Shown: positions 1 to 64,000 of the stretch, piece by piece
How positions within the stretch are numbered: the stretch's first letter is position 1
Layout: each line of letters begins with the position of its first letter
From: Calditrichia bacterium
GTDB taxonomy: Bacteria; Calditrichota; Calditrichia; Calditrichales; J004
Direction of reading: 5' to 3'
Assembly: GCA_020635035.1 (NCBI GenBank)
Contig: JACKAO010000006.1
Span: 57,583 to 121,582, forward strand
DNA length: 64,000 nt
Made by a program: the position numbers and the translations under genes
Notes under the pieces: model-generated
Told to the model about the DNA's origin: nothing
What the model saw: only the letters and a program-made list of their open reading frames with translations
Databases searched by the model: none

Positions 1-1
1 A

Positions 2-619
2 AATCGTATACTTCTTTGTGCCCATTGGGATACACGTCCTTTTGCTGATCGTGATACACCGGAAAATCAGAACACGCCTATACCCGGTGCAAATGATGGC
101 GCCAGCGGGGTGGCTGTTTTACTGGAGATAGCCCGGCAGATGCACATGGCCAAGCCTGAAATAGGGGTGGATATCGTTCTGTTTGATGGAGAAGATTATG
201 GTCATGAAGGCCAGATAGAAAAATATTTTATAGGTTCACGTTATTTCTCTGAAAATCTTAAAGGATATAAACCGCGTTATGGAATCCTGCTGGATATGGT
301 TGGAGATGCACAGTTAAATCTGCCGATTGAGTATCAGTCGCAGCGCTATGCACCAAGAATTGTAGATAAAGTATGGTCTGCTGCAGAAAAGTTGAGTTAT
401 GCACAATTTGAAAGACGCATCGGCGCAGCAGTGAATGATGATCACATTCAATTAAATAAAGCAGGTATTCCAACCATTGATATTATTGATTTTGAATATC
501 CGGACTCCGGCCATAAATATTGGCACACTCTGCAGGATACTGCAGACAAATGCAGTCCGCAAAGCCTGAAAGCTGTAGGTCAAACCTTGTTGTATGTTTT
601 ATATAACGAAGAAGGCTAA
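2..619 (+). CDS. M28-family zinc peptidase / glutaminyl-cyclase-like protein (5' end cut by window edge)
   Basis: The frame of the listed ORF stays open back to the window edge (NRILLCAHWDTRPFAD...GANDGASGVAVLLE precedes the listed Met). HWD, DGASG and DGEDYG metal-ligand-type motifs are typical of M28 peptidases. Confidence 0.7.
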   Translation, partial: NRILLCAHWDTRPFADRDTPENQNTPIPGANDGASGVAVLLEIARQMHMAKPEIGVDIVLFDGEDYGHEGQIEKYFIGSRYFSENLKGYKPRYGILLDMVGDAQLNLPIEYQSQRYAPRIVDKVWSAAEKLSYAQFERRIGAAVNDDHIQLNKAGIPTIDIIDFEYPDSGHKYWHTLQDTADKCSPQSLKAVGQTLLYVLYNEEG

Positions 620-622
620 CAA

Positions 623-1477
623 ATGGATCAGAATGCCTGGGTTAAAATCCGCGTCAATGCCAATCCTAATCTGCTTGAAGTACTTTCACCTGTATTTTTT
701 GAACTTGGCTGCCAGGGAATCAATGAATTGAGTGATCATTTTCAATTATTCTTTGAGCAGAAGGACTGGACGAGTGATAAAAAACAGCAGCTGCTAGCAA
801 TTCTTGAAACATATGTTGTAGATGGGCCGGCTGAACTAAAAGTAGAAGATGTTCCATCAGAAGACTGGACAGAAAACTGGAAAAAGAATTTTAAACCGTT
901 CCGGCTGGGTGACAAAATCCTAATTCAGCCGGATTGGGAAAACCTGGTTCCCGGAGAAGGTGAGACAGTCATTACGATTGCACCAAAAATGGCTTTTGGA
1001 ACGGGGCATCATGAAACAACGAAACTGATATTGCAAATGCTGGAAAAGGTTGTTCATCCCGGTATGTCAGTCCTGGATGCGGGAACCGGCAGTGCCATTC
1101 TTGCCATATATGCAGCCATAAAAGGTGCAAATCCGGTGATGGCTTTTGATAACGATCCACTGGCAATAGAAAATGCTCTGGAAAACTGTACTCTGAATAA
1201 CGTTACTCATGTTAAGGCGGTGTGCGCAGAACTTAAAGACATTAAAGCCGAGCCGTATGATTTAATTGTTGCAAATATTAACCGCAATGTATTGCTGGAT
1301 CTGGCAGGCCCCCTGAAAGCGTATTCAAAAAAAACCGGTTGGCTGATATTATCCGGGTTACTCGTAACAGACCGTGAAGATATTCTGGGAAAATACAGGA
1401 CACAGGGCTGGGAATTGCTGAAGGAAGAAATGATGGGCGAATGGATGGCGCTGTTATTAAAAAATTCCGATGCGTAA
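623..1477 (+). CDS. prmA: ribosomal protein L11 methyltransferase
   Basis: 284 aa. GTGHHETT and VLDAGTGSAILAI (SAM-binding) motifs; PrmA-like length and layout. Confidence 0.85.
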   Translation: MDQNAWVKIRVNANPNLLEVLSPVFFELGCQGINELSDHFQLFFEQKDWTSDKKQQLLAILETYVVDGPAELKVEDVPSEDWTENWKKNFKPFRLGDKILIQPDWENLVPGEGETVITIAPKMAFGTGHHETTKLILQMLEKVVHPGMSVLDAGTGSAILAIYAAIKGANPVMAFDNDPLAIENALENCTLNNVTHVKAVCAELKDIKAEPYDLIVANINRNVLLDLAGPLKAYSKKTGWLILSGLLVTDREDILGKYRTQGWELLKEEMMGEWMALLLKNSDA

Positions 1478-2369
1478 AGCTGTTATTGATGTAGGCACAA
1501 ATTCAGTCCTTCTGCTTTGTGCGGAGACTGATAAAAATAAACCGATAAATATCTTAAAACAGGAATTTAGAATCAGCGGTCTTGGCACCGGAATGCAGGA
1601 AACAGGAATCCTGACTGATCATGCCATGGAGAAAACCCTGCAGTTGATTAAGAAAATGATTGAATCTTGTAAACAAACCGGAATAGACAATATTCGGATT
1701 ATTGGGACAGAAGCACTGCGTATAGCTCAAAACAGAGGCGAATTTTGCGAAATGGTTTTTACGGAATCAGGTTGCAGTATAGATATTATTTCCGGTGATG
1801 ATGAAGCGAAATATACATATCTAGGATCCATCGATGGTATATCAGCTGATAAGTTTATTGTTGCAGATGTTGGTGGTGGCAGCACGGAAATTATTTTAGG
1901 TGATAAGAATAATATCAGAAAATCATTTTCAGTAAAAATCGGGGCAGTTTTCCTGGCAGAAAAATTTACACTCTCTGAAAAACTGGATAGTATAACAACT
2001 AAAAGTATTTTGGATTACATAAAAAATCGTTTATCAGAAATATATTTTGAAGAGAACAATGCAGCGCTTATCGGTGTTGGTGGAACAATCAGTACTTTGG
2101 CAATGCTGCAGCAAAATTTGAGAGAGTACGATCCTAATTCTATTCATGGTTATTTACTGAATGCGGATCAAATTTGGCATTTATATAATAAAATAAACCG
2201 TTTATCTTATGAAGAACGGGTTAACCAGCTCCATATTGAAAAAGGCCGTGAGCAGTATATTTTATATGGTATTCTAATATTTATCGCACTAATGGAAATG
2301 TTTAATCAGCAGCAAATTGTAGCTTCAGATCGTGGTGTACGGTTTGGAGTAATTAAAACAGGAAAATAA
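1470..2369 (+). CDS. Ppx/GppA-family phosphatase (short form, no C-terminal HD domain)
   Basis: DVGTNS and DVGGGSTE actin-like ATPase phosphate-binding motifs. 8-nt overlap with prmA. Confidence 0.75.
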   Translation: MRKAVIDVGTNSVLLLCAETDKNKPINILKQEFRISGLGTGMQETGILTDHAMEKTLQLIKKMIESCKQTGIDNIRIIGTEALRIAQNRGEFCEMVFTESGCSIDIISGDDEAKYTYLGSIDGISADKFIVADVGGGSTEIILGDKNNIRKSFSVKIGAVFLAEKFTLSEKLDSITTKSILDYIKNRLSEIYFEENNAALIGVGGTISTLAMLQQNLREYDPNSIHGYLLNADQIWHLYNKINRLSYEERVNQLHIEKGREQYILYGILIFIALMEMFNQQQIVASDRGVRFGVIKTGK

Positions 2370-2373
2370 TTTT

Positions 2374-3525
2374 ATGGGTAAAAAGCTTTTTGTAATTGGT
2401 CTTTTGTCACTTTTAATATCGGCATGTGAAGATGAAAGCACAAGCGTTAAAGATACTTTTGATCCAATTGTAAAATCTGTACGTTTAGGCGAACGTTGGA
2501 ATATCAACAGCACGGATTCATCTATTGTTGAAGTTGCTGTCACCGACCCGCAAGGCAGTTCCGATCTAAAGAACATCATTGTCCAGGTGCTTGATCAAAG
2601 CAGCAATGTTATTTTCAGCGATTCACTCTATGACAATGGAGGAATTAACGGCTCTGGAGATATCGTAGCCGGTGATGGTGTCTTTCGAAATATGTTTTTA
2701 CCTACAGATATAAGTGCTGGTCCCGGTACATTTACATTTAACTTTGTTGTTGAAGATTTCGATGGAAATGACGCAGGCCCGCTGCAGCAGGATGTTCTTT
2801 TCGCCTTCAATACAGCACCTTCTGTATCGGATTTGCAGGCTCCGGATTCGCTTAAAAGCGGCTCACAGGCCGTAATAACAATTAAAGTATCCGATCCTGA
2901 TGGAAATACGGATATTCAAAACGTTGAGCTGGATCTGTTAAAAAATGGATTTTCAGTATTAGGCGAACCATTCTCCATGGCAGATGATGGAAATACACAG
3001 CGCAGTGGAGATATCCTTGCCGGGGATGGGATTTTTTCTTTTAAAATGGACTCAAGCTTCGCAGCGGGGAAGACGGGAAGTTATGGACTCAACTTCGTTG
3101 CAAGAGACAAAAGTGATGTTACCAGCGCAGCAATCGAACAGGAAATTTATCTTGAAAATAAAAAGGGAAGTATCCTTACTGTTTCCATGCCTGATACAGT
3201 AACCCGGCCGGCAAACATACCAATCCGGGTGAGAGTGAATGAACCACAGGGGCTGGCTGATATTCAGCGTGTTTATTGCGAATTACAGGCATCCGATGGT
3301 GTCTTTATTAGCGACGGACAGGGCGGTCATCTCAAGATAAATCTTTTTGATGATGGTGATGCCGGTGGTGCTCATGGAGATGTTCTTGCCGGTGATGGTA
3401 TTTTTTCGGTTATTCTATCCGTTGGTACAAATAATGTTGCGGATACATATACCTTTTATTTCTATATGTTAGACAAAGTTAATAACCTGAGTGATTCACT
3501 TACAGATACACTGGTTATTCAGTAA
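2374..3525 (+). CDS. lipoprotein with three tandem ~120-aa repeats (function unknown)
   Basis: Signal peptide plus lipobox (LLISAC). The motif GD(I/V)(V/L)AGDG(V/I)F recurs at nt 2656-2685, 3007-3036 and 3376-3405. Each copy is preceded by a (T/S/E)(D/P)P(Q/D)G..D(L/I)(K/Q) segment. Confidence 0.7.
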   Translation: MGKKLFVIGLLSLLISACEDESTSVKDTFDPIVKSVRLGERWNINSTDSSIVEVAVTDPQGSSDLKNIIVQVLDQSSNVIFSDSLYDNGGINGSGDIVAGDGVFRNMFLPTDISAGPGTFTFNFVVEDFDGNDAGPLQQDVLFAFNTAPSVSDLQAPDSLKSGSQAVITIKVSDPDGNTDIQNVELDLLKNGFSVLGEPFSMADDGNTQRSGDILAGDGIFSFKMDSSFAAGKTGSYGLNFVARDKSDVTSAAIEQEIYLENKKGSILTVSMPDTVTRPANIPIRVRVNEPQGLADIQRVYCELQASDGVFISDGQGGHLKINLFDDGDAGGAHGDVLAGDGIFSVILSVGTNNVADTYTFYFYMLDKVNNLSDSLTDTLVIQ

Positions 3526-3532
3526 TATCGGA

Positions 3533-5017
3533 ATGAGAAAGGAAAAAACTGTGGCAGTTTCCAAAAAATTATTTATTGTTTTAAACCTGATTTCGATATC
3601 AGCATTTGCTCAGATCGGTCTTAAAAAGAGTTTTCTGTTCAGCACGGAAGATGCGCAGGCAGCATCTGTTTTTCTGGGAAACGGAATTGTTGATATACTG
3701 GCTGTGGAAAACAGCGTCTGGGCTGCTACTGGTTATGGCTTAAATGTAAGTTTTGACCAGGGTACAACCTGGCAGGCATTTACTTCTGATGATTACCTGG
3801 CGAAAGGTGGCATATCCGCGTTAAATTTGATGGATGACAGTACCTTATGGATTGCATCGGCTTTCGATACAACTGCCCAGGATGAAGATTTGCCGGCTGG
3901 TGGCGGGCTGAGTTACACGCGGAATGGCGGACAAACCTGGACATTTGTTAAGCAACCTGTCGACAGTCGTAATGAAACAACGTATTCACCAACTACCACT
4001 ACCGTGCAAAATCTTACTTTTGATATTGCCTTTGTTGACAGCACAGTTTGGATTGCAAGCTTTGGTGGCGGGTTGCGCCGATCAGATGATATGGGGAAGA
4101 GCTGGCAGGTTGTTACAACCGACGGCGAACCATTTTCAAGCCTGGACTATTTAAATCACCGGGGGTTTTCCCTGGTAAGCGAGAATGGTAATTTGTGGTA
4201 TGGATCGGCCGATGGCATCAGCAAATCGGAAGATAACGGGCAGACATGGCAACGCTTTACACATCAGAACCAGGAATATCCGATCTCAGGAAACTTCGTC
4301 GTTGCCATGGCCTGGCAGGAAGCGACCAAAACATTATGGGCTGCCACAATTGAAGCGGTTGACCAGGGTGAAGTGCGTGCTGTTAGTAAAACCACAAACG
4401 GCGGATTAAGCTGGCAGGTTGTTCTGGAAGGCGTTTTCGCGCACAATTTTGGATTTGACGGCGAGACAGTTTTTGTAGCGGCCGATGAAGGACTTTTTAT
4501 TTCTGATGACAACGGGGCAAACTGGTACACAGCACCTCCAATCGTTGACTATAAAAACGGGGAAGAGATTTTAAGTAATGAATACTATTCCGCTGCATCT
4601 CAAGCGGACAGCACGGGCAACCGCTGGTGGCTGGGCAGCTCTGACGGATTGGCAACAACCAACGATCATGGAAACACATGGCAGGTTGTCCGTTCCTTTA
4701 TATCAACCAGGGAGAGAAGTAAGCCGCAAGTTTATGCCTATCCATCGCCATTTTCTCCTTCCCGCAGCGGCTATACCCGTTTTCAGTATGATATTAAATC
4801 AGACACACAGGTTGAAATAAAAATTTTCAATTTTGCTATGGAACAGGTTGTCACAATTAATGATAATGAAACGAATTTTGAAAATGGGTCTTATGACCGC
4901 AGTACCAAATGGGATGGTTGTGATGCTGTTGGTAAGCCTGTTGCCAGCGGTGTTTATTTCTTCCGTGCAAAGATCGGAAAAAAAGTAAGCTGGGGTAAAG
5001 TGGTTGTGATAAATTAA
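3533..5017 (+). CDS. BNR/Asp-box repeat (sialidase / Ycf48-like beta-propeller) protein with T9SS-type C-terminal sorting domain
   Basis: Seven S/T-x-D/N-x-G-x-(T/S)-W Asp-boxes (SFDQGTTW, RNGGQTW, SDDMGKSW, SEDNGQTW, TTNGGLSW, SDDNGANW, TNDHGNTW). C-terminus GVYFFRAKIGKKVSWGKVVVIN resembles FlgD-Ig/T9SS CTDs. Start moved to the Met at 3533, just after the upstream stop and followed by a signal peptide. Confidence 0.75.
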   Translation: MRKEKTVAVSKKLFIVLNLISISAFAQIGLKKSFLFSTEDAQAASVFLGNGIVDILAVENSVWAATGYGLNVSFDQGTTWQAFTSDDYLAKGGISALNLMDDSTLWIASAFDTTAQDEDLPAGGGLSYTRNGGQTWTFVKQPVDSRNETTYSPTTTTVQNLTFDIAFVDSTVWIASFGGGLRRSDDMGKSWQVVTTDGEPFSSLDYLNHRGFSLVSENGNLWYGSADGISKSEDNGQTWQRFTHQNQEYPISGNFVVAMAWQEATKTLWAATIEAVDQGEVRAVSKTTNGGLSWQVVLEGVFAHNFGFDGETVFVAADEGLFISDDNGANWYTAPPIVDYKNGEEILSNEYYSAASQADSTGNRWWLGSSDGLATTNDHGNTWQVVRSFISTRERSKPQVYAYPSPFSPSRSGYTRFQYDIKSDTQVEIKIFNFAMEQVVTINDNETNFENGSYDRSTKWDGCDAVGKPVASGVYFFRAKIGKKVSWGKVVVIN

Positions 5018-5059
5018 AGTACTTTTTGAATCTCATAGTTAAAGAATATTCGGGGAAAT

Positions 5060-6013
5060 ATGAAAAAAACTATTTTAATGATACTGCTTCTGGGAACTGT
5101 GATTTTTGCAAATGAAAATGCCCGTTTTGCAGGGTCGTTTACACGTTTAGGATTAGGTGCACGTTCTATTGCCATGGGAAACACCGGTGTTGCTGCTCCC
5201 GCACGCGGCTATTCGTTTTATTATAATCCGGCTCTCGCGGGTTTTAACAATCAGAAAATAATTTCAACCGGCTACAATTTTATGTCGCTTGACCGGCATA
5301 TTTACTTTTTAACTTTCGGGATGAAAGTCCCACCGGGCGCGGGATTATCACTTGGCTGGCTGCAAAGCGGTACCGGTGAACTGCGATCTTATAATTCAAT
5401 TGGTGAAGATACCGGCGAGATAAATCATTCGGCAAATGCATTCTATGGCAGTTTCTCCCGGCAGTTTTCTGATAAGTTTTCCATCGGATTGACAATTAAG
5501 GTTTTAATGGAATTCATTAACGACGGAACAAGTGCTTTTGATTATGAATCAACCGGTGTTGGAGGGGACTTTGGGGTTTTTTACCAGGCAACGGATAAAC
5601 TTGCGATTGGAGCTGTGTACAAAGACATTGGCTCGCGTTTAAAAGCCAATACAGAAAAAATATTTGAACGCGGTGGAACGACAATTGACGATTTTCCGCG
5701 CCTTTTCAGAATAGGTGCCTTTTATAACACACCACTGGAATGGCTTAATGTTGCTTACGATTATGAACTGAGCAGCAGGGGGCAGCACGACAATCATATA
5801 GGTTTTGAAGCAATTCATGGGCGCAATCTTGCACTGCGCATGGGTATAAATATTATGGACAGCGGTTCACCCCAGAGTTATACTCAAATGACTTTTGGTA
5901 CAGGATTTGACTTTAAATTATACAAATTTGTCACTCATTTGGATTATGCTTTTATATCATCGGTCATAGATGAAGGAAGCAGTCACCTGTTTTCGTGGGA
6001 GATTTATTTGTGA
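5060..6013 (+). CDS. PorV/PorQ-like outer-membrane beta-barrel protein
   Basis: Signal peptide. N-terminal ARSIAMGNTGVA motif, alternating beta-strand pattern and a C-terminal aromatic residue. Resembles T9SS PorV/PorQ-family barrels. Confidence 0.6.
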   Translation: MKKTILMILLLGTVIFANENARFAGSFTRLGLGARSIAMGNTGVAAPARGYSFYYNPALAGFNNQKIISTGYNFMSLDRHIYFLTFGMKVPPGAGLSLGWLQSGTGELRSYNSIGEDTGEINHSANAFYGSFSRQFSDKFSIGLTIKVLMEFINDGTSAFDYESTGVGGDFGVFYQATDKLAIGAVYKDIGSRLKANTEKIFERGGTTIDDFPRLFRIGAFYNTPLEWLNVAYDYELSSRGQHDNHIGFEAIHGRNLALRMGINIMDSGSPQSYTQMTFGTGFDFKLYKFVTHLDYAFISSVIDEGSSHLFSWEIYL

Positions 6014-6074
6014 TCATTTTATAGTGTTTTATTAACTTTATTAAAAACAATCAACTTTATTGAATGAGAATCTG

Positions 6075-6971
6075 ATGTTGAAAAAACTAGTTATTTTAAG
6101 TCTTGTGCTTGTATTTAATTCACTGCAGGCGCAGTCAAATACAGGCTTTGTTTTGCTCAAAATGGATGTGGATGCCCGCGCAGCCGCATTAGCGGGGGCT
6201 TACTCCGCGGTTCCAAATGATGCATCAGCCGCCTTCTGGAATCCCGCGGGTCTTTCACTTGCAGAAAACACAACCATAAATGTAATGCATAACGATTGGT
6301 TATGGGATATATCGCACAGTTTCGCGGCAGTCCAGTTTATTCAGGGAGAACATAACCTGGCATTATCAGTAAATTATCTGCAAATCCCGGGGATCGCGAT
6401 TCGCGGAACAACACCTACTGACGAACCGGCAGGTACAAGCGAAGCATATAATTTAGCTTTGGCACTCAGTTATGCCCGGGAGTATGAAAAGGACTGGCAT
6501 ATTGGTATCAGTGTAAAATATCTGTTCGAAAAATATTATTTTGTGTCTGCACCGGGCTGGGCATTAGACCTTGGACTAATCAGAAAAAATGTTTTTGAAA
6601 ATCTCGATTGGGGGATAACACTCCAGAACATTGGAAAAATGGCAGCTCTTGATAAGCAGGAAACTCCTTTACCGCTGATGATAAGGACAGGTATTGCTTA
6701 CCAGATTCCTGAGTTGCTTGATAATAATTTACGCATTATTTCCGATCTGTTGTGGATCAAAGATGAAAAGATGTATGTAAAATTCGGTCTTGAATATGCG
6801 ATAAGCGAATACCTGGTTATTCGTTCCGGGTTGAAAAATGGAAATGAAAATCTGTTATTCACAGCCGGACTGGGAATCAATTACCAGAGTTTTCATCTGG
6901 ACTATGCTTACGCACCGTTTGAATACGATTTGGGTTCATCAAACAGGATATCTGTTGGTTTAAGCTTCTAA
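6075..6971 (+). CDS. PorV/PorQ-like outer-membrane beta-barrel protein (paralog)
   Basis: DARAAALAGAYSAV...AAFWNPAGL motif typical of the PorV/PorQ family. Ends in ...VGLSF. I prefer the ATG at 6075 (MLKKLVILS signal peptide) over the TTG at 6060. Confidence 0.6.
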   Translation: MLKKLVILSLVLVFNSLQAQSNTGFVLLKMDVDARAAALAGAYSAVPNDASAAFWNPAGLSLAENTTINVMHNDWLWDISHSFAAVQFIQGEHNLALSVNYLQIPGIAIRGTTPTDEPAGTSEAYNLALALSYAREYEKDWHIGISVKYLFEKYYFVSAPGWALDLGLIRKNVFENLDWGITLQNIGKMAALDKQETPLPLMIRTGIAYQIPELLDNNLRIISDLLWIKDEKMYVKFGLEYAISEYLVIRSGLKNGNENLLFTAGLGINYQSFHLDYAYAPFEYDLGSSNRISVGLSF

Positions 6972-7055
6972 AAATATTAAATTTACCTGAAGAATTTTTA
7001 AAGAAATATATTAAGTATCCCGAAAGTATTAAAAATTTTAATTCGTATTATTTTT

Positions 7056-7514
7056 ATGAGTATCGGCATGGACGTCAAGATTAAAGAAATTCAGGAATTT
7101 GTAATAAATAAAACGCGGGAAAAATGGCTCTCAGATCCCCTTATTAAGCGTTTCCTTGGTTATAAAAACGATTCTTCTGTGAATTCTGCGTCTGAATATC
7201 CTGCATTCTCCCTAAACTATGAAATTTATCTTGGTAAAAAACTTATAGGTGATATAAAAGTTTTTGGCACTAAGAAGGACCTGAAAAAGAAAATGGCACA
7301 GATCCTTGTGGTTCTGGGTGAAGCTCGCGGAAAAGGACTGGGAAGCCAGGCCGTATCTTCATTGCTGGAAAAACTTAAAGATATGTACAAAACGGTCTAC
7401 TGTAATGTAAATCGTTATAACACCGCGAGTATAAAAATGCTCCGTAAAAACGGTTTTCTGATTAAGGATATCAAAGGCAGTGATGTTATTTTCTATAAAC
7501 GTCTTTCGTTTTAA
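7056..7514 (+). CDS. GNAT-family N-acetyltransferase
   Basis: 152 aa. R-G-K-G-L-G acetyl-CoA-binding motif (ARGKGLGSQAV). Confidence 0.6.
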   Translation: MSIGMDVKIKEIQEFVINKTREKWLSDPLIKRFLGYKNDSSVNSASEYPAFSLNYEIYLGKKLIGDIKVFGTKKDLKKKMAQILVVLGEARGKGLGSQAVSSLLEKLKDMYKTVYCNVNRYNTASIKMLRKNGFLIKDIKGSDVIFYKRLSF

Positions 7515-7556
7515 GCACCGCCGTCGATGTTTTTAAAAACAATACAATCTACAATA

Positions 7557-7585
7557 TTGACATATTTTATCGGTGTCTGTATATT
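7557..7585 (+). promoter_or_regulatory. sigma-70-type promoter for tRNA-Gln
   Basis: TTGACA (7557-7562), 17-nt spacer, TATATT (7580-7585), about 25 nt upstream of the tRNA 5' end. Confidence 0.5.
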
Positions 7586-7610
7586 ACCGGACTAATTTTG
7601 AAAATTTAGT

Positions 7611-7682
7611 TGGGGTGTAGCCAAGTGGTAAGGCAGCGGGTTTTGGTCCCGCCATTCCTAGGTTCGAGTCCTAGCACCCCAG
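7611..7682 (+). tRNA. tRNA-Gln (anticodon TTG)
   Basis: Hand-folded cloverleaf. Acceptor TGGGGTG/CACCCCA, anticodon stem GCGGG/CCCGC with loop TTTTGGT, T-arm CTAGG-TTCGAGT-CCTAG. No encoded CCA. Close to the E. coli tRNA-Gln pattern. Confidence 0.9.
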
Positions 7683-7691
7683 CTGTTATAA

Positions 7692-7717
7692 ATGCAAGCT
7701 TTGCTTGCATTTTTTTG
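7692..7717 (+). terminator. rho-independent terminator after tRNA-Gln
   Basis: Perfect stem ATGCAAGC/GCTTGCAT (7692-7699 / 7703-7710) followed by TTTTTT. Confidence 0.65.
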
Positions 7718-7745
7718 TAAAAAATTTTGAACAAGGAGCTGTGAA

Positions 7746-8375
7746 ATGTCGCAAGTCGTACTCTCTGCACAAAAAAGAGAAGATACCGGTAAAGCCTTTG
7801 CACGTCGTTCCCGCCGGGAAGGTCATGTTCCGGGGATTATGTATGGTGCTGAAAATGAAGCCACACCTATTATTGTTAATTCCATGGAATTAAATCGTCT
7901 GCTTCGCAAGCAGCATGCAATTATAACAGTAAATGTGGATGGCGAAGAAAAACAAGCCGTAATAAGAGAGTTACAATATCATCCGGTATCAGGAAATGTT
8001 TTACATATCGATTTTATGCGTGTTTCTGCCGGTCATGCTATCAAAGTAACTGTTCCTATTCATATTGTTGGTGAAGCAAAAGGTGCTAAATCCGGTGGTA
8101 TTTTTTCATCACAGAAAACAGAACTGGAAATTGAAGTTCTTCCACGATTCATGCCGGACAATATCTCTATTGATATCAGCCATCTTGAAATTGGAGATTC
8201 AATCCGGGTGAAAGACGTTCCGGCTGAAAACATTACTTTCCTGGATGATGAAGACGATCTTATTTGTCAGGTAGTTATGCCGCGTGCAGAAACTGAAGAG
8301 GAAGAAGATCTGCTTGATGAAGAAGCTGAAAAAGAACCTGAAGTAATTACTTCCCGCTCAGACGACGAGGAATAA
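7746..8375 (+). CDS. rplY: 50S ribosomal protein L25 / general stress protein Ctc
   Basis: 209 aa. N-terminal L25 pattern (R...GK...RR.R..G.VPG..YG), Ctc-type C-terminal domain and an acidic tail. AAGGAG precedes the ATG. Confidence 0.85.
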   Translation: MSQVVLSAQKREDTGKAFARRSRREGHVPGIMYGAENEATPIIVNSMELNRLLRKQHAIITVNVDGEEKQAVIRELQYHPVSGNVLHIDFMRVSAGHAIKVTVPIHIVGEAKGAKSGGIFSSQKTELEIEVLPRFMPDNISIDISHLEIGDSIRVKDVPAENITFLDDEDDLICQVVMPRAETEEEEDLLDEEAEKEPEVITSRSDDEE

Positions 8376-8392
8376 TATAAGATTGCAGTCTT

Positions 8393-8968
8393 GTGTTCTG
8401 TATTGTTGGTCTTGGAAATCCCGGCAGGAAATATATCCTGACAAGGCACAATGCCGGTTTTCTGGTATTAGATAATATTGCAGATGCTTTAAATATCCCC
8501 TTTAGCCCAGGCAAAGGGGATTATTATTTTCTGGAAACAGAGTTGGAAGGAAAATCAGCAATCCTTATTAAGCCAAGTACATATATGAATAATAGTGGCT
8601 TAATTTTTCAGCAATTGGAAAATAATTTCAATTTTAAAACGGATAAATTGTTGGTTGTATATGATGATTTTCACTTACCTTTTGGAACAATTCGTTTTCG
8701 TTCAAAAGGGTCAGATGCAGGTCACAACGGAATTAAATCAATCATTTATCATCTGCAAAGCGATCATTTCTCGCGTTTAAGGATTGGCATCGGCAGTGAT
8801 TTTGTTGTTTCGATCGATCATGTTTTATCTCCTTTCAATTCTTCAGAAATGACAAATTTGCAAGACATACTTGATGAAGCTTTTTCAGGAATAAAAACCT
8901 GGATGAAAAACGGAATACATACAGCTATGAATAATCATAATCGCAATGTTTTAGATAGAACGAGGTAA
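8393..8968 (+). CDS. pth: peptidyl-tRNA hydrolase
   Basis: GTG start. IVGLGNPG...TRHNAGF and GHNGIKSI motifs. Confidence 0.9.
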
Positions 8969-8972
8969 TTCA

Positions 8973-11147
8973 ATGGAAATGAATGTAGTCTTTGCCGTTG
9001 TCAGCGCAATACTGGCGTTGCTTTTTGCTTTTTTCCGTTCATCTCAGATCAAAAAGAAAGATGCCGGAACAGATGATATGAAAAAAATTTCCAGTCATAT
9101 CCGTGAAGGTGCCATGGCTTTTTTGAAAGCTGAGTACAGGGTTCTGGCAATTTTTGTTGTTGTTGTTGCAGTGTTATTGGGTGTTTCTGCAGACCCGGTT
9201 AATTCATCTGCTTTAGTTGCATTGTCGTTTATAACAGGGGCTTTATGCTCAGGCTTAGCCGGTTTCTTTGGGATGCGCGTTGCTACAAGTGCCAATGTAC
9301 GCACAACTAATGCTGCACGCACAGGTTTAGGACAAGCGCTTGAAGTTGCTTTTGCCGGTGGTTCTGTTATGGGTTTGGTTGTTGTTGGGTTAGGTGTTTT
9401 AGGGCTGGGGAGCCTTTTTCTGTTTTATGAAAGTTTTTTTGGTGCAGACAATATGGAGCAAATCCTGACAGTTCTGACAGGATTTTCATTTGGTGCTTCT
9501 TCTATTGCGTTGTTTGCCCGTGTAGGCGGCGGTATTTACACAAAAGCTGCTGATGTCGGCGCTGACCTTGTTGGAAAAGTTGAAGCCGGAATACCTGAAG
9601 ATCATCCTTTAAATCCTGCAACAATTGCTGATAATGTTGGTGACAACGTAGGTGATGTTGCCGGAATGGGTGCTGACCTTTTTGAATCCTATGTTGGATC
9701 TATTATTGGAACAATGGTTCTTGGGGCAGCATTTATGAGTATCCCTGCTTTTCAACAGGCTGGAAATTTAAATGCAATACTTTTACCGCTTGTTCTTGCC
9801 GGAACGGGTATTTTAACATCAATTCTGGGAACTTTTTTTGTAAGAGTGAAAGAAGGCGGTAATCCACAGAAAGCACTCAATATCGGAGAATTTGGATCAT
9901 CCATAGTGATGGTGATTGCATCTTATTTTATCATTGACAAGATGCTGCCGGCGAATTGGACTTTTAATGATATTACTTATTCATCTACTGGTGTGTTTTA
10001 TGCAACCTTGTTTGGCTTGGCTGCAGGATTAATAATTGGTATGGTCACCGAGTATTATACAGGAACCGGTAAGAAACCAGTCAGGGAAATTGCTGAACAA
10101 TCCGTAACAGGATCTGCAACAAATATTATAGCCGGTCTTGGTGTTGGTATGGTTTCCACAGCAATACCAATTATTGTGATTGCCGTTTCAATTATCGCAG
10201 CTTATGAATTTGCCGGATTGTATGGAATTGCAATTGCTGCTGTTGGAATGCTCTCAAATACGGGTATTCAGCTTGCTGTAGATGCTTATGGTCCAATTTC
10301 GGATAACGCCGGTGGTATTGCAGAAATGTCTGAATTGCCTTCAGAAGTCCGTAAAAGAACGGATAAACTGGATGCTGTTGGTAACACAACCGCAGCAATT
10401 GGAAAAGGGTTTGCCATTGGATCAGCTGCTCTGACAGCATTAGCATTGTTCGCTGCATTTATCACTGCTTACAACCATTCACATAAAGGTAATATTTTAG
10501 ATTCCATCAATATTACAGATCCAAAAGTGATGGCTGCACTTTTTGTAGGCGCAATGATGCCTTTCCTGTTTTCTTCATTTGCTATGAAAGCAGTTGGCCG
10601 CGCGGCCATGTCGATGATTCAGGAAGTTCGGAGACAATTTTCAACAATTCCGGAACTGAAAGCGGCTCTCTCGATGATGCAGAAAAATAATGGTGTGGAT
10701 TTTGAAAAGTGGTCTTCCGACGATCAGAAAACTTTTGAAAATGCGCATGGGAAAGCTGAATACGGAAAATGCGTGGAAATCTCAACAGCTGCGTCTATTA
10801 AAGAAATGGTAATTCCCGGTTTGCTGGCTGTTATTGTTCCTGTACTTTTCGGATTTATTGGTGGCGCTTCCATGCTCGGTGGTCTGTTGGCAGGTGTAAC
10901 AGCGTCTGGTGTATTAATGGCTTTGTTCCAGTCAAATGCAGGTGGAGCTTGGGATAATGCTAAAAAAATGATTGAAGAAGGAATCACCATCGATAATCAA
11001 AAATACGGCAAAGGATCTGATCCGCATAAAGCTGCAGTCGTTGGTGATACAGTTGGTGATCCGTTTAAAGATACAGCCGGTCCGTCGCTTAATATTTTGA
11101 TAAAATTAATGTCGGTTGTTGCTTTGGTTATTGCTCCGTTGATATAA
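8973..11147 (+). CDS. hppA: membrane-bound (H+/Na+)-translocating pyrophosphatase, K+-dependent subtype
   Basis: 724 aa, polytopic. DNVGDNVGD and [11 protein letters not shown] motifs. [10 protein letters not shown] has Ala rather than Lys at the K+-dependence position. Confidence 0.9.
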
Positions 11148-11185
11148 AAAAGAATATTGAAAACTTTGTTAATTAACTAAATCCT

Positions 11186-11211
11186 GTTCTGTCTGTCAGC
11201 CCGGGCAGAAC
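11186..11211 (+). promoter_or_regulatory. 5'-UTR hairpin upstream of rpsF (possible S6:S18 autoregulatory leader)
   Basis: About 10-bp imperfect stem GTTCTGTCTG / CGGGCAGAAC around a 6-nt loop. No T-run. Ends 13 nt before the AAGGAGG Shine-Dalgarno of rpsF. Confidence 0.25.
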
Positions 11212-11232
11212 CAAATGTCCAAAGGAGGAAAC

Positions 11233-11658
11233 ATGGCTATCTACGAAACAGTAGTTATACTGGATAGTTTACTGCCGCCGAAAGAAATCGATGATTTTGT
11301 TGAACGCTGCTCATCGGTTATTGCTGAACATGGCGGTAAAGTCAGAACCATTGAAAAATGGGGAAAAAGACGCCTTGCCTATGAAATCCAGAAGAAACAA
11401 TATGGATTTTATTTTTCTGTAGAATTTGAAGGCGAAGGTGAAATTCCTGCAATTTTGCAGAGTGAATACAATTTTAATGATAATGTTTTGCGCTATCTGA
11501 CATATCGTTATGATAAACATAAATTGCAGTCAATGTCTTCACAGAAGCCATCTGCTAAACCGGTTGAAGTAAGAAGCTCTGCACCGGCAGAGGCAGAACC
11601 TGTGAAAAAAGTTGAAAAAGCTTCAGAAGTTGATGAAAAAAACGAAGAGGAGGCCTAA
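11233..11658 (+). CDS. rpsF: 30S ribosomal protein S6 (with Lys/Glu/Ala-rich C-terminal extension)
   Basis: The MAIYETVVILD N-terminus is canonical. The ATG at 11233 is preceded by AAGGAGG, so it is preferred over the listed 11215. Confidence 0.9.
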   Translation: MAIYETVVILDSLLPPKEIDDFVERCSSVIAEHGGKVRTIEKWGKRRLAYEIQKKQYGFYFSVEFEGEGEIPAILQSEYNFNDNVLRYLTYRYDKHKLQSMSSQKPSAKPVEVRSSAPAEAEPVKKVEKASEVDEKNEEEA

Positions 11659-11886
11659 ATGTATAAGCAAAAAAGACGCAGAAATTGCCCCTTTGCCCAG
11701 GCAGGGATCGTTTATATCGACTTTAAAGACGAAAAATTATTAAAAAAGTATCTCACTGAACAAGGCAAAATAATACCACGGCATACTTCCGGCGCATCTG
11801 CTAAAATGCAGAGACAGCTGGCGCGTGCTGTAAAACGTGCACGTCACCTGGCATTATTACCTTATTCAGCTGACTTTACCCGTTAA
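11659..11886 (+). CDS. rpsR: 30S ribosomal protein S18
   Basis: 75 aa. IDFKD...L..Y..E.GKI.PR..TG...K.QR.L..A.KRAR motif. Starts directly after the rpsF stop. Confidence 0.9.
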
Positions 11887-11909
11887 TCTTTAAACAAAAG
11901 GAAAAGAGC

Positions 11910-12353
11910 ATGAAAGTTTTATTGCGCGAAGATTATAAAGGTTTGGGTGAAGCTGGAGCTGTTGTAAAAGTAAAAGATGGTTTTGCCCGAAACTTTTTGA
12001 TTCCACAGGGAATTGCTTATATCGCTACAGATCAGAACCAAAAGCGATATGAAAATGATTTGAAACAACAAAGCTGGCGCACAGAACGTGATAAACATAA
12101 AGCGGAAGAGCTGGCCAAAACACTGGAAAATGTTTCTTGTACAATTTCAGTTCAGGTTGGTGAAGAAGATAAGCTTTTTGGTTCTGTAACTGCTCAGAAT
12201 ATTGCCGACAATTTAGCTGAACAAGGCTATAAAATTGATCGTCGTAAAATTCAGCTTGATGAACCCATTAAATCACTTGGCATTTACTCTGTAGGAATTA
12301 AATTACACCAGGATGTTGACGCTTCAGTCAAAGTCTGGGTTGTTAAAGAGTAG
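11910..12353 (+). CDS. rplI: 50S ribosomal protein L9
   Basis: MKVLLRED...G..G.VV.VKDGFARNFLIPQG N-terminus is canonical L9. Confidence 0.9.
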   Translation: MKVLLREDYKGLGEAGAVVKVKDGFARNFLIPQGIAYIATDQNQKRYENDLKQQSWRTERDKHKAEELAKTLENVSCTISVQVGEEDKLFGSVTAQNIADNLAEQGYKIDRRKIQLDEPIKSLGIYSVGIKLHQDVDASVKVWVVKE

Positions 12354-12365
12354 AACAAATATAAG

Positions 12366-12403
12366 CCGATTCCATTTTAGGGCTGATGGAATCGGTTTTT
12401 TTT
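12366..12403 (+). terminator. rho-independent terminator of rpsF-rpsR-rplI
   Basis: Perfect 10-bp stem CCGATTCCAT/ATGGAATCGG (12366-12375 / 12386-12395), 10-nt loop, then TTTTTTTT. Confidence 0.75.
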
Positions 12404-12406
12404 AAT

Positions 12407-14851
12407 ATGCAATTTGCAGAAGTCGTTTTCAATCTTCCACTTAATCATTCCTTTACATACGGTATCCCGCCAGTTTACAGTTTTTTAACTCCCGGCTACA
12501 GAGTTCTTGTTCCGTTTGGCAAAAGAGTCATTACCGGCGTTGTTACGGCAATCAAAGAAAAAAGTGAGTTTAAAAGCGTTAAAGATATTATCGATGTATT
12601 AGATGAAAAAGCTCTTATAAAACCGCAAATGCTTGAGTTAACAAAGTGGATATCTGAGTACTATCTGTCTTCCTGGGGCCAGGCTGTTCAGCTTGCATTA
12701 CCAAAAGGACTTGATGAATTTGAATCGGAAAGAATACACATTGTTGAAGAAAAAGCAGACGCTGATTTATCAGAAAAACAACGGGAATTATATTTTTTGA
12801 TAGCCGATAATCCAGGCCAGTCAAAGACATATTACCGCAAAAAATTCGGCACATCTTCATTTTACAGTGTTTTAAATATCCTGAAAAACAAAAACCTGGT
12901 CTATGCCGAAGTTGAAAAAAAGTCAGCAAGTGTAGGTACTTTGTTACGTGATTTTGTAATTGTTCCGAAAGATTATAACTCTATTAAATCAAAATCCCCT
13001 GATTTTTTAAAATATACAAATAAACGCCCGGAAATTGATGCATTCCTGCAACTGCATTCAGGATCAAATATACTTGTTAGTGACTTCTTAAAGCATACAA
13101 AGATGGCACGTGCAACCTTACAGAAAATGCATCAATATAATATAATTAAGATTGAACAATTGGCAGTTGACCGAAAACCCGAAGTGAGTTTTTCGGAAAA
13201 AAAACAGGATTTTATTCTGGTACCGGAACAATTGGCAGTTTTGGAAAAGCTTAAAGATGCAGTCGATAAAAACAGCTATAAATCATTTTTACTGCATGGC
13301 ATAACCGGCAGCGGGAAAACCGTAGTATATATTGAAATCCTTAAAAAAATAATCAGCCTTGGGAAGAGTGCTGTCATTTTAATTCCTGAAATTGCTTTAA
13401 CACCCCAAACTGTATCCCGTTTTGAAGCGGCGTTTAATGAAGAAATCGCTGTTTTTCACAGCAAGATGTCAGCAGGGCAGCGTTATGATGCTTGGATGGC
13501 TTGTTACAAAGGGCAGGTTAAAATAGTAATTGGTCCCCGGTCAGCGCTGTTTGCTCCTCTTGAAAATCTGGGTCTGATTGTTGTGGATGAAGAACATGAG
13601 CAAAGTTATAAACAAACAGAATCTGCTCCGTTATATCATGCGCGTGATGTTGCACTTTATTGGGCTAAAATGCATGAAGCTGTTGTTGTTTTAGGATCTG
13701 CAACGCCAAGTTTTGAGAGCTATTATAATGCCCAAAACCAGCGTCATGAACTTTTAGAAATAAAAAACCGTGCAACAAAAGCTTTACTACCTGAAGTCCA
13801 TTTGGTGGATATGCGAAAGAGCAGGGGCAGAGATACGCAAAATCATGTCTTTTCTCCATTACTTCTGGATAAAATGAAATTTACTTTATCTGCAGGTGAA
13901 CAAGTTATTTTGATGCAGAACAGGCGTGGATTTGCATCGTTTCAGCAATGTATGAACTGCGGGTTTATTCCAAAATGCACGGAATGTGAAGTTAGCCTGA
14001 CTTATCACACATTTGATAATAAACTAAGGTGTCATTATTGTGGATTAACTATATCTGCTTCAGTACAATGTGCCAATTGCGGTAGTGATGATATTGATAA
14101 CAAAGGTATTGGTACCCAAAGAATTCAGGATGAATTGGCAAGTCATTTTCCTGACGCAAACGTGCTTAGGATGGATCAGGATACAACCCGTGGAAAAAAC
14201 GCCCATGACCAGCTTTTGTCTGCCTTTCGTGAGCATAAAGCAGATATTTTGCTGGGGACTCAAATGATCGCAAAGGGGCTTGATTTTGAAAACGTAACTT
14301 TGGTTGGAGTAATCTCTGCCGATGTAGGGCTTGGGATCCCCGATTTTCGTTCCGGAGAACGCATCTTCCAGCTTCTATCGCAGGTTGCAGGCCGGTCCGG
14401 GAGGGGAAGTAAACCAGGGCAGGTGGTAATACAGACCTATCAAATCGAGCATTATGCAATTCAGTTTGCAAAGGATCATGATTACCGGGGCTTTTATTCA
14501 AATGAAATAAAACACCGTGAAGTTTATAATTATCCACCCTTTAACAGGATGATTCAGATAACCGTTTCTTCAGCAAATATTTCTGATGCAATTTCAAGGG
14601 CACGGGATATTGCTATCCCCATTCGGAAAAATGGTGTCTATATTTGTGACGTGATAGGACCGGCACCGGCTACAATTTCGAAATTAAAAAATCTTTACAG
14701 ATGGCAAATTAGTCTTAAAATAAATCGCAAATATGATCCTTCAGGGATAAAAACAAAAGAATTATTACAAAATGTGCTTAAACCATATACATCAGCAAAA
14801 AACAATAATATCTTTTTAAATGTCGATGTTGACCCTGCTTTTGGTACTTAG
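12407..14851 (+). CDS. priA: primosomal protein N' (replication restart helicase PriA)
   Basis: GITGSGKT Walker A, VVDEEH DExH box, and a double CxxC zinc-binding insert (CMNCG...CTEC...CHYCG...CANCG). The listed ATG at 12386 lies inside the terminator stem, so the ATG at 12407 is preferred. Confidence 0.9.
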   Translation: MQFAEVVFNLPLNHSFTYGIPPVYSFLTPGYRVLVPFGKRVITGVVTAIKEKSEFKSVKDIIDVLDEKALIKPQMLELTKWISEYYLSSWGQAVQLALPKGLDEFESERIHIVEEKADADLSEKQRELYFLIADNPGQSKTYYRKKFGTSSFYSVLNILKNKNLVYAEVEKKSASVGTLLRDFVIVPKDYNSIKSKSPDFLKYTNKRPEIDAFLQLHSGSNILVSDFLKHTKMARATLQKMHQYNIIKIEQLAVDRKPEVSFSEKKQDFILVPEQLAVLEKLKDAVDKNSYKSFLLHGITGSGKTVVYIEILKKIISLGKSAVILIPEIALTPQTVSRFEAAFNEEIAVFHSKMSAGQRYDAWMACYKGQVKIVIGPRSALFAPLENLGLIVVDEEHEQSYKQTESAPLYHARDVALYWAKMHEAVVVLGSATPSFESYYNAQNQRHELLEIKNRATKALLPEVHLVDMRKSRGRDTQNHVFSPLLLDKMKFTLSAGEQVILMQNRRGFASFQQCMNCGFIPKCTECEVSLTYHTFDNKLRCHYCGLTISASVQCANCGSDDIDNKGIGTQRIQDELASHFPDANVLRMDQDTTRGKNAHDQLLSAFREHKADILLGTQMIAKGLDFENVTLVGVISADVGLGIPDFRSGERIFQLLSQVAGRSGRGSKPGQVVIQTYQIEHYAIQFAKDHDYRGFYSNEIKHREVYNYPPFNRMIQITVSSANISDAISRARDIAIPIRKNGVYICDVIGPAPATISKLKNLYRWQISLKINRKYDPSGIKTKELLQNVLKPYTSAKNNNIFLNVDVDPAFGT

Positions 14852-14916
14852 AATGTTTGCAATACAAGCATTTAATATGTAATGTTCACTTTTCCTGAAT
14901 AAGACACAAAATCTAT

Positions 14917-16155
14917 ATGAGCAAGTATCTAGAACAAAAAAAAGAATCCATTGTACGTGTAAACCGAATCATCGATAATTTACAATCGGTTCAGGATGTA
15001 AAAGAGATTCTTGAAAAGTATAAATTTAAGCATGATAAGCTTTTAAAGCAGTATGAAAAGCTAAGCCGTGTTTTTGAGTTTCATAAGGGCATTATTCAGA
15101 ATATTTCCAGCGGTATTATTACAATAGATCTTTCCGGGAATATTACTTTTATGAATTCTACAGCTTTGGAAATGATTGCCAACAAATCGGAAAATATGCT
15201 TGGCAAATCAATGGAGATGTTATTTGCTGACCGGGAAGAAGGACATCTTATTATCAATCAATTGCTGAAGCTTAATAAAATGTTTGAAAGCCGGGAAGCA
15301 ACCCTGGTTGATATTAATGGCGAAATAATCCCGATTGGATTCAGCACGACGCCGTTGCGTGAAAATAATTCTGACGGGACTACCGGGTATATATTTATTT
15401 TCAGGGATATCCGGGAGTTGATAAACTTCAGGAAGCAAATGGAACGCATGGATCGACTTGCCACTCTTGGTGAACTCTCGGCAGGAATTGCCCATGAAAT
15501 ACGTAATCCTTTAGCCGGGATTAAAACATCTGCACAGGTGCTGGAAGAAAGTTTTAGCCCGGGTGATTTCAGAGCACAATTGATTTCACGCATAGTTAAA
15601 GAAATCGATCGCAGCAATAAGCTGTTGCAGCGCTTTTTTAATTTTGCAAAACCAAGCCGTCCAAAACCGGGGTTTCATCAATTGCAGAATATTGTTGACG
15701 GGGTTTATTTGCTACTCGCGCCGAAAATGGCCAAGCGTAAAATTAAATTTCATACTTCCTTTGACGAACATTTACCGTCCATCTATATTGATGAAAGCCA
15801 GTTCGAGCAGGTAATTCTTAACCTTTTTCTTAATGCGATTGATGCAATGCCTGATGGCGGTGATTTGAATGTAAGTGCGGTATTTGACAAATCCATAATC
15901 CTTAATGAAGCACCGGATAACCCCGGTGCAATCATTATAGCTGTTTCGGATACAGGCAGGGGAATATCACCTGAAAAAATTGAGAAAATATTTAATCCGT
16001 TTTATACTTCTAAAAGTGATGGCGTCGGATTGGGACTATCAATTAGTTCACGTCTGCTGGAAGAGAATCAATCGCGTATTGAAGTTCAGTCGGAGCCGCA
16101 AAAAGGGGCAACATTTACAATTTACCTTCCACATGTGAAAAATAATCAGGAGTGA
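14917..16155 (+). CDS. soluble PAS-domain sensor histidine kinase
   Basis: No TM segment. N-terminal coiled coil plus PAS. HisKA H-box AHEIRNPL. HATPase_c N, G1 and G2 boxes (NLFLNAIDAM, DTGRGI, GVGLGLSI). Confidence 0.85.
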   Translation: MSKYLEQKKESIVRVNRIIDNLQSVQDVKEILEKYKFKHDKLLKQYEKLSRVFEFHKGIIQNISSGIITIDLSGNITFMNSTALEMIANKSENMLGKSMEMLFADREEGHLIINQLLKLNKMFESREATLVDINGEIIPIGFSTTPLRENNSDGTTGYIFIFRDIRELINFRKQMERMDRLATLGELSAGIAHEIRNPLAGIKTSAQVLEESFSPGDFRAQLISRIVKEIDRSNKLLQRFFNFAKPSRPKPGFHQLQNIVDGVYLLLAPKMAKRKIKFHTSFDEHLPSIYIDESQFEQVILNLFLNAIDAMPDGGDLNVSAVFDKSIILNEAPDNPGAIIIAVSDTGRGISPEKIEKIFNPFYTSKSDGVGLGLSISSRLLEENQSRIEVQSEPQKGATFTIYLPHVKNNQE

Positions 16156-16157
16156 GC

Positions 16158-16523
16158 ATGGCAAGGCGTCTACTTATTGTTGATGATGAAGAGACATTAA
16201 CCTTCAGTTTGTATCAGAGTTTTATATTATCTAAGAAAGACTATGAAGTTGCTACAGCATCTTCTGGGGAAGAAGCTCTGGATAAAATGAAGGAAGAACC
16301 ATATGATCTGGTTATTACAGATATTTTTATGGGGGGGATGAGCGGTATTGAACTGCTTAAAATTGTAAAAGACGAGTATCCGCAAACAGAAGTAATTGTA
16401 ATGACTGCCTATGGTTCAAACTCCAAAAAGGATGAAGTGGAAGAACTGGGTGCAAAACATTATGTAGAAAAGCCTTTCGAAATGAAAAATCTTCGTGAAA
16501 TGGTCTTTGGAATTTTAGGATAG
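16158..16523 (+). CDS. stand-alone response-regulator receiver (CheY-like)
   Basis: LLIVDDEE, LVITDIFM, VIVMTAYG and YVEKPF receiver signature. The ATG at 16158 lies 5 nt after AGGAG. Coupled to the kinase stop. Confidence 0.85.
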   Translation: MARRLLIVDDEETLTFSLYQSFILSKKDYEVATASSGEEALDKMKEEPYDLVITDIFMGGMSGIELLKIVKDEYPQTEVIVMTAYGSNSKKDEVEELGAKHYVEKPFEMKNLREMVFGILG

Positions 16524-16525
16524 TC

Positions 16526-17176
16526 ATGGCGTTAATTGGAAATTTAAAGGATATAAAACTTCCAAGCCTAATACAGTTAAATTGTATGGAGCGCAACAAT
16601 GCTAAACTTACTATTGAACGTAGTGGTAAATTTGGTTTTATTTACTTTGAAGGTGGTCAGGTAACCCATGCCGAATTTGAACCATATCTTGGTGAAGAAG
16701 CTGTATTTAAATTGTTAAGCTTACCGGAAGCAAGGTTTAAAGTTGAAAGTGATGTTAAACCACCTGTTCGTACGATTCAGACAAACTGGAGCAATCTGCT
16801 TTTAGATGGATTAAATAAACTGGACCATTCCCAGGATGAAGCGGAAAACCAGTATTACAGGCTATTTGAAAGATTGATGACAATTAAAGGGGCGGTATCT
16901 GTAAGTTTAATAAGTGAAGACGGACATTTGATTGATCAGGGGCAGCATCCCGATAGTGTTAAAAAAGATCCCAACGCTGCTTTTATAATGTTACAGGCGA
17001 AAAAGATGGCAAAAACACTGGATCTGGATAATCCTGAGTTCGTCAGCATCTTTAGCGGGCAACAGCGATACATCATAATTCTATTTCATCAGCACTATAT
17101 TTTAATGCAAATGGATAAAAAGGTTAAAAGCGAAGTCGTTATGCCGCTTATAAAACAGGCCATAGGGAAAAAATGA
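16526..17176 (+). CDS. DUF4388 (PATAN-like) domain protein with C-terminal roadblock/LC7-like domain
   Basis: N-terminus GNL..I.LPSLIQL......AKLTIE..G..G.IYFEGGQV.HAE.....GEEAVFKLL matches the DUF4388 pattern as I recall it. C-terminal half IKGAVSVSLISEDGHLI...FVSIFSG..RYIIILF is roadblock-like. Confidence 0.6.
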   Translation: MALIGNLKDIKLPSLIQLNCMERNNAKLTIERSGKFGFIYFEGGQVTHAEFEPYLGEEAVFKLLSLPEARFKVESDVKPPVRTIQTNWSNLLLDGLNKLDHSQDEAENQYYRLFERLMTIKGAVSVSLISEDGHLIDQGQHPDSVKKDPNAAFIMLQAKKMAKTLDLDNPEFVSIFSGQQRYIIILFHQHYILMQMDKKVKSEVVMPLIKQAIGKK

Positions 17177-17628
17177 ATAAAGATACTGTTATGATTGAAC
17201 GCTGGCTGACGGAAATAAATACTCTTCCCGGGGTTGAAACTGTCTTTATTGCTTCCGGCAGGGGCTCTGTTTTATATAATGCCGGGAAACTGAAATTATC
17301 GTCAAAAGAGCTGGAAGATATTGCTTTACGTGTATTGCGCATCGGGGCATTATTCAATGAAAAAGACGAAAACGTTTCAGAAATTGAATTATTTTGGAAA
17401 AATGTTTTTATTATTAGTAAAATCTCCAACAACATTTTATTAACAACAATTTGCCAGAATCCGAAAATTTTGCCTTTGTTGCGAATAACGCTTAACGTCA
17501 GTTTATCGCATCTTTTGCAAGAAAAGAAAATCATAAAGCAGGCAAAAAATCACGCTACTGATAAAACACTTGTTCTAAGAAAAGGCAAATTTGATGAAGA
17601 CGAGCTAAGTCTTTTATCAAGCATTTAG
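17173..17628 (+). CDS. roadblock/LC7-like protein (divergent)
   Basis: LPGVETVFIASGRGSVLY...IELFWKNVFIISKI follows the roadblock alpha-beta-alpha pattern. ATGA overlap with the upstream gene. Confidence 0.45.
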   Translation: MNKDTVMIERWLTEINTLPGVETVFIASGRGSVLYNAGKLKLSSKELEDIALRVLRIGALFNEKDENVSEIELFWKNVFIISKISNNILLTTICQNPKILPLLRITLNVSLSHLLQEKKIIKQAKNHATDKTLVLRKGKFDEDELSLLSSI

Positions 17629-17668
17629 AGCTGAGATTCACAAATAAGTATCCCATACAGGATTTTAA

Positions 17669-18160
17669 TTGGCCAATAGTTTAAACGGCAGGTTTCTATC
17701 GCAACCCTATGTGGTTTATAAAAAATCAGATATAAAATCTGCTTCAGGATTAAATTTGCGTTCAGCAGAATGGATGGTCCTTACCCAGGTAAATGGCAGC
17801 CAGTCGATACAAGAGATTGCTTCTGTGGCTGCTATGCAGGTAGCTGATGTTGTTAAGATTATGAGTAATCTTTTTCAATTGGGTTTGATTGAAGTTTTTA
17901 AAACCGAAAAAAAAGAAGAAAACCTTTTAGGAGCATCATTTTTTAATAATATGGAAAGTGTTTTAGTAAAAATTATTGGACCGGTGGCACCCTTTGTTAT
18001 AGAAGATGTTTTATCTGATATAAATCTAAGCCGCACAAAATACCCATCAGAGAGAGTTGCAGAACTTATTGAACTTATATCAGACGAGATTCATGATGAA
18101 GTAAAAAAGATAAAATTTCAATCAGAAATGCTGGAGTTTATCAAAAGGGAATTAATCTGA
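17669..18160 (+). CDS. hypothetical protein with winged-helix-like segment (DUF742/CvnC-like pattern)
   Basis: TTG start. The segment EWMVLTQVNGSQSIQEIASVAAMQVADVVKIMSNLFQLGLIEV has the helix-turn-helix spacing seen in DUF742-type conservon proteins. This is weak, pattern-level recognition only. Confidence 0.35.
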   Translation: MANSLNGRFLSQPYVVYKKSDIKSASGLNLRSAEWMVLTQVNGSQSIQEIASVAAMQVADVVKIMSNLFQLGLIEVFKTEKKEENLLGASFFNNMESVLVKIIGPVAPFVIEDVLSDINLSRTKYPSERVAELIELISDEIHDEVKKIKFQSEMLEFIKRELI

Positions 18161-18161
18161 T

Positions 18162-18905
18162 ATGTTCAGTTTACGGTGGAAAATCAGTGGTATTTTAGTA
18201 TTCAGTAACCTTGTTCTGGGTACCTTATTAGTACTTATTATCAATAACACCATTTCAGGAATTATTGAAAAAGAAATGATTGAGCGCGGAAGAACACTGG
18301 CAACAAATCTGGCGAATTATTCATCAGAACAAATTTTAGGTGAAGATTTTATTGGGTTAAAACAAACTATCTCAAATGCATTAAGCTTTGAAAGTGTAGA
18401 ATATATTCTCATCCAGGACAGTGAAAATAATATAATTGCGAAAACGTTTAATGATGCAATCCCTGCAGAACTTAATGCCATACTTCAAAACACAGATGAA
18501 ACCGTTCTGAATAATATCGAAATACAGAAAGAATCGGGAGCTGTTAAATGCTGCGATATCGTAGTGCCTGTGCAGGAAGGTTACCTAGGGTATATCAGGG
18601 TTGGTATGAAGCAACAATATATTGAAGATACTGTTTATGATATAAATATTTTAATGATTAGTATAATTAGCGGAATAACATTACTTGGCATAATAGTTGT
18701 GTTAATATTAGCAAACAAAATAATTAGTCCGATAATTTATTTAACTCAAAAAGCTGACGATATAAGCCAAGGAAAACTTGATGAACCCGTTTCAGTTGAC
18801 ACAAAAGACGAAATTCAGCATCTTGGTGAAGCTCTTGACAGACTGAGAGAGAGTGTTCGTATAGCTCTGGACAGACTTAAAAAAAGACAAACAACGCGCA
18901 TATAA
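18162..18905 (+). CDS. membrane sensor with extracytoplasmic domain and HAMP domain, no output domain
   Basis: TM1 (ILVFSNLVLGTLLVLIINN), about 140-aa external domain, TM2 (ISIISGITLLGIIVVLILA), then HAMP (PIIYLTQKADDISQGKLDEPV...DEIQHLGEALDRL). The protein ends about 20 aa after the HAMP domain. Confidence 0.7.
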   Translation: MFSLRWKISGILVFSNLVLGTLLVLIINNTISGIIEKEMIERGRTLATNLANYSSEQILGEDFIGLKQTISNALSFESVEYILIQDSENNIIAKTFNDAIPAELNAILQNTDETVLNNIEIQKESGAVKCCDIVVPVQEGYLGYIRVGMKQQYIEDTVYDINILMISIISGITLLGIIVVLILANKIISPIIYLTQKADDISQGKLDEPVSVDTKDEIQHLGEALDRLRESVRIALDRLKKRQTTRI

Positions 18906-18925
18906 AATAACAGTGGAGTATTTTT

Positions 18926-19438
18926 ATGGTACAAACAAGAAAGCTTAAGGATGGCAGCCGTCAGGTTATCCTGAACGGTAAGCAGTACGATGGTATTACC
19001 AAAGTTCTAACAGAGCTGGCAACAAAAACAAAAGCTTCTGCAATCCTGTTTGCTGATATGAGCGGTCAGTTAATTAGTCAGCGTGGGAATACCGAAAACA
19101 TGAATACAACCGTTCTTTCTGCACTGGCAGCCAGCGATTTTGCCGCTACATCCGAAATGGCCAAACTTGTGGGTGAAGAAGCAAAGTTTAAACTTCTTTT
19201 TCATGAAGGAGAGAAAAGGAATGTTTATCTCTCTAATGTTGGCGACAATTTTTTTCTTGTTGTTGTTTTTGATGTCAGCGTTACATTAGGATTAATTCGT
19301 ATCTATACAAAGAAAGCGATTGAAGATTTATCAGCTATTTTGGATGATGAGTCCGGAAATCAGCCAGACGATGAAAAAATAATTGATTCTGATTTCAGCA
19401 GTCTGCTTGGCGATGCATTAGACGATACATTTAAATAA
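18926..19438 (+). CDS. mglB: roadblock/LC7 protein, MglB-like (putative GTPase-activating partner)
   Basis: AILFADMSGQLIS...LAASDFAATSEMAKLVG...FLVVVFD roadblock pattern. Lies immediately upstream of the mglA-like gene. Confidence 0.7.
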   Translation: MVQTRKLKDGSRQVILNGKQYDGITKVLTELATKTKASAILFADMSGQLISQRGNTENMNTTVLSALAASDFAATSEMAKLVGEEAKFKLLFHEGEKRNVYLSNVGDNFFLVVVFDVSVTLGLIRIYTKKAIEDLSAILDDESGNQPDDEKIIDSDFSSLLGDALDDTFK

Positions 19439-19464
19439 CAGTAAATATTAAAACGAGGCGGATA

Positions 19465-20049
19465 ATGTTTATAAATTGGGCATTACAGGAAATAAATCTG
19501 AAGATTGTCTACTACGGTCCCGGTATGAGCGGAAAAACTACGAATCTTGAATACATCCATTCCAAGCTCGATCCCTCGCTGACCGGAGAATTGGTTTCTC
19601 TTAAGACAAAGGAAGACAGGACTATATTCTTCGATTTTATGCAAATTGAAGTAGGAAAAATAAAAGGTAAAAAACCAAAATTTAATTTATACACGGTTCC
19701 CGGCCAGGTCTACTACGCTTCCAGCCGTAAAGTTATTCTTAATGGTGTTGATGGTATTGTTTTCGTAGCTGATTCGCAACCACATCGTATGGAAGCAAAT
19801 ATCGAAACGTTGCTTGACCTGGAAAGTAATTTAAAAGCTGACGGGCATACTTTAGAGAATTTTCCCTGGGTGATTCAGTATAACAAACGGGACTTACCGG
19901 GTGCTGAAGCAATTGATGTTCTTCAGAAAAAACTTAACTTTTTTGATGTTCCGCATTTTGAAGGTGTTGCTGTTAAGGGAGATGGTGTTTTTAATACATT
20001 GAAATCAACTATCAATCTCGTTGTTCAGCACGTTCAGAATCAGCTTTAG
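19465..20049 (+). CDS. mglA: MglA-like Ras-superfamily small GTPase
   Basis: KIVYYGPGMSGKTTNL P-loop, TVPGQ (G3 with catalytic Gln) and NKRDL (G4). The 194-aa length matches MglA. Confidence 0.85.
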   Translation: MFINWALQEINLKIVYYGPGMSGKTTNLEYIHSKLDPSLTGELVSLKTKEDRTIFFDFMQIEVGKIKGKKPKFNLYTVPGQVYYASSRKVILNGVDGIVFVADSQPHRMEANIETLLDLESNLKADGHTLENFPWVIQYNKRDLPGAEAIDVLQKKLNFFDVPHFEGVAVKGDGVFNTLKSTINLVVQHVQNQL

Positions 20050-20088
20050 CAAATTTAAGATTTATTTTTAAGCAGATTTTATTATTTT

Positions 20089-20131
20089 TATCCCCGTTGT
20101 TTTTATATAAGCAATGGGGATATTAATTTTT
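20089..20131 (+). terminator. rho-independent terminator after mglA operon
   Basis: About 11-bp stem TATCCCCGTTG / CAATGGGGATA (one G:U pair), 12-nt loop, then a T-rich tail TATTAATTTTT. Confidence 0.5.
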
Positions 20132-20199
20132 CAGAATCTGACCTTCCAGATTGGGAGCTTGCCATCAAATCTCAAAGCAATAATTACAATCCAAAAGAA

Positions 20200-21450
20200 G
20201 TGTTCGCATGGACATTGTATGATTTTGCAAATTCTGCCTTTACTACCCTTGTTGTAACATTCATTTACAGTACCTATTTCACAAAATCTATTGCTCTGGA
20301 TGAAATTAGCGGAACTGTGCTTTGGTCTAGGGGGATAACAATTTCTGCAATTCTTATAGCTGTTTTCTCGCCAATAATGGGAATTATTGCCGACAAATCT
20401 GATTTAAGAAAACCTTTTCTTGTAATCATGACTCTTGTCTCAGTTTCTGCAACAACCGCTTTATATTTTGTGCTTCCCGGGCAAACCATTGAAGCACTTG
20501 CTATCTTTATTGTTGCAAATTTTGCTTTTGAAATGGGTATGGTTTTTTATAATGCTTATCTGCCAGACATAGCACCTCCTGATAAGATTGGCAGAATTTC
20601 AGGTTATGGCTGGTCGCTTGGATACGCAGGAGGGCTTTTATGCTTGCTAGTCGCACTTTTTGGCTTCGTTAACCCGGAAATTCCATGGTTTGGTTTTGCA
20701 AAAGAAATTGGTGAAAACATACGTGCAACAAATTTACTGGTTGCTGCATGGTTTGGACTATTTAGCATTCCTGCATTTATTTGGATACGAAAAAGCAGTA
20801 GAGCAAAAAGTGCAGTTAAACTGCAGAGTATACCACTCAATGATCTGATAATTACAATAAAATCAATTGCCCGCTATAAACAAATCATCAGGTTATTAAT
20901 TGCACGAATTTTTTATAATGATGGTTTAATTACAATTTTCGCTTTCGGGGGGATTTATGCAGCGGGTACATTCAACTTTTCATTTGAAGAAATAATAGTA
21001 TTCGGAATCGTACTCAATGTTACTGCCGGATTGGGTGCATTTATTCTTGGTTTTACAGATGATAAACTAGGCGGTAAAAATACAGTTCAGATCAGTAATA
21101 TTGGTCTCTTAGTGGCGACAATTCTTGCCGTTGCAGCTCCGGATAAAACCATTTTCTGGATTGCAGGAATTCTTGTCGGGATATTTTCCGGTCCCAATCA
21201 GGCCGCCAGCCGTTCTCTAATGGGTAGGCTTGTACCAAAAGACAAAGCAAATGAGTTTTATGGCTTTTATGCGTTCTCGGGTAAAGCTACTACTTTTGCA
21301 GGACCGGTATTATTTGGCATAATGACTGAATTATTTAACTCGCAACGTTTGGGTGTGGCTGTGATTATTCTTTTCTTTCTTACAGGTGCCATTTTACTTC
21401 AATTTGTTAATGAAAAATCAGGTATAGCTGAAGCTTCAAAAAAATTATAG
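20200..21450 (+). CDS. MFS transporter, UMF1 (Atg22-like) family
   Basis: The (W)TLYDFANSAF N-terminal signature and about 12 TM helices. GTG start as listed; see findings for the start-site uncertainty. Confidence 0.7.
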   Translation: MFAWTLYDFANSAFTTLVVTFIYSTYFTKSIALDEISGTVLWSRGITISAILIAVFSPIMGIIADKSDLRKPFLVIMTLVSVSATTALYFVLPGQTIEALAIFIVANFAFEMGMVFYNAYLPDIAPPDKIGRISGYGWSLGYAGGLLCLLVALFGFVNPEIPWFGFAKEIGENIRATNLLVAAWFGLFSIPAFIWIRKSSRAKSAVKLQSIPLNDLIITIKSIARYKQIIRLLIARIFYNDGLITIFAFGGIYAAGTFNFSFEEIIVFGIVLNVTAGLGAFILGFTDDKLGGKNTVQISNIGLLVATILAVAAPDKTIFWIAGILVGIFSGPNQAASRSLMGRLVPKDKANEFYGFYAFSGKATTFAGPVLFGIMTELFNSQRLGVAVIILFFLTGAILLQFVNEKSGIAEASKKL

Positions 21451-21598
21451 ATTTCCTGCTTATATGTGGACACATTATCCATGCCACATTCAAAAATTCT
21501 TGTTTTATATAAGAAAAAAAATAAAAGTCTATTTTTTAAAAAACTTAAACTATTTCTTATATTAGACATGTTTGGCTTTTGAAAACTAATTTAAAAAA

Positions 21599-22543
21599 AT
21601 GATTAAAAATAAATTGTTAAGCTTTTTGAAAATAGGTATATTCCCGGCTCTGTTTTTTGTTCTTTGTTATAGCAATATCTATGCAAAAAAAGCCCAATTT
21701 GTGTATGATAAAAAGTACAATTTTTTGTATGAAGATTCTGATAGTTTACTGGTTAAAAATCTGATTGAAAAAATCCGGAAGCCGCTCTCTGAAATCGAGA
21801 ATTTTTTTGATTTGAGAACACAGGCAGTTACAAATATTTATTTGACCAGGTCTGAGTCAGAATTTCAATCGTATGCACAAACCGGATTTCCTGAGTGGTC
21901 ACAGGCAGTTGCACTTCTGCAGCAAAAGACAATTATTCTGCGGATTGCAAATGGTGATGAATTAAACAGGGTGCCACAGGTTTTACTCCATGAGCTGGTC
22001 CATATCATTCTTGGAATAAAATTTCCTGATCTTGATATTCCAACATGGATCCACGAAGGCATAGCTCAAAAATTGAGTAATGAAAGCTTGAACATGGATG
22101 AACAGGTGCTGATTGCGAATGCGTTGTTTAGTGATCGGTTATACGCATTAGCTGATCTTGATTCAATGTTAAGTTTTTCCAGCGTTAAGGCAAGGACAGG
22201 GTATGCATTATCACGATCCGCGATTGATTTCTTTTTGGATCGTTATACAAAAAAAGATCTTTTGGATATTTTAAGCCAACTGCATCGAAAAAAATCTATG
22301 GATCAGGCTTTCAGTGAAGTTACCGGTCGAGATTTTGTTGATTTCCAGGTGGGTTGGTTTGCTTATATTGATGAGAAGTATAAGTGGATGATTTTATTAA
22401 ATACATCCAATCTTATATGGCTTATTTTCATAATTTTGATTGTTTTAGCGTATATTCGTGTAAAATTAAAAAATAAAAAAACTATTCGCTCATGGCCTGA
22501 ACAGGGCATTGATGACATAGACAAACAAGTTAACCATTTTTAG
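21599..22543 (+). CDS. peptidase MA-like zinc metalloprotease with C-terminal TM anchor
   Basis: Signal/TM at the N-terminus. HELVH (HExxH) plus downstream HEGIAQ. TM helix LIWLIFIILIVLAYI near the C-terminus. Confidence 0.55.
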   Translation: MIKNKLLSFLKIGIFPALFFVLCYSNIYAKKAQFVYDKKYNFLYEDSDSLLVKNLIEKIRKPLSEIENFFDLRTQAVTNIYLTRSESEFQSYAQTGFPEWSQAVALLQQKTIILRIANGDELNRVPQVLLHELVHIILGIKFPDLDIPTWIHEGIAQKLSNESLNMDEQVLIANALFSDRLYALADLDSMLSFSSVKARTGYALSRSAIDFFLDRYTKKDLLDILSQLHRKKSMDQAFSEVTGRDFVDFQVGWFAYIDEKYKWMILLNTSNLIWLIFIILIVLAYIRVKLKNKKTIRSWPEQGIDDIDKQVNHF

Positions 22544-22553
22544 GAGATTTAGA

Positions 22554-23099
22554 ATGTATGTACCTAAAAAAATCTTTTTTACCAAAGGAATTGGTATCCA
22601 TCGCGAAAAGTTAACCAGTTTTGAAATGGCTTTAAGGAATGCAGGAATTGCACCTTATAACCTTGTTATGGTTTCCAGTATTTATCCCGCGGGTTGTCAG
22701 GTAGTCGAAGCTGAACCCGGATTGCAAGAACTGACACCGGGACAGATTGTACATGCTGTTTTAAGTAAATCGGAAACAAATGAACCGAACAGAATGATTA
22801 GTGCTTCAATAGGAATCGCGCGGCCAAAAGATGAAAAGTTATATGGTTATCTGAGTGAACATCATTCTTATGGCGAAACTGCTGAGCAATCCGGTAACTA
22901 CGCAGAAGATTTAGCTGCAGAGATGCTTTCAACAATACTTGGTGTAGAATTTGACCCGGATTCATCCTGGGATGAAAAAAGGCAGATCTGGACAATCTCT
23001 GACAAAATAGTTGAATCAAGAAATATAACTGCTGCCGCTACAGGTGACATGACCGGAAAATGGACGACGGTTCTTACTGCTGCAGTTCTGATACCTTAA
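22554..23099 (+). CDS. pdaD: pyruvoyl-dependent arginine decarboxylase
   Basis: 181 aa. PdaD-type sequence with a Ser-Ser self-cleavage site (LVMVSSIYP). Confidence 0.8.
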   Translation: MYVPKKIFFTKGIGIHREKLTSFEMALRNAGIAPYNLVMVSSIYPAGCQVVEAEPGLQELTPGQIVHAVLSKSETNEPNRMISASIGIARPKDEKLYGYLSEHHSYGETAEQSGNYAEDLAAEMLSTILGVEFDPDSSWDEKRQIWTISDKIVESRNITAAATGDMTGKWTTVLTAAVLIP

Positions 23100-23114
23100 C
23101 AGAAGAACTAAAAT

Positions 23115-23966
23115 ATGAGCAATAACTTTCTTGGTATTGAAGAAGAATTTTCATCTATAGAAAATTCACAGGTTGTTATTATCCCTGTTCCGTATGAAAC
23201 AAGCACCAGTTACATGGGGGGTACAAAAGAAGGCCCGCAGGCAATAATTGATGCGTCTGCATATGTTGAACTCTATGATGAAGAAATTGAGAAAGAATCC
23301 TACAGAAAAGGTATTCATACGGTACCGGCAATTAAATTTGTAAATGATGTAAATAAAGATTTTGAATCAATAACAAAAACATTCTCAGCCTATCTTGAAA
23401 TGGGTAAATTTCCAATTGGCTTAGGCGGAGAACATTCTATTTCTTTTCCAATTTTTAAAGCATTTCAGCAAAAGTTTGACAACTTATCTGTTTTACAGCT
23501 TGATGCGCATTCGGATCTTAGAGAAAGTTATGAAGATTCTATTTTTTCACACGCTTGTGTGATGAAAAGAATTTATGGAATGAATACAAATATTGTTCAG
23601 GTTGGTATCCGTTCGCAATGTATTGAAGAAGCAGATTTTATAAAGAAGAATAATATTAATACCATTTATGCGCATGTGTTAAAAAATGAAGGTTTCTATT
23701 CTTCAATAATTGATAAACTAACTGACAATGTTTTTATAACCATTGATGTGGATTATTTTGATCCATCCGTAATACCATCAACAGGTACACCTGAGCCCGG
23801 TGGGTTTTTTTGGGATGAAACAATGGTTTTTCTGAAAAAAGTGTTTGCCCAAAAAAATGTTGTTGGTTTTGATGTTGTCGAACTTAGCCCGCTTAAGGGG
23901 TTGGTACATCCGGATTTCACAATTGCGAAAATGATATACAAATTAATTGGTCACAAGTTTTATTAA
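23115..23966 (+). CDS. speB: agmatinase (arginase/ureohydrolase family)
   Basis: GGEHSI, LDAHSDL and DVDYFDPS Mn-ligand motifs. Adjacent to pdaD. Confidence 0.85.
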   Translation: MSNNFLGIEEEFSSIENSQVVIIPVPYETSTSYMGGTKEGPQAIIDASAYVELYDEEIEKESYRKGIHTVPAIKFVNDVNKDFESITKTFSAYLEMGKFPIGLGGEHSISFPIFKAFQQKFDNLSVLQLDAHSDLRESYEDSIFSHACVMKRIYGMNTNIVQVGIRSQCIEEADFIKKNNINTIYAHVLKNEGFYSSIIDKLTDNVFITIDVDYFDPSVIPSTGTPEPGGFFWDETMVFLKKVFAQKNVVGFDVVELSPLKGLVHPDFTIAKMIYKLIGHKFY

Positions 23967-23981
23967 CAGAAGCAGGAATTA

Positions 23982-26108
23982 ATGGCAAAGGTTAAGTTTG
24001 TTTTTGGCATTCATAATCATCAACCCATCGGAAATTTTGACTTTGTTTTTGAAGACGCCTATCAAAAATCGTACTTACCGTTTTTAAAAATTCTGGAAAA
24101 ACATCCAAAAATACGTATCTCTATTCATTTTACAGGAATTTTACTTGATTGGTTAGAAATTCATCATCCTGAATTACTGCAGCTGGTTAAAAAGCTGCGG
24201 GATAATAATCAGCTGGAGATAATGAGCGGTGGATACTATGAGCCGATTATTTCTGTAATTCCTATGCAGGATCGGATTGGACAAATACAAAAACTAACAA
24301 ACCGTGTTAAAGACCTTTTTGATTATGATGCCAGCGGTATGTGGCTGGCTGAAAGAGTTTGGGAACCAACATTGCCAACGGCGCTTAAAGCAGCGGGTAT
24401 AAAATATACTGTTGTTGATGATACGCATTTCAAATATGCGGGTCTTAAACCTGAAGAACTTGATGGGTACTTTGTATCGGAAGATCTTGGAAACACCGTT
24501 TTTGTCTTTCCGATCAGCAAAAATCTGCGCTATACAATTCCATTTCAGGATCCGCAGGAAACGATTAAGTTGTTGAAAAATTATGTTTCGGAAACTGGCG
24601 ATAAGGTTATTGTTTTTGCTGATGACGGTGAAAAATTTGGTGTCTGGCCGGATACCTATAAACACGTTTATGAAAACGGCTGGCTGGATAGTTTTTTTAC
24701 CGCATTGGAAAACAATCTTGACTGGATAGAAATGGTAACATTTGATGAAGTTATTGAGCAGCTTAAACCAAAATCAAATATTTACCTTCCTACAGCATCC
24801 TATGCGGAAATGATGCATTGGTCTTTATTTAAGGACACCTTCAAAGCTTTTGAAAAATTTGAGCATTATCTTCAGGATCAAAATATGTATGATGACGTCG
24901 GTTTGTTCGTTCGCGGCGGCTTCTGGCGAAATTTTATGTCCAAATACCCTGAAATAAATATCATGCATAAAAAGATGTTGCGGATCAGCGATAAGATGGC
25001 GCAACTCAAGGATACTAAAGGTCTTGAAACTGCTTTTGATGCTTTGTACGCAGGACAATGTAATTGCCCCTATTGGCACGGAGTATTTGGCGGTTTGTAT
25101 CTAAGCCATTTAAGGCATGCAATATTCAGCAATCTCATTCATGCAGAAAAAGTTGTAAGCAAAAAATATCCTGAGATTCTTTCAGAGTTTGAAATATCAG
25201 ATTTTGACCGTGATGGCAGGGATGAAATTTTGGTCGAAACCAAAGTTCATGATGCTTATTTTAAACCTTATGCAGGCGGCTCGATGTTTGAATATGATTT
25301 TAAAGCATCCGAAAAAAACTTGCTGGATACAATGACTCGCCGTGAAGAAGGTTACCATGAGAAGCTGCATCATGCACAAATAGCCGGGGAGCAAAATAAT
25401 TCCGGGGCTGCAAGCATTCACGACCTTGTAATAGCGAAAGAACCAGGGTTAGAAAAGTACCTGATCTATGATAAATATGAGAGAAAATCCTTTGTTGATC
25501 ACTTTCTGGATTTCGACATAACCCCTGAAAAATTTCACAGAAATGATTACACTGAGCGTGGTGATTTTGTAAATGGTGTATACACTCTTGAAAATAAAAG
25601 TATTAGCAAAGAGCATATTACATTCACATTGCAAAAAGATGGCACTCTCCATCTGGATGATAATAAAAATCCTGTTCGTCTTAAAAAAACATTTAAAATT
25701 TCTCGCGCAAAAGAACTCATTGAAACTGAATATGAGATAGTGAACTTATCTGCGGAAGAACTGAATTTCCGGTTTGCGATAGAATTTAACTTTGGCTTGC
25801 AGGCAGGGCATGCGGATGACAGGTATTATTATACTGATAAAGGCCGTCTTGAGAATTCTTTCCTTGATTCAATGGGAATTGTCAATGACAGTGAATTTAT
25901 TGGAATGAAAGATGAATATATGAAAATTGATATTCAGCTTGGGTCAAGCGAAGTGGGTTCTATTTGGCGTATACCTGTGGAAACAATTTCACTTTCAGAA
26001 GCCGGGTTTGAGAGAGTATACCAAAGTTCGTGTATTTTGCTTATAAAGGATTTTAAACTTAAGGACAAGGTTAGCTTTAAAATTGATCATAAAGTGGATT
26101 CCTTTTAA
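23982..26108 (+). CDS. GH57-family alpha-glucan enzyme (alpha-amylase / 4-alpha-glucanotransferase type)
   Basis: GIHNHQPIGNF, WLAERVWEP and ADDGEKFG motifs of GH57. 708 aa. Confidence 0.8.
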   Translation: MAKVKFVFGIHNHQPIGNFDFVFEDAYQKSYLPFLKILEKHPKIRISIHFTGILLDWLEIHHPELLQLVKKLRDNNQLEIMSGGYYEPIISVIPMQDRIGQIQKLTNRVKDLFDYDASGMWLAERVWEPTLPTALKAAGIKYTVVDDTHFKYAGLKPEELDGYFVSEDLGNTVFVFPISKNLRYTIPFQDPQETIKLLKNYVSETGDKVIVFADDGEKFGVWPDTYKHVYENGWLDSFFTALENNLDWIEMVTFDEVIEQLKPKSNIYLPTASYAEMMHWSLFKDTFKAFEKFEHYLQDQNMYDDVGLFVRGGFWRNFMSKYPEINIMHKKMLRISDKMAQLKDTKGLETAFDALYAGQCNCPYWHGVFGGLYLSHLRHAIFSNLIHAEKVVSKKYPEILSEFEISDFDRDGRDEILVETKVHDAYFKPYAGGSMFEYDFKASEKNLLDTMTRREEGYHEKLHHAQIAGEQNNSGAASIHDLVIAKEPGLEKYLIYDKYERKSFVDHFLDFDITPEKFHRNDYTERGDFVNGVYTLENKSISKEHITFTLQKDGTLHLDDNKNPVRLKKTFKISRAKELIETEYEIVNLSAEELNFRFAIEFNFGLQAGHADDRYYYTDKGRLENSFLDSMGIVNDSEFIGMKDEYMKIDIQLGSSEVGSIWRIPVETISLSEAGFERVYQSSCILLIKDFKLKDKVSFKIDHKVDSF

Positions 26109-27731
26109 ATGAAGAGAAGTACAATTGTTGCCGGTACCGCACTTATTTTTGTATTAATAATTTTTTATTATTCTCAGACAGGAGTTTTTTTTTATATAGG
26201 GAACCTGAACTCTGAAGAAAGAGAAAATATTCAGAAGCTCCGTGAAGTTATTTCCCTTACCAAAAATTACTATGTGGATAAAGTAGATTGGAACGAAGCA
26301 ACAGAACAAGCAATAAATGGTATGCTCCACTCACTTGACCCGCATTCAGTGTATTTTAATCCCGAAGAAGCAGAATTGAATGATGAAAGTTTCGATGGAA
26401 AATACCAGGGCATTGGTATCCAATACGATGTAATTGAAGGCTATATAAATGTTATTTCTGTTATACCGGACTCGCCATCGGAAAAAGCCGGTGTTTATGC
26501 AGGTGATGTAATAGTGAGTATAGATGGAGAATCTGCTTTTGGTATCCGAAACGCAGAGGTCCCTAAAAAGCTTAAAGGATTGAAAGGAACCAAAGTAAAT
26601 ATTGGCATTAAGAGAAGTGGCGTTGATGAAGAACTAAAATTTGATATTGTGCGTGATGAAGTACCGATTTTTACAATAAATACATCCTTTATGGCTAATG
26701 ATTCAACTGGGTATATCTGGTTAAATAAATTTATGAGCATTACCGCGGATAAGCTTGAAAGTGAGTTAATCCGAATGGAAAAACTTGGGATGAAACAGCT
26801 TATAATTGATCTCCGGAACAACGGTGGTGGGTTTCTTGCACAAGCAGTCCGGGTTGTTGGTAAGTTTATTTCAGGGCATCAGAAAGTTGTTTATACAAAA
26901 GGCAGGATAAAAGAATTCAGTAATGAACAATATACGGACGATTATGGAAAATCCATCGATCGGGATTACCCTTTGATCCTGTTGATAAATCAATCAAGTG
27001 CAAGTGCATCCGAAATTGTAGCCGGTGCATTGCAGGATTATGATCGGGCATTGATTGTAGGTGAAAGAAGCTTTGGAAAAGGATTAGTTCAGAATGAATT
27101 TTCGCTGAATGATGATTCCCGTTTAAGGTTAACAATATCAAAATATTACACGCCGAGTGGCAGATTAATTCAGCGCCCCTATAAAAACAAAAGTTTAACG
27201 GAGTATTATGATTTGGATAATTTTGATTTAGATTCGTTAAACCGGGAACCGGAATATGATTCTACTCAGGTGTATTATACAAAAAATGGCCGCAAGGTAT
27301 ATGGTGGTGGTGGCATTAAACCAGATGTAGAAATTCCTTATGAAGATTATTCCAAATCGCCTCAATTAACCCGGAAACTTTTTGAAAAAAGATTGTTTTT
27401 TGAAGTTGCATCCGAATTTTCTTCTGAACATAAATATTTTAAGGATCATTTTGATGACTTCCTTACTTATAAAATTAAAGAAAAATGGTTCACGCGATTG
27501 AAAAATGCCGCGATTGAAAAAAATATTGATTTTCACAATGATTTGTGGGAACAGGATCGTGCATATATTGAAAATAGATTAAAAGCAGAAATTGCCCGCA
27601 ATATTTGGTCACAAAATGAATTCTACAGGATAATGCTTCAGTACGATAATCAATTTGATTCAGCCCTTGGTTTATTTGACGAAGCAAGAAAAATACAGCA
27701 GTCAATAAGGCATATAGAAGCCAAAAATTAG
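26109..27731 (+). CDS. S41 carboxy-terminal processing protease
   Basis: N-terminal TM, PDZ region (SPSEKAGVYAGDVIVSIDG), DLRNNGGG and SASASEIVAGALQD catalytic motifs. Confidence 0.85.
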   Translation: MKRSTIVAGTALIFVLIIFYYSQTGVFFYIGNLNSEERENIQKLREVISLTKNYYVDKVDWNEATEQAINGMLHSLDPHSVYFNPEEAELNDESFDGKYQGIGIQYDVIEGYINVISVIPDSPSEKAGVYAGDVIVSIDGESAFGIRNAEVPKKLKGLKGTKVNIGIKRSGVDEELKFDIVRDEVPIFTINTSFMANDSTGYIWLNKFMSITADKLESELIRMEKLGMKQLIIDLRNNGGGFLAQAVRVVGKFISGHQKVVYTKGRIKEFSNEQYTDDYGKSIDRDYPLILLINQSSASASEIVAGALQDYDRALIVGERSFGKGLVQNEFSLNDDSRLRLTISKYYTPSGRLIQRPYKNKSLTEYYDLDNFDLDSLNREPEYDSTQVYYTKNGRKVYGGGGIKPDVEIPYEDYSKSPQLTRKLFEKRLFFEVASEFSSEHKYFKDHFDDFLTYKIKEKWFTRLKNAAIEKNIDFHNDLWEQDRAYIENRLKAEIARNIWSQNEFYRIMLQYDNQFDSALGLFDEARKIQQSIRHIEAKN

Positions 27732-27833
27732 ATTGACTTTAAATAGCGAAAATAGTATACTAAAAAACAAAAAAAACAAACAACTCACCTAAAGAACTGT
27801 AATTATCAACTAAAATTTATAGGAGTTTTTGGT

Positions 27834-28457
27834 ATGGGAGGATTGGTCGAGCTTTTCAATGATGGCGGAAATTTTATGTGGCCAATATTAGTGTTACTTG
27901 TTGTTGGTTTGGCATTCGTAATTGAACGTTTTGTTACTTTAACAAGAGCATCAGTAAATACACGTAAATTTTTAGCACGCTTGCATTCAGCATTGCACGA
28001 AGGCGGTATCGAAGGTGCTGCAGCTGAATGTGAAAAAACACCTGGTCCTGTTGCATCTATTTTGCATGCAGGATTGTCAAGAGCAGATAAAGGATTGCAA
28101 AATGTTGAAAAGGCAATAACAAATGCCGGTTCAATAGAAATGGCTTTCCTTGAAAGAGGTATGGCAGTACTTTCAACTGTAATTGTACTTGCGCCGATGC
28201 TTGGATTTACCGGAACGGTTTGGGGGATGATCGCCGCTTTCGATGCTATCAAAACAAAAAATGATATTTCACCTGCAGTAGTTGCCGGTGGTATTTCTCA
28301 GGCATTGTTAACAACACTTTTTGGGTTGGTTGTTGCTATGCTTATCCAGGTTTTCTTTAACTATTTTACATCCAAAATTGATAAACTTATTATTGATATG
28401 GAAGAAAGTTCTGTAGAATTGATGGATGCTTTGGTTGATCTGGAAGAAAAAAAATAA
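27834..28457 (+). CDS. exbB: MotA/TolQ/ExbB proton-channel protein
   Basis: Three TM helices. LGFTGTVWGMI and GGISQALLTTLFGL motifs. Confidence 0.85.
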   Translation: MGGLVELFNDGGNFMWPILVLLVVGLAFVIERFVTLTRASVNTRKFLARLHSALHEGGIEGAAAECEKTPGPVASILHAGLSRADKGLQNVEKAITNAGSIEMAFLERGMAVLSTVIVLAPMLGFTGTVWGMIAAFDAIKTKNDISPAVVAGGISQALLTTLFGLVVAMLIQVFFNYFTSKIDKLIIDMEESSVELMDALVDLEEKK

Positions 28458-28473
28458 ATAACCGGGATATATT

Positions 28474-28881
28474 ATGATCATTGGCAAGAAAAAAGAAAAA
28501 GATGTTGAAATACCATCCGCATCATTAGCAGATATAGTATTCCTGCTTTTGATTTTTTTCCTGGTAACAACATCGATTGATACTGAGAAAGGTTTAGACC
28601 TTGTGTTGCCGCCCCCGGGAGATACTGAAATAAAAATCCCTAAGAAAAATATTGCAAACCTGTTCATAAATGCCAGTGGCCAGGCGATGCTTGATAATGA
28701 AGTAATAGAAGTTCGTGAAATATCTAAAATTATTAAAGATAAATTGTTTGAAAACCCACTTCTTATTGTTTCATTAAAAACACACAAGGATTCAGAATAT
28801 GATGTTTACATCAAAGTACTGGATCAGTTAAAAAAGGCGGATGCAAAGAGAATTTCACTGGCTGAACCCGATGAAGAATAA
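28474..28881 (+). CDS. exbD: ExbD/TolR biopolymer transport protein
   Basis: 135 aa. N-terminal SLADIVFLLLIFFLVT TM motif. Confidence 0.8.
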   Translation: MIIGKKKEKDVEIPSASLADIVFLLLIFFLVTTSIDTEKGLDLVLPPPGDTEIKIPKKNIANLFINASGQAMLDNEVIEVREISKIIKDKLFENPLLIVSLKTHKDSEYDVYIKVLDQLKKADAKRISLAEPDEE

Positions 28882-28896
28882 CGAGGCATAAAGACA

Positions 28897-29316
28897 ATGC
28901 AATTTAAAAAGAAAAGTAAAATTAAATTAGCAATTCCTACTGCGTCCATGCCGGATATCATTTTCATGTTGTTAATATTTTTCATGGTTGCAACAGTAAT
29001 GCGAACCTATTCAGGTTTAAAAGTAAAGTTACCTGATGCAGCAAAAATTCAGAAACTTGATGTTTCGAAACGCCACATCTCAACAATCTGGGTTGATAAA
29101 GATAACAACATTGTAATGGATGATATCACCGTAAAAGATGTGAAGAATCTTAGAAACCTTGCATATCAAAAACGAGTGGACGATCCTCAACTTGTCATTT
29201 CTTTAAAAGGGGATCAATTAGCAAAGATGGGCGTTATTAATGATGTACATCAGGAGTTGCGTAAAGGAAGTGCTCTGAACGTAAATTATTCAGCAATGCC
29301 ATCAGGAGAGTTTTAA
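28897..29316 (+). CDS. exbD: ExbD/TolR biopolymer transport protein (second copy)
   Basis: 139 aa. SMPDIIFMLLIFFMV TM motif. Confidence 0.8.
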   Translation: MQFKKKSKIKLAIPTASMPDIIFMLLIFFMVATVMRTYSGLKVKLPDAAKIQKLDVSKRHISTIWVDKDNNIVMDDITVKDVKNLRNLAYQKRVDDPQLVISLKGDQLAKMGVINDVHQELRKGSALNVNYSAMPSGEF

Positions 29317-29946
29317 ATGAAGTCTATTGAAAAGACAGCAGACGCTGATTTAAGGCTAAAATATCAAAAAACACTGGAGTTATCAGCGGCAGTAGCAGTG
29401 CTTTTATTAACAGTTTTGTTCTTTTCATTTCAAAAATATGAAGGATCAATTGTTCTGCCTGAACAACCAAAGCTTGTTATTGAAAGTATTGAGATTCCAC
29501 CAACACAGCAATTCCAAAAACCGCCGCCACCATCCAGACCATCTATCCCCGTTGAATCTGAAGATGAAGATTTGCTGGATGACGTAACAATTGAAGAAAC
29601 CGAAATTGATTTAGGTGAAGTTTTCGAGGCACCGCCTCCTCCTCCTGAAGAAGATGAAGTATTTGAATTTTTTGCAGTTTCAGAAAAACCGGTTTTAAAG
29701 CATAAGGAAACTCCAACTTATCCTGACCTTGCAAGAAGAGCAGGAATTGAAGGACGGGTTACAGTTATGGTTACTATTTCAGAAACTGGTGATGTTCTTG
29801 ATGCTAAAATTTTAAAATCTGTTCCAATGCTGGATGAAGCAGCACTTGTTGCCGCAAAAAAATGTAAATTTAAACCGGCTAAACAAAGAGACAGGTTTGT
29901 AAAAGTAAAAATGTCAATTCCTTTTGATTTTAGATTAAAAGGTTAG
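29317..29946 (+). CDS. tonB: TonB-family energy transducer
   Basis: N-terminal TM, Pro-rich spacer (KPPPPSRPSIP, PPPPPEE), C-terminal TonB domain (YPDLARRAGIEGRV...F.PA...). Confidence 0.8.
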   Translation: MKSIEKTADADLRLKYQKTLELSAAVAVLLLTVLFFSFQKYEGSIVLPEQPKLVIESIEIPPTQQFQKPPPPSRPSIPVESEDEDLLDDVTIEETEIDLGEVFEAPPPPPEEDEVFEFFAVSEKPVLKHKETPTYPDLARRAGIEGRVTVMVTISETGDVLDAKILKSVPMLDEAALVAAKKCKFKPAKQRDRFVKVKMSIPFDFRLKG

Positions 29947-29954
29947 CTTTCCTA

Positions 29955-29980
29955 AGCCCCGATCCGGGGCTTTTTTTTTC
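29955..29980 (+). terminator. rho-independent terminator after tonB
   Basis: AGCCCCG-ATC-CGGGGCT hairpin followed by TTTTTTTTT. Confidence 0.75.
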
Positions 29981-30007
29981 TCTTATAACATACTGTCAAG
30001 ATTTCAG

Positions 30008-30877
30008 ATGAAGTATTCTCTTATAATTAATCCAAATTCTGGTAAAGACAGAAGTAAATTTGCGATTGTATCTCTAATAAAAAAATTTAATAAAGATGTT
30101 GATATTCTTTTTACTAAACATCCGGGACATGCTGGTAAATTGGCTAAAAAATCAGCAAGTGAAAAAAAAGATATTGTAATTGCAGCAGGTGGGGATGGAA
30201 CGATTAATGAGGTCGCATCTGCCCTGTTACATACTAATACTTCTCTGGGAATTATTCCATTAGGTTCAGGTAATGGTTATGCCCGTTCGCTGGACATACC
30301 TTTAAAACCATACGATGCGATGAATGTTATTTTTAAAAAAAATAAAAGGTTAGTTGATGTTGGAGAGATTAATGAGAAATATTTTTTTGCTGTAGCAGGT
30401 GTTGGATTAGATGCATCAATAGGTCAAAAATTTCAACAACATCATACCCGGGGTGCACTTCCATATTTTTATTTGGGGCTTAAATCTTATTTTGAATATG
30501 ATTATCCAAAATTCAATCTAAAAATAAATGATGAAATATTTAATATAAATCCTACGCTTATAACAATAGCTAATGCTAAACAATTTGGTAATGGTGCCAT
30601 AATTGCGCCGCAAGCAGATATTCAGGATGGATTATTGGACATATGTATTCTTGAAAAAATGTCTATTATTCAGTCATTAGACACGGTTTTGAAGTTGTTT
30701 AATGGAAAAATAGAAAAGGCGGGGAGTTATAAATCATATAGATGTAACAAATTGGAAATTTCTTCAGAACATAGATTAAACTATCATATCGATGGTGAGC
30801 CATTTCAGACAGATGTACCCTTAAAAATAGGAATAGCAAAAGAAGCTTTAAGTGTAATTTGTCCGACTAAGGATTAA
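30008..30877 (+). CDS. diacylglycerol/lipid kinase (YegS/BmrU family)
   Basis: INPNSG...; GGDGTINEV; PLGSGNG motifs. Confidence 0.8.
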   Translation: MKYSLIINPNSGKDRSKFAIVSLIKKFNKDVDILFTKHPGHAGKLAKKSASEKKDIVIAAGGDGTINEVASALLHTNTSLGIIPLGSGNGYARSLDIPLKPYDAMNVIFKKNKRLVDVGEINEKYFFAVAGVGLDASIGQKFQQHHTRGALPYFYLGLKSYFEYDYPKFNLKINDEIFNINPTLITIANAKQFGNGAIIAPQADIQDGLLDICILEKMSIIQSLDTVLKLFNGKIEKAGSYKSYRCNKLEISSEHRLNYHIDGEPFQTDVPLKIGIAKEALSVICPTKD

Positions 30878-30879
30878 AT

Positions 30880-32052
30880 ATGTCAGTAAATATTCTAACA
30901 AAATTAGCTGCAGAAATAAACAAAGCAGAATCAAAATCTTTTTCAAAACTTGCAACAACGCATAGTGAAGCCCGCAGAAAAACTACCGAACGGGAAATTA
31001 ATTTCAGGCCACCTTTTGCCCTGGATCGTGACCGTATTATGTATTCTGGAGCATTCAGAAGGTATACCGGTAAAACGCAAGTAGTCTATTTCGCATCATT
31101 GTTGGATGAACAACTTACAAGCCGCAGCTTGCATACCATTAGTGTTGCCCAAATTGCTAAAACCATTGGTCGTTTTCTTTCTTTAAATACTGATTTAATT
31201 GATGCTATCGCGCTTGGTCATGATTTAGGACACCCACCTTTCGGACATGATGGCGAAGTCTTTCTAAGTGAAGTAAGTCAACAAGTTGGAATTGGTCATT
31301 TTCATCATAATATTCAAAGTTTACGCGCAGTAGATGTGATTGCAAAAAAAGGGACAGGTTTAAATTTAACATTTCAGACAAGAGATGGTATTGTTTCACA
31401 CAATGGTGAAGTAAATGATGAAAAATTAAGTCCCGACCGTTCAAAAACAGAAAAAGACCTGGATTCTTATATAAATAGGATGCAATCCGGTGAAAATGTT
31501 GATACTGCACCGTCAACGCTTGAAGGCTGTGTTGTGAGAATAACGGACACGATCGCTTACATTGGACAGGATATTGAAGACGCAATACGAATTGGTTTGA
31601 TTAAAAGAGAAGATCTGCCGGAAGAGCCGGTTAAAGTACTTGGCAATTCGAATGGAAAAATAATCGAAACACTTGTGAATGATGTTGTATTGCAGAGTTA
31701 TGAAAAAGATTATGTAGCATTTAGTGATAAGATTGCCGAAGCCCTGTTTGAACTTAAAAAATTTAATTATGCTAAGATTTACAAAAGTCCTAAATTAAAA
31801 GTAAATCATGTTAAAATAAAACGCGGGTTTAAAATTTTGTTTGATTTATACATCGATGCTTTAAAAAAACAAGATAAAACAAACGAAATTTATCAACATT
31901 TTTTGAATACAAAAAATCCTGTTTATCTTAAGAATAATCCTGCAGAATTAATTGTCCGTGATTTTATTGCCGGTATGACAGACAGATACTTTGTACATGT
32001 CTTGACAAATCATATTTTACCTGAAATTACCCGATTTGATGTTGAAAACTGA
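30880..32052 (+). CDS. HD-domain dGTPase-like triphosphohydrolase
   Basis: F.RD.DRI..S.AFRR and HDLGHPPFGH motifs. 390 aa. Confidence 0.75.
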   Translation: MSVNILTKLAAEINKAESKSFSKLATTHSEARRKTTEREINFRPPFALDRDRIMYSGAFRRYTGKTQVVYFASLLDEQLTSRSLHTISVAQIAKTIGRFLSLNTDLIDAIALGHDLGHPPFGHDGEVFLSEVSQQVGIGHFHHNIQSLRAVDVIAKKGTGLNLTFQTRDGIVSHNGEVNDEKLSPDRSKTEKDLDSYINRMQSGENVDTAPSTLEGCVVRITDTIAYIGQDIEDAIRIGLIKREDLPEEPVKVLGNSNGKIIETLVNDVVLQSYEKDYVAFSDKIAEALFELKKFNYAKIYKSPKLKVNHVKIKRGFKILFDLYIDALKKQDKTNEIYQHFLNTKNPVYLKNNPAELIVRDFIAGMTDRYFVHVLTNHILPEITRFDVEN

Positions 32053-32069
32053 TAACCCGGAAAGTAAAA

Positions 32070-33314
32070 ATGCCACAGACTTCTTTTAAGAAAATAAGTC
32101 AAGCTATCGACAGTCAAACATCAGAAGCAATTCAGTTGATGAAAAATCTGGTTTCTATTAAAGCATTAGGTCCTAAAAATTATGGAAATGGTGAAATAGA
32201 AAAAGCCGAGTTTTTACAATCTTATCTTTCAACAATTGGTTTCAGTGGGATACAGGAATTTCCTGCGGCTGATCCGGATGTTAAAGGAGGAATTCGTCCA
32301 AACATAATTGCACGCATTCCTGGTAAAAATAAAAATAAGACAATATGGATTATGAGTCATTTGGACGTTGTTCCTGAAGGAGAACTTTCGAAATGGGACA
32401 GCAATCCATTTGAAGCAGTTGTAAGAGACGGTAAAATATTTGGACGGGGCACTGAAGACAATAACCAGGGTTTGGTCAGTTCGCTTATAATGGCAAAAGT
32501 TTTTCTTGATGAAAAAATTACTCCTGAGTATAATTTAGCTCTTTTATTTGTTTCTGATGAGGAAACGGGCAGTACATTTGGATTAGATTTTCTTGTCAAA
32601 AATCATCGGGAGCTATTTAAAGATGACGATTTATATATTGTACCCGATGCAGGTGAAGCGGATGGCGGTATGATTGAAGTTGCCGAAAAGTCAATTTTGT
32701 GGCTTAAGTTTAAAACAACAGGTGTTCAGGTACACGCAAGTTTACCCGGAAAGGGAATTAATGCTTTTAAGGCAGCTTCACATTTAGTTGTAGCTTTAAA
32801 TGGTTTGCACGAAACATTTAACGGTGTTAATGAAGTTTTTGACCCTCCAATCAGTACATTCGAGCCAACCAGGAAAGAGAAAAATGTTATAAATATTAAT
32901 ACAATTCCTGGTGAAGACATTTTTTATATGGATTGCAGGATTCTGCCAAGGTATCAATTAAAAGATGTACTAAAAAAAGTAAAAAACATATGCACGAATG
33001 TTGAGAATGAATTTAATGTAAATATTGAAATTTCGGTTGAACAGGAAGAACAAGCTGCGCCTGCAACTTCTGTGGATGCCAAAATTGTGCAGGCACTAAA
33101 AAAAGCTATTAAAGATGTTTACAATATAAATGCCCGTCCGCGCGGTATAGGTGGTGGGACAGTTGCGTCGATATTTAGAAAAGCCGGATTGGATGTTGCG
33201 GTGTGGTCAAGGATTGATGATTTGGCACACCAGCCTAATGAATATTGCCGTATTGATAATCTAATCAATGATGCAAAAGTATTTGCACATGTATGTATGC
33301 AAACAATTGTTTAG
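32070..33314 (+). CDS. M20-family metallohydrolase (ArgE/DapE-like)
   Basis: SHLDVVP and SDEETGS metal-ligand motifs. 414 aa. Substrate not assignable. Confidence 0.7.
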   Translation: MPQTSFKKISQAIDSQTSEAIQLMKNLVSIKALGPKNYGNGEIEKAEFLQSYLSTIGFSGIQEFPAADPDVKGGIRPNIIARIPGKNKNKTIWIMSHLDVVPEGELSKWDSNPFEAVVRDGKIFGRGTEDNNQGLVSSLIMAKVFLDEKITPEYNLALLFVSDEETGSTFGLDFLVKNHRELFKDDDLYIVPDAGEADGGMIEVAEKSILWLKFKTTGVQVHASLPGKGINAFKAASHLVVALNGLHETFNGVNEVFDPPISTFEPTRKEKNVININTIPGEDIFYMDCRILPRYQLKDVLKKVKNICTNVENEFNVNIEISVEQEEQAAPATSVDAKIVQALKKAIKDVYNINARPRGIGGGTVASIFRKAGLDVAVWSRIDDLAHQPNEYCRIDNLINDAKVFAHVCMQTIV

Positions 33315-33370
33315 CATAAATAGATGTTATTGACTAGTATTTTTTATGCATGTACATTTATGATATGTTA

Positions 33371-33442
<72 letters not shown>

Positions 33443-33583
33443 CTAATGCTTTTTGTTTCTCAAAGTTAGAATTTTGTATATTTTGTTTGTGTATTATTGA
33501 CGATTATCACAGAATAAAATCACTCTTGTGACTTAATTGCTGTTCAATGCCTAATTACTTCGAATTATAACCAGGGAGGAGAT

Positions 33584-34414
33584 ATGAGATTATCTCGGAT
33601 AATATTTCTCACTGCATTTATTTTGTCTGCAATTAATATAAATGCGCAAATCTATCAACAAGTACCAAATGCCGGGGCAATCAACTGGCAGGATCAAATT
33701 CTAAATAGCACAGGTATAGGTGCACCTGACCCCAAAGTACCATTTGCTGCTCAAAGAGCTGGTGCAATCCGTGCTGCTAAACTTGACGCATTACGGCAAT
33801 TGCTGGAAACGGTAAAAGGGATGAATCTTACATCTGAAACGACTGTTAGAAATGCTATGATTGAAAATGATGTTATTCAAACCCGTGTCGAAGGCGTGGT
33901 AAAGAATTTTAAAATGACAGACACACGTTATCTAAGCGATGGGAGTGTTGAAGTTGATGTTGAAATTCCCCTGAGCGGTATCCTTCTTAACGAACTTTTA
34001 CCACAGCAGGTTGGAGGAAAGGTTCCTGGCAGCATTAATTATAATGTTAGCCCGCAACCAAACTTTAGTAATACTATTTTTACAGGTCTGATAATTGATG
34101 CCCGCGGACTGGGTTTACGACCGGCTATGGCACCGAAAGTACTTGATGAAAATGGCAATGAAGTTTATGGAACCGGTTATGTCAGCAGAGATTATGCTGT
34201 GCAGATAGGTGTTGTCGGCTATGAGAAAGATATGAGCCGGGCAGCTAAAGACGACCGTGTAAAAGACAATCCGGTTGTTGTCAAAGCTCTGCGTGTGGAA
34301 GGAACAAACCAGACAGATGTTGTTATTTCCAACAATGATGCTGCAAATATCTCAGCAGCTGGCAAAAACCTTAATTTTATGGAACAATGTAAAGTAATGT
34401 TCATCTTAGACTAA
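33584..34414 (+). CDS. exported LPP20-like domain protein with unknown C-terminal domain
   Basis: Signal peptide (..ININAQ). QRAGAIRAAKLDALRQLLETVKG resembles the LPP20 lipoprotein family. C-terminal half (TGLIIDARGLGLRPAMAPKVLDENGNEVYG...) not recognised. Confidence 0.5.
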   Translation: MRLSRIIFLTAFILSAININAQIYQQVPNAGAINWQDQILNSTGIGAPDPKVPFAAQRAGAIRAAKLDALRQLLETVKGMNLTSETTVRNAMIENDVIQTRVEGVVKNFKMTDTRYLSDGSVEVDVEIPLSGILLNELLPQQVGGKVPGSINYNVSPQPNFSNTIFTGLIIDARGLGLRPAMAPKVLDENGNEVYGTGYVSRDYAVQIGVVGYEKDMSRAAKDDRVKDNPVVVKALRVEGTNQTDVVISNNDAANISAAGKNLNFMEQCKVMFILD

Positions 34415-34429
34415 GCGGAGAAATTGAAA

Positions 34430-35593
34430 ATGAAAGCATATTTTTACAAAATCGCTATTCTGCTTTTTACTGCTATCTTTGTTTTTCAATGTGCTGGACC
34501 CAAAGAAAGAAAAGCGGAATCAGTTCTTGATACGCCTGAATATCATTATAACCAGGGTATTAAATTTCTGAATAATAATGACCTAACAAATGCAGAACGG
34601 GAATTTAATCTTGCTAAAAGTTTAAAAGATGATTTTGCTCCTGCTTATGAAGGTCTCGCACTTGTGGCAATTGAAAAAGGCGATCTCAAAAAAGCCGAAA
34701 AACTAATAGATGAATCTATGAGTCGCGATGGTGACTGGACCCCGGCACAGGTTGCAAAAGGCAGATTATTACTTGCAAAAGAACAGTATGAAGATGCGGT
34801 CGAAGAATTTGAAGATGCCATTGATGATGTCAATGATTCAAAAACTGTTAAAGACAAAAAAACAGTAAAAAAAGACGCTTACTATTGGATGGGTGTTGCT
34901 TATAAAAGATGGGAAAAATATATAGATGCACAGACATCTTTCCAGAAAATTCTTGAGATTGACAACACTGATACCAGAGCTATGGTTGCTATTAAGGAAT
35001 TAGCGGAATATCAGGCGGCGGTTGCCGGTCAGTCTCCAGAGCTTCGTAAAATTGCCGCCCAAAAAGAAATTACCCGCGCGGATGTTGCTGTTTTATTTGT
35101 TACGGAGATGCCCCTGGACAAAATTTTCAGAAAATCTTCTGCAACACAAAGCACTAAGTTTGCAGCGCCAAGCCAGGGAATTATGGGTAAACAGGAAGCA
35201 AAACCAGCCAATCCTGATTGGTGGGCAACCGATGTAAAAGAAGATCATTGGGCGAAATCATTTATTGATAAAGCGCTGGAAAAAGGTATTATTGAAAAAT
35301 ATCCCGATGGAACATTCCGGCCGGATGAAAAAGTAAATCGTGCCGAATTTGCAATGCTTATTCAGCATTTCCTTGTAAAAGCATTTGATGATCGTTCTAT
35401 CGAAACTAAACATTTTGGTGATACAAGCCCCTTTAGTGATGTACTTAATACTTCACCGGTATTTAATGCTATAATGGTCGTAACAACGCGTAATATTATG
35501 CCGGCCATTGTAGATGGCACTTTTCGTCCATTACAGGTTGTTTCGGGTGCTGAATCTTTAAATGTAATTCGTAACCTGAAGGCTCAATTCTAA
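34430..35593 (+). CDS. lipoprotein with TPR repeats and C-terminal SLH (S-layer homology) domains
   Basis: Signal peptide ending in Cys (VFQC). TPR-like helices (YHYNQGIKFLNNND..AEREF). SLH-like segments (ITRADVAVLFV; HWAKSFIDKALEKGIIEKYPDGTFRPDEKVNRAEFAMLI; FSDV...DGTFRP). ATG 34430 preferred over TTG 34424 because GGAG lies 9 nt upstream. Confidence 0.6.
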   Translation: MKAYFYKIAILLFTAIFVFQCAGPKERKAESVLDTPEYHYNQGIKFLNNNDLTNAEREFNLAKSLKDDFAPAYEGLALVAIEKGDLKKAEKLIDESMSRDGDWTPAQVAKGRLLLAKEQYEDAVEEFEDAIDDVNDSKTVKDKKTVKKDAYYWMGVAYKRWEKYIDAQTSFQKILEIDNTDTRAMVAIKELAEYQAAVAGQSPELRKIAAQKEITRADVAVLFVTEMPLDKIFRKSSATQSTKFAAPSQGIMGKQEAKPANPDWWATDVKEDHWAKSFIDKALEKGIIEKYPDGTFRPDEKVNRAEFAMLIQHFLVKAFDDRSIETKHFGDTSPFSDVLNTSPVFNAIMVVTTRNIMPAIVDGTFRPLQVVSGAESLNVIRNLKAQF

Positions 35594-35619
35594 ATCCTTA
35601 TAATTCAAAGACACTAATT

Positions 35620-36813
35620 ATGAAAAATCTACTTTTGAAATTTTTAAGCATACTGCTGATTTCAAATTTTGTTTTTGCTCAGGATGCACAAACCGTAACT
35701 GCCACGGGTTTTGGAGCAATTCTTGCCGGTGACATGGTAAAAGCCCGCGAAGATGCTGTTAATGACGCGCTGCGAAAAGCGGTGGAACAGGTCGTTGGTC
35801 TGATGATTGATTCACGGACAGTAACAGAAAACTTTATGCTTCTTGAAGATAAAATATATACGAAAACAGCAGGTTATGTGCAGAGTTTTAAAGAGATATC
35901 ATCCACTACGCGGCCGGATAATTCACTTGAAGTAACTGTTGAAGCCATTGTAAAAACAGGTGATCTTAAAAATGACCTGGATGGAATTCTGACAACATTA
36001 AGACGAGAAGGTATGCCACGTACAATGGTACTGATCAAAGAAGAAAATATCGGTCAAAACCAGTGGCATATTACATCAGATCTAAATACGGCTGAAACAG
36101 CTATCATGAACACAATGATGGAGTTTGGTTTTCCTTTTGTGGATGCAGCAACTTCCCGAAATAATATAGAAAAAGATGCAGTGATGGCCGCTATTAATGG
36201 TGATGCAAATGCAGCAGCAGCCATTGCTAAAAGAAGCGGAGCTGAAATCCTTATTGTTGGAAATGCCAAGTCCACAGTTACCCAACTCGCTGTGATGAAA
36301 TCTTCCGGGATGAAAACCTGTTCAGCGAATATGAACCTAAGGGTTATTCGGGCAGATGATGCTGTTGTTATTGCAACATCTTCTGCAAGGGGTGTTGCTG
36401 CCCATATTGATGAGCTGACAGGTAGCAGCCAGGCTCTGGAAAAGGCATCCAAACAAGCAGCAACAGAGCTTAAAGATAAGATTATTGAGAAATTCCGTGA
36501 AAACCAGTATGCACATCGTCAGGTGCAACTACAGGTTTTAAATATCTCGAGCTTTTCGCAATTGAGCACGATTAAAAACAGCCTGCCTTACTACATTCGT
36601 GGTGTAAAAAACATTTATCAGCGGAATTTTGAAAATGGCAGTGCTTTGTTTGATATAGAAATTTCTCAGACAGCTGAAACGGTTGCCAGTGAACTCTCTT
36701 CTAAAACTATTGAAGGAATCAATCTTGAGATTATCGGAGTTACACAAAACAAAGTGACTGCCAGGATAGCTCAGGAGAGCCAACAGACAAGTGAAGAAGG
36801 AGGCGTAAATTGA
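35620..36813 (+). CDS. exported protein with FlgT-N/LPP20-like N-terminal domain
   Basis: Signal peptide (FVFAQ). VTATGFGAI...AREDAVNDALRKAVEQVVG resembles FlgT N-terminal / LPP20-type domains. The middle domain (PRTMVLIKEEN...) resembles the CsgG/LpoB-like fold. Pattern-level recognition only. Confidence 0.4.
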   Translation: MKNLLLKFLSILLISNFVFAQDAQTVTATGFGAILAGDMVKAREDAVNDALRKAVEQVVGLMIDSRTVTENFMLLEDKIYTKTAGYVQSFKEISSTTRPDNSLEVTVEAIVKTGDLKNDLDGILTTLRREGMPRTMVLIKEENIGQNQWHITSDLNTAETAIMNTMMEFGFPFVDAATSRNNIEKDAVMAAINGDANAAAAIAKRSGAEILIVGNAKSTVTQLAVMKSSGMKTCSANMNLRVIRADDAVVIATSSARGVAAHIDELTGSSQALEKASKQAATELKDKIIEKFRENQYAHRQVQLQVLNISSFSQLSTIKNSLPYYIRGVKNIYQRNFENGSALFDIEISQTAETVASELSSKTIEGINLEIIGVTQNKVTARIAQESQQTSEEGGVN

Positions 36814-37721
36814 AAAACATTACTTTATGCAAAGCGGTGCTGATCAGCCTGATTTTTGCTTCAGTTTTGTTTAGTCAGGATTTAGCCAATCTAAAAAAAC
36901 GTGTAGCAGTTGTAAATTTTGAAGATGCGGCAGGATATGGCCATAATATTGGAAATGGTTTATCAGACATGCTGATTACAGCACTTGTGGAAAGCAAAAA
37001 ATTTATAGTAATTGAACGCGGTGAACTGGATCAGGTTATGCAGGAACAAGGCTTAGGTATGACGGGTGCGGTAACACCGCAATCGGCAGCAAAAGTTGGT
37101 CAGCTTCTTGGAGTGGAATTGATAATTACCGGTAGTGTGAGTGAGTTTGGCACTAAGCAGGATAAGATCGGCGGGGCTTTAAGTAACCTGAGCGGTTTTA
37201 ACCTGGGTGTTTCAACAGAGTCAGCGCGCTCCGTTGTAGATATCAGGCTTGTTAATACATCTACCGGAGAAATTATTACAGCGAAAAAAGCAGAAGGCGA
37301 AGAAAGTTCAAAGAGCCTGGATAATATTGGTGTTGACGGTATCAATTTTAATAATTCTTCAACCTGGGATAAAACTATTCTTGGAAAAGCTGCCCGGCAG
37401 TCTGTTGAAAAATGTGTTGATATTATCACAGATGGCATGGCTGATATTACCTGGCAGGGCAAGGTTATTAAAGCAAATTCTGATGGTACTTTGTTTATGA
37501 AACCCGGATCTGCGGCAGGAGTAAGCAGTGGCATGACGTTTTGGGTTTACAGACCGGGAGAAGAGCTTATTGATCCTGATACAGGAATTTCCCTCGGTTC
37601 TGAAGAAATGAAAATTGGTAAAATTGAAGTAGTAAGCGATGTTGCCGGGGGAAAGGCCTGCAAAGCAATTGTAAAAAGCGGCAGCAATTTTGAAACAGGT
37701 GACCTTGTACGAATAAAATAA
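36810..37721 (+). CDS. CsgG/HfaB-family (curli-secretion-channel-like) protein
   Basis: KKRVAVVNFED....G.GLSDMLITALVESKKF.VIERGELDQVMQEQ...GAV...SAAKVGQLLGV..IITGSV.EFG is the CsgG-family core. TTG start overlaps the upstream stop (TTGA), with GAAGGAGG 7 nt upstream. Confidence 0.7.
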   Translation: MKNITLCKAVLISLIFASVLFSQDLANLKKRVAVVNFEDAAGYGHNIGNGLSDMLITALVESKKFIVIERGELDQVMQEQGLGMTGAVTPQSAAKVGQLLGVELIITGSVSEFGTKQDKIGGALSNLSGFNLGVSTESARSVVDIRLVNTSTGEIITAKKAEGEESSKSLDNIGVDGINFNNSSTWDKTILGKAARQSVEKCVDIITDGMADITWQGKVIKANSDGTLFMKPGSAAGVSSGMTFWVYRPGEELIDPDTGISLGSEEMKIGKIEVVSDVAGGKACKAIVKSGSNFETGDLVRIK

Positions 37722-37731
37722 TGGGGACGAA

Positions 37732-38484
37732 ATGAAATTCAGAATAGTCAGTTTTGTTACAGGTCTTTTATTGATAAGTATTGCAGTAAGTGCTTATAAT
37801 TTCTGGCAGGTTCCGGCAGTTGCCAAAATTACTTTTCCGTTGGGCAGCGTTATGGTGCTTCCAAAAGGCGAAAAGAAAATGCAGAAAGCCGGTTTTAATC
37901 AGGATCTTTTTCCGGGAGACAAAGTCCGTACAGAGAAACAGGCCCGCTGCGAAATAAAATATAATGACGGAAGTATTGTACGTATAGATCAGCAAAGTAT
38001 TTACACCATTGAAAAAGCGGATATTAAGAAAGATAAAAAAGAAGTTGAATCAAGCCTATCTTTGGGCCGCTTGTGGGCAAATATCAAAAAATTAGCCAGT
38101 TCATCGGATAACTGGCTGTTAAGGGGGCCATCTGCGGTTGTTGCTGTGCGTGGAACAGTATACCGAATGGATGCTATGGAAGATAAATCATCCAAAGTGT
38201 TGGTTTATGAAGGAACTGTAAACGTTGGGCCGCCTTCCTGGGCTCCTGGAAGCGGGGCACAGGGTCAGAATCAGGGCGGGCCACCACGACAGGTACAGGG
38301 TCCGACACAGGTTAAAGGGCCAAGCCAGGTGACATTAGAACAATGGGTTGAAATTGTAAAAGCGCAGCAGCAGATTGTTGTCCAACCCGATGGAAGCTTC
38401 CAGAAATCAGATTTTGATCTGGTCGCAGACGCGCAAAGCAGCTGGGTTAAATGGAACATGGAAAGAGATAAGCTGATAAAGTAA
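37732..38484 (+). CDS. FecR-domain protein with Gly/Pro/Gln-rich segment
   Basis: N-terminal TM. GD.V.T......EI.Y.DGS.VR...QS.. and VAVRGTVY FecR-type motifs. Low-complexity GPPSWAPGSGAQGQNQGGPPRQVQGPTQVKGPSQV. Confidence 0.6.
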   Translation: MKFRIVSFVTGLLLISIAVSAYNFWQVPAVAKITFPLGSVMVLPKGEKKMQKAGFNQDLFPGDKVRTEKQARCEIKYNDGSIVRIDQQSIYTIEKADIKKDKKEVESSLSLGRLWANIKKLASSSDNWLLRGPSAVVAVRGTVYRMDAMEDKSSKVLVYEGTVNVGPPSWAPGSGAQGQNQGGPPRQVQGPTQVKGPSQVTLEQWVEIVKAQQQIVVQPDGSFQKSDFDLVADAQSSWVKWNMERDKLIK

Positions 38485-38511
38485 ATCACTACTGTACTTT
38501 GATGTTTTTAA

Positions 38512-38550
38512 AGGCTGTTCAAATTTTTGGGCAGCCTTTTTTTGTTTTTT
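38512..38550 (+). terminator. rho-independent terminator after FecR-like gene
   Basis: 11-bp stem AGGCTGTTCAA / TTGGGCAGCCT (two G:U pairs), 4-nt loop, then TTTTTTTGTTTTTT. Confidence 0.75.
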
Positions 38551-38672
38551 GCAGATCGAATAGATTAAGTGAATAATTTTAATGTGTTAATTCGTTATGC
38601 AAAATAAGTAGCATCAATTTTTTATATTACTGTAAATTAGATTACAACCAATCATATAATCGAAGAATAGCG

Positions 38673-39758
38673 ATGAATCAGAACTTATTTGAAGTCGATA
38701 AACTTCTTGATGGTGCTTCCGGGATAGGAACATCTATTGCCCAGGAAACACGTGAATTAAGCGAGTTTGTTAAAGATAAATCCAATGATCTGATTGACAG
38801 AGTTTCAGCTTACGAAGATATTATCAGCCTGGAAATTGGGGACACATCACTTTCACGAGCGAGAAACATTGAACGTGAAGCAAATATGCGGCAGATTTAT
38901 TTAAAATTTGAAGGGGGCAATCCCACAGGTACTCAAAAAGACCGGATTGCGTTTGCCCAATGCCTGGATGCACTGCGACGCGGTTATGAGACTGTAACCC
39001 TGGCAACATGTGGAAATTATGGAGCAGCCATGGCTTTAGCTGCTGAACTGGCAGGATTAAAATGTATTATCTGTATTCCTGAGAGTTATCATACCAAACG
39101 TATAAATGAAATGAGTAAAATGGGTTCGGAGATTGAGCGTGTTTCCGGAAGTTATGAAGACTCTGTCGATTATTCGATTAAAATGGCCTGGGATAAGGAG
39201 TATTACGATGCGAATCCGGGTGGTGTTAATACTTCCATACAGTTGAAAGCATATGCAGAAATAGCAATGGAGATCTATGACATTCTCAGGGATGCCCCAA
39301 AGATTGTAGCCGCTCCTGTATCAAACGGAACATTGCTGGCGGGCGTGTTCAGGGGATTTGTAAGCTTGTATAAACGCGGGAAAACATCGCGTCTTCCTAA
39401 GATGATTGCTGCTTCATCTACAAATAAAAACCCGATTATTGTATCCTTTAAAAAAGGTTTGAAGAGCTGCAGGGATCTTAATCCTACAGGTATCAAAGAA
39501 ACAAAAATTAATGAACCTTTGATTAACTGGCATTCATTTGATGGCGACGAAGCTTTATGGGCTTTATATGATTCTGATGGCGCGTCCAGATGGGTTAGTG
39601 ATAAAAAACTAATGGATTACTCAAAAATTTTAAAGGACCGGGAAGGACTGAATGTTTTGCCTGCATCTACTGCCGGACTCATTGGTTTGCTTGAAATGCA
39701 TAAAGAAAAGCCGTTTGAAGGGGATCGTTATGTTACTATTCTTACCGGGAGAAAATAA
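38673..39758 (+). CDS. fold-type-II PLP-dependent enzyme (threonine-synthase / cysteine-synthase-like)
   Basis: PLP-lysine motif FEGGNPTGTQKDRIA, ATCGNYGAAMA and PVSNGTLLAG glycine loop. 361 aa. Reaction not assignable. Confidence 0.7.
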   Translation: MNQNLFEVDKLLDGASGIGTSIAQETRELSEFVKDKSNDLIDRVSAYEDIISLEIGDTSLSRARNIEREANMRQIYLKFEGGNPTGTQKDRIAFAQCLDALRRGYETVTLATCGNYGAAMALAAELAGLKCIICIPESYHTKRINEMSKMGSEIERVSGSYEDSVDYSIKMAWDKEYYDANPGGVNTSIQLKAYAEIAMEIYDILRDAPKIVAAPVSNGTLLAGVFRGFVSLYKRGKTSRLPKMIAASSTNKNPIIVSFKKGLKSCRDLNPTGIKETKINEPLINWHSFDGDEALWALYDSDGASRWVSDKKLMDYSKILKDREGLNVLPASTAGLIGLLEMHKEKPFEGDRYVTILTGRK

Positions 39759-40825
39759 TGAAGAAAAATAATTGTATTGTATACTGCCAGGGTGCTTTTA
39801 ATACACCAAACGGGAAGACCGCTCACGGTTTGGTTCGTTTTACGGAACGGTATAATGTTGTTGCAGTGATCGATTCTGTTTATTCAGGAAAAGATGCCGG
39901 CCATGTCTTAGACAATCGCCCAAATACTATTCCGATTGTAAAGGACCTGAGAGAAGCTGTTCGTATTGCAGATGAGAAAAAATTAAAACCTGATTATCTG
40001 GTAATGGGAATTGCACCTGATGGCGGAAGACTTTCTGCGGAAGCAAAAGATGACATTCGTGAAGCCATTTCTATGGGATTAAATATTGACAGCGGACTGC
40101 ATGATTTCTTGAGTGATGACCCGGAAATGGTCGCATTGGCAAACGAAAAAGGCTGCACCATTCGTGATATCCGTAAGACCCCTGGAAGAGATAAACTGCA
40201 TTTTTTCAGTGGTAAGATTGAAGAAGTAGACTGCTTAAAAATCGCTGTACTCGGCACAGATTCTGCAATAGGGAAAAGGACTACTGCATGGATAATAATC
40301 CATGGTTTGCGTAAAGCCGGTTATAAAGGTGAACTTGTCGGTACCGGACAAACTGCCTGGATGCAGGGTGCGAAATATTCGCTGGTGATGGATTCCTTAA
40401 TAAATGATTTTGTTTCAGGGGAAATAGAGCATGCAGTGCATGAAGCATGGCAAAATGAAAACCCGGATGTTATTGTTATTGAAGGGCAGGGTAGTTTAAT
40501 GAATCCCGCTTATCCGGGCGGATTTGAAATTCTTGCTGCCGGCCGGCCGGATTTTGTGATTCTCCAGCATGCACCCAAACGCTTGGAATATGATGGTTTT
40601 CCAGGATATAAATTGCATTCCCTTCCGCAGCAAATACAGGCGATTGAAGTTATTTCGGGGGTTAAAGTGAAAGCCATTACTATTAATCATGAAAATATGG
40701 ATGCTGCAGAAATAAAAATAGCCTGTAAAGATATTCTGCAAGAAACAGGATTACCTGCATTTGATGTTCTTGCTGATGGACCGGAACAGCTTGTAAAGCT
40801 GATTATAAGTGAATTGAAATCATAA
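39758..40825 (+). CDS. DUF1611-family protein (P-loop-like; DgcN-type N-acetyltransferase family)
   Basis: GTDSAIGKRTT and IEGQGSLMNPAYPG motifs typical of DUF1611. 355 aa. Start overlaps the upstream stop (TAATG). Confidence 0.7.
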   Translation: MKKNNCIVYCQGAFNTPNGKTAHGLVRFTERYNVVAVIDSVYSGKDAGHVLDNRPNTIPIVKDLREAVRIADEKKLKPDYLVMGIAPDGGRLSAEAKDDIREAISMGLNIDSGLHDFLSDDPEMVALANEKGCTIRDIRKTPGRDKLHFFSGKIEEVDCLKIAVLGTDSAIGKRTTAWIIIHGLRKAGYKGELVGTGQTAWMQGAKYSLVMDSLINDFVSGEIEHAVHEAWQNENPDVIVIEGQGSLMNPAYPGGFEILAAGRPDFVILQHAPKRLEYDGFPGYKLHSLPQQIQAIEVISGVKVKAITINHENMDAAEIKIACKDILQETGLPAFDVLADGPEQLVKLIISELKS

Positions 40826-40854
40826 ACGTTAAAATCTTATAGGATTTAACTGAA

Positions 40855-43194
40855 ATGGATGAAATTAAAAATCTTCAGGATTTTGTAAAAATTAAACAAT
40901 TAAAAGTTGGTCCGTTAATTATTGAAAAGAAGCGCCTGAAAGCGCCCTATGAAGTAACTCATTTCGATGGAAAAACAGATTCAACAAATTTTATTTACAG
41001 TTATGATGAAGCAGTCTTTGATTCAGCAAAGCCTGAAAATGTAAATCTTGCTTCGATGATGGCGGCACAGGTTGCTTTAAATTATGGTCTGTTTTGCGAA
41101 GAAATAGTTTTTGACGGATTATATGACGATGCAGATCGTCGTTTTATAATCGATAAAATGGAAAATACAAGCCGTGAGATATACATAAACAAACTGATTA
41201 TGCCCAATCTTTTCCTAAAGCCGGAATTCAGTAATCTCACCGTTGAAAAACAGCCGAAATACACTGCAAGTAAAATAAAATTTATCAATACCCGGTATGA
41301 TAAGCTTCAGGTTAACTGGAAATATGCAGTAAAAAATCATGATGCATATGCCATTCTCAGCAGTGGTGGAAAAGACAGTCTTTTGACCTATGGAATAATG
41401 AAAGAAATCGGAAAAGATGTACATCCTGTTTTTGTAAACGAAGCCGGCAGGCACTGGTTTACAGCACTTAATTCTTTCCGTCATTATCAGTCAGTGGAGC
41501 CGAATACAGCGCGTGTATGGTGCAACAGTGACCGTGTATTTTCATGGATGCTGCGCCAGTTTTCGTTCATCAGGGATGATTTTAATAAGATTCGTGCGGA
41601 CGACTACCCAATCCGGCTATGGACGGTCGCTGTGTTTTTGTTTGGGGTATTGCCAATTGTTCATAAGCGCGGGATTGGCAGGATTCTTATCGGGGATGAA
41701 TATGACAGCACCCAAAAGGTGACACATGAAGGACTGACTCACTATAACGGGTTGTTTGATCAGAGTAAATATTTCGATAATGCGCTTACCCGTTATTATA
41801 TGAAAAAAGCATGGAATATCTTCCAGTTCTCTATATTGCGCAGTCTTTCAGAAATGCTGATTCTTAAGATTCTTGTAAAACGTTATCCCGATCTTCAGCA
41901 GCACCAGGTATCCTGCCATGCGGCTCATGAAAAGGATGGCCGGATCTACCCATGCGGGAATTGCGAGAAGTGCCGGCGCATAGTTGGCATGCTTATGGCC
42001 ATGGATGAAGATCCAGCCAGGTGCGGATATACAGAAACCAAAGTTGCAGCGGCCTTATCCAATCTTGAGCAGAATAAAGTTAAACAAATCGGTTCGGATG
42101 CTGCACATTTATATCATTTGTTATTAAGTAAAAATTTAATTGCTGAAAACGAACACACTAAAAGAATAGCCGGTGAACATAATTATATCCTTAAGCTGCG
42201 ATTTGATAATGAACGCAGCATGATGAGTGATTTGCCGGAAGACATTCGCAGTAATCTTTTCAGGATTTATCTGCAGTATGCAGATGGTGCAGTGAATCTG
42301 GTCAATCGTAAATGGCAGGATTTTGATGTTCTGAACAGTAAGTTGCTGGAAAAAGATTATCCGTTTGAAGCAAAACGTATTCAGCAAAACATTTCCGCAT
42401 CTGAGAACACGGACACCGAATATCTGTGGGAAAACATGACCTGGCAAGAGATCGAAGATCGTTTAAGTCTGGTTGATACGGCAATCCTTCCATGCGGTGC
42501 TATTGAACAGCATGGACCGCATTTACCTGTTGATATCGACTATTTTGATGCAAGAATCCTGGCAGCTAAAGTCGCTGAAGCCTGCAGTGATCCTAAACCA
42601 TTTGTATTGCCGGCTGTTCCGTTTGGCGTTTCCTATCATCATGAAGATTTTAAAGGAACACTGAGTGTTACCAATGATGCATTATCGCGATTTATTTATG
42701 ACATTGGGATGAGCCTGGCAAAAAATGGGATTAAGAAGCTGATCATTCTTAATGGACATGGCGATAATGCTCCAACATTAAATTATGCGGCGCAAATGAT
42801 TAACCGGGATTCACAAATATTTGTTTGTGTTGAAACGGGGGAAACGAGTGATAAAGACTTGTATGAACTTGTGGAAACGCATAACGATATTCATGCAGGC
42901 GAAATTGAAACCAGCACGACTCTAGCAATTCGTCCGGATAAAGTTAAAATGGAAAAAGCTGTTAATGAGACGCTCACCTTTGGCAGCAGTTATCTTGATT
43001 TTACTTCATCGCGCGGGGTTTCGTGGTATATCAGGACAAAAAAAATATCCCAGTCGGGGATCATGGGTGACCCAACAAAAGCCAGTGCCGAAAAAGGGCG
43101 CAAAATGTGGGAAATTATGATTGCCCATCTGGTTAAATTTGTCGAAGAAATTAAAAAAAGCAACCTGGAAGATTTATATCAAAAAAGATACTAA
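40855..43194 (+). CDS. fusion protein: N-terminal PP-loop ATP pyrophosphatase (adenine-nucleotide alpha-hydrolase) with Cys cluster + C-terminal creatininase-fold amidohydrolase
   Basis: SGGKDS PP-loop at nt 41362-41379 (aa 170-175). Cys354...Cys367-x2-Cys370-x2-Cys373 (CGNCEKCRR) at nt 41914-41973. Creatininase motifs from about aa 528: LPCGAIEQHGPHLP, VPFGVSYHH, LNGHGDN, HAGEIETS. Confidence 0.7.
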   Translation: MDEIKNLQDFVKIKQLKVGPLIIEKKRLKAPYEVTHFDGKTDSTNFIYSYDEAVFDSAKPENVNLASMMAAQVALNYGLFCEEIVFDGLYDDADRRFIIDKMENTSREIYINKLIMPNLFLKPEFSNLTVEKQPKYTASKIKFINTRYDKLQVNWKYAVKNHDAYAILSSGGKDSLLTYGIMKEIGKDVHPVFVNEAGRHWFTALNSFRHYQSVEPNTARVWCNSDRVFSWMLRQFSFIRDDFNKIRADDYPIRLWTVAVFLFGVLPIVHKRGIGRILIGDEYDSTQKVTHEGLTHYNGLFDQSKYFDNALTRYYMKKAWNIFQFSILRSLSEMLILKILVKRYPDLQQHQVSCHAAHEKDGRIYPCGNCEKCRRIVGMLMAMDEDPARCGYTETKVAAALSNLEQNKVKQIGSDAAHLYHLLLSKNLIAENEHTKRIAGEHNYILKLRFDNERSMMSDLPEDIRSNLFRIYLQYADGAVNLVNRKWQDFDVLNSKLLEKDYPFEAKRIQQNISASENTDTEYLWENMTWQEIEDRLSLVDTAILPCGAIEQHGPHLPVDIDYFDARILAAKVAEACSDPKPFVLPAVPFGVSYHHEDFKGTLSVTNDALSRFIYDIGMSLAKNGIKKLIILNGHGDNAPTLNYAAQMINRDSQIFVCVETGETSDKDLYELVETHNDIHAGEIETSTTLAIRPDKVKMEKAVNETLTFGSSYLDFTSSRGVSWYIRTKKISQSGIMGDPTKASAEKGRKMWEIMIAHLVKFVEEIKKSNLEDLYQKRY

Positions 43195-43196
43195 AA

Positions 43197-44273
43197 ATGA
43201 AAATCACACATCTTGAATGCTGGGCTCAGGATTTAACAATCAATGAACCATATACTATAGCTTATGAAACAGTCTCACATTGCACGAATGTATTTTTGCG
43301 GGCAGAAACAGATTCCGGGATATCAGGGTGGGGATGCGCCGCGCCGGATGCCGTAATTACAGGGGAAACAGGCGGTTCAGTAGTGCAGGCGTACAACGAT
43401 TTTATTTTTCCTTTATTAAAGGATTTTGATCCTTTCCGCTATGCTTCAGCCGCAGAGCAAATAAAAAAACAACTTGTTAAGCAGCCGTCTGCTTGTGCTA
43501 TGGCAGATATGCTTCTTTACGATTTAATGGCGAGAAAGGCAGGCGAACCTCTATATAAATTTTTAGGTGGTTTCCGGGATTTTATTCCTACCAGTATTAC
43601 TATCGGCATCCTGCCAGTTGAAGAAACACTGAAAAAGGCGAAACAATTTATAAAAAGCGGTTTCTCCATTCTAAAAATAAAAGGTGGCTGTAATGTTGAA
43701 GATGATATCCGTAAATTAAATCTTGTGCGTCAGAAAATGGGTCCGCAAATAGAGATACGTTTTGATGCAAACCAGGGATATAATCTTGAGCAGGCAATTG
43801 AATTTATCAGGGAAACAAAAGATGCGGAAATTGAGTTGCTTGAGCAACCCACCGATAAAATGAATGAAGAACTGCTTGGTCAGGTTACAAAGAATGTTGA
43901 CATACCGGTGATGGCTGATGAAAGCTTGATGAATCTGAAAGATGTATTTAGATTAACAGCCAATAATTTTACAGATATGATCAACATTAAGCTGATGAAA
44001 GCCGGGGGCATAACAGAAGCAATGCATATTAATTCTGTTGCAAAAGCTGCTGGTGTCGAATCTATGATTGGCTGCATGGATGAATCGGCGCTGGCTATTT
44101 CGGCAGGACTTCATTTTGCATTATCACGCCCAAATATTTCTTACGCAGATTTGGACGGACATCTTGATTTACAGGATGATCCATTTGCAGGCACGGTTAT
44201 TCTGAAAGAAGGTGTCCTTTATCCTGTGGATGCGAATGGTTTTTCAGGAAAAATAAGAAAGAAATGGTTTTAA
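43197..44273 (+). CDS. enolase-superfamily dipeptide / N-acyl-amino-acid epimerase (L-Ala-D/L-Glu epimerase family)
   Basis: KIKGG (KxK), RFDANQGY, LEQP, PVMADES, NIKLMKAGG and GCMDES motifs of the MLE-subgroup epimerases. Confidence 0.8.
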   Translation: MKITHLECWAQDLTINEPYTIAYETVSHCTNVFLRAETDSGISGWGCAAPDAVITGETGGSVVQAYNDFIFPLLKDFDPFRYASAAEQIKKQLVKQPSACAMADMLLYDLMARKAGEPLYKFLGGFRDFIPTSITIGILPVEETLKKAKQFIKSGFSILKIKGGCNVEDDIRKLNLVRQKMGPQIEIRFDANQGYNLEQAIEFIRETKDAEIELLEQPTDKMNEELLGQVTKNVDIPVMADESLMNLKDVFRLTANNFTDMINIKLMKAGGITEAMHINSVAKAAGVESMIGCMDESALAISAGLHFALSRPNISYADLDGHLDLQDDPFAGTVILKEGVLYPVDANGFSGKIRKKWF

Positions 44274-44280
44274 GAATTTT

Positions 44281-44934
44281 TCAGATTAATTTTTGAAGCT
44301 GTATCTTAACGTCTTGGAAATTTTCTAAGATTAAATTGGCTTGGTTTAAGTATTTTTCAGTTAATGTTGTTTTAACGGCTATAACAAAACAACCGGCTGC
44401 TTTCCCTGCTTTTATACCCAACGGGGCATTTTCAATTACAATACAATCTGCAGGATTCAATAATAATTTTTCTGCACCTTTAGTAAATGGTTCAGGATAT
44501 GGTTTTCCATTTTTTACATCATCGATGGTAACAATTGCTGAAAAATAGTCTTTAAAATAATTTTCTATAACATTGGAGACCCGGTCGCGATTGCCACCAG
44601 TTACAACAGCCATTGGAATATGTTTGTTTTTTAAGAAATCGATCAATTCAAAAAATGAATCATAGAATTGAATTTTTTCAAAAGAATAATAATGTCGGGC
44701 CTTAGCTTCAATGATATCGAGAAGCTCCTTTTCTTTCAGACCGTATGGTTCTCCCAGCATTCTTGCGATAGTGGAAAGACCCTGGCCTTCGAGCTGGAAA
44801 AAACTCTCTTTAGTGAAAGTGATATTTTTTTCTGCAAATGCTTTACTCCAGGCATCATAATGCTGATGCATACTGTCGATTACAACACCATCAAAATCGA
44901 ATAAAACACCTTTATACTTTTTTTCGAAAACCAT
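44281..44934 (-). CDS. HAD-superfamily hydrolase (beta-phosphoglucomutase-like subfamily)
   Basis: LFDFDGVVIDS (motif I DxD), VVTGG and GKPYPEPF motifs. Start moved to the Met at 44934 (MVFEKKYKGVLFDFDG) because the listed extension overlaps the upstream gene. Confidence 0.75.
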   Translation of the reverse strand: MVFEKKYKGVLFDFDGVVIDSMHQHYDAWSKAFAEKNITFTKESFFQLEGQGLSTIARMLGEPYGLKEKELLDIIEAKARHYYSFEKIQFYDSFFELIDFLKNKHIPMAVVTGGNRDRVSNVIENYFKDYFSAIVTIDDVKNGKPYPEPFTKGAEKLLLNPADCIVIENAPLGIKAGKAAGCFVIAVKTTLTEKYLNQANLILENFQDVKIQLQKLI

Positions 44935-44971
44935 TAATAAACCTGAATAAAAATTTCCGGATGAGCAGACC

Positions 44972-45916
44972 TTAGGAATTGTAAACAACAACCTGATCGC
45001 GGCCGTTATTTTTTGCTTCGTAGAGTGCCAGATCTGCATTTTTAATCAGCTCATCAACCTGCTGCACCAAATTGGACGAGCAGATACCGGCACTTATTGT
45101 AATATTGATCTGATCATTTTCATTAATTTTTATAATTGTTTTTCTAATCAGATCACTGATCCTGTTTATAAAAAGCTCCATTTCCTGCTGATTAGCGGTA
45201 AGGGATAAAATTGTAAATTCTTCGCCACCGTACCTGAAGGCAAAATCCAATCCGTCTCTTTGATTGCTAAGCAGAATAGCAGCAACAGTCCGTAAAACAT
45301 GATCACCGGCATCGTGGCCATATGAATCATTTACTTTTTTGAAAAAATCTAAATCCAGAAAGGCCAGGCAGAATAAAACTTGTTTACTATGCCATCTTTC
45401 CCAAAAGCGTTGTATCATTTTGTTAAATGAACGCCTGTTTAATAACTTGGTTAAAGGATCTATCGTTGCTTCGATACGGTATTTTTCATTCTGATCCAAA
45501 AGATCTTCGGTCACTTCGGAGAGTAAATCAAATTTTTTAAAAGGCGTGTTAAGCAAATTATAGCGACGAATAACCTTTTTTAAATTACGTTCGAGCTCAT
45601 TCTTTTCTGCCGGATAATCGAGCATATAGTTAACATGAGCCCTGTTTATAGCATTCCTGATAATGCTTACATTTTGAGTTTGAGAAAGGGCAACACGCTG
45701 ACAAATGATGTTGTATTCCATTAATGAACGCAGAAAATTAATGCCTGATTCATCTTCATCACCAATAATTGCAAAGCCTGCTATTATTTCTGTTGAGAGA
45801 TCATTTTGCATTATTTCTGCAAAAACCCGCCCGGTCAAAACTCGAAAGCCGGCAGCTTCAAGGGTTAAAATCAGAAAATCAGTATCATAGGCTGACTTAT
45901 GAACAATTGCAATCAT
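44972..45916 (-). CDS. GGDEF diguanylate cyclase with degenerate receiver-like N-terminal domain
   Basis: DPLTKLLNRRSF, FLDLDFFKKVNDSYGHDAGD and RYGGEEF active site. The N-terminal ~120 aa have receiver-like spacing but lack the DD pair and the conserved Lys. Confidence 0.8.
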   Translation of the reverse strand: MIAIVHKSAYDTDFLILTLEAAGFRVLTGRVFAEIMQNDLSTEIIAGFAIIGDEDESGINFLRSLMEYNIICQRVALSQTQNVSIIRNAINRAHVNYMLDYPAEKNELERNLKKVIRRYNLLNTPFKKFDLLSEVTEDLLDQNEKYRIEATIDPLTKLLNRRSFNKMIQRFWERWHSKQVLFCLAFLDLDFFKKVNDSYGHDAGDHVLRTVAAILLSNQRDGLDFAFRYGGEEFTILSLTANQQEMELFINRISDLIRKTIIKINENDQINITISAGICSSNLVQQVDELIKNADLALYEAKNNGRDQVVVYNS

Positions 45917-45953
45917 CGTATAATCTCATAAAAAAATTGCAGGAAACCATGGT

Positions 45954-47573
<1,620 letters not shown>

Positions 47574-48323
47574 TTAAGTATTATTTTGAAGTTGTGATGC
47601 AATACTGTTTGCTTTTTTTAAATCATCAGGTGTGTCAACACTTATGGATTCATAATCTGTAAGTATTGTAAATATTCTGTAATTGTTTTCAAGAAATCTT
47701 AACTGTTCCAGTTTTTCACTTCGTTCAAGGTTGCTTTCTCCAAGCTCAGTAAGTTTTTCAAGACAAGATTTTCTGTATGCGTAAATCCCTATGTGTTTGT
47801 AAAAAACAGATAAATTTTCACCAGGGGTTCTGTTATCACGGATGAATGGAATGGCAGAACGTGAAAAATAAAGAGCAAATCCATTGCTTGCCCTCGTTAC
47901 TTTTACAACATTAGGATTGGAAATATCTGCTTCTTTTTCAATTTTTTTTACAGCTGTTGCAATTTCAACTTCCGGGTTTTCAAAAACATTTACAAGATTT
48001 TCTAATATCTTTTCGGAAATAAATGGTTCATCTCCCTGTAGGTTAATAACAATATCTGCAGATTTTTCTTTTATTGCTGCATATACACGGTCTGTTCCTG
48101 ATGGAAGTTCCGGGGCAGTCATTACAGCCATACCATTAAAATTTTCAACAGCTTTTTTAATAGCGGTGTGATCGGTGGCAACGATAACTTCATCAATATT
48201 GTTAGCTTTTGATGCTTGTTCATAAACCCACTGAATCATTGGCTTGCCTGCAATTTCTGCAAGCGGCTTACCCGGTAACCTGCTGGATGCGTATCGGGCA
48301 GGAATAACACAAATTGTTTTCAC
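47574..48323 (-). CDS. kdsB: 3-deoxy-manno-octulosonate cytidylyltransferase (CMP-Kdo synthetase)
   Basis: VIPARYASSRLPGKPL and NLQGDEP motifs. 249 aa. Confidence 0.9.
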   Translation of the reverse strand: MKTICVIPARYASSRLPGKPLAEIAGKPMIQWVYEQASKANNIDEVIVATDHTAIKKAVENFNGMAVMTAPELPSGTDRVYAAIKEKSADIVINLQGDEPFISEKILENLVNVFENPEVEIATAVKKIEKEADISNPNVVKVTRASNGFALYFSRSAIPFIRDNRTPGENLSVFYKHIGIYAYRKSCLEKLTELGESNLERSEKLEQLRFLENNYRIFTILTDYESISVDTPDDLKKANSIASQLQNNT

Positions 48324-48610
48324 TTAGTTACAACCTTCGGTACACGGAAAAAAGCATCATTCTTTTTTGGTGCATTTTCTAAAGCTTTGTTTCTATCTAG
48401 TGAAGCTTGCTCGATATCTTTTCTTAGAACATTAACAAGATCCAAACTATGAGATAAAGGCTCTATTCCATCTGTATTTATTTCATTAAGTTTTTCAACA
48501 TATTCCAGGATTTGATTTAGTTGTCCAAGAAATTTTGATTTTTCTTCTTCATTTAACTTAAGTCGTGCCAGGTTGGCAATTTTTTCCAGATCTTGTATAG
48601 TTACTGACAC
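48320..48610 (-). CDS. gatC: Asp/Glu-tRNA amidotransferase subunit C
   Basis: 96 aa. I.KIA.LARL.L.EEE...F..QL..IL.YVE.L.E..T pattern. Confidence 0.85.
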   Translation of the reverse strand: MSVTIQDLEKIANLARLKLNEEEKSKFLGQLNQILEYVEKLNEINTDGIEPLSHSLDLVNVLRKDIEQASLDRNKALENAPKKNDAFFRVPKVVTK

Positions 48611-48623
48611 TTAATCCTCCAAT

Positions 48624-49604
48624 TCAAAATATCGATTTCTTAAAACTTTGAGATAATTTTTTGACGGAATCCACGACAGCTTTGCCGGCATTACCTTCAA
48701 GTTTTTCAGGCTGCCAATATGTTACTTTTAAAGGAATCACTTCAGCATTAAGACTGTTCTTTGATATTTTTGTTTTTAAAAGCGCTGTAGTGTATTCAGG
48801 TCGTGAATTTCCACCAAAAATAAAATTTCCAAGAGAATATGCAATTATTTTATTTTTATATTTTTCAATTCCCTGTAATACATGGGGATGGTGTCCAATA
48901 ATCATATCTGCACCAAAGTCAATAACATTGTGTGCAAAAGCAATCTGGTCATCACCCGGTTTGGTAGCTTTTTCTGTTCCCCAATGAAAATTAACAATTA
49001 TAAGATCTACATCGTTGCGAATTTTTCTTATATCTTGTTCAATAAGATTAAGCTGGCGCAGAGCTGTACCTGCCGAGTCAATCTGAGCCGGATAAGAATC
49101 GCTGTGTTTATGAGTTCCGTAAAATCCCAAAAATGCAATTTTGAGCCCTTTTCTGAAAAATATAACCGGATGCCTGGCTTCTGAATTATTGCGCCCGGCT
49201 CCTACATAGTAGATATTTTCTTTTCTTAAATAGTCTATTGTATCAAAAAGCCCTTGAGATCCAAAATCGTAAATGTGATTATTCCCAAGAGTAACTATAT
49301 CAATACCACTTGTAGCTAACATTTTAGCATAAACGGGAAGTGCTCTGAATGTAAATTTTTTGTCTACAGCCGAACCACGACTGGTTAAGGGATTTTCCAG
49401 ATTGATCATTGTCAGATCAGCATCATCAAACCAGGGAATCTTTTCAAATGGATAAACTGTATTATTTCCGACGTGATTTTCAAAATGATTTGCAAGAGTT
49501 ACATCTCCGCAAAAAAGTATGGATACTATAGAATCAGGAGATTTAAAATTTCCTGCCTGCAACGATGTAGAAATTAACAAATAAAGAAAAAAATATGTTT
49601 TCAT
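48624..49604 (-). CDS. CapA/PgsA-family metallophosphatase-like protein
   Basis: Signal peptide MKTYFFLYLLISTSLQA. GDV...H, GNHIYDFG, NFHWGTE and GHHPHVLQG motifs. Start moved to 49604; the listed upstream extension overlaps a terminator and the M23 gene end. Confidence 0.75.
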   Translation of the reverse strand: MKTYFFLYLLISTSLQAGNFKSPDSIVSILFCGDVTLANHFENHVGNNTVYPFEKIPWFDDADLTMINLENPLTSRGSAVDKKFTFRALPVYAKMLATSGIDIVTLGNNHIYDFGSQGLFDTIDYLRKENIYYVGAGRNNSEARHPVIFFRKGLKIAFLGFYGTHKHSDSYPAQIDSAGTALRQLNLIEQDIRKIRNDVDLIIVNFHWGTEKATKPGDDQIAFAHNVIDFGADMIIGHHPHVLQGIEKYKNKIIAYSLGNFIFGGNSRPEYTTALLKTKISKNSLNAEVIPLKVTYWQPEKLEGNAGKAVVDSVKKLSQSFKKSIF

Positions 49605-49610
49605 TCTGCT

Positions 49611-49641
49611 ATAAATAAAAAAACCGCCATGGAGGCGGTTA
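49611..49641 (-). terminator. rho-independent terminator after M23 peptidase gene
   Basis: On the minus strand, AACCGCC-TCCAT-GGCGGTT is followed by TTTTTTTATTTAT. Confidence 0.7.
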
Positions 49642-49662
49642 AAGTTTTTAGAATAATATTTA

Positions 49663-50622
49663 CTACTTGTTAACAACCATTGTATTAAGAATTTGATCAT
49701 CAAAATAATATAAACGTGGATCTAATGGTTTTCCTTCATAACGAACTTCATAATGAAGATGGGGTGCTGTAGAAATACCTGTATTTCCAACTTCGCCAAT
49801 TTTTTGACCTCGTTTAACTTTTTCTCCTGTTCTTACTACATATTTGTTAAGGTGCCCATATCGCGTTTCGTAACCATATTTATGATCTATACGCACCATG
49901 CGTCCATAACCGCCAGCCACACCAGTAAATTTTATAACACCATCCGCAGATGCGTAGACCGGAGTACCACGTGGTGCAGAAAAATCCATTCCTTCATGGT
50001 GTTTACGAACACCCTGAATCGGATGCATTCTCATTCCGAAGGTGCTTGAAAGATAACCTTCCAGCACAGGTTTTAATGAAGGAAGATGTTTAAGCGAATC
50101 CTGTTTTTTCTGGAAAGTTTTCATTAACTCTGTATAACTTTCCAATTCAAGTTTAACTTCACGTTCAAGCTTTGAGAGTTCGTTTAGCTGCTTCCCAAGC
50201 CCAACATTATCTTCAAATCCGGAAACTTCGTCTTCAAAATTATAGGCGTAGTCAGAACCACCGATACCTACTTCACGAATATCCGAACTCAATTGAGACA
50301 TACCTAAAACTGTACGTAATTCATCATCTTTTTTTACAATAACTAAAATTTGCTGACTGATGGAGTCTATCTTAGCTTTTGCCTCAATCAATCTGTCTTC
50401 AAGAACAGCGTTTGTCCGCTCAAGTGTTTTTATTTTTGAATTCTGACTAAAATCAATAAACAAATCTAATCCAAGCTTTCCAACAAAAGTAAAGGAAATT
50501 AGAAATAGAAATGAGAATGTAAACAATTTAAGGCGAGATATTTTGAACTCTTTAACTTCAGATTTATTCCGAGGTACAAAAATCAGCCGAGATTCATCTT
50601 TCATAAGAAGATTTTCCTGCAA
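49663..50622 (-). CDS. M23-family (LytM/EnvC-like) metallopeptidase with coiled-coil N-terminal region
   Basis: HEGMDF and GNTGISTAPHLHYEV zinc motifs. N-terminal TM plus coiled coil. Confidence 0.85.
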   Translation of the reverse strand: MQENLLMKDESRLIFVPRNKSEVKEFKISRLKLFTFSFLFLISFTFVGKLGLDLFIDFSQNSKIKTLERTNAVLEDRLIEAKAKIDSISQQILVIVKKDDELRTVLGMSQLSSDIREVGIGGSDYAYNFEDEVSGFEDNVGLGKQLNELSKLEREVKLELESYTELMKTFQKKQDSLKHLPSLKPVLEGYLSSTFGMRMHPIQGVRKHHEGMDFSAPRGTPVYASADGVIKFTGVAGGYGRMVRIDHKYGYETRYGHLNKYVVRTGEKVKRGQKIGEVGNTGISTAPHLHYEVRYEGKPLDPRLYYFDDQILNTMVVNK

Positions 50623-50741
50623 TTAGGTTCCAATTTGTGCGAATAATCACATTTTTTTAATACCAATGCCCTGCAAAGGTAATTAAAAATATTCGAACGA
50701 TCAAGATGTAATTTAAGATAATGTAGGCTTTTTAACCAGTT

Positions 50742-51590
50742 TTAGCCCAGATAATAGCGTAAAACTTTACTTCTGGAACTGTGCCTAAGCCTGCGGAGGG
50801 CTTTTTCTTTGATCTGACGGACTCTTTCCCTGGTGAGTTTAAACTTCACACCAATCTCTTCTAATGTGTGCGGTTTCTCACCGTCTAACCCGAAATAAAG
50901 TTTTAAAATCCGGGCTTCGCGTGCACTTAATGTTGACAATATATAATTTACTTCTTCTTTTAAAGATTCACCCATTACGTCAGAATCCGGTTCCGGATCC
51001 TGTCTGTTTTGGATAATATCAATAAGACGGCTGTCACTGTTTTTCTGTAAAGGAGAGTCCATAGATACAGAACGAGTCGCCATCTTTATTGTATCTGTGA
51101 TGTCACCGCTATCTACTTCAAGTACGTTTGCAATTTCATCAGGAGTAGGTTCACGTTCATACTCCTGTTCCAGCATACTGTATACTTTACCAATTTTTGT
51201 TAATGTTCCAACCCTGTTTAACGGCAAACGCACGAGACGCGATTGTTCTGCGATGGCCTGCAGAATAGATTGTTTAATCCACCAGACAGCATAAGAAATA
51301 AATTTAAAACCACGGGTTTCATCAAAGCGGTAAGCAGCTTTCATCAAACCAAGGTTACCTTCGTTTATTAAGTCTTCAAGAGACAGGCCATAGTTTTGAT
51401 ATGATTTCGCTACACTAACTACAAACCGTAAGTTAGCACTTACCAATCTTTTAAGTGCCCGCTGATCATTTTGTTTTATTCTTTTTGCTAATTCTATTTC
51501 TTCATCCGGGGTTAAGAGTTTGACCTCCCCGATTTCGCGCAAATAATTTTCTAATGATTGGTTTTTACTTATAAAAAAATCACTCACCAA
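50742..51590 (-). CDS. sigma-70 family sigma factor, short RpoD/RpoS-like (regions 2-4, no region 1.1)
   Basis: [13 protein letters not shown] (region 2.4) and [27 protein letters not shown] (region 4.2). 282 aa. Confidence 0.8.
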
Positions 51591-51659
51591 ATTCTCCGAT
51601 TTTTAAATTGAAACTTCTAGTTTTAAAATATTATTTAGTCAAACGCAAGATTTTTTTTA

Positions 51660-51983
51660 TTATTTCTTTTCAATAAATGTTGTTTCATCAAGGCTTTTTA
51701 TACGTTTTAATTCCTGCTCACACATTTTTAATTCGTTTTCCAGATTCTTTATTTCATTAATTACTGATTTGATGTCAGTAGCATTTTCCAGGTTAAAATC
51801 GGAAGATTTTGATAAAACATCATAAGCACGTCCACCTAATTCCAGCATTTTTTCTTCGATTTCTTTTTTCACACCAAGAATATCAATTTTTATCCGGCCA
51901 ATTTTTGTGTACTCCGAGGTAATGTCGCTCGCTGCGTAAAAGCCGTCAAGCAGTCCTTTCCTGATTTTATCAAATAATGTCAT
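51660..51983 (-). CDS. hypothetical coiled-coil protein (107 aa)
   Basis: No recognisable motif. Heptad-rich C-terminal half. Its start overlaps the EutN-like gene end by 14 nt, so it is probably co-translated. Confidence 0.4.
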   Translation of the reverse strand: MTLFDKIRKGLLDGFYAASDITSEYTKIGRIKIDILGVKKEIEEKMLELGGRAYDVLSKSSDFNLENATDIKSVINEIKNLENELKMCEQELKRIKSLDETTFIEKK

Positions 51984-52248
51984 TGCTTAACTCAATTTTA
52001 TCAACTATCCCGATAATTGTTGCATCACTTAATGCGGGTTTGTTTATTAACGGTATAACAGCTTCTGATGCGGTTATATAAAATACAATTTCTCCTGTTC
52101 CTGCTCCAACGCTATCAATTGCAATTATTGGTGAGCCGATATCATGATTTTCTGCTGTAATTGGTTGCAATAATTGCATCTTTAAACCAGTTAGCTGTTC
52201 GTCTTTTTGTGTTGCCCAGATATTTCCTATGACCCTGGCTAATTCCAT
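51970..52248 (-). CDS. EutN/CcmL-family microcompartment vertex (BMC-P) protein
   Basis: MELARVIGNIWATQKDEQL.GLK...L.P and VGAG.GEIV...AS motifs. Start at the Met at 52248, 1 nt after the upstream stop. Confidence 0.75.
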   Translation of the reverse strand: MELARVIGNIWATQKDEQLTGLKMQLLQPITAENHDIGSPIIAIDSVGAGTGEIVFYITASEAVIPLINKPALSDATIIGIVDKIELSNDII

Positions 52249-52249
52249 A

Positions 52250-52525
52250 TTATTTTTTTTCAACTACATCAAGTTTGTCAATAATTCCTGAAACCACTGC
52301 ATCTACGGGCTTACCTTCGGTTAATTTGGATTGGCGGGCAGAACTTCCAGTTGTAAGCATTACAATTTCACCAACTCCGGCGCCCACGGTATCGGCCGCG
52401 ACTGCATAGCTTTTTTTTAAAGATAAGTCCAGGTCTATATGCTGGACGACCAGAAGCTTCAATCCTTCTAACTTTTCATCTTTGCGCGTTGCCCAGACAG
52501 TACCGATTACTTTACCAAGTAACAT
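52250..52525 (-). CDS. EutN/CcmL-family microcompartment vertex (BMC-P) protein
   Basis: MLLGKVIGTVWATRKDEKLEGLKLLVVQ...DTVGAGVGEIVMLTTGSSAR is the canonical EutN/CcmL pattern. Confidence 0.8.
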   Translation of the reverse strand: MLLGKVIGTVWATRKDEKLEGLKLLVVQHIDLDLSLKKSYAVAADTVGAGVGEIVMLTTGSSARQSKLTEGKPVDAVVSGIIDKLDVVEKK

Positions 52526-52534
52526 AAACTCTCA

Positions 52535-53722
52535 TTAATTAAATATCTGATTTAAAAAACTGATACCTGTCCCAGTTGATTCAACACCCATATACTCGGC
52601 AATAGTGGCCTGAATATCAGCGAAAGTGTTACGAATACCCAGATTGTTATTCTCACTGAATTGTTCGCCAAAAACAAGTAATGGCACATATTCACGTGTG
52701 TGATCGGTTCCCGGGTATAATGGATCGTTTCCATGGTCGGCAGTCAACATCACTAAATCTTCTTCCCGGAGATTTTTCTGTAATTCCGGTAGCCAATTAT
52801 CAAACGATATAAGTCCCTGATAAAATCCATCAGGATCGTTCCTGTGTCCCCAAAGCATATCAAAATCCACAAGATTTGCCATAATAAATGCCGGACCGGA
52901 TTGATTTACTTCATCAAGTATGGCATCCATTCCCTGGTCATTGGTTTTTGTATAAACGCTCTTTTGAATTCCAAACCGTGCATACAGATCATTGATTTTG
53001 CCAATACCAACTGTTGGAATTCCATTCTTCATAATATTTTGATGAATAGTTGCAGCAAAAGGTTGCAATGAAAAATCTTTACGATCCTTTGTTCTCTCAA
53101 ATTCTGAAGCATTCTTTCCACGGAAAGGACGGGCAATAACCCTGGCAACGGCATGTTCACCAGATAATATTTCTCTTGCAATTTCACAATATCTATATAA
53201 TTCTTCCAAAGCTATTAAATCGATGTTTACTGCAATCTGAAAAACAGAATCAGCTGAAGTGTAAACAATAATTTTACCGGTATTTAAATGTTCTTCGCCG
53301 AGTTGTTTTATTATTTCGGTTCCTGATGCAGCAATATTACCTATGGTTTTTCTTCCGGTACGTTTCTCAAACTCTTTGATTATTGATTCAGGAAATCCGC
53401 CAGGATAGGTTGGAAAGGGCTTTTCAAGCTGTAATCCAGCTATTTCCCAATGACCGGTTGTTGAATCTTTGCCTGCAGAGACTTCCTGCATTTTTCCGAA
53501 ACTGGCTTTTGCAACGACGTCACTACTCATTCCATTAAGCGAAGCTATTTTTCCAAGCCCAAGTGTTTCCAGGTTTGGTAAATTGAAGCCGCCAACATAG
53601 TCTGCCAAATGGCCAAGAGTATTACTTCCGACATCGTTGTATTTATCTGCATCTGGCAAATAACCAATCCCCACACCATCAAGAATAATAAGTATAACTC
53701 TTCTCATAGCATTTTTAGCCAT
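52535..53722 (-). CDS. deoB: phosphopentomutase
   Basis: RVILIILDGVGIG, GKDSTTGHWE and LTADHGNDP motifs. 395 aa. Confidence 0.9.
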   Translation of the reverse strand: MAKNAMRRVILIILDGVGIGYLPDADKYNDVGSNTLGHLADYVGGFNLPNLETLGLGKIASLNGMSSDVVAKASFGKMQEVSAGKDSTTGHWEIAGLQLEKPFPTYPGGFPESIIKEFEKRTGRKTIGNIAASGTEIIKQLGEEHLNTGKIIVYTSADSVFQIAVNIDLIALEELYRYCEIAREILSGEHAVARVIARPFRGKNASEFERTKDRKDFSLQPFAATIHQNIMKNGIPTVGIGKINDLYARFGIQKSVYTKTNDQGMDAILDEVNQSGPAFIMANLVDFDMLWGHRNDPDGFYQGLISFDNWLPELQKNLREEDLVMLTADHGNDPLYPGTDHTREYVPLLVFGEQFSENNNLGIRNTFADIQATIAEYMGVESTGTGISFLNQIFN

Positions 53723-53775
53723 TCAGCAATTTTTGAGTATATGCAGATTTGTTTTCAATATAATTAATAAGAAAC

Positions 53776-54321
53776 TTACTCAACAACATATGCATGTTTT
53801 ATAATAATAGGATTCTTAGGCTTATTGTTAAAATCTACAGGTTCCCAGCTAATTTTATCGGCCACTTCTAAATTTTTTATTACAGTTCCGAAAATTGTAT
53901 AGGCTCCATCCATCATGCGGAGTTCCTGAAGGCATATATAAAACTGGCTGCCATTTGACTTTTTCTCGGTTTTGTCAAAAGTTTTAACTCTTCCAGCCCC
54001 AACAGCGCCCCGAACATTTTTTAAGCCAAATTCATGATCAATTGTATAACCCGGACCGCCTAAACCGTCATTATCCGGATCATCATCTTTACTAAGCGGA
54101 TCGCCTCCCTGGATCAGTCCACCGGGAACCAGGCGATGGAATGTAGTTCCATCATAAAAACCTGATTTCACAAGTTTTACAAAATTTTCTGAATGATTGG
54201 GAGCGACATCATAGTTTACTTCTATGACGATGTCACCAAAATTTGTTTCCAGAACCACCTGATCATTATGCCGGCAACTTATCAGTATAAAGGCCAGACC
54301 CAGAAATATATATTTTTTCAT
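53776..54321 (-). CDS. cyclophilin-type peptidyl-prolyl isomerase lipoprotein
   Basis: Lipobox LISC. FHRLVPGGLIQGGDP and GSQFYI motifs. Confidence 0.85.
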   Translation of the reverse strand: MKKYIFLGLAFILISCRHNDQVVLETNFGDIVIEVNYDVAPNHSENFVKLVKSGFYDGTTFHRLVPGGLIQGGDPLSKDDDPDNDGLGGPGYTIDHEFGLKNVRGAVGAGRVKTFDKTEKKSNGSQFYICLQELRMMDGAYTIFGTVIKNLEVADKISWEPVDFNNKPKNPIIIKHAYVVE

Positions 54322-54490
54322 TTTTACAAAGCTATCTGTTCGTTGAAAACCTGTTAAACCCTAAGCAGTATATACAGGAAAGTTTATAAATTTACAATTA
54401 TTATGGACGTGCATCAAACGAATTTTTTCTTTTGGCAGGAAATAAAAAGGGAGGGGGAAACATAATTAAAAAAGAACCAAAAAAAATGCT

Positions 54491-55042
54491 TTATGTTTTT
54501 CTTATCCTATAAATTTGGTTCAGTTTCCGGTCAAGAAAATAGTAGAATAAAATTGCAATCAAACCCATTAAAATAAAAAATGAATATTGATTTAAGTCTG
54601 GCAATTTAAAATCAATATTGACCGACGGAAGCATGTCTTTTACTGTATCAAGATATTTGTTTTCTTCTACGACCTGTTTTTGCTCGGAAACAATCTCTGT
54701 AACATTTTGTGGCAGGTATTGAGCAATCTTGCCACTAAAAAGCAACCATGATCCAATGGCAAAAAGTGTAACGACTGCAAGCAGAAAAACCCAATCTGTT
54801 TTTTTCTTTGGAATACCTTGTACCGCTATACGCTCAACAGATTGAATAACTTTCTGCGAAATTATTTCGGGTGCTGTCCGCGGTTTTAGTTCTGCAAGAA
54901 TTGAATTTGCCAGTATTTGCCGGTTATAGATCGTTCTGCACTGGCTGCAATTTTCAAAATGCAGAAAACGATTGCTGTCGAGGCTTTTTGGAGTTTTTGA
55001 GATAATCAGCTGTATCTCATCAATTGTTAAATGCTTACTCAT
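54491..55042 (-). CDS. anti-sigma factor (zf-HC2 type, single TM)
   Basis: HFENCSQC (H-x3-C-x2-C) near the N-terminus, central TM (WVFLLAVVTLFAIGSWLLF). 4-nt overlap with the ECF sigma gene. Confidence 0.7.
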   Translation of the reverse strand: MSKHLTIDEIQLIISKTPKSLDSNRFLHFENCSQCRTIYNRQILANSILAELKPRTAPEIISQKVIQSVERIAVQGIPKKKTDWVFLLAVVTLFAIGSWLLFSGKIAQYLPQNVTEIVSEQKQVVEENKYLDTVKDMLPSVNIDFKLPDLNQYSFFILMGLIAILFYYFLDRKLNQIYRIRKT

Positions 55043-55632
55043 ATCAATTCTTCCTCGGAATATTTCTTTAACAAAATTTCCCGCATAGTGTTTCTTCCGC
55101 GATGTAAATGCGTTTTTATAGTATTAACAGGCAGCTTCATCAGATCACTTATTTCGCGGATGCTGAAATGCTGCAGATAATGAAGTGTAATAATTATTCC
55201 CTGATGTAACGGAAGATGATCGATTGTTTCCCATAATATGTTCTGTTTTTCTTCTCTGTCAAATGAATCGTTCAAAATATCAGGATGTTTTGTATTAAGA
55301 AGTTCTTCATTTTTTGAGATGTCCGTTTCATTTGTTCCTGTCGTTAGTTCAGAAATATTGAAAACGATTTTTTTCTTATCTAGATAGTTTAAACATGTTC
55401 TGTAAGTTATTGTGTAAAGCCAGGTTGTGAACTTTGATCGCTCTTCATAACTGTTAATTTTATTATAAACCTTGATAAAAACATCCTGAGTTAACTCTTC
55501 TGCCACATCTTTTAATTTTACCATTTGAATAACAAGCGTATAAACGTAATCCTGGTGTAAGTCCATTATTTTTTTCAGGGATTGCGTATCACCGGATTTT
55601 AGACGATCTATAAGCTGCTTTTCTGTTAACAT
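55039..55632 (-). CDS. ECF-type sigma-70 family sigma factor
   Basis: 197 aa. Region 2 (DVFIKVY...F.TWLYTITYR) and region 4 (REISDLMKLPVNTIKTHLHRGR). Confidence 0.85.
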   Translation of the reverse strand: MLTEKQLIDRLKSGDTQSLKKIMDLHQDYVYTLVIQMVKLKDVAEELTQDVFIKVYNKINSYEERSKFTTWLYTITYRTCLNYLDKKKIVFNISELTTGTNETDISKNEELLNTKHPDILNDSFDREEKQNILWETIDHLPLHQGIIITLHYLQHFSIREISDLMKLPVNTIKTHLHRGRNTMREILLKKYSEEELI

Positions 55633-55641
55633 GAGAAATAA

Positions 55642-55667
55642 GACAGGGTTAATTGATTTACGGTTTC
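55642..55667 (-). promoter_or_regulatory. candidate ECF promoter (autoregulatory) upstream of ECF sigma gene
   Basis: Minus strand reads TGAAACC-N-CCTGTCTTAT: GAAAC = rc of 55663-55667, 17-nt spacer, TGTC = rc of 55642-55645. The -10 element lies 9 nt before the ATG. Confidence 0.45.
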
Positions 55668-55719
55668 AGATTTATAAAAATATTTTTTGTAATTTTTTCC
55701 TATTTAAGACAAAAATGTT

Positions 55720-55745
55720 GAAACCCTTTAAGGAATCAACCTGTC
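55720..55745 (+). promoter_or_regulatory. candidate ECF promoter for divergent small membrane protein gene
   Basis: Plus strand reads TGAAACC-N-CCTGTCCTAT: GAAAC at 55720-55724, 17-nt spacer, TGTC at 55742-55745. Same motif and spacing as the minus-strand copy. Confidence 0.45.
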
Positions 55746-55776
55746 CTATGTTACAAAACCACCAAGGAGGAAAGCA

Positions 55777-56118
55777 ATGCAAGAAGAAATTTTAATTCCG
55801 ATTACACTTTTTATAGCGGTAGCGATTGTTCTGTATAATTTTTTAAAGTCACGGCATGCTGAACGCATGGCAATAATCGATAAAGGACTGAATGAAGAAC
55901 AGCTAAGTTATCTGCTTAGAACAAAAAAGGCACCGGCATCGAATGAGTGGAGCATCAAACTGGGGGCGATTTTAATCGGTGTCGGTCTGGCAATTTTATT
56001 AGGAACTATGGCTCCTTACGATATGAGAGATGCAGTAATAACCGGTTTGATTTTTCTCTTTCCCGGCATCGGATTACTGCTTGTATATATTTTTGCAGGG
56101 AAAAAATCAGAAGAATAA
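55777..56118 (+). CDS. small membrane protein (3 predicted TM helices), ECF-associated
   Basis: 113 aa. Hydrophobic segments IPITLFIAVAIVLYNF, IKLGAILIGVGLAILLG and ITGLIFLFPGIGLLLVYIF. AAGGAGG precedes the ATG. Confidence 0.6.
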   Translation: MQEEILIPITLFIAVAIVLYNFLKSRHAERMAIIDKGLNEEQLSYLLRTKKAPASNEWSIKLGAILIGVGLAILLGTMAPYDMRDAVITGLIFLFPGIGLLLVYIFAGKKSEE

Positions 56119-56139
56119 AACAAATAATGAAAAAGCTTT

Positions 56140-58281
56140 CTAGTTTTTAAGTAATGCTTCAAGGTCTGCTGGTGTAAAAACCGGCAGACTGCATTTAAAA
56201 TCATGACAAACATAAGCAGTAATCTTACCTTTTACAGGTTCTTTACCTGCAATTAATGAAGCAGTAAAGGCACTTTTATCCGTCCCGTCTGTTATTTGAA
56301 TTACCACCTTGTTTGGCAGATAATTATTAAAAACACAATCCATAAAATCTTTGGCATTTTGATCAGCATCTCTGGCAATCAATATTTCTTTTGGTTTATC
56401 CAGGTAAAAATCCAAAGCATTAAGGTAGCTGGCATAACCATATGGATTAGCAATCATTTCCTGTGAATGATTTTTTAGAATATTCTCAGCAATATCAAAG
56501 TATGATTGATTTTCTGTTATGGAAAACAATCGCAGATTGTTTAATATCATTAATCCTGTTCCGGAAGGGATGGAACTGTCATGCGCGTCCTTTAATCTGT
56601 AAACAAGCTGCTGTTGTAAATTTGAAGTTGTAAAATAAGTTGTCCGGCTCTCATCCAAAAAATGTTTATTTGCATAATCTGCCAGTTCCACTGCTTTTTT
56701 TACATAACCGGGATCAAACACAGCTTCATAAGAATCCAACAGTGCATTTATTAAAAAAGCATAATCTTCGATAAATGCATCATATTTTGATTGCCCGTCT
56801 TTGAATGTCCGTTGTAAAATTCCATCTGTAAAAAGTTTATCCAGGATAAAAGTCACATTTTTTTTTATAACTTCCCGGTAACTAGGATTGCCGGTAATCT
56901 GGTAAGCTCTCGCAAAAGCTGAAAGCATCAGGGCATTCCAGGATGTAATTATTTTATCATCCAGACCCGGGCGGACTCTTTTACTGCGGTAATCGTGAAG
57001 TTTTTTGCGGCACTGTTCTAGGATTCTTTCAACCTGATCTGCAGGAAGATCAAACTCTTGAGATACATCTTCAAAACTTTGTGCTTTAAAAAGTATCGTT
57101 TTGCCTTCAAAATTGCCCGAAGCAGTTACACCATAAAATGTATTAAAAAGTTTCGCATCTGATTCACCCAGGATTGAGATGATTTCATCCTGGGTCCATA
57201 CATAAAAACGACCTTCTTCACCTTCGCTGTCAGCATCAAGGCTGCTGAAGAATCCCCCTTGATCCGATGTCATTTCACGTTGTATAAATTCCAGCGTCTC
57301 CTCGGCAATCTGCAGAAAATAATTTTGTCCGGTAACGAGATAAGCATCCAGATAAAGCTGGACTAACTGTCCGTTATCATAAAGCATTTTTTCGAAATGG
57401 GGGACAAGCCATTTTTCATCAACGGAATAGCGTGCAAAGCCACCGCCAAGCTGGTCATAAATCCCGCCGTCTGCCATGTTTTGAAGAGTGTGTGTTACCA
57501 TATTTAGCAAATTTGGTTCAGCTGTATTTTTGTAAGCTCTTATAAATAAATTAAATACCTGGACAGCGGGGAACTTAGGCGCATTACCAATCCCGCCATA
57601 CAAAGGTTCATAATATCCTGTCAGGCTTTCAATAGCACTATCAAAATCATTACGGTCGGGTAATTGTGCATCATTACTTTTAATCTGAGCGATTTTATTG
57701 AAAGCTTCATCCACCTGGCTGATGCTGTTTTTTAATTTATCTTTTTCTGTATGGTAATGAACCGCAAGTGCCTGCAAAACACGTTTAAAGCCCGGCCGTC
57801 CATAGCGGTCATCAGGAGGGAAATAGGTACCGCCAAAAAAGGGTTTCTGATCCGGTGTAAGAAAAACACTCATCGGCCAGCCACCACTCCCCGTTGTCAT
57901 TTGAACGTATTGCATATAAAGCTGATCTATATCCGGGCGTTCTTCGCGATCGACTTTTATACAGATAAAATTTTCGTTCATCAACTCTGCGACTTCTTGG
58001 TTTTCAAAACTTTCTTCTTCCATTACATGGCACCAATGACAGGATGAATAGCCGATACTTAAAAACACGGGTTTGTCTTCCTTTCGCGCTTTTTCAAAGG
58101 CTTCACTACCCCAGGGGTACCAATCAACCGGGTTATGTGCGTGTTGCAGCAGATAGGGACTGGTCTCATTGATCAGTCTGTTTGTAAATTCGTGCATTTC
58201 TGATCCTTTTTTTGGGTTATCCGGTTTAACACAGCAGCAAAGCAATGCAGTTGTAAAAATTGTTAAACCGGTTAACTTCAT
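56140..58281 (-). CDS. thioredoxin-domain protein of the YyaL/DUF255 family (N-terminal Trx fold + alpha/alpha-toroid domain), exported
   Basis: [17 protein letters not shown]255 signature. 713 aa. N-terminal signal/lipoprotein-like peptide (ALLCCC). Confidence 0.8.
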
Positions 58282-58338
58282 ATTCAGGAATTGTATATAT
58301 AATAGTGATTATAGATTTTTTATTTTTGAAACAATCAA

Positions 58339-59577
58339 TTGCTGCAAGTAATTTCCTTTTTCTATGTGAAACCGATCAAAAAATTATTAAACCAGGAACA
58401 GTTTTTGGTATACAGCATCTATTTGGCCTTTGTGGCAGTCTTTACTTTTGTCTATTTTCTAACATTTATGCTGCTTAAACAAGGCCTTAAAAATCTCAGG
58501 AAAAATCAGAACCGTAATCAAAACAAAGAATATAAAAGTGTTTCTGTGGTTGTTTCTGCAAGGAATGAGCAGAAAAATTTACCGGGACTGTTCAGTGCTT
58601 TAGAAGAACAAAACACCGATGGAATAGTTGTTGAGTTTATCATCATAGATGACCGCTCTGAAGACAAAACAGGGGAAATACTGGAAGGACAGGCAGCTAA
58701 GGATCCACGTTTCAAAATAATTACAATAAAAGATAAAATTCCAGGATTTGCCCCTAAAAAGCGGGCCATTGATCTGGCTATCAGTCAGTCGGGTTCAGAT
58801 ATTATTCTTTTAACGGATGCCGATGGACGACCCGGACCGCTGTGGATAAAATCATACCTGGATCTATTTAACTGTGGTGCGGATATGGTAATTGGCTATG
58901 CCCCCTACAAAATTGCCCGGGAAGCGAGTCTTGCTCAAAAAATGCTGGCACTGGAATATTTCTCGCATGCATCCATAGCTGCAGCCACAACAGGGCTTGA
59001 GTTTCCTTTAACGTGTGTGGGGACTAACATGGCTTATTTGAAAAATGTTTACCGGGAAATTGATGGATTTGGGGAATACAAGTCCTTTATTTCGGGAGAT
59101 GATGATTTATTTCTAACCCGGGTGCGTGAGTCAAAAAAATACAGGATTGATTATAATTGCAGTGCAGAAAGTCAGGTATGGAATGCGCCGCCTTCAAGTT
59201 TTAAAAAATTTGTAAACCAGCGATTAAGATATGCCAGTAAAGGTTTTAATTATCCTTTTAAAGTTACAATTGTACTGGCGCTATATGTTATTTATAATTT
59301 TCTTTTATTTGCAGGACCTGCAGCAGGACAGCTTTTAGATATCAGAATTCTTATAGTTGCACTGCTTGCACTTCTTGTAAAAATGCTTACTGAATTTTTC
59401 TTTGTTCAGCAGGCTGCAAAACTTTTAAATGACCGTCGTTTTGTTTATCTGTATTTCTTAACATCACTTTTACACATGCCATATGTTTTGTTTTTTGGTG
59501 TTGCAGGGCAGCTTAAAATTTTTAAATGGGCTGAACAAAAAGCGGAGTATGGAATCACCAGGGAGCAAGCCCGTTAA
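58339..59577 (+). CDS. integral-membrane family-2 glycosyltransferase
   Basis: SVVVSARNE, IIDDRSED, TDADG, GDDDL and QRLRY (degenerate QxxRW), flanked by one N-terminal and 3 or more C-terminal TM helices. TTG start as listed; the GTG at 58366 is an alternative. Confidence 0.7.
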   Translation: MLQVISFFYVKPIKKLLNQEQFLVYSIYLAFVAVFTFVYFLTFMLLKQGLKNLRKNQNRNQNKEYKSVSVVVSARNEQKNLPGLFSALEEQNTDGIVVEFIIIDDRSEDKTGEILEGQAAKDPRFKIITIKDKIPGFAPKKRAIDLAISQSGSDIILLTDADGRPGPLWIKSYLDLFNCGADMVIGYAPYKIAREASLAQKMLALEYFSHASIAAATTGLEFPLTCVGTNMAYLKNVYREIDGFGEYKSFISGDDDLFLTRVRESKKYRIDYNCSAESQVWNAPPSSFKKFVNQRLRYASKGFNYPFKVTIVLALYVIYNFLLFAGPAAGQLLDIRILIVALLALLVKMLTEFFFVQQAAKLLNDRRFVYLYFLTSLLHMPYVLFFGVAGQLKIFKWAEQKAEYGITREQAR

Positions 59578-60696
59578 ATGGATAATCTGCAATGGGTAAC
59601 ACCAATTTCGATGGCTTTGGCCATGGGTTATTTTTTCTTGGTTATGTATTTGTTAAATCACCCGAAGCCAAAAAAGAAAATAATAAATAACTGGCCGGCA
59701 ATCAGCTTGCTTGTGCCATTTAGAAATGAAGAAGAAAATCTCGATGCCTGTTGTCAGGCGCTTCGGCAACTTGATTATCCTGGTAAACTTCAAATCCTGT
59801 TACTTAATGATGGTTCATCGGATGCATCTGTTACAATTGTGGAAAGCTACCTGAAGGATACCGCAAATTTTTCATTAATCCATATTGAAAAGGAAATAGA
59901 AGGTTTACGTGGCAAGATGAATGTGCTTGCCCATGGAATTAAAATGGCTGAAGGGGAGTACATTTTTGTAACGGATGCCGATTGTCAACCGCACCGCAAC
60001 TGGCTTAAAACAACCATGGAATATTTTGATGAGAAGACAGCTTTGGTTAGCGGATTCACCGTTTTAAAATTACGAAATAACGACAAACAAAAATTATTTG
60101 AAAAGCTGCAAATAATTGACTGGATTTTCTTGCAAGGCCTGGCAAGCAGTGCAAGCAATGCCGGTAAGCCGATAACTGTTATCGGAAACAATCTTGCTTT
60201 TAAAAAATCGGTTTATGACCAATTGGGTGGTTTTGAAAATGTAGGATTTTCTGTTACAGAAGATCATGCTTTAATGCAGGCCATCCTTGATAAAACGGAT
60301 TTTGATGTTAAATACATAAATGATTCTGCAGGTCCCGTTTACAGTTATCCTGTCAATCGTTTTAATGATTTTGTACAACAACGGCAGCGCTGGATTAAAG
60401 GCGGCTTAAAAGGCCGGCCGTTTGCTTTTTTCCTGGTTGGGTTCAGCTATATTGCACATCTTATTATTCCGCTTATTTTTATTAGCGGACCTTATAATAT
60501 GCTCACGGCAACTGCAATCGGGCTGATTGTCGGGATTGATTATTTTCAGCTGAAAAGAAATTTAAAAACCTTCAATCTGGAAAATTATAAAAGTGAATTT
60601 ATAAAATATGAAGTGTTCTATCTTCTCTATTCTTCATTCCTGTTTTTAATGCTGCCTTTTCCTAAAAAGGTAAAATGGAAAGGGCGTCAATATTAA
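59578..60696 (+). CDS. integral-membrane family-2 glycosyltransferase (paralog)
   Basis: SLLVPFRNE, LLNDGSSD, TDADC, TEDHAL and QRQRW motifs. N- and C-terminal TM helices. Starts directly after the upstream stop. Confidence 0.75.
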   Translation: MDNLQWVTPISMALAMGYFFLVMYLLNHPKPKKKIINNWPAISLLVPFRNEEENLDACCQALRQLDYPGKLQILLLNDGSSDASVTIVESYLKDTANFSLIHIEKEIEGLRGKMNVLAHGIKMAEGEYIFVTDADCQPHRNWLKTTMEYFDEKTALVSGFTVLKLRNNDKQKLFEKLQIIDWIFLQGLASSASNAGKPITVIGNNLAFKKSVYDQLGGFENVGFSVTEDHALMQAILDKTDFDVKYINDSAGPVYSYPVNRFNDFVQQRQRWIKGGLKGRPFAFFLVGFSYIAHLIIPLIFISGPYNMLTATAIGLIVGIDYFQLKRNLKTFNLENYKSEFIKYEVFYLLYSSFLFLMLPFPKKVKWKGRQY

Positions 60697-60827
60697 TTAT
60701 AAGTATGTGATTATTCTTAAAACGGTACCGACCCCTTAGTCATCAGATTTTTTGGCTTTAACTTTCCAAAACACTGATAATTGGCTATATTTGCCGCCTG
60801 TCAGGATTTAAATAAGAGACGCAATAA

Positions 60828-61199
60828 ATGTACAGACTTTCAACAAAAAAAATGATATCGGCTGCACACATTCTGCATGGATATGATGGACCATGCAGCC
60901 GTCTGCACGGGCACAATTGGAATGTAAAAATAGATGTATTAAGTGATTATCTTGATAAGGTTGGTTTAAGTATTGATTTTATGGATCTGGATGATCTTCT
61001 ATGGCAGGTAATAGGCCGTTTTGATCACAGGCATTTTAATGATATTGCTCCATTCGACAAAATGAATCCCACAGCTGAAAACATTGCACGATATTTTTTT
61101 GATGAGATCAAAGAAAAATTACCTAAGCATGTAAAACTGGAAAAAATAACGATCTGGGAAACCGAAGAATACCTGGTTGAATATTTTGAAAACCATTAA
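60828..61199 (+). CDS. queD: 6-carboxy-5,6,7,8-tetrahydropterin synthase
   Basis: 123 aa. CSRLHGHNW and zinc His motifs. Confidence 0.85.
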   Translation: MYRLSTKKMISAAHILHGYDGPCSRLHGHNWNVKIDVLSDYLDKVGLSIDFMDLDDLLWQVIGRFDHRHFNDIAPFDKMNPTAENIARYFFDEIKEKLPKHVKLEKITIWETEEYLVEYFENH

Positions 61200-61851
61200 A
61201 AACAAAGAAAATCAGCTGCGAATTAACGAGATATTTTACAGTATCCAGGGGGAATCCACATATGCTGGATTACCTTGTGTTTTTGTAAGATTAACTTATT
61301 GCAATCTGCGCTGCAGCTATTGCGACACAGAATATGCATTTTTTGAAGGTAACTGGCGCGATTTTGATGATATAATGACAGAAGTAAAAAGTTATAACTG
61401 TAATCTTGTTGAAGTTACTGGCGGTGAGCCTTTACTGCAGGAAAATGTGCATCCTTTTCTGCAACGCCTGTGTGACGAAGGCTTTGAAGTACTTCTGGAA
61501 ACAGGTGGTCATATGGATATTAGTCTGGTTGACGAAAGAGTAAGGCGTATTGTTGATGTTAAATGCCCAACCAGTGGCGAATCCGAAAAAGTATACTGGG
61601 AAAATTTAATACATCTGCGTGCGACAGACCAGGTAAAGTTTGTTGTTGGCAGCAGGCAAGACTATGATTTTGTAACTCACATTATTTCCAAATATAATTT
61701 ATCCGGTAAATGCCCGCTGTTAGTATCACCTGTGTTCGGGAAAATTGAACTATTAACGCTTGCTGAATGGATTCTGCAGGATAATTTACCTGTTCGCATG
61801 CAATTACAAATGCATAAATTTATCTGGACCCCTGAAACGCGCGGGGTATAA
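61177..61851 (+). CDS. queE: 7-carboxy-7-deazaguanine synthase (radical SAM)
   Basis: EIFYSIQGES and CNLRCSYCDT (Cx3Cx2C) motifs. Overlaps the queD end. Confidence 0.85.
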   Translation: MNILKTIKNKENQLRINEIFYSIQGESTYAGLPCVFVRLTYCNLRCSYCDTEYAFFEGNWRDFDDIMTEVKSYNCNLVEVTGGEPLLQENVHPFLQRLCDEGFEVLLETGGHMDISLVDERVRRIVDVKCPTSGESEKVYWENLIHLRATDQVKFVVGSRQDYDFVTHIISKYNLSGKCPLLVSPVFGKIELLTLAEWILQDNLPVRMQLQMHKFIWTPETRGV

Positions 61852-61970
61852 AACAAAAATGAAAATCAAAGGCAAAGCTTTTGTTGAATTCTTAAAGTTG
61901 GCCATATTAAAAAATTAAAATAATTATTGCTGATTATGAGTAAGATAAAGATTAAGAATAGGAGTATGTA

Positions 61971-62327
61971 ATGGAAATAGAAGTTTTTGAAAACCAATTC
62001 CCCAACCGTGATTATTACATCACTCATGTAAATGAAGAATTTACATCTGTTTGCCCGAAAACAGGACTTCCTGATTTTGGTAAAATTTCGGTTGAATATA
62101 TTCCGGATAAATTGTGTCTGGAGTTGAAATCACTTAAGTACTATTTCTTAGAATTTCGCAACAAAGGTATTTTTTATGAAGCGGTTGTTAACCAGATTTT
62201 GGATGACCTGGTAAATGCCTGCAAGCCACGTTATATGTCAGTTACTGGCGATTTCAGCACACGTGGTGGCTTAAATTCCAAAGTCGTTGCGGAATATGAT
62301 GAAGACGGGCTGATCTCGCAGGAATAA
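61971..62327 (+). CDS. queF: NADPH-dependent 7-cyano-7-deazaguanine reductase (unimodular type)
   Basis: SVCPKTGLPDF catalytic Cys and ELKSLKYYF QueF motif. 118 aa. Confidence 0.85.
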   Translation: MEIEVFENQFPNRDYYITHVNEEFTSVCPKTGLPDFGKISVEYIPDKLCLELKSLKYYFLEFRNKGIFYEAVVNQILDDLVNACKPRYMSVTGDFSTRGGLNSKVVAEYDEDGLISQE

Positions 62328-62348
62328 TTTCTTAAAAAGGGAACTGTT

Positions 62349-63038
62349 TTGAGTAACAAATCTTTAGCAGTAGTGCTTGTAAGCGGCGGAATGGACAGCT
62401 GTGTTTCGGCAGCCATTGCTGCCAAAAACTACGAACTGGCATTTATGCATCTCAATTATGGACAGAAAACAGAAAAGCGTGAACTACGTGCTTTTACAGA
62501 AATAGCTGATTTTTATAAGGTGGAGAAACGCCTGGTTGTCGATGCCCGTTTTTTTAATACAATTGGCGGAAGCAGTCTCACAGATGAAAATATTCCTGTA
62601 AGCCCGGCTGATTTATCCAGTGAAGATATCCCAAGCAGTTATGTTCCATTCCGGAATGCAAATATTCTCTCTATGGCAACCAGTTATGCTGAAACTTTAA
62701 GTGCCGTTAAAATATTTATCGGTGCTGTAGAAGAAGATTCGTCGGGGTACCCCGATTGCCGGCAGGATTTTTATGATGCGTTTAATAAAGTAATTGCCAT
62801 TGGTACAAAGCCTGAAACGCAAATTGAAATAGTCACACCGCTGATAAAACTTAAGAAAAGTGAAATAATAAGGCGCGGAGTCGATCTGGCAGCTCCGCTC
62901 CAGCTCTCCTGGTCATGCTACCAGAGTGAAGATGAAGCTTGTGGTGAATGTGATAGTTGCGCTTTGCGTTTGCGCGGGTTCCGTCAGGCAGGCCTGGAAG
63001 ATCCCATAAAATATAAAAAACGACCTGAATATCTATAA
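62349..63038 (+). CDS. queC: 7-cyano-7-deazaguanine synthase
   Basis: VSGGMDS PP-loop and C-terminal Cys cluster CYQ...[13 protein letters not shown] start. Confidence 0.9.
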
Positions 63039-63044
63039 GTAAAA

Positions 63045-63764
63045 TTATTTTAATAAATCTGTGCTGGTGCTGGAATTAAATAAATATTCCAGGTTTTGCA
63101 GACTTTTTTCGATAGAAAATGGTAATTCTTTTGCAAAAACATCCAGGACAACAAGCGCATTTAAATTAGCATCTTTATCAACTACTGATCGCATACGCTG
63201 CGCCATCCCCGAGTTAACCATCTGGATATCTTCATAATCATCTGTAAGCTTATTTAGATTCCAATCTGCTTCATCTCCATTTTTGTACTTAAAAAATTGT
63301 CCGAGCAGGTAGGTGCTGACGGATCTGTAGATTGTTTCTTCGACGCTGGCAAAAGGCAAATGAAAACGTACCATTGGTCGCAATGGAAGCATTACAGGAC
63401 AGGAGCTTGTAACCATAAAAATCCCCAGCATCGCACTTAATGCAGTTTGTACGGTGGTATTTTTTGAATAATTACGTTCAGCGGTTTCAACAATAACATG
63501 AACGTTGTCAAATGATTGCAGATTTGAAAACTCATTTATTACTTCAGTAAGATTGAGCGCCAGCGGGCATTCAGGGCTGTCTTCCTTTTTTAAAGGGCAG
63601 TTACGACACTGAAAATGATCCAGCTTTGTCCAGGAAGATGGTTTTAAATTTTTAACCGGTATATAGGCAAGGGTTTTGCGGTCAAGATTTATCTCAAAAG
63701 TAGATTTACGTCCATTATCAAAAATAAAATAATAATGTATCTTTAAAGGCTTATTTTCTTCCAT
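63045..63764 (-). CDS. hypothetical protein with CxxC-x9-C motif (function unknown)
   Basis: 239 aa with no signal peptide. C53-x2-C56-x9-C66 (CRNCPLKKEDSPEC) plus a later SSCP. No motif I recognise. Confidence 0.5.
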   Translation of the reverse strand: MEENKPLKIHYYFIFDNGRKSTFEINLDRKTLAYIPVKNLKPSSWTKLDHFQCRNCPLKKEDSPECPLALNLTEVINEFSNLQSFDNVHVIVETAERNYSKNTTVQTALSAMLGIFMVTSSCPVMLPLRPMVRFHLPFASVEETIYRSVSTYLLGQFFKYKNGDEADWNLNKLTDDYEDIQMVNSGMAQRMRSVVDKDANLNALVVLDVFAKELPFSIEKSLQNLEYLFNSSTSTDLLK

Positions 63765-63850
63765 GTATTATTCCTGTCGATAAATAGGTTTTTTTAATTC
63801 GGCAATATTAAATAAAGGTTGAGAGCAGCAGAACAATTATAATATTTTTA

Positions 63851-64000
63851 TTAATGATTTTCTACTTCAGTAAAGAATTCTCTTCCAAATTGTATTGAAA
63901 ACTCAGATGGAAGCAGGTCACGGATCTGCGCAGCAGAGAGTTTTAAGGCTTCCGGACTATGTTTATTTTTTGTACGAATTCTTACAATGCTGTTTTCGGG
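63851..64000 (-). CDS. 3' end of an unidentified CDS (cut by window edge)
   Basis: The minus-strand frame is open from the edge to the TAA (rc of 63851-63853): ...SPEALKLSAAQIRDLLPSEFSIQFGREFFTEVENH*. Function not recognisable. Confidence 0.35.
   Translation of the reverse strand, partial: PENSIVRIRTKNKHSPEALKLSAAQIRDLLPSEFSIQFGREFFTEVENH

Follow-up and report, generated by a model that had tools for sequence, protein, structure and literature searches.

An eight-gene operon of a Calditrichota bacterium joining a two-component pair and a HAMP-terminal receptor to PATAN, roadblock and MglB/MglA proteins

We describe a real eight-gene chromosomal operon of a Calditrichota bacterium, located in a 64-kb stretch of DNA that is referred to here as the window, in which the MglA/MglB polarity switch is joined to a histidine kinase pair and an output-less membrane receptor. 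We propose, with a probability of about 0.6, that two sensory inputs meet on PATAN/roadblock adaptors that would set the GTP-bound state of MglA and hence the polarity of type IV pili. All the parts of the operon were identified and are intact in sequence, catalytic residues included.

Composition of the operon

Eight co-directional ORFs occupy the + strand between 14917 and 20049, all of them where an earlier reading of this DNA from its sequence alone (the sequence-only reading) had placed them:

14917..16155, + strand: g1, soluble histidine kinase of 412 aa with PAS (~58-167), HisKA (184-246) and HATPase_c (292-406) domains
16152..16523, + strand: g2, single-domain CheY-like receiver, 123 aa (Response_reg 9e-29)
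16526..17176, + strand: g3, PATAN/DUF4388 domain (aa 5-102) followed by a divergent, putatively roadblock-like domain (aa ~112-216), from Pfam and HMMs
17173..17628, + strand: g4, stand-alone protein with a predicted roadblock/LC7 fold, 151 aa (AlphaFold2, Foldseek, hhalign)
17669..18160, + strand: g5, acidic winged helix (aa ~28-80) and C-terminal four-helix DUF8082 domain (aa ~86-163), from PF26309 and AlphaFold2
18162..18905, + strand: g6, membrane receptor with the layout TM1, periplasmic sCache_3_2-like domain, TM2, HAMP, tail, stop (Pfam, hydropathy)
18926..19438, + strand: g7, roadblock protein assigned by homology to MglB, predicted to be GTPase-activating, with an acidic C-terminal helix region (Pfam, NCBIfam, PDB)
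19465..20049, + strand: g8, small GTPase assigned by PDB matches and motifs to group-1 MglA, 194 aa
20089..20132, + strand: intrinsic terminator at the end of the operon (stem of 14 pairs, loop of 6 nt, then the T-run TTAATTTTTC)

The intergenic distances from g1 to g8 are -4, +2, -4, +40, +1, +20 and +26 nt, the first of these being the 4-nt overlap of g1 and g2, and this spacing suggests that the eight genes are co-transcribed. A terminator search between 14.5 and 20.5 kb returned 5 hits, against 4.2 expected from shuffled sequences; the stem-loop at 20089 is the sole strong one, and the 4 others are short and at the level of the shuffles. These results agree with the tight array of co-directional genes and the terminator seen in the sequence-only reading. 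Upstream, priA ends 65 nt before the operon with no terminator between them, and so the transcription unit may exceed eight genes. The neighbors are housekeeping genes, and no pilus, flagellar or gliding gene was found in the window. The sequence-only reading had judged the source to be neither myxobacterial nor actinobacterial, which fits a Calditrichota organism, and its gene-by-gene domain inventory of g1-g8 proved right by Pfam, NCBIfam, PDB and fold evidence, with a weaker call for the C-terminal part of g3.

The first two genes are predicted to constitute a classical two-component system. Pfam identifies PAS (3e-14), HisKA (9e-15) and HATPase_c (1e-24) domains in g1, and neither a hydrophobic segment (by hydropathy) nor a HAMP domain (by Pfam) was detected in it. 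Its phospho-histidine H193, N-box N306 and G1-box D345 are invariant in 60 orthologs, and the same holds for D11/D12, the phospho-acceptor D57, T85 and K107 of g2 in 67 orthologs. The H-box, ATP-binding boxes and receiver Asp/Thr/Lys are thus all conserved, in keeping with the complete pair that had been recognized earlier. If translation of g2 starts at the ATG at 16158, the protein would have 121 aa.

The DUF4388 domain that had been recognized in g3 was recovered with the PATAN profile (PF14332) at 2e-20, scoring 73.3 bits against a gathering cut-off of 25, and in orthologs at 6e-23 and 1e-19; the match skips about 20 profile positions, corresponding to a PATAN domain without the helical insertion. 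The C-terminal part of g3 matches Robl_LC7 at 3e-3, which is under the curated cut-off. In hhalign comparisons its family aligned with that of g4 at an E-value of 1e-6 over 32 columns and with that of MglB only at 7e-3, and its HMM matched the bona fide MglB proteins of three Desulfobacterota-type loci (see below) at 3e-6 to 2e-5. We regard this domain as roadblock-like with weak to moderate, not strong, confidence. For g4, a Pfam search gave no hit. Its AlphaFold2 model (pLDDT 81) displays an alpha-beta-beta-alpha-beta-beta-beta-alpha topology, with a C-terminal tail disordered beyond about aa 130, and the top Foldseek matches of this model are LAMTOR2/p14, an archaeal Roadblock protein and MglB (E 7e-7 to 1e-4). 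There were 131 PDB hits at E <= 1e-3 and, among the matches listed, nearly all are roadblock, LAMTOR or MglB proteins; hhalign also relates g4 to the MglB family (E 4e-5). Together, the model and the alignments assign a predicted roadblock fold to g4.

The last two genes encode the predicted GTPase switch. g7 matches Robl_LC7 at 7e-12, the NCBIfam MglB model at 3e-23, which is under the equivalog cut-off of 200 bits of that model, and the Myxococcus xanthus MglB structure at 3e-24 over residues 11-169, C-terminal segment included. This homology, together with its position 26 nt upstream of mglA, identifies g7 as MglB, in agreement with the earlier MglB-like call, and a GAP role is predicted for it. 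Of the three roadblock domains counted in the sequence-only reading, those of g7 (by Pfam) and g4 (by fold) stand, and that of g3 is weakly to moderately indicated. g8 aligns with M. xanthus MglA at 3e-67 over 188 residues and with Thermus thermophilus MglA at 3e-61, and contains the GPGMSGKT, TVPGQ and NKRD motifs at residues 18, 77 and 140. Group-1 MglA proteins are marked by an intrinsic arginine finger beside the threonine of G2 and by TVPGQ as their G3 motif (PMC4316618); in g8 and its orthologs, 77 sequences in all, there is no variation at R52 (equivalent to R53 of M. xanthus), T53, T77-V-P-G-Q81 or N140-K-R-D. On alignment, the MglA-like GTPase of the earlier reading is thus placed in group 1.

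Conservation of the gene set and the DUF8082-receptor pair

Across 67 species-level Calditrichota-type genomes the genes follow one another as g2-g3-(extra)-g4-g5-g6-g7-g8, in three variants, which is far beyond chance; the conservation in relatives that the sequence-only reading had raised as a question is thus seen across Calditrichota. Median identity across these loci is 33-41% for g3-g6, 84% for MglB (range 73-93%) and 88% for MglA (range 81-96%). The persistence of linkage despite such divergence of g3-g6 indicates selection on the linkage itself rather than recent shared ancestry. In one form of the operon, variant C, the kinase gene is missing and the g5 ortholog bears an additional N-terminal PATAN domain (DUF4388 7e-17), which physically ties DUF8082 to the PATAN theme.

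A corresponding gene set was found at three Desulfobacterota-type loci (L095, L098 and L100). These encode MglB, an MglA (43% identical, with TVPGQ), DUF8082 and a HAMP receptor, together with the PATAN-like protein of ~340 aa seen in variant B (HMM 1e-18 to 1e-22), a REC-PATAN protein and a g4-type roadblock protein (2e-13; g4 orthologs in Desulfobacterota-type clusters match at 2e-13 to 8e-10), with the repertoire, MglBA included, assembled in an order other than that of Calditrichota. Receiver and PATAN are fused only at these three loci and are separate genes at all Calditrichota loci. At each of the three, the gene set adjoins a gene for a ~798-aa MshEN+T2SSE PilB-like ATPase, and in L100 also one for a prepilin peptidase (PilD). 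This neighborhood link to PilB, missed in the sequence-only reading, furnishes a concrete candidate for the output that it had called unknown.

The least familiar components are g5 and g6. The winged-helix-like character earlier ascribed to g5 agrees with a profile match to MarR in the PDB (1e-3), and its own Pfam search returned weak winged-helix matches only, with the ortholog in L077 matching HTH_27, HTH_5 and MarR_2 at about 2e-4 to 6e-4. A marginal structure match to Nprl2/Nprl3 (E ~1e-2, TM 0.38; AlphaFold2 model pLDDT 86) probably reflects a generic winged helix. DUF8082, an uncharacterized domain that the sequence-only reading missed, is annotated in Pfam as PF26309 on g5 and nearly all its homologs (precomputed matches), and displays an invariant GPxA motif and F150. 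In g6, hydrophobic segments at residues 6-36 (TM1) and 157-196 (with TM2 inside it) precede a HAMP domain (183-233, 7e-10); the sCache_3_2 match of the sensor region is weak (1e-3) in g6 itself and above the cut-off (3e-7) in the L077 ortholog. Pfam found no output domain beyond HAMP, the stop following about 14 residues later after a conserved basic tail, which agrees with the sensor-HAMP protein without output described earlier. All 76 of 76 orthologs are equally short (242-265 aa). A methyl-accepting chemotaxis protein was considered and rejected for g6 on account of this early end, its retention in the orthologs and the lack of an MCPsignal match.

Searches with g5 identified a family of 1334 representatives at E <= 1e-3. 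In all 11 independent contexts inspected outside Calditrichota, a small sample chosen from these representatives by length of contig, the DUF8082 gene lies directly 5' of a same-strand gene for a HAMP-ending receptor. The pairing thus recurs across several phyla. The sensor domains of these receptors vary (dCache, sCache_3_2, Zn-ribbon, Tll0287-like), while their TM2-HAMP-tail regions match g6 at E-values of 1e-18 to 1e-24 and share with it the C-terminal signature DEIG-L-AI-R[ML]Q[DE]S[LV]R--I-RL[RK][RK]R, after which comes the stop. In other phyla the pair stands alone, at L087, L091, L093 and L099, and the g3-g6 core is present without MglAB, at L094, L096 and L097, neither of which was apparent to the sequence-only reading. 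DUF8082 also occurs without the winged helix, with three copies in L091 and, in L090, as a fusion with a BY-kinase-like ParA protein.

A signaling model and its alternatives

We envisage three modules, namely the kinase/receiver pair g1-g2, the core g3-g6 and the MglB-MglA switch g7-g8, with contacts, direction of signaling and a type IV pilus output in Calditrichota that we infer from the above observations. The cytoplasmic PAS kinase would phosphorylate g2, and the HAMP domain and conserved basic tail of g6 would touch the DUF8082 domain of g5 directly, conveying a conformational signal. g5, with its acidic winged helix serving protein contacts rather than DNA binding, could then engage a platform of roadblock proteins, made up of g3, g4 and perhaps MglB, on which phosphorylated g2 may also act, in the manner of FrzX/FrzZ and RomR in Myxococcus. 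This platform would adjust the GAP activity of MglB or the recruitment of MglA-GTP, and MglA-GTP with PATAN might direct or activate the motor that extends type IV pili at one of the cell poles. A Synechocystis PATAN domain binds PilB1 and PilC's N-terminal domain (bioRxiv 10.1101/2021.06.11.447907), and group-1 MglA genes occasionally lie near PATAN genes (PMC4316618). The link to PilB draws on these cyanobacterial two-hybrid data and on the three Desulfobacterota-type loci, which belong to another phylum.

The same signaling could instead serve to place a different machine of the pole or envelope, for instance the flagellum or the T9SS, or the sites of division or growth. Caldithrix abyssi possesses a type IV pilus cluster, but it also has a full set of flagellar genes, and its motility is of the tumbling kind (PMC5317091), so that pili are a candidate output machine in Calditrichota; pil genes are lacking from the window and from the conserved Calditrichota neighborhood, and Myxococcus MglA also governs a non-pilus gliding machine (PMC9481161). 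Nevertheless, we consider a non-pilus output unlikely, given that experiments so far tie PATAN to PilB/PilC, that the orthologous Desulfobacterota set abuts PilB-like and PilD genes and that C. abyssi lacks Bacteroidetes-type gliding genes (PMC5317091). A transcriptional pathway, with g5 as a DNA-binding regulator set by the HAMP receptor and MglA/roadblock proteins, would resemble the group-3 REC-wHTH systems. The winged helix with its MarR-like matches, and the wHTH outputs predicted for group-3 MglA by Wuichet and Sogaard-Andersen (PMC4316618), are compatible with such a role. However, the winged helix carries a net charge of -2 in g5 and a median of -4 in the family, with a median of -2 for the putative recognition helix; furthermore, the conserved partner of DUF8082 where the winged helix is missing is a receptor and not DNA, and variant C fuses g5 to PATAN, a protein-binding domain. 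We therefore hold DNA binding to be quite improbable.

That the three modules share only a location and a transcript, and are functionally uncoupled, seems to us very improbable. It would account for the lone receptor pairs, the cores without MglAB and the kinase-less variant C, but not readily for linkage held over deep divergence in 67 genomes or for the re-assembly of the same repertoire in another order in Desulfobacterota; moreover, roadblock proteins are established partners of MglA-type GTPases (PMC4316618). Convergence of two inputs on MglA through PATAN/roadblock adaptors remains our preferred reading.

Relationship to known systems and implications

As in Myxococcus and Thermus, g8 aligns end to end with MglA and retains the arginine finger, TVPGQ and NKRD, g7 aligns with MglB through the C-terminal helix region, and the mglB-mglA order is that of Myxococcus; an accessory MglC-like roadblock protein and a RomR/FrzX/FrzZ-like receiver are shared in principle. 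In Myxococcus, however, RomR/RomX, RomY, MglC and Frz are encoded away from mglBA, and these partners comprise neither a HAMP receptor nor a DUF8082 or PATAN-roadblock protein, whereas in Calditrichota the inputs are encoded together with mglBA in one operon and come from other families.

The likeness to actinobacterial conservons (CvnA-D; Mfp), which had led the sequence-only reading to call the locus conservon-like, is thematic, in that both group a roadblock protein and an MglA-family GTPase in one operon with a histidine kinase and a small protein of helix-turn-helix type. Membership was rejected. CvnD is a group-2 MglA with GTPGQ and no arginine (PMC4316618), whereas g8 has TVPGQ and R52; g1 is a soluble PAS kinase with a cognate receiver, not a CvnA-type membrane HAMP kinase, and kinase domains are absent from g6, the protein with HAMP; PATAN, DUF8082 and the separate receptor are additions. 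A DUF742 profile, suggested in that reading, gave no hit to g5 at E <= 0.1, and the L077 ortholog reached only E 0.13 (cut-off 27 bits).

With the cyanobacterial PatA-type (PATAN-REC) regulators of pilus phototaxis, PixG, PixE and LsiR, the operon shares the combination of PATAN with a CheY-like receiver that answers to a sensory system, and its Desulfobacterota relatives share the REC-PATAN fusion beside a PilB-like ATPase. A PatA-type identity was rejected for Calditrichota, where PATAN and receiver are not in one polypeptide; PATAN is joined there to the roadblock-like domain, that of g3 is without the helical insertion, and the input is not of the CheA/MCP chemotaxis type. Like eukaryotic Ragulator/Rag and GATOR1, the operon encodes several roadblock-fold proteins with a small GTPase, and the closeness of g4 to LAMTOR2/p14 is taken at the level of fold, with no claim of homology.

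More tentatively, and we would sooner bet against this than for it, DUF8082 proteins and HAMP-terminal receptors may form an unrecognized, phosphorylation-free transmembrane pair, in which HAMP and tail dock onto DUF8082 and feed MglA via PATAN/roadblock proteins toward type IV pilus motors. If this is true, bacteria of several phyla would possess a receptor-to-roadblock-to-GTPase pathway, and the signaling target would be explained for at least one class of HAMP receptors that lack an output domain.

The eight-gene operon and its products

The sequence-only reading had described positions 14917-20049 as a co-directional eight-gene run with a closing terminator. This was confirmed: the interval holds eight ORFs (g1 to g8 in transcription order), all on the plus strand, with successive spacings of -4, +2, -4, +40, +1, +20 and +26 nt, and a 14-pair stem-loop with a T-run lies 3' of g8. 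The remaining terminator-like matches, including those inside g1, g4 and g5, are short and no commoner than in shuffled sequence. The gene spacing suggests co-transcription of g1 to g8. The end of priA is separated from the start of g1 by 65 nt, and given that no terminator lies between them the transcription unit could begin further upstream. The flanking genes also border the operon in many Calditrichota genomes, which places it in a stable housekeeping neighborhood and not in an island; GC content around it is ~36-39%, inside the span of ~34-44% seen over the whole window.

Features of the operon and its flanks
12386-14851: priA, upstream flank
14917-20049 (+): g1 to g8
g1: PAS-HisKA-HATPase_c kinase with no hydrophobic segment
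g2: single receiver domain (9e-29)
g3: N-terminal DUF4388/PATAN (2e-20), C-terminal Robl_LC7 (3e-3, sub-threshold)
g4: no Pfam match; roadblock topology in AlphaFold2 model (pLDDT 81)
g5: winged helix, then four-helix domain (AlphaFold2 pLDDT 86)
g6: two transmembrane segments flanking a periplasmic domain of ~120 residues
g7: MglB (3e-24 against Myxococcus xanthus MglB, C-terminal helix region included)
g8: MglA (3e-67 against M. xanthus MglA)
20089-20132: stem-loop and T-run
20200-22543: Atg22-like MFS transporter and Peptidase_MA_2 protein, downstream flank

Residues H193, N306 and D345 of the kinase, D11, D12, D57, T85 and K107 of the receiver, and G20, K24, T25, R52, T53, TVPGQ81 and NKRD of g8 are intact and invariant among relatives. 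The intrinsic arginine finger of g8, R52, corresponds to R53 of the M. xanthus protein, and judged from its sequence g8 falls into group 1 of MglA as defined by Wuichet and Sogaard-Andersen (PMC4316618). The MglB/MglA identity proposed for the last two genes was borne out. Foldseek hits for the g4 model include LAMTOR2/p14, MglB and Roadblock proteins of archaea (E 7e-7 to 1e-4), and aligning the family profiles of g4 and MglB gives E 4e-5. The earlier inventory of a two-component pair, a PATAN-roadblock protein and a second roadblock protein was upheld by Pfam and, for g4, by AlphaFold2 and Foldseek, the Robl_LC7 match of g3 being sub-threshold. When g3 and the g4 and g5 profiles were searched against PDB sequences, nothing specific emerged past weak MarR-type winged-helix matches.

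The second domain of g5 is PF26309/DUF8082 in precomputed Pfam; its assignment as DUF742, the CvnC domain, was rejected, as DUF742 was undetected in g5 or its ortholog. The winged helix is acidic (median net charge -4, and -2 for the putative recognition helix), which argues, indirectly, for protein contacts over DNA binding. A likeness to Nprl2/Nprl3 of GATOR1/SEAC (Foldseek E ~1e-2, TM 0.38) was too weak and was left out, since it probably reflects the winged helix only. The periplasmic domain of g6 resembles sCache_3_2, weakly in the window protein and above the curated cut-off in the ortholog at L077 (L-numbers denote loci in other genomes compared with the window operon). It is followed by a HAMP domain, and the protein ends 14 residues on.

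No motility genes were found in the 64-kb window, and Rfam matches across it were confined to two tRNAs, and riboswitches and sRNAs therefore play no part. ExbB/ExbD genes 8 kb downstream of the operon were considered as an Agl-like gliding motor and dismissed, as they form a standard TonB cluster that is unlinked in relatives. Pfam searches at 1e-5 gave no match for four ORFs of 383, 317, 303 and 397 aa (2374-3525, 5060-6971, 35620-36813).

Other features of the window
2374-3525: 383-aa ORF, adjoining a BNR/sortilin-repeat protein gene (3491-5017)
27834-29946: consecutive ExbB, ExbD, ExbD and TonB_C genes of a standard cluster that energises TonB
33584-38484 (+): five genes for an LPP20-like lipoprotein, a TPR and SLH-domain protein, a 397-aa protein without Pfam match, a CsgG-like channel (6e-35) and a FecR-domain protein; perhaps a system for CsgG-type secretion or anchoring that includes an S-layer-homology component
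43197-44273 (+) and 44281-45039 (-): convergent pair where gene orientation flips from plus to minus (~44200-44300), coinciding with the cumulative GC skew peak; skew is positive again after ~58 kb; ambiguous, explicable by a local strand switch or by proximity to a replication terminus

Conservation and variants in Calditrichota

Identical copies of the MglA occur on metagenome contigs bearing the same operon. Scanning one genome per species gave 80 loci with an MglA 81-96% identical, nearly all labelled Calditrichota, Calditrichia or Caldithrix. Conservation of gene order in relatives had earlier been proposed as a check on the operon, and mapping by tblastn and ORFs recovered the order receiver, PATAN-roadblock, (extra gene), roadblock, wHTH-DUF8082, HAMP receptor, MglB, MglA in essentially all of the 67 loci with contigs reaching from the receiver gene to mglA. 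Median identity to the window proteins is 88% for MglA and 84% for MglB, but 33-41% for g3 to g6; given that the order is nevertheless kept, the linkage has survived deep divergence of the accessory genes.

Three forms of the operon were distinguished. Variant A has eight genes, as in the window. Variant B (23 loci) carries an extra gene between g3 and g4 for a weakly PATAN-like protein of ~340 aa. Variant C (7 loci), found only among Bacteroidota-labelled MAGs, lacks the kinase, has an MglA ~82% identical, and encodes its g5 ortholog as a 266-aa PATAN-wHTH-DUF8082 fusion (DUF4388 7e-17). The extra protein of variant B (~330-345 aa, with a faint PATAN match) is encoded in a third of Calditrichota operons, at L009 4661-5674 and at 22 other loci. 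Several MAGs labelled Caldisericaceae, Deltaproteobacteria or Bacteroidota (L032, L057, L073, L075-L085) carry the same operon with MglA 81-90% identical, and are either close Calditrichota relatives or mislabelled or contaminated bins.

DUF8082 and receptors ending at HAMP beyond the phylum

In word-indexed homolog searches, the queries g4, g5 and a diverse g5 profile returned Calditrichota relatives only. When the g5 family was used in an exhaustive profile search, it gave 1334 representatives at E <= 1e-3 (456 at <= 1e-10), mainly of two sizes, ~155 aa (wHTH-DUF8082) and ~263 aa (PATAN-wHTH-DUF8082). In all 11 non-Calditrichota contexts inspected, which are independent and hand-picked and not a census, the DUF8082 gene is immediately followed on the same strand by a sensor ending at HAMP.

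DUF8082 genes and the genes downstream of them
L087: wHTH-DUF8082; dCache-HAMP
L090: BY-kinase-like Wzz/ParA protein with two DUF8082 copies; sCache_3_2-HAMP
L091: protein with three DUF8082 copies; Zn-ribbon-HAMP
L093: PATAN-DUF8082; Zn-ribbon-HAMP
L094, L096, L097: PATAN-wHTH-DUF8082; HAMP
L099: two pairs, one of each size; dCache-HAMP and Tll0287-like-HAMP
L095, L098, L100: wHTH-DUF8082; Zn-ribbon/(dCache)-HAMP
L086: wHTH-DUF8082; contig cut, next gene opening with the same Zn-ribbon

The TM2-HAMP-tail region of all these receptors was matched (1e-18 to 1e-24) by an HMM built from the g6 family of Calditrichota. They share the tail DEIG-L-AI-R[ML]Q[DE]S[LV]R--I-RL[RK][RK]R, and most end within a few residues of it, the L091 receptor having ~27 further residues. 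The consistent adjacency and the common TM2-HAMP-tail indicate that g5 and g6 represent a self-standing, multi-phylum gene pair, in which the sensor domain is interchangeable while the HAMP-tail and DUF8082 are constant. The simplest reading is that the HAMP/tail of the receptor would signal directly to DUF8082.

At L087, L090, L091, L093, L094, L096, L097 and L099 these pairs lie far from any mglA. The three copies at L091 are in tandem in a 349-aa protein, and the Wzz/GNVR-ParA fusion at L090 lies within a polysaccharide-synthesis cluster. Given such locations and odd architectures, the pair may feed outputs besides GTPases. Low-complexity ORFs with a repeated SLRACGARPS motif, 3' of the HAMP receptor gene at L096 (10843-12158) and L097 (10843-11409), probably represent repeat elements between genes that were miscalled as proteins.

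A gene-neighborhood link to pilus motors and the proposed wiring

Genes for a PATAN-roadblock protein (276 aa), a g4-type roadblock (162 aa), PATAN-wHTH-DUF8082 and a HAMP receptor occur together at L094, L096 and L097 without MglAB nearby; g3 to g6 are therefore a stand-alone core. A further arrangement is seen at L095, L098 and L100, the DUF8082 protein of L098 being named from Desulfosalsimonadaceae and Desulfobacteraceae MAGs: MglB, MglA (43% identical to g8, with DRT and TVPGQ), a ~245-aa protein, wHTH-DUF8082, the HAMP receptor, a ~330-344-aa protein, REC-PATAN, a g4-type roadblock (2e-13 to 8e-10) and a ~798-aa ATPase. The ~330-344-aa proteins (L095 10921-11907, L098 10875-11909, L100 10858-11850) are orthologs of the variant-B extra protein (HMM 1e-18 to 1e-22), and the ATPase is MshEN+T2SSE, of PilB/MshE type; at L100 a prepilin peptidase lies just upstream. 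This makes the Calditrichota operon a rearranged form of a gene set that has physical linkage with a type IV pilus motor in another phylum. In Synechocystis PatA-type regulators the PATAN domain binds the N-terminal portion of PilB1 as well as PilC's N-terminal domain, and is enough to reverse phototaxis (10.1101/2021.06.11.447907), and Caldithrix abyssi possesses a type IV pilus cluster along with flagellar genes but lacks Bacteroidetes-type gliding genes (PMC5317091); the PilB1/PilC binding and the pilus cluster both fit a pilus-motor output.

We propose that two inputs would converge on a roadblock/PATAN platform of g3 and g4, perhaps with MglB: one from the cytoplasmic PAS kinase through the phosphorylated receiver, the other from the periplasmic Cache receptor through DUF8082. 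The platform would set MglB GAP activity or MglA-GTP recruitment, and thereby the polarity of pilus assembly. By analogy, the receiver may act like FrzX/FrzZ and RomR, and the extra roadblocks like Myxococcus MglC and RomY-assisted MglB (PMC9481161, PMC4316618). We give this overall wiring a probability of roughly 0.6; our confidence in the parts list and its conservation is much higher.

The closest characterized system is the MglAB module of M. xanthus and Thermus, to which g7 and g8 belong. The comparison with conservons drawn earlier holds as a thematic analogy but not as membership: of the three defining features tested, the locus has neither the group-2 GTPase nor the membrane HAMP kinase, and DUF742 was undetected, so it is not a conservon. 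Nor is it of PatA type, because REC and PATAN, joined in one protein there, are separate here; g6, lacking the MCP signalling domain, is not a chemoreceptor. A link between PATAN genes and mglA/mglB was noted earlier at low resolution (PMC4316618, citing Makarova et al. 2006). In the searchable literature we found no mention of DUF8082 and no description of a HAMP/DUF8082/PATAN/Mgl cluster, the conserved eight-gene Calditrichota operon, the DUF8082/HAMP-terminal receptor pair, the g4-type roadblock and ~340-aa families, or the recurrence of the gene set beside PilB.

MglA/MglB are the paradigm of GTPase-driven bacterial cell polarity and, to our knowledge, their upstream inputs are known in Myxococcus only, where the partner genes are scattered. 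Here one conserved operon encodes putative inputs, namely a kinase with its receiver and a membrane receptor that binds a ligand, and provides a wiring diagram that is compact and open to test, from a phylum little studied so far. In Desulfobacterota a distinct g4-type roadblock family and the ~340-aa PATAN-like family accompany MglAB and a PilB-like ATPase, which provides a hypothesis for how PATAN proteins join GTPase switches to pilus motors. The tie between the uncharacterized DUF8082 (~1300 representatives) and a distinct class of receptors ending at HAMP is a by-product that may outweigh the main finding: it suggests concretely what 'output-less' HAMP receptors might do, and a new receptor-adaptor pair, a plausible extension, would if true be of broader interest.

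Follow-up and report, generated by a model that had tools for sequence, protein, structure and literature searches.

Positions 38673-44273 of the window (the whole 64,000-nucleotide stretch of DNA that was analysed) hold a cassette of four plus-strand ORFs that read as one tightly packed operon. The predicted products provide five enzyme activities, the third protein counting as two: a PLP enzyme (38673-39758, 361 aa), a DUF1611 protein (39758-40825, 355 aa), an N-domain::creatininase fusion (40855-43194, 779 aa) and a dipeptide epimerase (43197-44273, 358 aa). The ORFs lie exactly where the original prediction had placed them, with a 1-nt overlap (-1 nt) between the first two genes (TAA at 39756-39758, ATG at 39758-39760) and gaps of 29 nt and 2 nt at the following junctions, and all of the sequence motifs that it quoted are present in the translations. 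Both features on which it based the insulation of the operon are also real. On the 5' side, a strong plus-strand intrinsic terminator (38510..38549; 13-bp stem with five GC pairs, 4-nt loop and T-run), whose stem spans 38510-38539 with TTTTTGTTTTT directly after it, ends an upstream unrelated lipoprotein operon and insulates the cassette. On the 3' side, a convergent minus-strand gene for a HAD-family hydrolase (44281-45039; HAD_2, 107 bits) ends 7 nt downstream and forms the boundary; this gene lies outside the cassette, because it is not kept beside it in other genomes. The AT-rich intergenic leader of 123 nt read between terminator and first gene (38550..38672, plus strand) is presumed to be the promoter region; sigma-70-like matches in it were not above shuffled expectation, and an Rfam scan of the window at gathering thresholds found two tRNAs only and no riboswitch in the leader.

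The first product is predicted to be a fold-type-II PLP enzyme, as had been proposed (PALP, 168 bits in a Pfam profile search), that is ThrC-like but belongs to a distinct family of the NCBIfam PRK06381 type. It passed PRK06381, which is labelled threonine synthase (419 bits, cut-off 266), its best PDB relatives are threonine synthases (E 3e-28), and it shares with ThrC the fold, the overall alignment and the PLP-lysine motif (K89, within TGTQKDR). In contrast, it failed TIGR00260 thrC (91 bits, cut-off 167) as well as PRK05638, PRK08197 and PRK06450, and differs from ThrC in having Gln for Phe beside the lysine and TCGNYG for STGNTS. The Arg of the ThrC motif NPYRIEGQK (general form NPxRxEGQK), which we take to be the substrate-phosphate binder, is replaced by Gln190 in 66/66 bacterial and 41 of the 51 archaeal orthologues, the remainder being gapped, and a new Arg143 is invariant in the family signature (66 bacterial and 51 archaeal orthologues). 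Unlike ThrC genes, the PLP gene always occurs together with DUF1611 and the N-domain, which follow it, and never with thrA or thrB; no other thr gene occurs among the conserved cassette neighbours either.

The second product (39758..40825) combines a Rossmann-like N-terminal domain with a P-loop C-terminal domain, and the earlier DUF1611 call was upheld for both parts (PF17396, DUF1611_N, 95 bits; PF07755, DUF1611, 213 bits). It carries a Walker-A-like motif, GTDSAIGKRTT, at aa 166-176 and has PDB relatives in 2g0t, 2obn and 7xrj. It is a paralogue of the D-Glu N-acetyltransferase DgcN, against whose family model (NCBIfam NF041892) it scored 153 bits where the cut-off is 480. A fusion of DUF1611 to the N-domain described next is found elsewhere (P0126).

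The third gene had been predicted to encode a PP-loop::creatininase fusion. The creatininase part was clearly recovered by profile search, whereas the PP-loop part is supported by no curated profile and emerges at the level of the fold, as QueC/MurL-like. The N-domain (aa 1-505; 40855..42369, plus strand) gave no Pfam call, no PDB sequence match and no curated PP-loop profile above threshold. Its AF2 model is confident (pLDDT 82.6, pTM 0.84) and shows a PP-loop core that is preceded by an N-terminal subdomain peculiar to the family (aa 1-150) and followed by a helical C-terminal portion, and the top Foldseek matches are QueC (2pg3/3bl5; E 1.5e-4 to 5e-3, TM(target) 0.66-0.72), QatC, Cap9, MJ0690, YcfA, TtuA and LarE. 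The motif SSGGKDS (aa 169-175; 41359..41379, plus strand), a predicted binding site for the ATP alpha/beta-phosphates, is invariant in 20 orthologues and aligns with the PP-loops of MJ0690 and TtuA; among relatives at 23-38% identity, 13 of 15 keep SGGKE/DS, with P0146 and P0212 deviating. A four-Cys motif, C354-x12-C367-x2-C370-x2-C373 (41914..41973, plus strand), is invariant in close and distant relatives and is a predicted QueC-type zinc site. Because both motifs are invariant and the AF2 fold matches QueC, we assign the N-domain to the PP-loop enzymes, as what appears to be a previously undescribed family of QueC/MurL-like ATP pyrophosphatases. The family forms only 401 clusters at 50% identity among 1.8 billion representatives.

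QueC-family enzymes are carboxylate-amine ligases, and by analogy with QueC, Cap9 and QatC, with which the N-domain shares its best structural match, an SGGxDS PP-loop and the four-Cys zinc motif, its chemistry could be carboxylate adenylation followed by amide formation. The N-domain protein nevertheless differs from these enzymes in being twice as big, with the additional N-terminal subdomain and C-terminal helices, and in occurring without queuosine or defence partners; its similarity to the QueC family PF06508 amounts to 12-14 bits (Pfam gathering threshold 22), a weak match of the profile tail to the C-terminal Cys motif only (aa 349-375). The N-domain is also a distant homologue of the ATP-dependent peptide epimerase MurL: the MurL profile (NCBIfam NF041275) is matched by 12/12 members of the N-domain family (best E 3e-7) over ~85 residues including the Cys motif. 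As the domain reaches 16 bits against a cut-off of 700, with profile positions 250-334 of 447 aligned to aa 295-376, it is not a MurL orthologue. MurL catalyses an ATP/Mg-dependent, AMP-forming and unidirectional epimerisation of the C-terminal residue of a peptide (PMC5808125, PMC8788868), in which the conversion of ATP to AMP is proposed to activate the C-terminal alpha-carboxylate for unidirectional inversion (PMC8788868). A ligate-then-invert logic may be common to both systems, but the cassette occurs in other taxa, without the MurD2/UDP-sugar context, and always has a separate enolase-type epimerase and a hydrolase.

A flexible linker at aa 506-519 (42370..42411, plus strand; pLDDT <50 in both AF2 models) joins the N-domain to the second half of the fusion, and it is at this linker that the gene is split in 53/79 loci. 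The full-length fusion has a pTM of 0.65, so that in the AF2 prediction the position of the two domains relative to each other is not fixed by an interface. The C-terminal part (aa 520-779; 42412..43194, plus strand) is a creatininase-family metal-dependent amidohydrolase domain, for which PF02633 gave 231 bits at aa 526-763 (gathering threshold 31). The metal-ligand motifs are present as EQHGPHLP..D, NGHGDN and HAGEIETS, in alignment with the PDB creatininases 3lub, 1q3k and 1j2t. Although family membership is clear, every equivalog model was missed: MftE peptidyl-dipeptidase, the best, at 143 bits (cut-off 172), creatininase at 106 (cut-off 235), IolN at 85 (cut-off 245) and ArfB at 23 (cut-off 180). 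The domain further differs from these enzymes in having a PP-loop enzyme fused or adjacent to it.

The fourth product is predicted to be an enolase-superfamily dipeptide epimerase of the AEE type with an acidic specificity pocket. As originally claimed, it belongs to this superfamily (MR_MLE_N 46 bits, MR_MLE_C 155 bits), and its best PDB matches are YkfB 1jpm (E 3e-66), then 3jva and 3rit. With the dipeptide epimerases YkfB, YcjG, 3jva, 3rit and TM0006 it shares an end-to-end alignment and all catalytic and binding residues (KxK, D, E, D, K, DxD), including the complete catalytic set of the MLE subgroup. All of the 73 bacterial and 34 archaeal orthologues have K160, K162, E216, D241, K265 and D318-x-D320, and D190, which aligns to the metal-ligand motif DANQG of YkfB, is present in 34/34 archaeal ones. 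The motif D318-L-D320 occurs in 1jpm, 3jva, 3rit and 2zad too, whereas the N-succinyl-amino-acid racemase 2p88 has E-L-T instead; following the Gerlt-lab literature, we take this DxD motif to bind the N-terminal ammonium of the dipeptide. What distinguishes the cassette epimerase is that Glu24 replaces Arg24 of YkfB, which according to the same literature presumably binds the Glu gamma-carboxylate, in 71/73 bacterial and 34/34 archaeal orthologues, and that additional acidic residues, D51, E57, D295 and D324, are conserved. It is also below all AEE equivalog cut-offs (A_G_epim_Thtga, the best, 230 bits against 500; PRK15129, 90 against 343) and below that of DgcA (NCBIfam NF042940; 151 bits against 400), and is embedded in a five-activity cassette. 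On the basis of the charge of the pocket and of the ligand of 3rit, the substrate is probably a cationic dipeptide.

The cassette is carried by at least 569 species genomes, mostly of Bacteroidota. All five activities occur in the same order in 61 of 81 non-redundant loci, with median gaps of 7, -4, -14 and 0 nt between the genes in these loci; among the 79 loci from which the state of the fusion was derived, N-domain and hydrolase are fused in 26 and split in 53, and the fusion persists at 31-33% identity. This order recurs in loci that have unrelated flanks and come from different families and phyla, far beyond what chance would give. Only the five cassette families are conserved, the next commonest neighbour being found in 12/81 loci, and ~160 loci revealed no conserved transporter, binding protein, SusC/D pair or regulator next to them. 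A divergent version in sediment archaea has the PLP enzyme, DUF1611, the N-domain and the epimerase in common with the bacterial cassette; an M14-like carboxypeptidase functionally replaces the creatininase-family hydrolase in it, and a GNAT is added. These archaeal copies are surrounded by HisRS, ribosomal and proteasome genes, and a GNAT recurs near the cassette in bacterial and archaeal lineages alike. The five families are genetically locked together in Bacteroidota, in a few other bacterial phyla and, as a variant, in archaea. The association, in fused and split versions, is thus conserved beyond what the original prediction had expected, and its four-gene unit is better described as five activities that fall into two sub-modules. 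One consists of the PLP enzyme and DUF1611, the other of the N-domain, the hydrolase and the epimerase; the two are separable, because Muriicola-type loci carry only the latter.

We tentatively propose, at somewhat less than an even chance, that the region is one operon for a conserved, uncharacterised five-activity small-molecule pathway, with an amino acid or dipeptide rather than a protein or nucleic acid as substrate. Most likely, the cassette spends ATP on assembling a small dipeptide-like molecule, inverting its handedness and cleaving it. The following steps go beyond the family assignments and are what we infer from them. The PLP enzyme and DUF1611 would be a separable feeder or consumer sub-module for an unusual, probably cationic amino acid, in which DUF1611 may activate or acylate the amino acid, by analogy with the acetylation of D-Glu by DgcN, and the PLP enzyme may perform a beta/gamma-elimination or replacement. 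The role given here to DUF1611 is carried over from a paralogue whose family cut-off is missed by far. The PP-loop domain would convert ATP to AMP and PPi, adenylating a carboxylate and forging or activating an amide (dipeptide) linkage; the epimerase, holding the dipeptide by its free N-terminal ammonium (DxD) and the acidic pocket, would invert C-alpha of the C-terminal residue; and the metal hydrolase, of the creatininase type here and the M14 carboxypeptidase type in archaea, would cut the amide beside the C-terminal carboxylate, a position to which the archaeal swap points. In net terms, an amino acid would be stereo-inverted via a dipeptide intermediate, driven by ATP and in effect irreversibly; alternatively, a D-residue-containing product would be released. 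Rosetta-stone links between the families are provided by the N-domain::creatininase and DUF1611::N-domain fusions. Against the model weigh the predicted absence of a fixed domain interface and the futile cycle that would arise if the ligase and the hydrolase, carried on a single polypeptide, were not stereospecific. The original view that the cassette matches no known pathway was reinforced by the scores against DgcN, DgcA and AEE and by a literature search, which found no published pathway or paper linking these families. Its overall interpretation is supported as well: the association is conserved, the orthologues fall outside characterised pathways, and the domain assignments hold by profile or fold.

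As to direction, we lean towards a biosynthetic or housekeeping role rather than nutrient scavenging, because no transporter, binding protein or regulator is conserved, the archaeal neighbours are housekeeping genes and a GNAT occurs in both lineages. The opposite direction, in which D-residue dipeptides or D-amino acids from detritus would be derivatised, epimerised and hydrolysed to L-forms that the PLP enzyme then deaminates or dehydrates, seems to us the less likely of the two. The nearest named relatives (DgcN, DgcA and YkfB-type AEE) are catabolic, which also counts against our biosynthetic lean; the carriers, for the most part Bacteroidota, Calditrichota and Ignavibacteria of marine or sediment origin and sediment archaea, could profit from D-amino-acid salvage; and both the creatininase-type and the M14-type hydrolases suit a final release step. 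The Dgc pathway, of which the cassette would then be an elaborated analogue, has been described as racemising irreversibly, with an enrichment in sediments and an occurrence in Bacteroidia (PMC12363236, PMC10845958). Like DgcN/DgcA with a deacetylase in D-glutamate inversion, the cassette pairs DUF1611 with an enolase-superfamily racemase/epimerase and an amide hydrolase, and could derivatise, invert C-alpha and hydrolyse, made irreversible by an energy-rich donor. However, its proteins score at about one third of the DgcN/DgcA cut-offs, and its PP-loop ATPase, creatininase/M14 hydrolase and ThrC-like PLP enzyme have no counterpart in Dgc. The epimerase, whose pocket is acidic rather than Glu-binding, has DxD and so would not be the N-acetyl-amino-acid racemase that Dgc logic requires, ATP would be spent to AMP over and above any acyl donor, and synthesis is the more typical setting for a PLP enzyme that resembles ThrC.

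The recycling of peptidoglycan stem peptides, suggested in the original prediction, would make the Ala-Glu moiety of L-Ala-D-Glu-type peptides the common target of the MurL-like and AEE-like enzymes. We now consider it improbable, even though the L-Ala-D/L-Glu epimerase YkfB is the best PDB match of the epimerase, given that the Glu-binding Arg is lost, all AEE equivalog scores are far under cut-off, the core cassette occurs in archaea, which are without murein, and its conserved neighbours include no amidase, LdcA-like or Mpl-like gene. That there is no pathway at all, and that a creatininase merely adjoins a normal threonine synthase and a simple DgcN/DgcA pair for D-glutamate, is scarcely credible. 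The pass of PRK06381, and DgcN and DgcA as the only named matches for two of the proteins, would fit such a reading, but the co-ordering of five activities with overlapping junctions and fusions, the failed TIGR00260 thrC model, the invariant replacement of the ThrC Arg and the lack of linkage to thrA and thrB speak against it, and the conservation data effectively refute it. The QueC-like enzymes Cap9 and QatC act by modifying the N-termini of proteins, and MftE by trimming a precursor peptide, so that the Foldseek matches to QatC and Cap9 and the rank of MftE as best equivalog of the hydrolase might recall RiPP-like peptide maturation or anti-phage defence, which we regard as very improbable. 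PADLOC matches none of the four proteins; the QatABCD and type IV CBASS partners (QatA/B/D, Cap10, CD-NTase) are not among the neighbours; locus and neighbours contain no precursor-peptide ORF, radical-SAM or TGT-like enzyme, nuclease or cyclase partner; none of the intergenic gaps is long enough to hide a peptide gene; and the partners within the cassette are small-molecule enzymes.

Five families of small-molecule enzymes, carried in the window by four adjacent genes, show a genetic linkage that extends over two domains of life, Bacteria and Archaea. The ORF calls place the PLP enzyme at 38673-39758 (+), the DUF1611 protein at 39758-40825 (+), a 779-aa fusion of an N-terminal domain (N-domain) to a creatininase domain at 40855-43194 (+) and an epimerase at 43197-44273 (+), exactly where the original prediction had put them. 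The genes are joined by a 1-nt overlap (TAATG) and then by gaps of 29 and 2 nt; an intrinsic terminator with a 13-bp stem and a T tail (38510-38549) lies upstream, and only 7 nt separate the last stop codon from the end of a convergent HAD-hydrolase gene. The flanking genes in the window are unrelated to the cassette on both sides, with a lipoprotein set (LPP20, SLH/TPR, FlgT_N-like, CsgG and FecR domains) upstream and HAD, GGDEF, CTP synthase, KdsB and PGA_cap downstream, and no Rfam family that could give a clue to a ligand was found in the 123-nt leader. The operon is thus real and insulated, as had been claimed.

The association is widespread in bacteria. Homologues of the full-length fusion number in the thousands; the best 120 are all full length, 60-70% identical and annotated only as "creatininase family". 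Among the matches listed, Cytophagales versions come closest to the window cassette (70% identity). In a genome scan, at least 569 species proved to carry the N-domain; the best 80 of these genomes are nearly all from Bacteroidota (Cytophagales, Saprospiraceae, Flavobacteriaceae, Marinilabiliales and Rikenellaceae), and Ignavibacteria, Calditrichota and Desulfatiglandaceae contribute single genomes. The order PLP enzyme, DUF1611, N-domain, creatininase, epimerase is complete in 61 of 81 non-redundant loci, with median junctions of 7, -4, -14 and 0 nt; some of the incomplete loci are cut by contig ends, and others genuinely lack the epimerase or the PLP enzyme and DUF1611. In 26 loci one gene encodes both N-domain and creatininase, and 53 loci have a separate gene for each, side by side and often overlapping, so that the predicted co-occurrence of the families was found in both fused and split forms. 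N-domain::creatininase fusions are still present at only 31-33% identity (P0155 and P0158), and the N-domain is also fused to DUF1611 (P0126, 855 aa) and to a class-I methyltransferase (P0125, 825 aa); such alternative architectures provide further Rosetta-stone links. Clustering of flanking ORFs in the 81 loci revealed nothing conserved besides the five families. The next commonest neighbour is a GNAT plus carbon-nitrogen-hydrolase fusion of about 509 aa, directly 3' of the epimerase in 12 loci, and neither a transporter nor a regulator that might indicate direction occurs in more than 12 of the 81. In some Muriicola-type loci (L046, L057, L067 and L069, from Muriicola and related Flavobacteriaceae), the N-domain, creatininase and epimerase are followed by this GNAT/CN-hydrolase gene (about 10420-11960), with neither PLP enzyme nor DUF1611 in the vicinity. 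Flexithrix, in turn, has no adjacent epimerase. Two separable sub-modules thus make up the cassette.

Sediment metagenomes yielded a divergent clade in which the N-domain stands alone (80 loci, L086-L165). These contigs are archaeal; genes for the proteasome alpha-subunit, ribosomal proteins S17e and L10e and HisRS adjoin the cassette. The PLP enzyme (PRK06381 type, 435 bits), DUF1611 and N-domain genes follow the same order as in bacteria, and the opposite strand carries a small RimI-like GNAT (52/80 loci), an unannotated M14-like protein of about 450 aa (45/80) and the epimerase (37/80), giving two convergent strands as in L095 (4766-11448). Beyond these three, no neighbour is conserved in more than 17 of the 80 loci, and no transporter is among the annotated recurrent neighbours. 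The creatininase is absent from the archaeal clade. In the protein of about 450 aa, H70-x-x-E73 and H179/H180 are invariant, and 16 of 19 members match Peptidase_M14 (best E 6e-6), the representative itself receiving no Pfam call; its HxxE and NLH motifs align with carboxypeptidase M, at a sub-threshold PDB match (E 1.4). We read this protein as a putative non-orthologous displacement of the creatininase-type hydrolase, which would imply that the amide cut in the hydrolytic step adjoins a free C-terminal carboxylate.

The N-domain had been called a PP-loop ATP pyrophosphatase in the original prediction. The N-terminal 505 aa or so of the fusion gave no significant match in Pfam, NCBIfam or PDB-sequence searches, and the PP-loop proteins that a family profile matched at the SGGKDS motif, MJ0690 and TtuA, both scored below threshold. 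The AlphaFold2 model is confident (pLDDT 82.6, pTM 0.84), and its best PDB fold matches are QueC (2pg3 and 3bl5; TM 0.66-0.72 on the target); QatC, Cap9 and YcfA, all QueC-like, come next, and other PP-loop enzymes after them. Close orthologues show no variation in either the PP-loop (S169-S175) or a motif of four cysteines (C354, C367, C370 and C373); relatives at 23-38% identity also keep the four-Cys motif without change, and most of them keep the PP-loop. Moreover, the NCBIfam model of MurL, an ATP-dependent peptide epimerase, was matched by all 12 members tested (best E 3e-7), in a stretch of about 85 residues containing the Cys motif. The PP-loop assignment thus holds on fold, motifs and the MurL link, and is sharpened to QueC/MurL-like, with no curated profile above threshold behind it. 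MurL has been described as lacking known conserved domains, and adenylation of a C-terminal carboxylate has been proposed for it (PMC5808125, PMC8788868); a 2026 survey of the QueC family does not mention the N-domain family (PMC13329287). Only 401 clusters at 50% identity match among 1.8 billion representatives, and on the predicted fold the N-domain is best described as a narrow, unannotated QueC/MurL-like PP-loop family. In the AlphaFold2 model of the full-length fusion, two folded domains are connected through a disordered linker (aa 506-519), and no interface is predicted with confidence (pTM 0.65); no channel or interface between the domains can therefore be claimed, and this flexible arrangement is consistent with interchangeable fused and split forms.

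The epimerase contains MR_MLE_N and MR_MLE_C, in agreement with its predicted place in the enolase superfamily, and aligns end to end with Bacillus subtilis YkfB (E 3e-66) and also with the dipeptide epimerases 3jva, 3rit and 2zad. All 73 bacterial and 34 archaeal orthologues have K160, K162, E216, D241, K265 and D318-x-D320, and D190, which aligns to the DANQG motif of YkfB, is invariant in the archaeal set. At the site of the DxD of dipeptide epimerases, the N-succinyl-amino-acid racemase 2p88 instead has E-L-T. The roles ascribed to this motif and to YkfB Arg24 come from Gerlt-laboratory work. Retention of DxD indicates an epimerase of the dipeptide type, acting on a free N-terminal amine, rather than of the N-acyl type, which counts against a simple Dgc-like N-acetyl route at the epimerisation step. 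Where YkfB has Arg24, the cassette enzyme has Glu in 71/73 bacterial and 34/34 archaeal orthologues; D51, E57 and D324 are also conserved. Both 3rit, whose ligand is presumably L-Arg-D-Lys, and the cassette epimerase carry "GCMDES" and "DLDGxxDL". From Glu24, the conserved acidic residues, the roles assumed for Arg24 and DxD and the 3rit ligand, we infer that the substrate is probably cationic.

Profile searches likewise bore out the remaining domain assignments. The first protein is a fold-type-II PLP enzyme (Pfam PALP, 168 bits) whose signature (TGTQKDR, ATCGNYG, Arg143 and Gln190) is invariant in bacteria and archaea; ThrC has the Arg of its NPYRIEGQK motif where the cassette enzyme has Gln190, and Arg143 is new in the latter. 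It passes PRK06381, which is labelled threonine synthase, and fails TIGR00260, and a housekeeping ThrC reading was rejected on scores, active-site signature and genomic context. The archaeal counterpart also passes PRK06381, and the altered signature and the DUF1611 linkage are constant across the family; the threonine-synthase label is a probable over-annotation that will propagate in PGAP genomes. The second protein has both DUF1611_N and DUF1611, and scores 153 bits on the model of DgcN (D-glutamate N-acetyltransferase) against a cut-off of 480. Bacteroidia were named as major dgcN carriers in a 2025 metagenome survey (PMC12363236), and under looser thresholds paralogues like that of the cassette could inflate such counts. 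The creatininase domain (aa 526-763 of the fusion, 231 bits in Pfam) retains the metal-ligand motifs of its family; its nearest equivalog is the peptidyl-dipeptidase MftE (143 bits versus a cut-off of 172).

Taken together, these assignments allow a pathway to be proposed. The QueC/MurL-like enzyme would adenylate a carboxylate and make or activate an amide, the AEE-type (L-Ala-D/L-Glu epimerase-like) enzyme would act on the dipeptide so formed and invert its C-terminal residue, the metallohydrolase would cleave this dipeptide, and an unusual amino acid would be supplied or removed by the ThrC-like enzyme and DUF1611. Such ligate, epimerise and hydrolyse logic has parallels in DgcN, DgcA (N-acetyl-D-Glu racemase) and a deacetylase, which acetylate, racemise and deacetylate, and in MurD2 and MurL, which ligate and then invert at the expense of ATP. 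A plain DgcN/DgcA reading of the cassette itself was rejected on scores, active-site signature and context. Two other readings were also rejected: anti-phage defence, as PADLOC gave no hits for the cassette, and a RiPP, as the operon leaves no space for a precursor ORF and no precursor peptide is present.

As to direction, we lean towards a biosynthetic or housekeeping role, given the lack of uptake or regulatory genes, the housekeeping neighbours in archaea, the recurrent GNATs and the expenditure of ATP. A serious rival to this role is D-to-L amino-acid salvage in sediments rich in D-amino acids. Recycling of peptidoglycan, to which the similarity to YkfB and the original suggestion of stem peptides would point, is disfavoured by both the archaeal distribution of the cassette and the Arg24-to-Glu change. 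In its most specific form, our proposal is of a new type of ATP-driven machine for the stereo-inversion of amino acids, ancient and common to Bacteria and Archaea. In this scheme a QueC/MurL-like ligase not recognised before makes a dipeptide, the AEE-type epimerase flips its probably cationic, non-proteinogenic C-terminal residue, and a stereospecific metallohydrolase releases it; the unusual amino acid would come from the ThrC-like enzyme and DUF1611. The pathway would end in a D-amino-acid metabolite not yet described, such as a solute (an acetylated D-diamino acid) or a building block of the envelope or of a cofactor. We consider it rather unlikely that this whole scheme is correct in every part.

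Each cassette protein falls within a known superfamily; apart from the doubtful PRK06381 label, none reaches an equivalog cut-off for any characterised enzyme, and literature searches on combinations of DUF1611, creatininase, dipeptide epimerase and threonine synthase found no paper connecting the families. The cassette was therefore classified as derivatise, epimerise and hydrolyse stereo-inversion or amino-acid tailoring with an undescribed PP-loop family, and the proposal that it lies outside characterised pathways stands. If the pathway is correct, an orphan PP-loop family without a Pfam or NCBIfam model would gain a function, MurL would gain a mechanistic relative and DUF1611 a second biochemical context besides DgcN; more than 500 bacterial species, and sediment archaea, would turn out to have a five-enzyme route that leads to, or from, a D-configured derivative of an amino acid. 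Such a pathway would also correct likely mis-annotations (the "threonine synthase" of PRK06381, the "creatininase" label and metagenome "dgcN" counts), and would provide for functional inference a clean case of non-orthologous displacement, between creatininase-type and M14-type hydrolases, as well as an example of gene fusion and fission.

Several minor observations concern the surroundings of the cassette. The five-gene run directly upstream (33584-38484, +) encodes predicted envelope lipoproteins and secretion-related proteins (LPP20-like, SLH plus TPR, FlgT_N-like, CsgG-like and FecR-domain) and ends at the strong terminator. An SLH domain is unusual for a Bacteroidota genome, and its presence beside a Cytophagales-like cassette hints at a non-Bacteroidota host phylum or at horizontal transfer. 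Two tRNA genes with identical Rfam scores (7611-7683 and 33371-33443) were considered as a repeat or island boundary and rejected, being the unrelated tRNA-Gln-TTG and tRNA-Gly-CCC. The ORFs of the HAD hydrolase (44281-45039, -) and the GGDEF diguanylate cyclase (44972-45916, -) overlap by 68 nt as called (44972-45039), and the true start codon of the former is probably further downstream. The sign of the GC skew flips exactly where gene orientation switches from + to - (about 44000-44300), with a cumulative maximum at about 44 kb; this could reflect plain transcription-strand bias or a replication terminus-like switch.

Follow-up and report, generated by a model that had tools for sequence, protein, structure and literature searches.

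A MurL-like PP-loop module fused to a creatininase-family amidohydrolase in a conserved operon of a Calditrichia bacterium

In NAD synthetase, GMP synthetase, asparagine synthetase B, and QueC, ammonia or an amine attacks an adenylated carboxylate; creatininase proper acts on a five-membered cyclic amide, which it can open or close. We know of no creatininase-family member that serves as an ammonia-donating subunit, nor, to our knowledge, does the epimerase MurL need a separate hydrolase. MurL is an ATP-dependent epimerase that converts the C-terminal residue of a peptide, in one direction, from the L- to the D-form. Its reaction requires both ATP and Mg, with release of AMP (PMC5808125, PMC8788868); epimerization proceeds without a nitrogen donor (PMC5808125), and a 2021 review described the protein as having no known domains and an unclear mechanism (PMC8788868). 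In the DgcN/DgcA system the amino group is derivatized and the alpha-carbon of the C-terminal residue is then inverted, yielding L-Glu from D-Glu (PMC10845958). The window analyzed here, a 64,000-nucleotide stretch of a Calditrichia bacterium contig, contains an operon whose third gene joins a MurL-like module to a creatininase-family hydrolase. The features, by window position and strand, are as follows.

38510..38539, + strand: intrinsic-terminator-like hairpin (13-bp stem and T run) ending the upstream gene, the 5' operon boundary; ORFs 37732-38484 and 38673-39758, on either side of it, are 188 nt apart
38673..39758, + strand: operon gene 1, fold-type-II PLP enzyme, threonine-synthase-like, 361 aa (Pfam PALP, E 3e-49)
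39758..40825, + strand: operon gene 2, DUF1611, a Rossmann-like N domain plus a P-loop domain with GTDSAIGKRTT (Pfam DUF1611_N and DUF1611)
40855..43194, + strand: bifunctional ORF, MurL-like PP-loop module plus creatininase-family amidohydrolase, 779 aa, stop codon included
40855..41328, + strand: N-domain, aa 1-158, beta-sheet/helix, with conserved NYGLF and ENTSREI (AF2 pLDDT 88.7)
41332..42000, + strand: PP-loop (adenine-nucleotide alpha-hydrolase) domain, QueC-like, aa 160-382 (AF2 and Foldseek)
41362..41379, + strand: PP-loop motif SGGKDS, aa 170-175, predicted ATP pyrophosphate-binding loop, invariant in close homologues
41914..41973, + strand: Cys4 site formed by C354 and C367-x2-C370-x2-C373, the most conserved columns of the family; predicted to hold a structural Zn, as in QueC
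42001..42369, + strand: helical C-terminal subdomain, aa 383-505, conserved and retained where the module stands alone or is split from the hydrolase
42370..42429, + strand: variable inter-domain linker, about aa 506-525, of low conservation (pLDDT below 50 at aa 508-520)
42430..43191, + strand: creatininase-family metallo-amidohydrolase domain, aa 526-779 (Pfam PF02633)
43197..44273, + strand: operon gene 4, enolase-superfamily dipeptide epimerase, 358 aa (catalytic and metal residues by alignment to YkfB)

Residues 1-505 constitute a single module, which also exists as a stand-alone protein and comprises the N-domain, the QueC-like PP-loop fold with its four cysteines, and the helical C-subdomain. 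An earlier note on this DNA had proposed an adenine-nucleotide alpha-hydrolase fold for the N-terminal half, and the AF2 model of the PP-loop module (pLDDT 85.9, pTM 0.86) supports that proposal: the best structural neighbor of the central domain is QueC (3bl5_A, TMt 0.71, prob 1.0; 2pg3, 0.66), Cap9 follows at 0.62, and MnmA, LarE, TtuA, and MJ0690 were matched with probabilities up to 1.0, albeit with E-values of only about 2e-3. ThiI and the carbapenam synthetase 1q15 were also matched, and the top Foldseek neighbors are all PP-loop enzymes. In the model, SGGKDS comes after the strand formed by residues 161-169, and the alpha/beta/alpha Rossmann-like fold superimposes on known PP-loop members; both are marks of the superfamily. 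Sequence searches of the PDB with the N-terminal half, whether by single sequence or by profile, gave nothing significant, the profile search returning only 30-residue matches around the PP-loop (E 0.075-0.55; MJ0690 and TtuA at aa 158-194). Modelled alone, the N-domain (aa 1-158) found no convincing solved fold (Foldseek TM 0.37 or less, with scattered RNase-H-like matches), and aa 1-525 had no match in a Pfam set that lacks the MurL models PF26298 and PF26299.

Across 120 full-length homologues of 60-70% identity, SSGGKDS, the four cysteines, and the creatininase motifs are at least 98% conserved, and C354, C367, and C370 are the sole fully invariant columns across 35 very divergent family members. 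SGGKDS, the Cys cluster (CGNCEKCRR spans nt 41953-41979), and the motifs EQHGPHLP (aa 551-558), GVSYHH (aa 591-596), NGHGDN (aa 633-638), and HAGEIETS (aa 680-687) all lie exactly where the earlier note had read them, but its division of the remaining sequence does not hold. The 165 N-terminal residues that it left unassigned, and most of what it took for a linker of 150 amino acids, are conserved subdomains of the roughly 505-residue module; because residues 383-505 are conserved and occur in both stand-alone and split versions, they are no linker. The true linker is about 20 residues long, and in split homologues the end of the first gene and the start of the second fall at the same place, about aa 506-525.

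The likeness to QueC extends beyond the fold. The PP-loop occupies the same position, and a four-cysteine, Zn-type motif (SC...CGxCxxC) lies C-terminal to the PP-loop fold; C354, C367, C370, and C373 thus form the QueC-type Cys-x(n)-Cys-x2-Cys-x2-Cys site that had been suspected, with the same cysteine pattern as the window's own queC at 62349-63038. However, the 779-residue protein has a 160-residue N-domain and a 120-residue C-subdomain in addition, its genetic context contains no que genes, and canonical queC is a separate gene in the window. The QueC models PF06508 and TIGR00364 did not match it in Pfam or NCBIfam searches, and a single distant archaeal relative gave a sub-threshold match (E 0.0055); in a BLASTP comparison with the window's QueC, the alignment was confined to the Cys cluster (E 0.077).

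The relevant relative is MurL, which the earlier note had not considered, and not diphthine-ammonia ligase or the Ncs6/TtuA-type enzymes from which it cited the PP-loop variant. MurL (NF041275) is the main NCBIfam family that matches the module, being found in 16 of the 35 divergent members (best E 7e-10). A bridging clade (P0238) is matched by the A1 module profile with E 8e-36, and a profile of that clade, although not P0238 as a single-sequence query, reached bona fide MurL in a 5.8-billion-sequence database (E down to 3e-10); the MurL proteins so reached carry MurL_N and MurL_epimerase_C at 254-345 bits and adjoin a Mur ligase. Direct comparison of the family with MurL proteins by hhalign gave 98.1% probability and E 7e-14 over 294 columns, spanning aa 37-379, so that profile-level homology is significant across the catalytic region and the N-domain from aa 37 onward aligns with the N-terminal part of the MurL family. 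The two share, in the same layout, the N-domain, the PP-loop (SGGKDS here, GGGKDS in MurL-family proteins), the E/H/QSK/LRPLSE motifs, and Cys-x(n)-CGxCxKC; the motifs in common are GGKDS, GDE/SNE, H..DQSK.FD/NHQYSK.FDFE, FS.LR.LSE..I, and SC..CGxCxKC, and the MurL-family cysteines (C290, C303, C306, and C309) show a pattern identical to that of the window protein. Module size (about 450-505 aa) is likewise similar, and both genes adjoin a gene for a P-loop enzyme, often with translational coupling. By analogy, the expected chemistry would also be the same, namely activation of a peptide C-terminal carboxylate with conversion of ATP to AMP (PMC5808125).

The differences from MurL are nevertheless substantial. 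Identity is about 20%, and the window protein scores 14.8 bits against the 700-bit NF041275 equivalog cut-off. In precomputed annotation, which lists PF26298 and PF26299 for true MurL, 120 close homologues carry no MurL Pfam domain and only PF02633. The partner in the window is DUF1611, as it is at almost all loci where the upstream gene is visible, and not a MurD2-type Mur ligase, whereas a true MurL gene (P0286) overlaps a Mur_ligase_M gene. A creatininase-family hydrolase, which MurL lacks, is fused or adjacent here; the operon does not belong to a cell-wall locus, and UDP-muropeptide is almost certainly not the substrate. By profile comparison, then, the module belongs to the MurL family as a divergent branch, but it is not a MurL orthologue. 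DUF1611 was also considered as a Mur-ligase homologue, which would have made the pair a direct MurD2/MurL analogue; hhalign gave a probability of 2% with similarity at Walker A only, and this idea was therefore dropped.

The C-terminal half had been read as a creatininase-family hydrolase, and PF02633 matches aa 526-763 over profile positions 1-238 of 238 (E 2.3e-68; 230.6 bits against a 31.3-bit cut-off). Residues E551, H553, D562, H635, D637, H680, and E685 align with E34, H36, D45, H120, E122, H178, and E183 of the Pseudomonas putida creatininase 1q3k, the metal ligands and catalytic His/Glu of that enzyme; the domain was aligned to 3lub as well. Judged by these alignments, all binuclear-site and catalytic positions are present and the domain is complete, with H-G-D at the second-metal position resembling H-Y-E of creatininase. 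It is, however, accompanied by no mycofactocin, creatinine, inositol, or riboflavin context, and it is covalently joined to the PP-loop module. Orthology to MftE, creatininase, IolN, or ArfB was considered and rejected, all four equivalog scores being below cut-off (142.9 against 172 bits, 105.9 against 235, 85.3 against 245, and 23.2 against 180, respectively). A creatininase-type hydrolase is missing from some contexts of the family (L006 and L009), and it is therefore accessory rather than obligatory.

The ORF is one uninterrupted frame of 779 codons in the window ORF list, and relatives of its product are encoded in at least 536 species genomes or representatives. At the best 80 species loci, which are mainly from marine Bacteroidota, a single gene encodes both the PP-loop and the creatininase module in 29 cases, and two adjacent genes encode them in 51; an architecture that the earlier note called unusual is thus not rare. 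More than 100 full-length homologues of 770-790 aa and 60-70% identity have an equally unbroken frame and a linker of similar length, although the nearest relative of the window protein (L016, a Neomarinimicrobiota SAG) has two ORFs that overlap by 65 nt. We regard it as close to certain that the domains are correctly identified and that the fusion is real. A literature search found no characterized protein or publication with the PP-loop plus creatininase architecture, in agreement with the earlier note, and literature on this combination, DUF1611 plus epimerase, creatininase plus dipeptide epimerase, and DgcN acetyltransferase yielded nothing relevant.

The operon order is conserved: a ThrC-like PLP enzyme, a DgcN-like DUF1611 protein, the 779-residue protein in third place, and a dipeptide epimerase. 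The five modules are collinear in 61 of 91 loci. Gene 1 matches NCBIfam PRK06381 with 418.7 bits and the ThrC structure 2zsj with E 3e-28. The gene 2 product, whose PDB matches are 2g0t, 2obn, and 7xrj, is, on its sequence, a paralogue of the D-Glu N-acetyltransferase DgcN. Gene 4 has the dipeptide-epimerase residues when aligned to YkfB (1jpm/1tkk), that is, catalytic K160/K162/K265 (KxK plus K), metal ligands D190/E216/D241, and the DxD D318/D320, which presumably binds the ammonium group of the dipeptide; all are invariant in 68 operon-linked copies. The position of the Glu-binding R24 of YkfB is occupied by an invariant E24, and GCMDES is shared with 3rit, which suggests, from PDB alignments, a dipeptide epimerase with an acidic pocket. 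The operon resembles DgcN-DgcA in having paralogues of a DUF1611 N-acetyltransferase and an enolase-superfamily N-acetyl-D-Glu racemase, but neither protein comes near its Dgc cut-off (DgcN NF041892, 153 against 480 bits; epimerase, 151 against 400 bits), the epimerase is of the dipeptide type with DxD present and best matches to YkfB and 3jva, and three modules (PLP enzyme, MurL-like, and creatininase) are extra.

Alternative fusions also occur, one of DUF1611 to the MurL-like module with a separate creatininase gene (P0125) and another of the module to a methyltransferase. Together with the conserved adjacency at the 80 best loci, they support the functional coupling of the two halves that had been postulated. 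No conserved neighbors beyond the four genes were found at the 80 loci, and the window shares no flanking synteny with the fetched loci. Genes of the beta-lactamase family, an MFS/TLC-HEAT transporter, and a GNAT plus CN-hydrolase gene recur in only 10-13 Flavobacteriaceae loci; the beta-lactamase-family genes flank the operon in 13 of them and are lineage-restricted.

We favor, with a probability of roughly 0.4, an ATP-driven activation and epimerization followed by amide hydrolysis. A small peptide or N-acyl amino acid, probably cationic and produced or handled by the DUF1611 partner, would have the alpha-carboxylate of its C-terminal residue adenylated by the PP-loop module with Mg-ATP, with release of AMP and PPi. 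The acyl-adenylate, possibly via an oxazolone-type cyclic species, would allow irreversible epimerization of the alpha-carbon, as in MurL, and the creatininase-fold domain would next act on the product or on an intermediate, hydrolyzing one of its amide bonds by deacylation or by splitting a dipeptide. The whole operon would then be an ATP-driven route by which an amino acid or dipeptide is stereo-inverted or processed, with a logic akin to MurD2/MurL and DgcN/DgcA. The two-step conversion of one substrate and the lactam opening suggested in the earlier note are inferences of this kind. This reading draws on the invariant SGGKDS and Cys4, the PP-loop neighbors, the homology to MurL with its use of ATP and Mg and release of AMP, the complete creatininase site, the fused or adjacent and collinear modules, the DUF1611-module fusion, an operon epimerase that keeps DxD and its catalytic lysines and has E24 for R24, and the precedent of the DgcN/DgcA pair. 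Against it stand the low identity to MurL, the failed MurL cut-off and missing MurL Pfam domains, DUF1611 in place of a Mur ligase, the contexts lacking the hydrolase, which MurL does not require, and the PLP enzyme, for which it explains no role; in addition, ATP-driven and reversible enolase-type epimerases in one operon look redundant if their substrate is common.

The best-surviving alternative, although unlikely, is an amidotransferase-like enzyme in which the creatininase fold hydrolyzes an amide, freeing ammonia or an amine to attack the carboxylate adenylated by the PP-loop domain, forming an amide, amidine, or nitrile. A PP-loop synthetase with a hydrolase, as fused or adjacent subunits, is the classical amidotransferase architecture; at every one of the 80 best loci the halves are either fused or direct neighbors, the closest solved fold, QueC, amidates an adenylated carboxylate, and the operon PLP enzyme could also free ammonia. 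NadE, GuaA, AsnB, and the beta-lactam and carbapenam synthetases similarly couple a PP-loop adenylating domain to a hydrolase in one polypeptide or adjacent genes, but the creatininase fold is undescribed as their hydrolase and homology to them ends at the PP-loop fold. Moreover, the hydrolase is absent from some operons, its named relatives MftE, creatininase, IolN, and ArfB cut peptide, ring, or formyl bonds, and the only characterized sequence relative of the module, MurL, is an epimerase that works without a nitrogen donor (PMC5808125).

Cyclic intermediates lead to two further proposals. That the operon is an undescribed ATP-driven pathway for the stereo-inversion of amino acids or dipeptides, or for peptide-bond transposition, in which the MurL-type enzyme makes a cyclic intermediate (oxazolone, lactam, or diketopiperazine) and the creatininase fold opens the ring stereo- or regio-selectively, is decidedly doubtful; if true, it would give the creatininase fold a new catalytic role and could serve as a template for the mechanism of MurL. 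Improbable, too, is the version in which the dipeptide C-terminal carboxylate is adenylated, a ring is closed by an internal nucleophile (diketopiperazine, lactam, or oxazolone), and the creatininase fold reopens it, possibly at another bond or face, to give an isomerized or transposed product. Creatininase proper does interconvert open and cyclic forms and has a binuclear metal site of the type seen here, beta-lactam and carbapenam synthetases form lactams from adenylates by way of a PP-loop domain, and 1q15 is among the Foldseek matches; the operon epimerase is predicted to bind dipeptides with a free N-terminus, and flanking beta-lactamase-family genes would fit, but these are confined to one lineage, MurL works without such a hydrolase, which is optional in some contexts, and the proposal is one of chemical reasoning alone.

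An RNA or nucleoside modification enzyme of the QueC, TtuA, Ncs6, or diphthine-ammonia ligase type is very improbable. The PP-loop variant, the Cys cluster, the Foldseek matches to MnmA, TtuA, ThiI, and QueC, and the IMG name of some homologues ('creatinine amidohydrolase .../7-cyano-7-deazaguanine synthase') point that way, but neither Pfam nor NCBIfam matches the window protein to QueC, TtuA, or related families, it has no RNA-binding domain, its strictly conserved partners are amino-acid and dipeptide enzymes, canonical queC is already in the window, and profile homology leads to MurL. Action as a true MurL, for which the homology speaks, has an equally small chance given the 14.8-bit score, the absent Mur ligase neighbor that P0286 has, an operon of amino-acid and dipeptide enzymes with no cell-wall genes, and E24 in place of the Glu-binding R24. 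An assembly or frameshift artefact merging two neighboring genes, as the 51 loci with separate genes and the split L016 might suggest, is a negligible prospect, since the same unbroken frame is seen independently in the genomes of 29 species and in over 100 full-length proteins, fused forms group together in a neighbor-joining tree, and the window frame is open throughout, so that here the earlier note's single polypeptide stands.

About 500 residues annotated merely as part of a "creatininase family protein" thus gain an identity, and both MurL branches are PP-loop enzymes with a QueC-like Cys4 site, an assignment that explains the release of AMP by MurL and points to residues for mutation. 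A conserved five-module operon (PLP enzyme, DUF1611, MurL-like, creatininase, and dipeptide epimerase) is defined, without an assigned function, and the fusions of the module to creatininase, DUF1611, and methyltransferase provide testable hypotheses on coupled steps. The operon probably carries out D-amino-acid or small-peptide chemistry relevant to the turnover of marine organic matter.

A single open reading frame, uninterrupted for 779 codons, encodes a protein whose N-terminal half resembles MurL and whose C-terminal half belongs to the creatininase family, and it is the third gene of a tight operon of four plus-strand genes. The features concerned, with the motifs as found in the sequence and the tRNA genes (the sole gathering-level matches in the window) from Rfam, are as follows.

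Features of the window
7611-7683, plus strand: tRNA-Gln(TTG)
33371-33443, plus strand: tRNA-Gly(CCC)
38510-38539, plus strand: strong terminator-like element ahead of the four-gene operon
38673-39758, plus strand: operon gene 1, ThrC-like PLP enzyme
39758-40825, plus strand: operon gene 2, DUF1611 protein, a DgcN paralogue (153 bits against a 480-bit cut-off)
40855-43194, plus strand: operon gene 3, the fusion gene
41362-41379, plus strand: PP-loop motif SGGKDS, aa 170-175 of the fusion protein
In the fusion gene, plus strand: C354 and CGNCEKCRR (aa 367-375)
In the fusion gene, plus strand: EQHGPHLP, GVSYHH, NGHGDN and HAGEIETS, from aa 551 onwards
43197-44273, plus strand: operon gene 4, enolase-superfamily epimerase
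62349-63038, plus strand: canonical queC, with PP-loop SGGMDS and C-x7-CGECDSC

The earlier note had read this gene as a PP-loop ATPase joined to a creatininase-fold amidohydrolase; every motif that it quoted lies where it was placed, and the domain reading is right. Pfam gives one match, Creatininase (PF02633, aa 526-763, E 2.3e-68), and none in aa 1-525, and the N-terminal two thirds really do lack annotation from standard models. AlphaFold2 modelled aa 1-520 with confidence (pLDDT 85.9, pTM 0.86), and the best PDB neighbours of this model are almost throughout PP-loop ATP pyrophosphatases: QueC (3bl5_A, TMt 0.71; 2pg3, 0.66), Cap9 (0.62), MnmA, MJ0690, LarE, TtuA and carbapenam synthetase. 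A profile search against the PDB weakly matched the PP-loop strand-loop-helix of MJ0690 and TtuA. The likeness to the QueC cysteine pattern also held, with SC-x12-CGxCxxC in the fusion protein and SC-x7-CGxCxxC in the QueC encoded in the window, which shows that the source organism has an ordinary QueC besides the MurL-like module. Two stretches had been left unassigned, one of them as a linker, and neither description survives: the first 160 residues, which gave no fold match when modelled alone, are within the MurL-homologous region, and aa 383-505 form a conserved helical subdomain kept in every stand-alone and split version.

That two genes had been joined by an assembly or frameshift artefact is poorly supported and for practical purposes excluded, because a search of 5.8 billion proteins found more than 120 full-length homologues (about 770-790 aa, 60-70% identity), because the same fusion occurs in 29 of the 80 best loci by ORF calling, and because the break point lies within a variable stretch. 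The homologues come from Flexithrix, Cyclobacteriaceae, Saprospiraceae, Reichenbachiella and Bacteroidales and conserve SSGGKDS, the four cysteines and the hydrolase motifs at 98% or more; where named, they are only "creatininase family protein", to which IMG appends "/7-cyano-7-deazaguanine synthase" in some cases. In the remaining 51 of the 80 loci, the halves are two adjacent, often overlapping genes of ~505 and ~266 aa, split exactly at the variable aa 506-525. Flexithrix dorotheae DSM 6795, for example, has a fused protein (70% identical), and Maribacter polysiphoniae DSM 23514 a split pair. The phyletic spread proposed for mapping proved wide: scanning one genome per GTDB species found a relative in at least 536 species, the best 80 being mostly marine Bacteroidota, with a Neomarinimicrobiota single-cell genome (SAG) and a Desulfatiglandaceae MAG. 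The domain fusion stands, but "unusual" is too strong a label for an architecture so widespread and so frequently split. Fused and split forms fall largely into separate clades of a neighbor-joining tree, in which the Neomarinimicrobiota copy (L016) partners the window protein. In that SAG (Candidatus Neomarinimicrobiota AM-312-I22), the halves are ORFs in different frames, 6983-8521 and 8457-9329, overlapping by 65 nt, which may mean that a once-fused gene has been interrupted by a frameshift, whether genuine or introduced in sequencing. The pairing with this copy, in a window of 38% G+C, also hints at a Marinimicrobia-like source for the window.

The module family proved small: an exhaustive search (HMMER, profile of aa 1-520, E <=1e-3) gave 544 clusters at 50% identity. 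The main NCBIfam model touching it is MurL_Xanthomonadales, which 16 of the 35 divergent members match, the best of them at E 7e-10. A profile of a bridging clade (P0238 and relatives) recovered true MurL-family proteins with E down to 3e-10; these carry the domains MurL_N and MurL_epimerase_C, reach 254-345 bits against the MurL model, and the gene for one overlaps a Mur_ligase_M gene, which is the MurD2 arrangement. Compared profile to profile with these MurL proteins, the window family aligned at 98.1% probability (E 7e-14, 294 columns, aa 37-379). The motifs in common, window family first, are the PP-loop SGGKDS/GGGKDS, GDE/SNE, ITHY..LYDQSKYFD/INHQYSKTFDFE, FSILRSLSE.LI/FSFLRPLSELQI and, in both, SC...CGxCxKC. 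MurL has been described as without known domains (PMC5808125, PMC8788868).

Family architectures comprise the stand-alone module (460-520 aa), module plus creatininase, DUF1611 plus module (P0125, JGI 3300042731 contig, 855 aa, with creatininase and MR_MLE encoded separately after it) and module plus SAM-dependent methyltransferase (P0124, locus L007 506-2983, 825 aa). Six relatives (P0148, P0157, P0140, P0185, P0193 and P0224) keep the cysteine cluster with a degenerate PP-loop (e.g., VDGTRES, VSGSAES) and are probably ATP-inactive paralogues; two are also fused to creatininase, and P0157 (L010 417-2762) sits beside a 421-aa protein without assigned family and a CofD-family gene. The bridging clade (P0238/P0272; P0271 at L008 2599-3999) has the PP-loop SGGRDS and is encoded on a phage-like-looking contig of many small ORFs without Pfam matches. 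Related 450-aa proteins (P0274-P0280) occur in Thorarchaeota, Promethearchaeota and Bathyarchaeota-like MAGs.

The C-terminal half appears to be an active amidohydrolase of unassigned specificity. Alignment to the Pseudomonas putida creatininase 1q3k and to 3lub placed E551, H553, D562, H635, D637, H680 and E685 at all of the metal-ligand and catalytic positions of creatininase. Its best named relatives, MftE (142.9 bits), creatininase (105.9), IolN (85.3) and ArfB (23.2), all score under the respective equivalog cut-offs. The window protein belongs to the PP-loop superfamily and to Pfam Creatininase; membership tests for MurL, QueC, MftE and creatininase each failed on curated cut-offs and context, and it is therefore an orthologue of none of them. 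We class it as a divergent branch of the MurL family, in which the partner set and the covalently attached hydrolase are new. The literature search found no paper describing a PP-loop plus creatininase architecture or the operon, in line with the earlier note, whose author knew of no characterised protein of this kind.

Searching with the operon proteins (tblastn) showed the five modules, i.e., PLP enzyme, DUF1611, MurL-like, creatininase and epimerase, to be collinear in 61 of 91 fetched loci, most exceptions being truncated contigs; no further gene was conserved around these modules in the 80 loci compared. One metagenomic contig keeps the order with another fusion boundary (PALP, [DUF1611+module], separate creatininase, MR_MLE). 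The core is the PLP enzyme, DUF1611 and MurL-like module, with hydrolase and enolase epimerase as frequent additions, because more distant members keep PALP-DUF1611-module and miss the hydrolase or epimerase. Several Flavobacteriaceae loci (L090, L066, L070 and L079; Muriicola and others) lack the upstream PLP and DUF1611 genes. In 10-13 Flavobacteriaceae loci (also L029 843-4598), two Beta-lactamase2-family genes and a 939-aa MFS/TLC transporter with HEAT repeats flank the operon, with a GNAT plus carbon-nitrogen-hydrolase fusion protein downstream; these fit a D-amino-acid or cyclic-amide chemistry theme but are lineage-restricted. In the split-type Saprospiraceae loci L058 (9905-11302) and L026 (9735-11042), the enolase-superfamily gene has diverged further and encodes a longer protein (436-466 aa), extended by ~100 aa at its N-terminus; neither a PLP gene nor a DUF1611 gene lies close by. 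Upstream in the window, three plus-strand genes for predicted lipoproteins or secreted proteins (35620-38484; the last Gly/Pro/Gln-rich, 250 aa) form a separate unit ending at the terminator, are not conserved beside the operon elsewhere, and are unrelated to it.

The operon epimerase keeps the dipeptide-epimerase KxK/K bases, metal ligands and DxD motif, and its best PDB matches are YkfB and Enterococcus faecalis 3jva. An acidic pocket accepting a cationic dipeptide is plausible, because an invariant Glu24 replaces Arg24 of YkfB, which binds the Glu side chain there, and because a GCMDES segment is common to the operon epimerase and the M. capsulatus enzyme 3rit, whose structure was solved with L-Arg-D-Lys. 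From the same residues, L-Ala-D/L-Glu is an unlikely substrate.

The domain folds, the homology to MurL, the intact catalytic motifs of both halves and the strong linkage of the five modules across genomes are established. By analogy, the first half may work like MurL and the second like creatininase-family hydrolases. The PP-loop module would adenylate the alpha-carboxylate at the C-terminus of a small peptide or of an N-acyl amino acid, and this activation would drive epimerisation, as in MurL; the creatininase-fold domain would then cleave an amide bond in the product or in a cyclic intermediate. DgcN and the MurD2/MurL pairing offer analogies for DUF1611, which might supply the N-acyl or peptidyl substrate, and the PLP enzyme would make or consume the free amino acid. 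The weak points are that the operon would hold two apparently redundant epimerases, that the hydrolase is optional and missing from some family contexts, and that DUF1611 showed no homology to Mur ligases. An arrangement of the amidotransferase type, in which the hydrolase would donate the nucleophile, is an unlikely substitute for this scheme, and cyclisation followed by reopening is less likely still; orthodox MurL function and RNA or nucleoside modification are both poorly supported. What is chiefly added to the earlier observation is the kinship with MurL and an operon whose five modules are conserved. If not a categorically new system, the fusion of a MurL-like module to a hydrolase is a good target for enzyme discovery and a handle on the unsolved mechanism of MurL.
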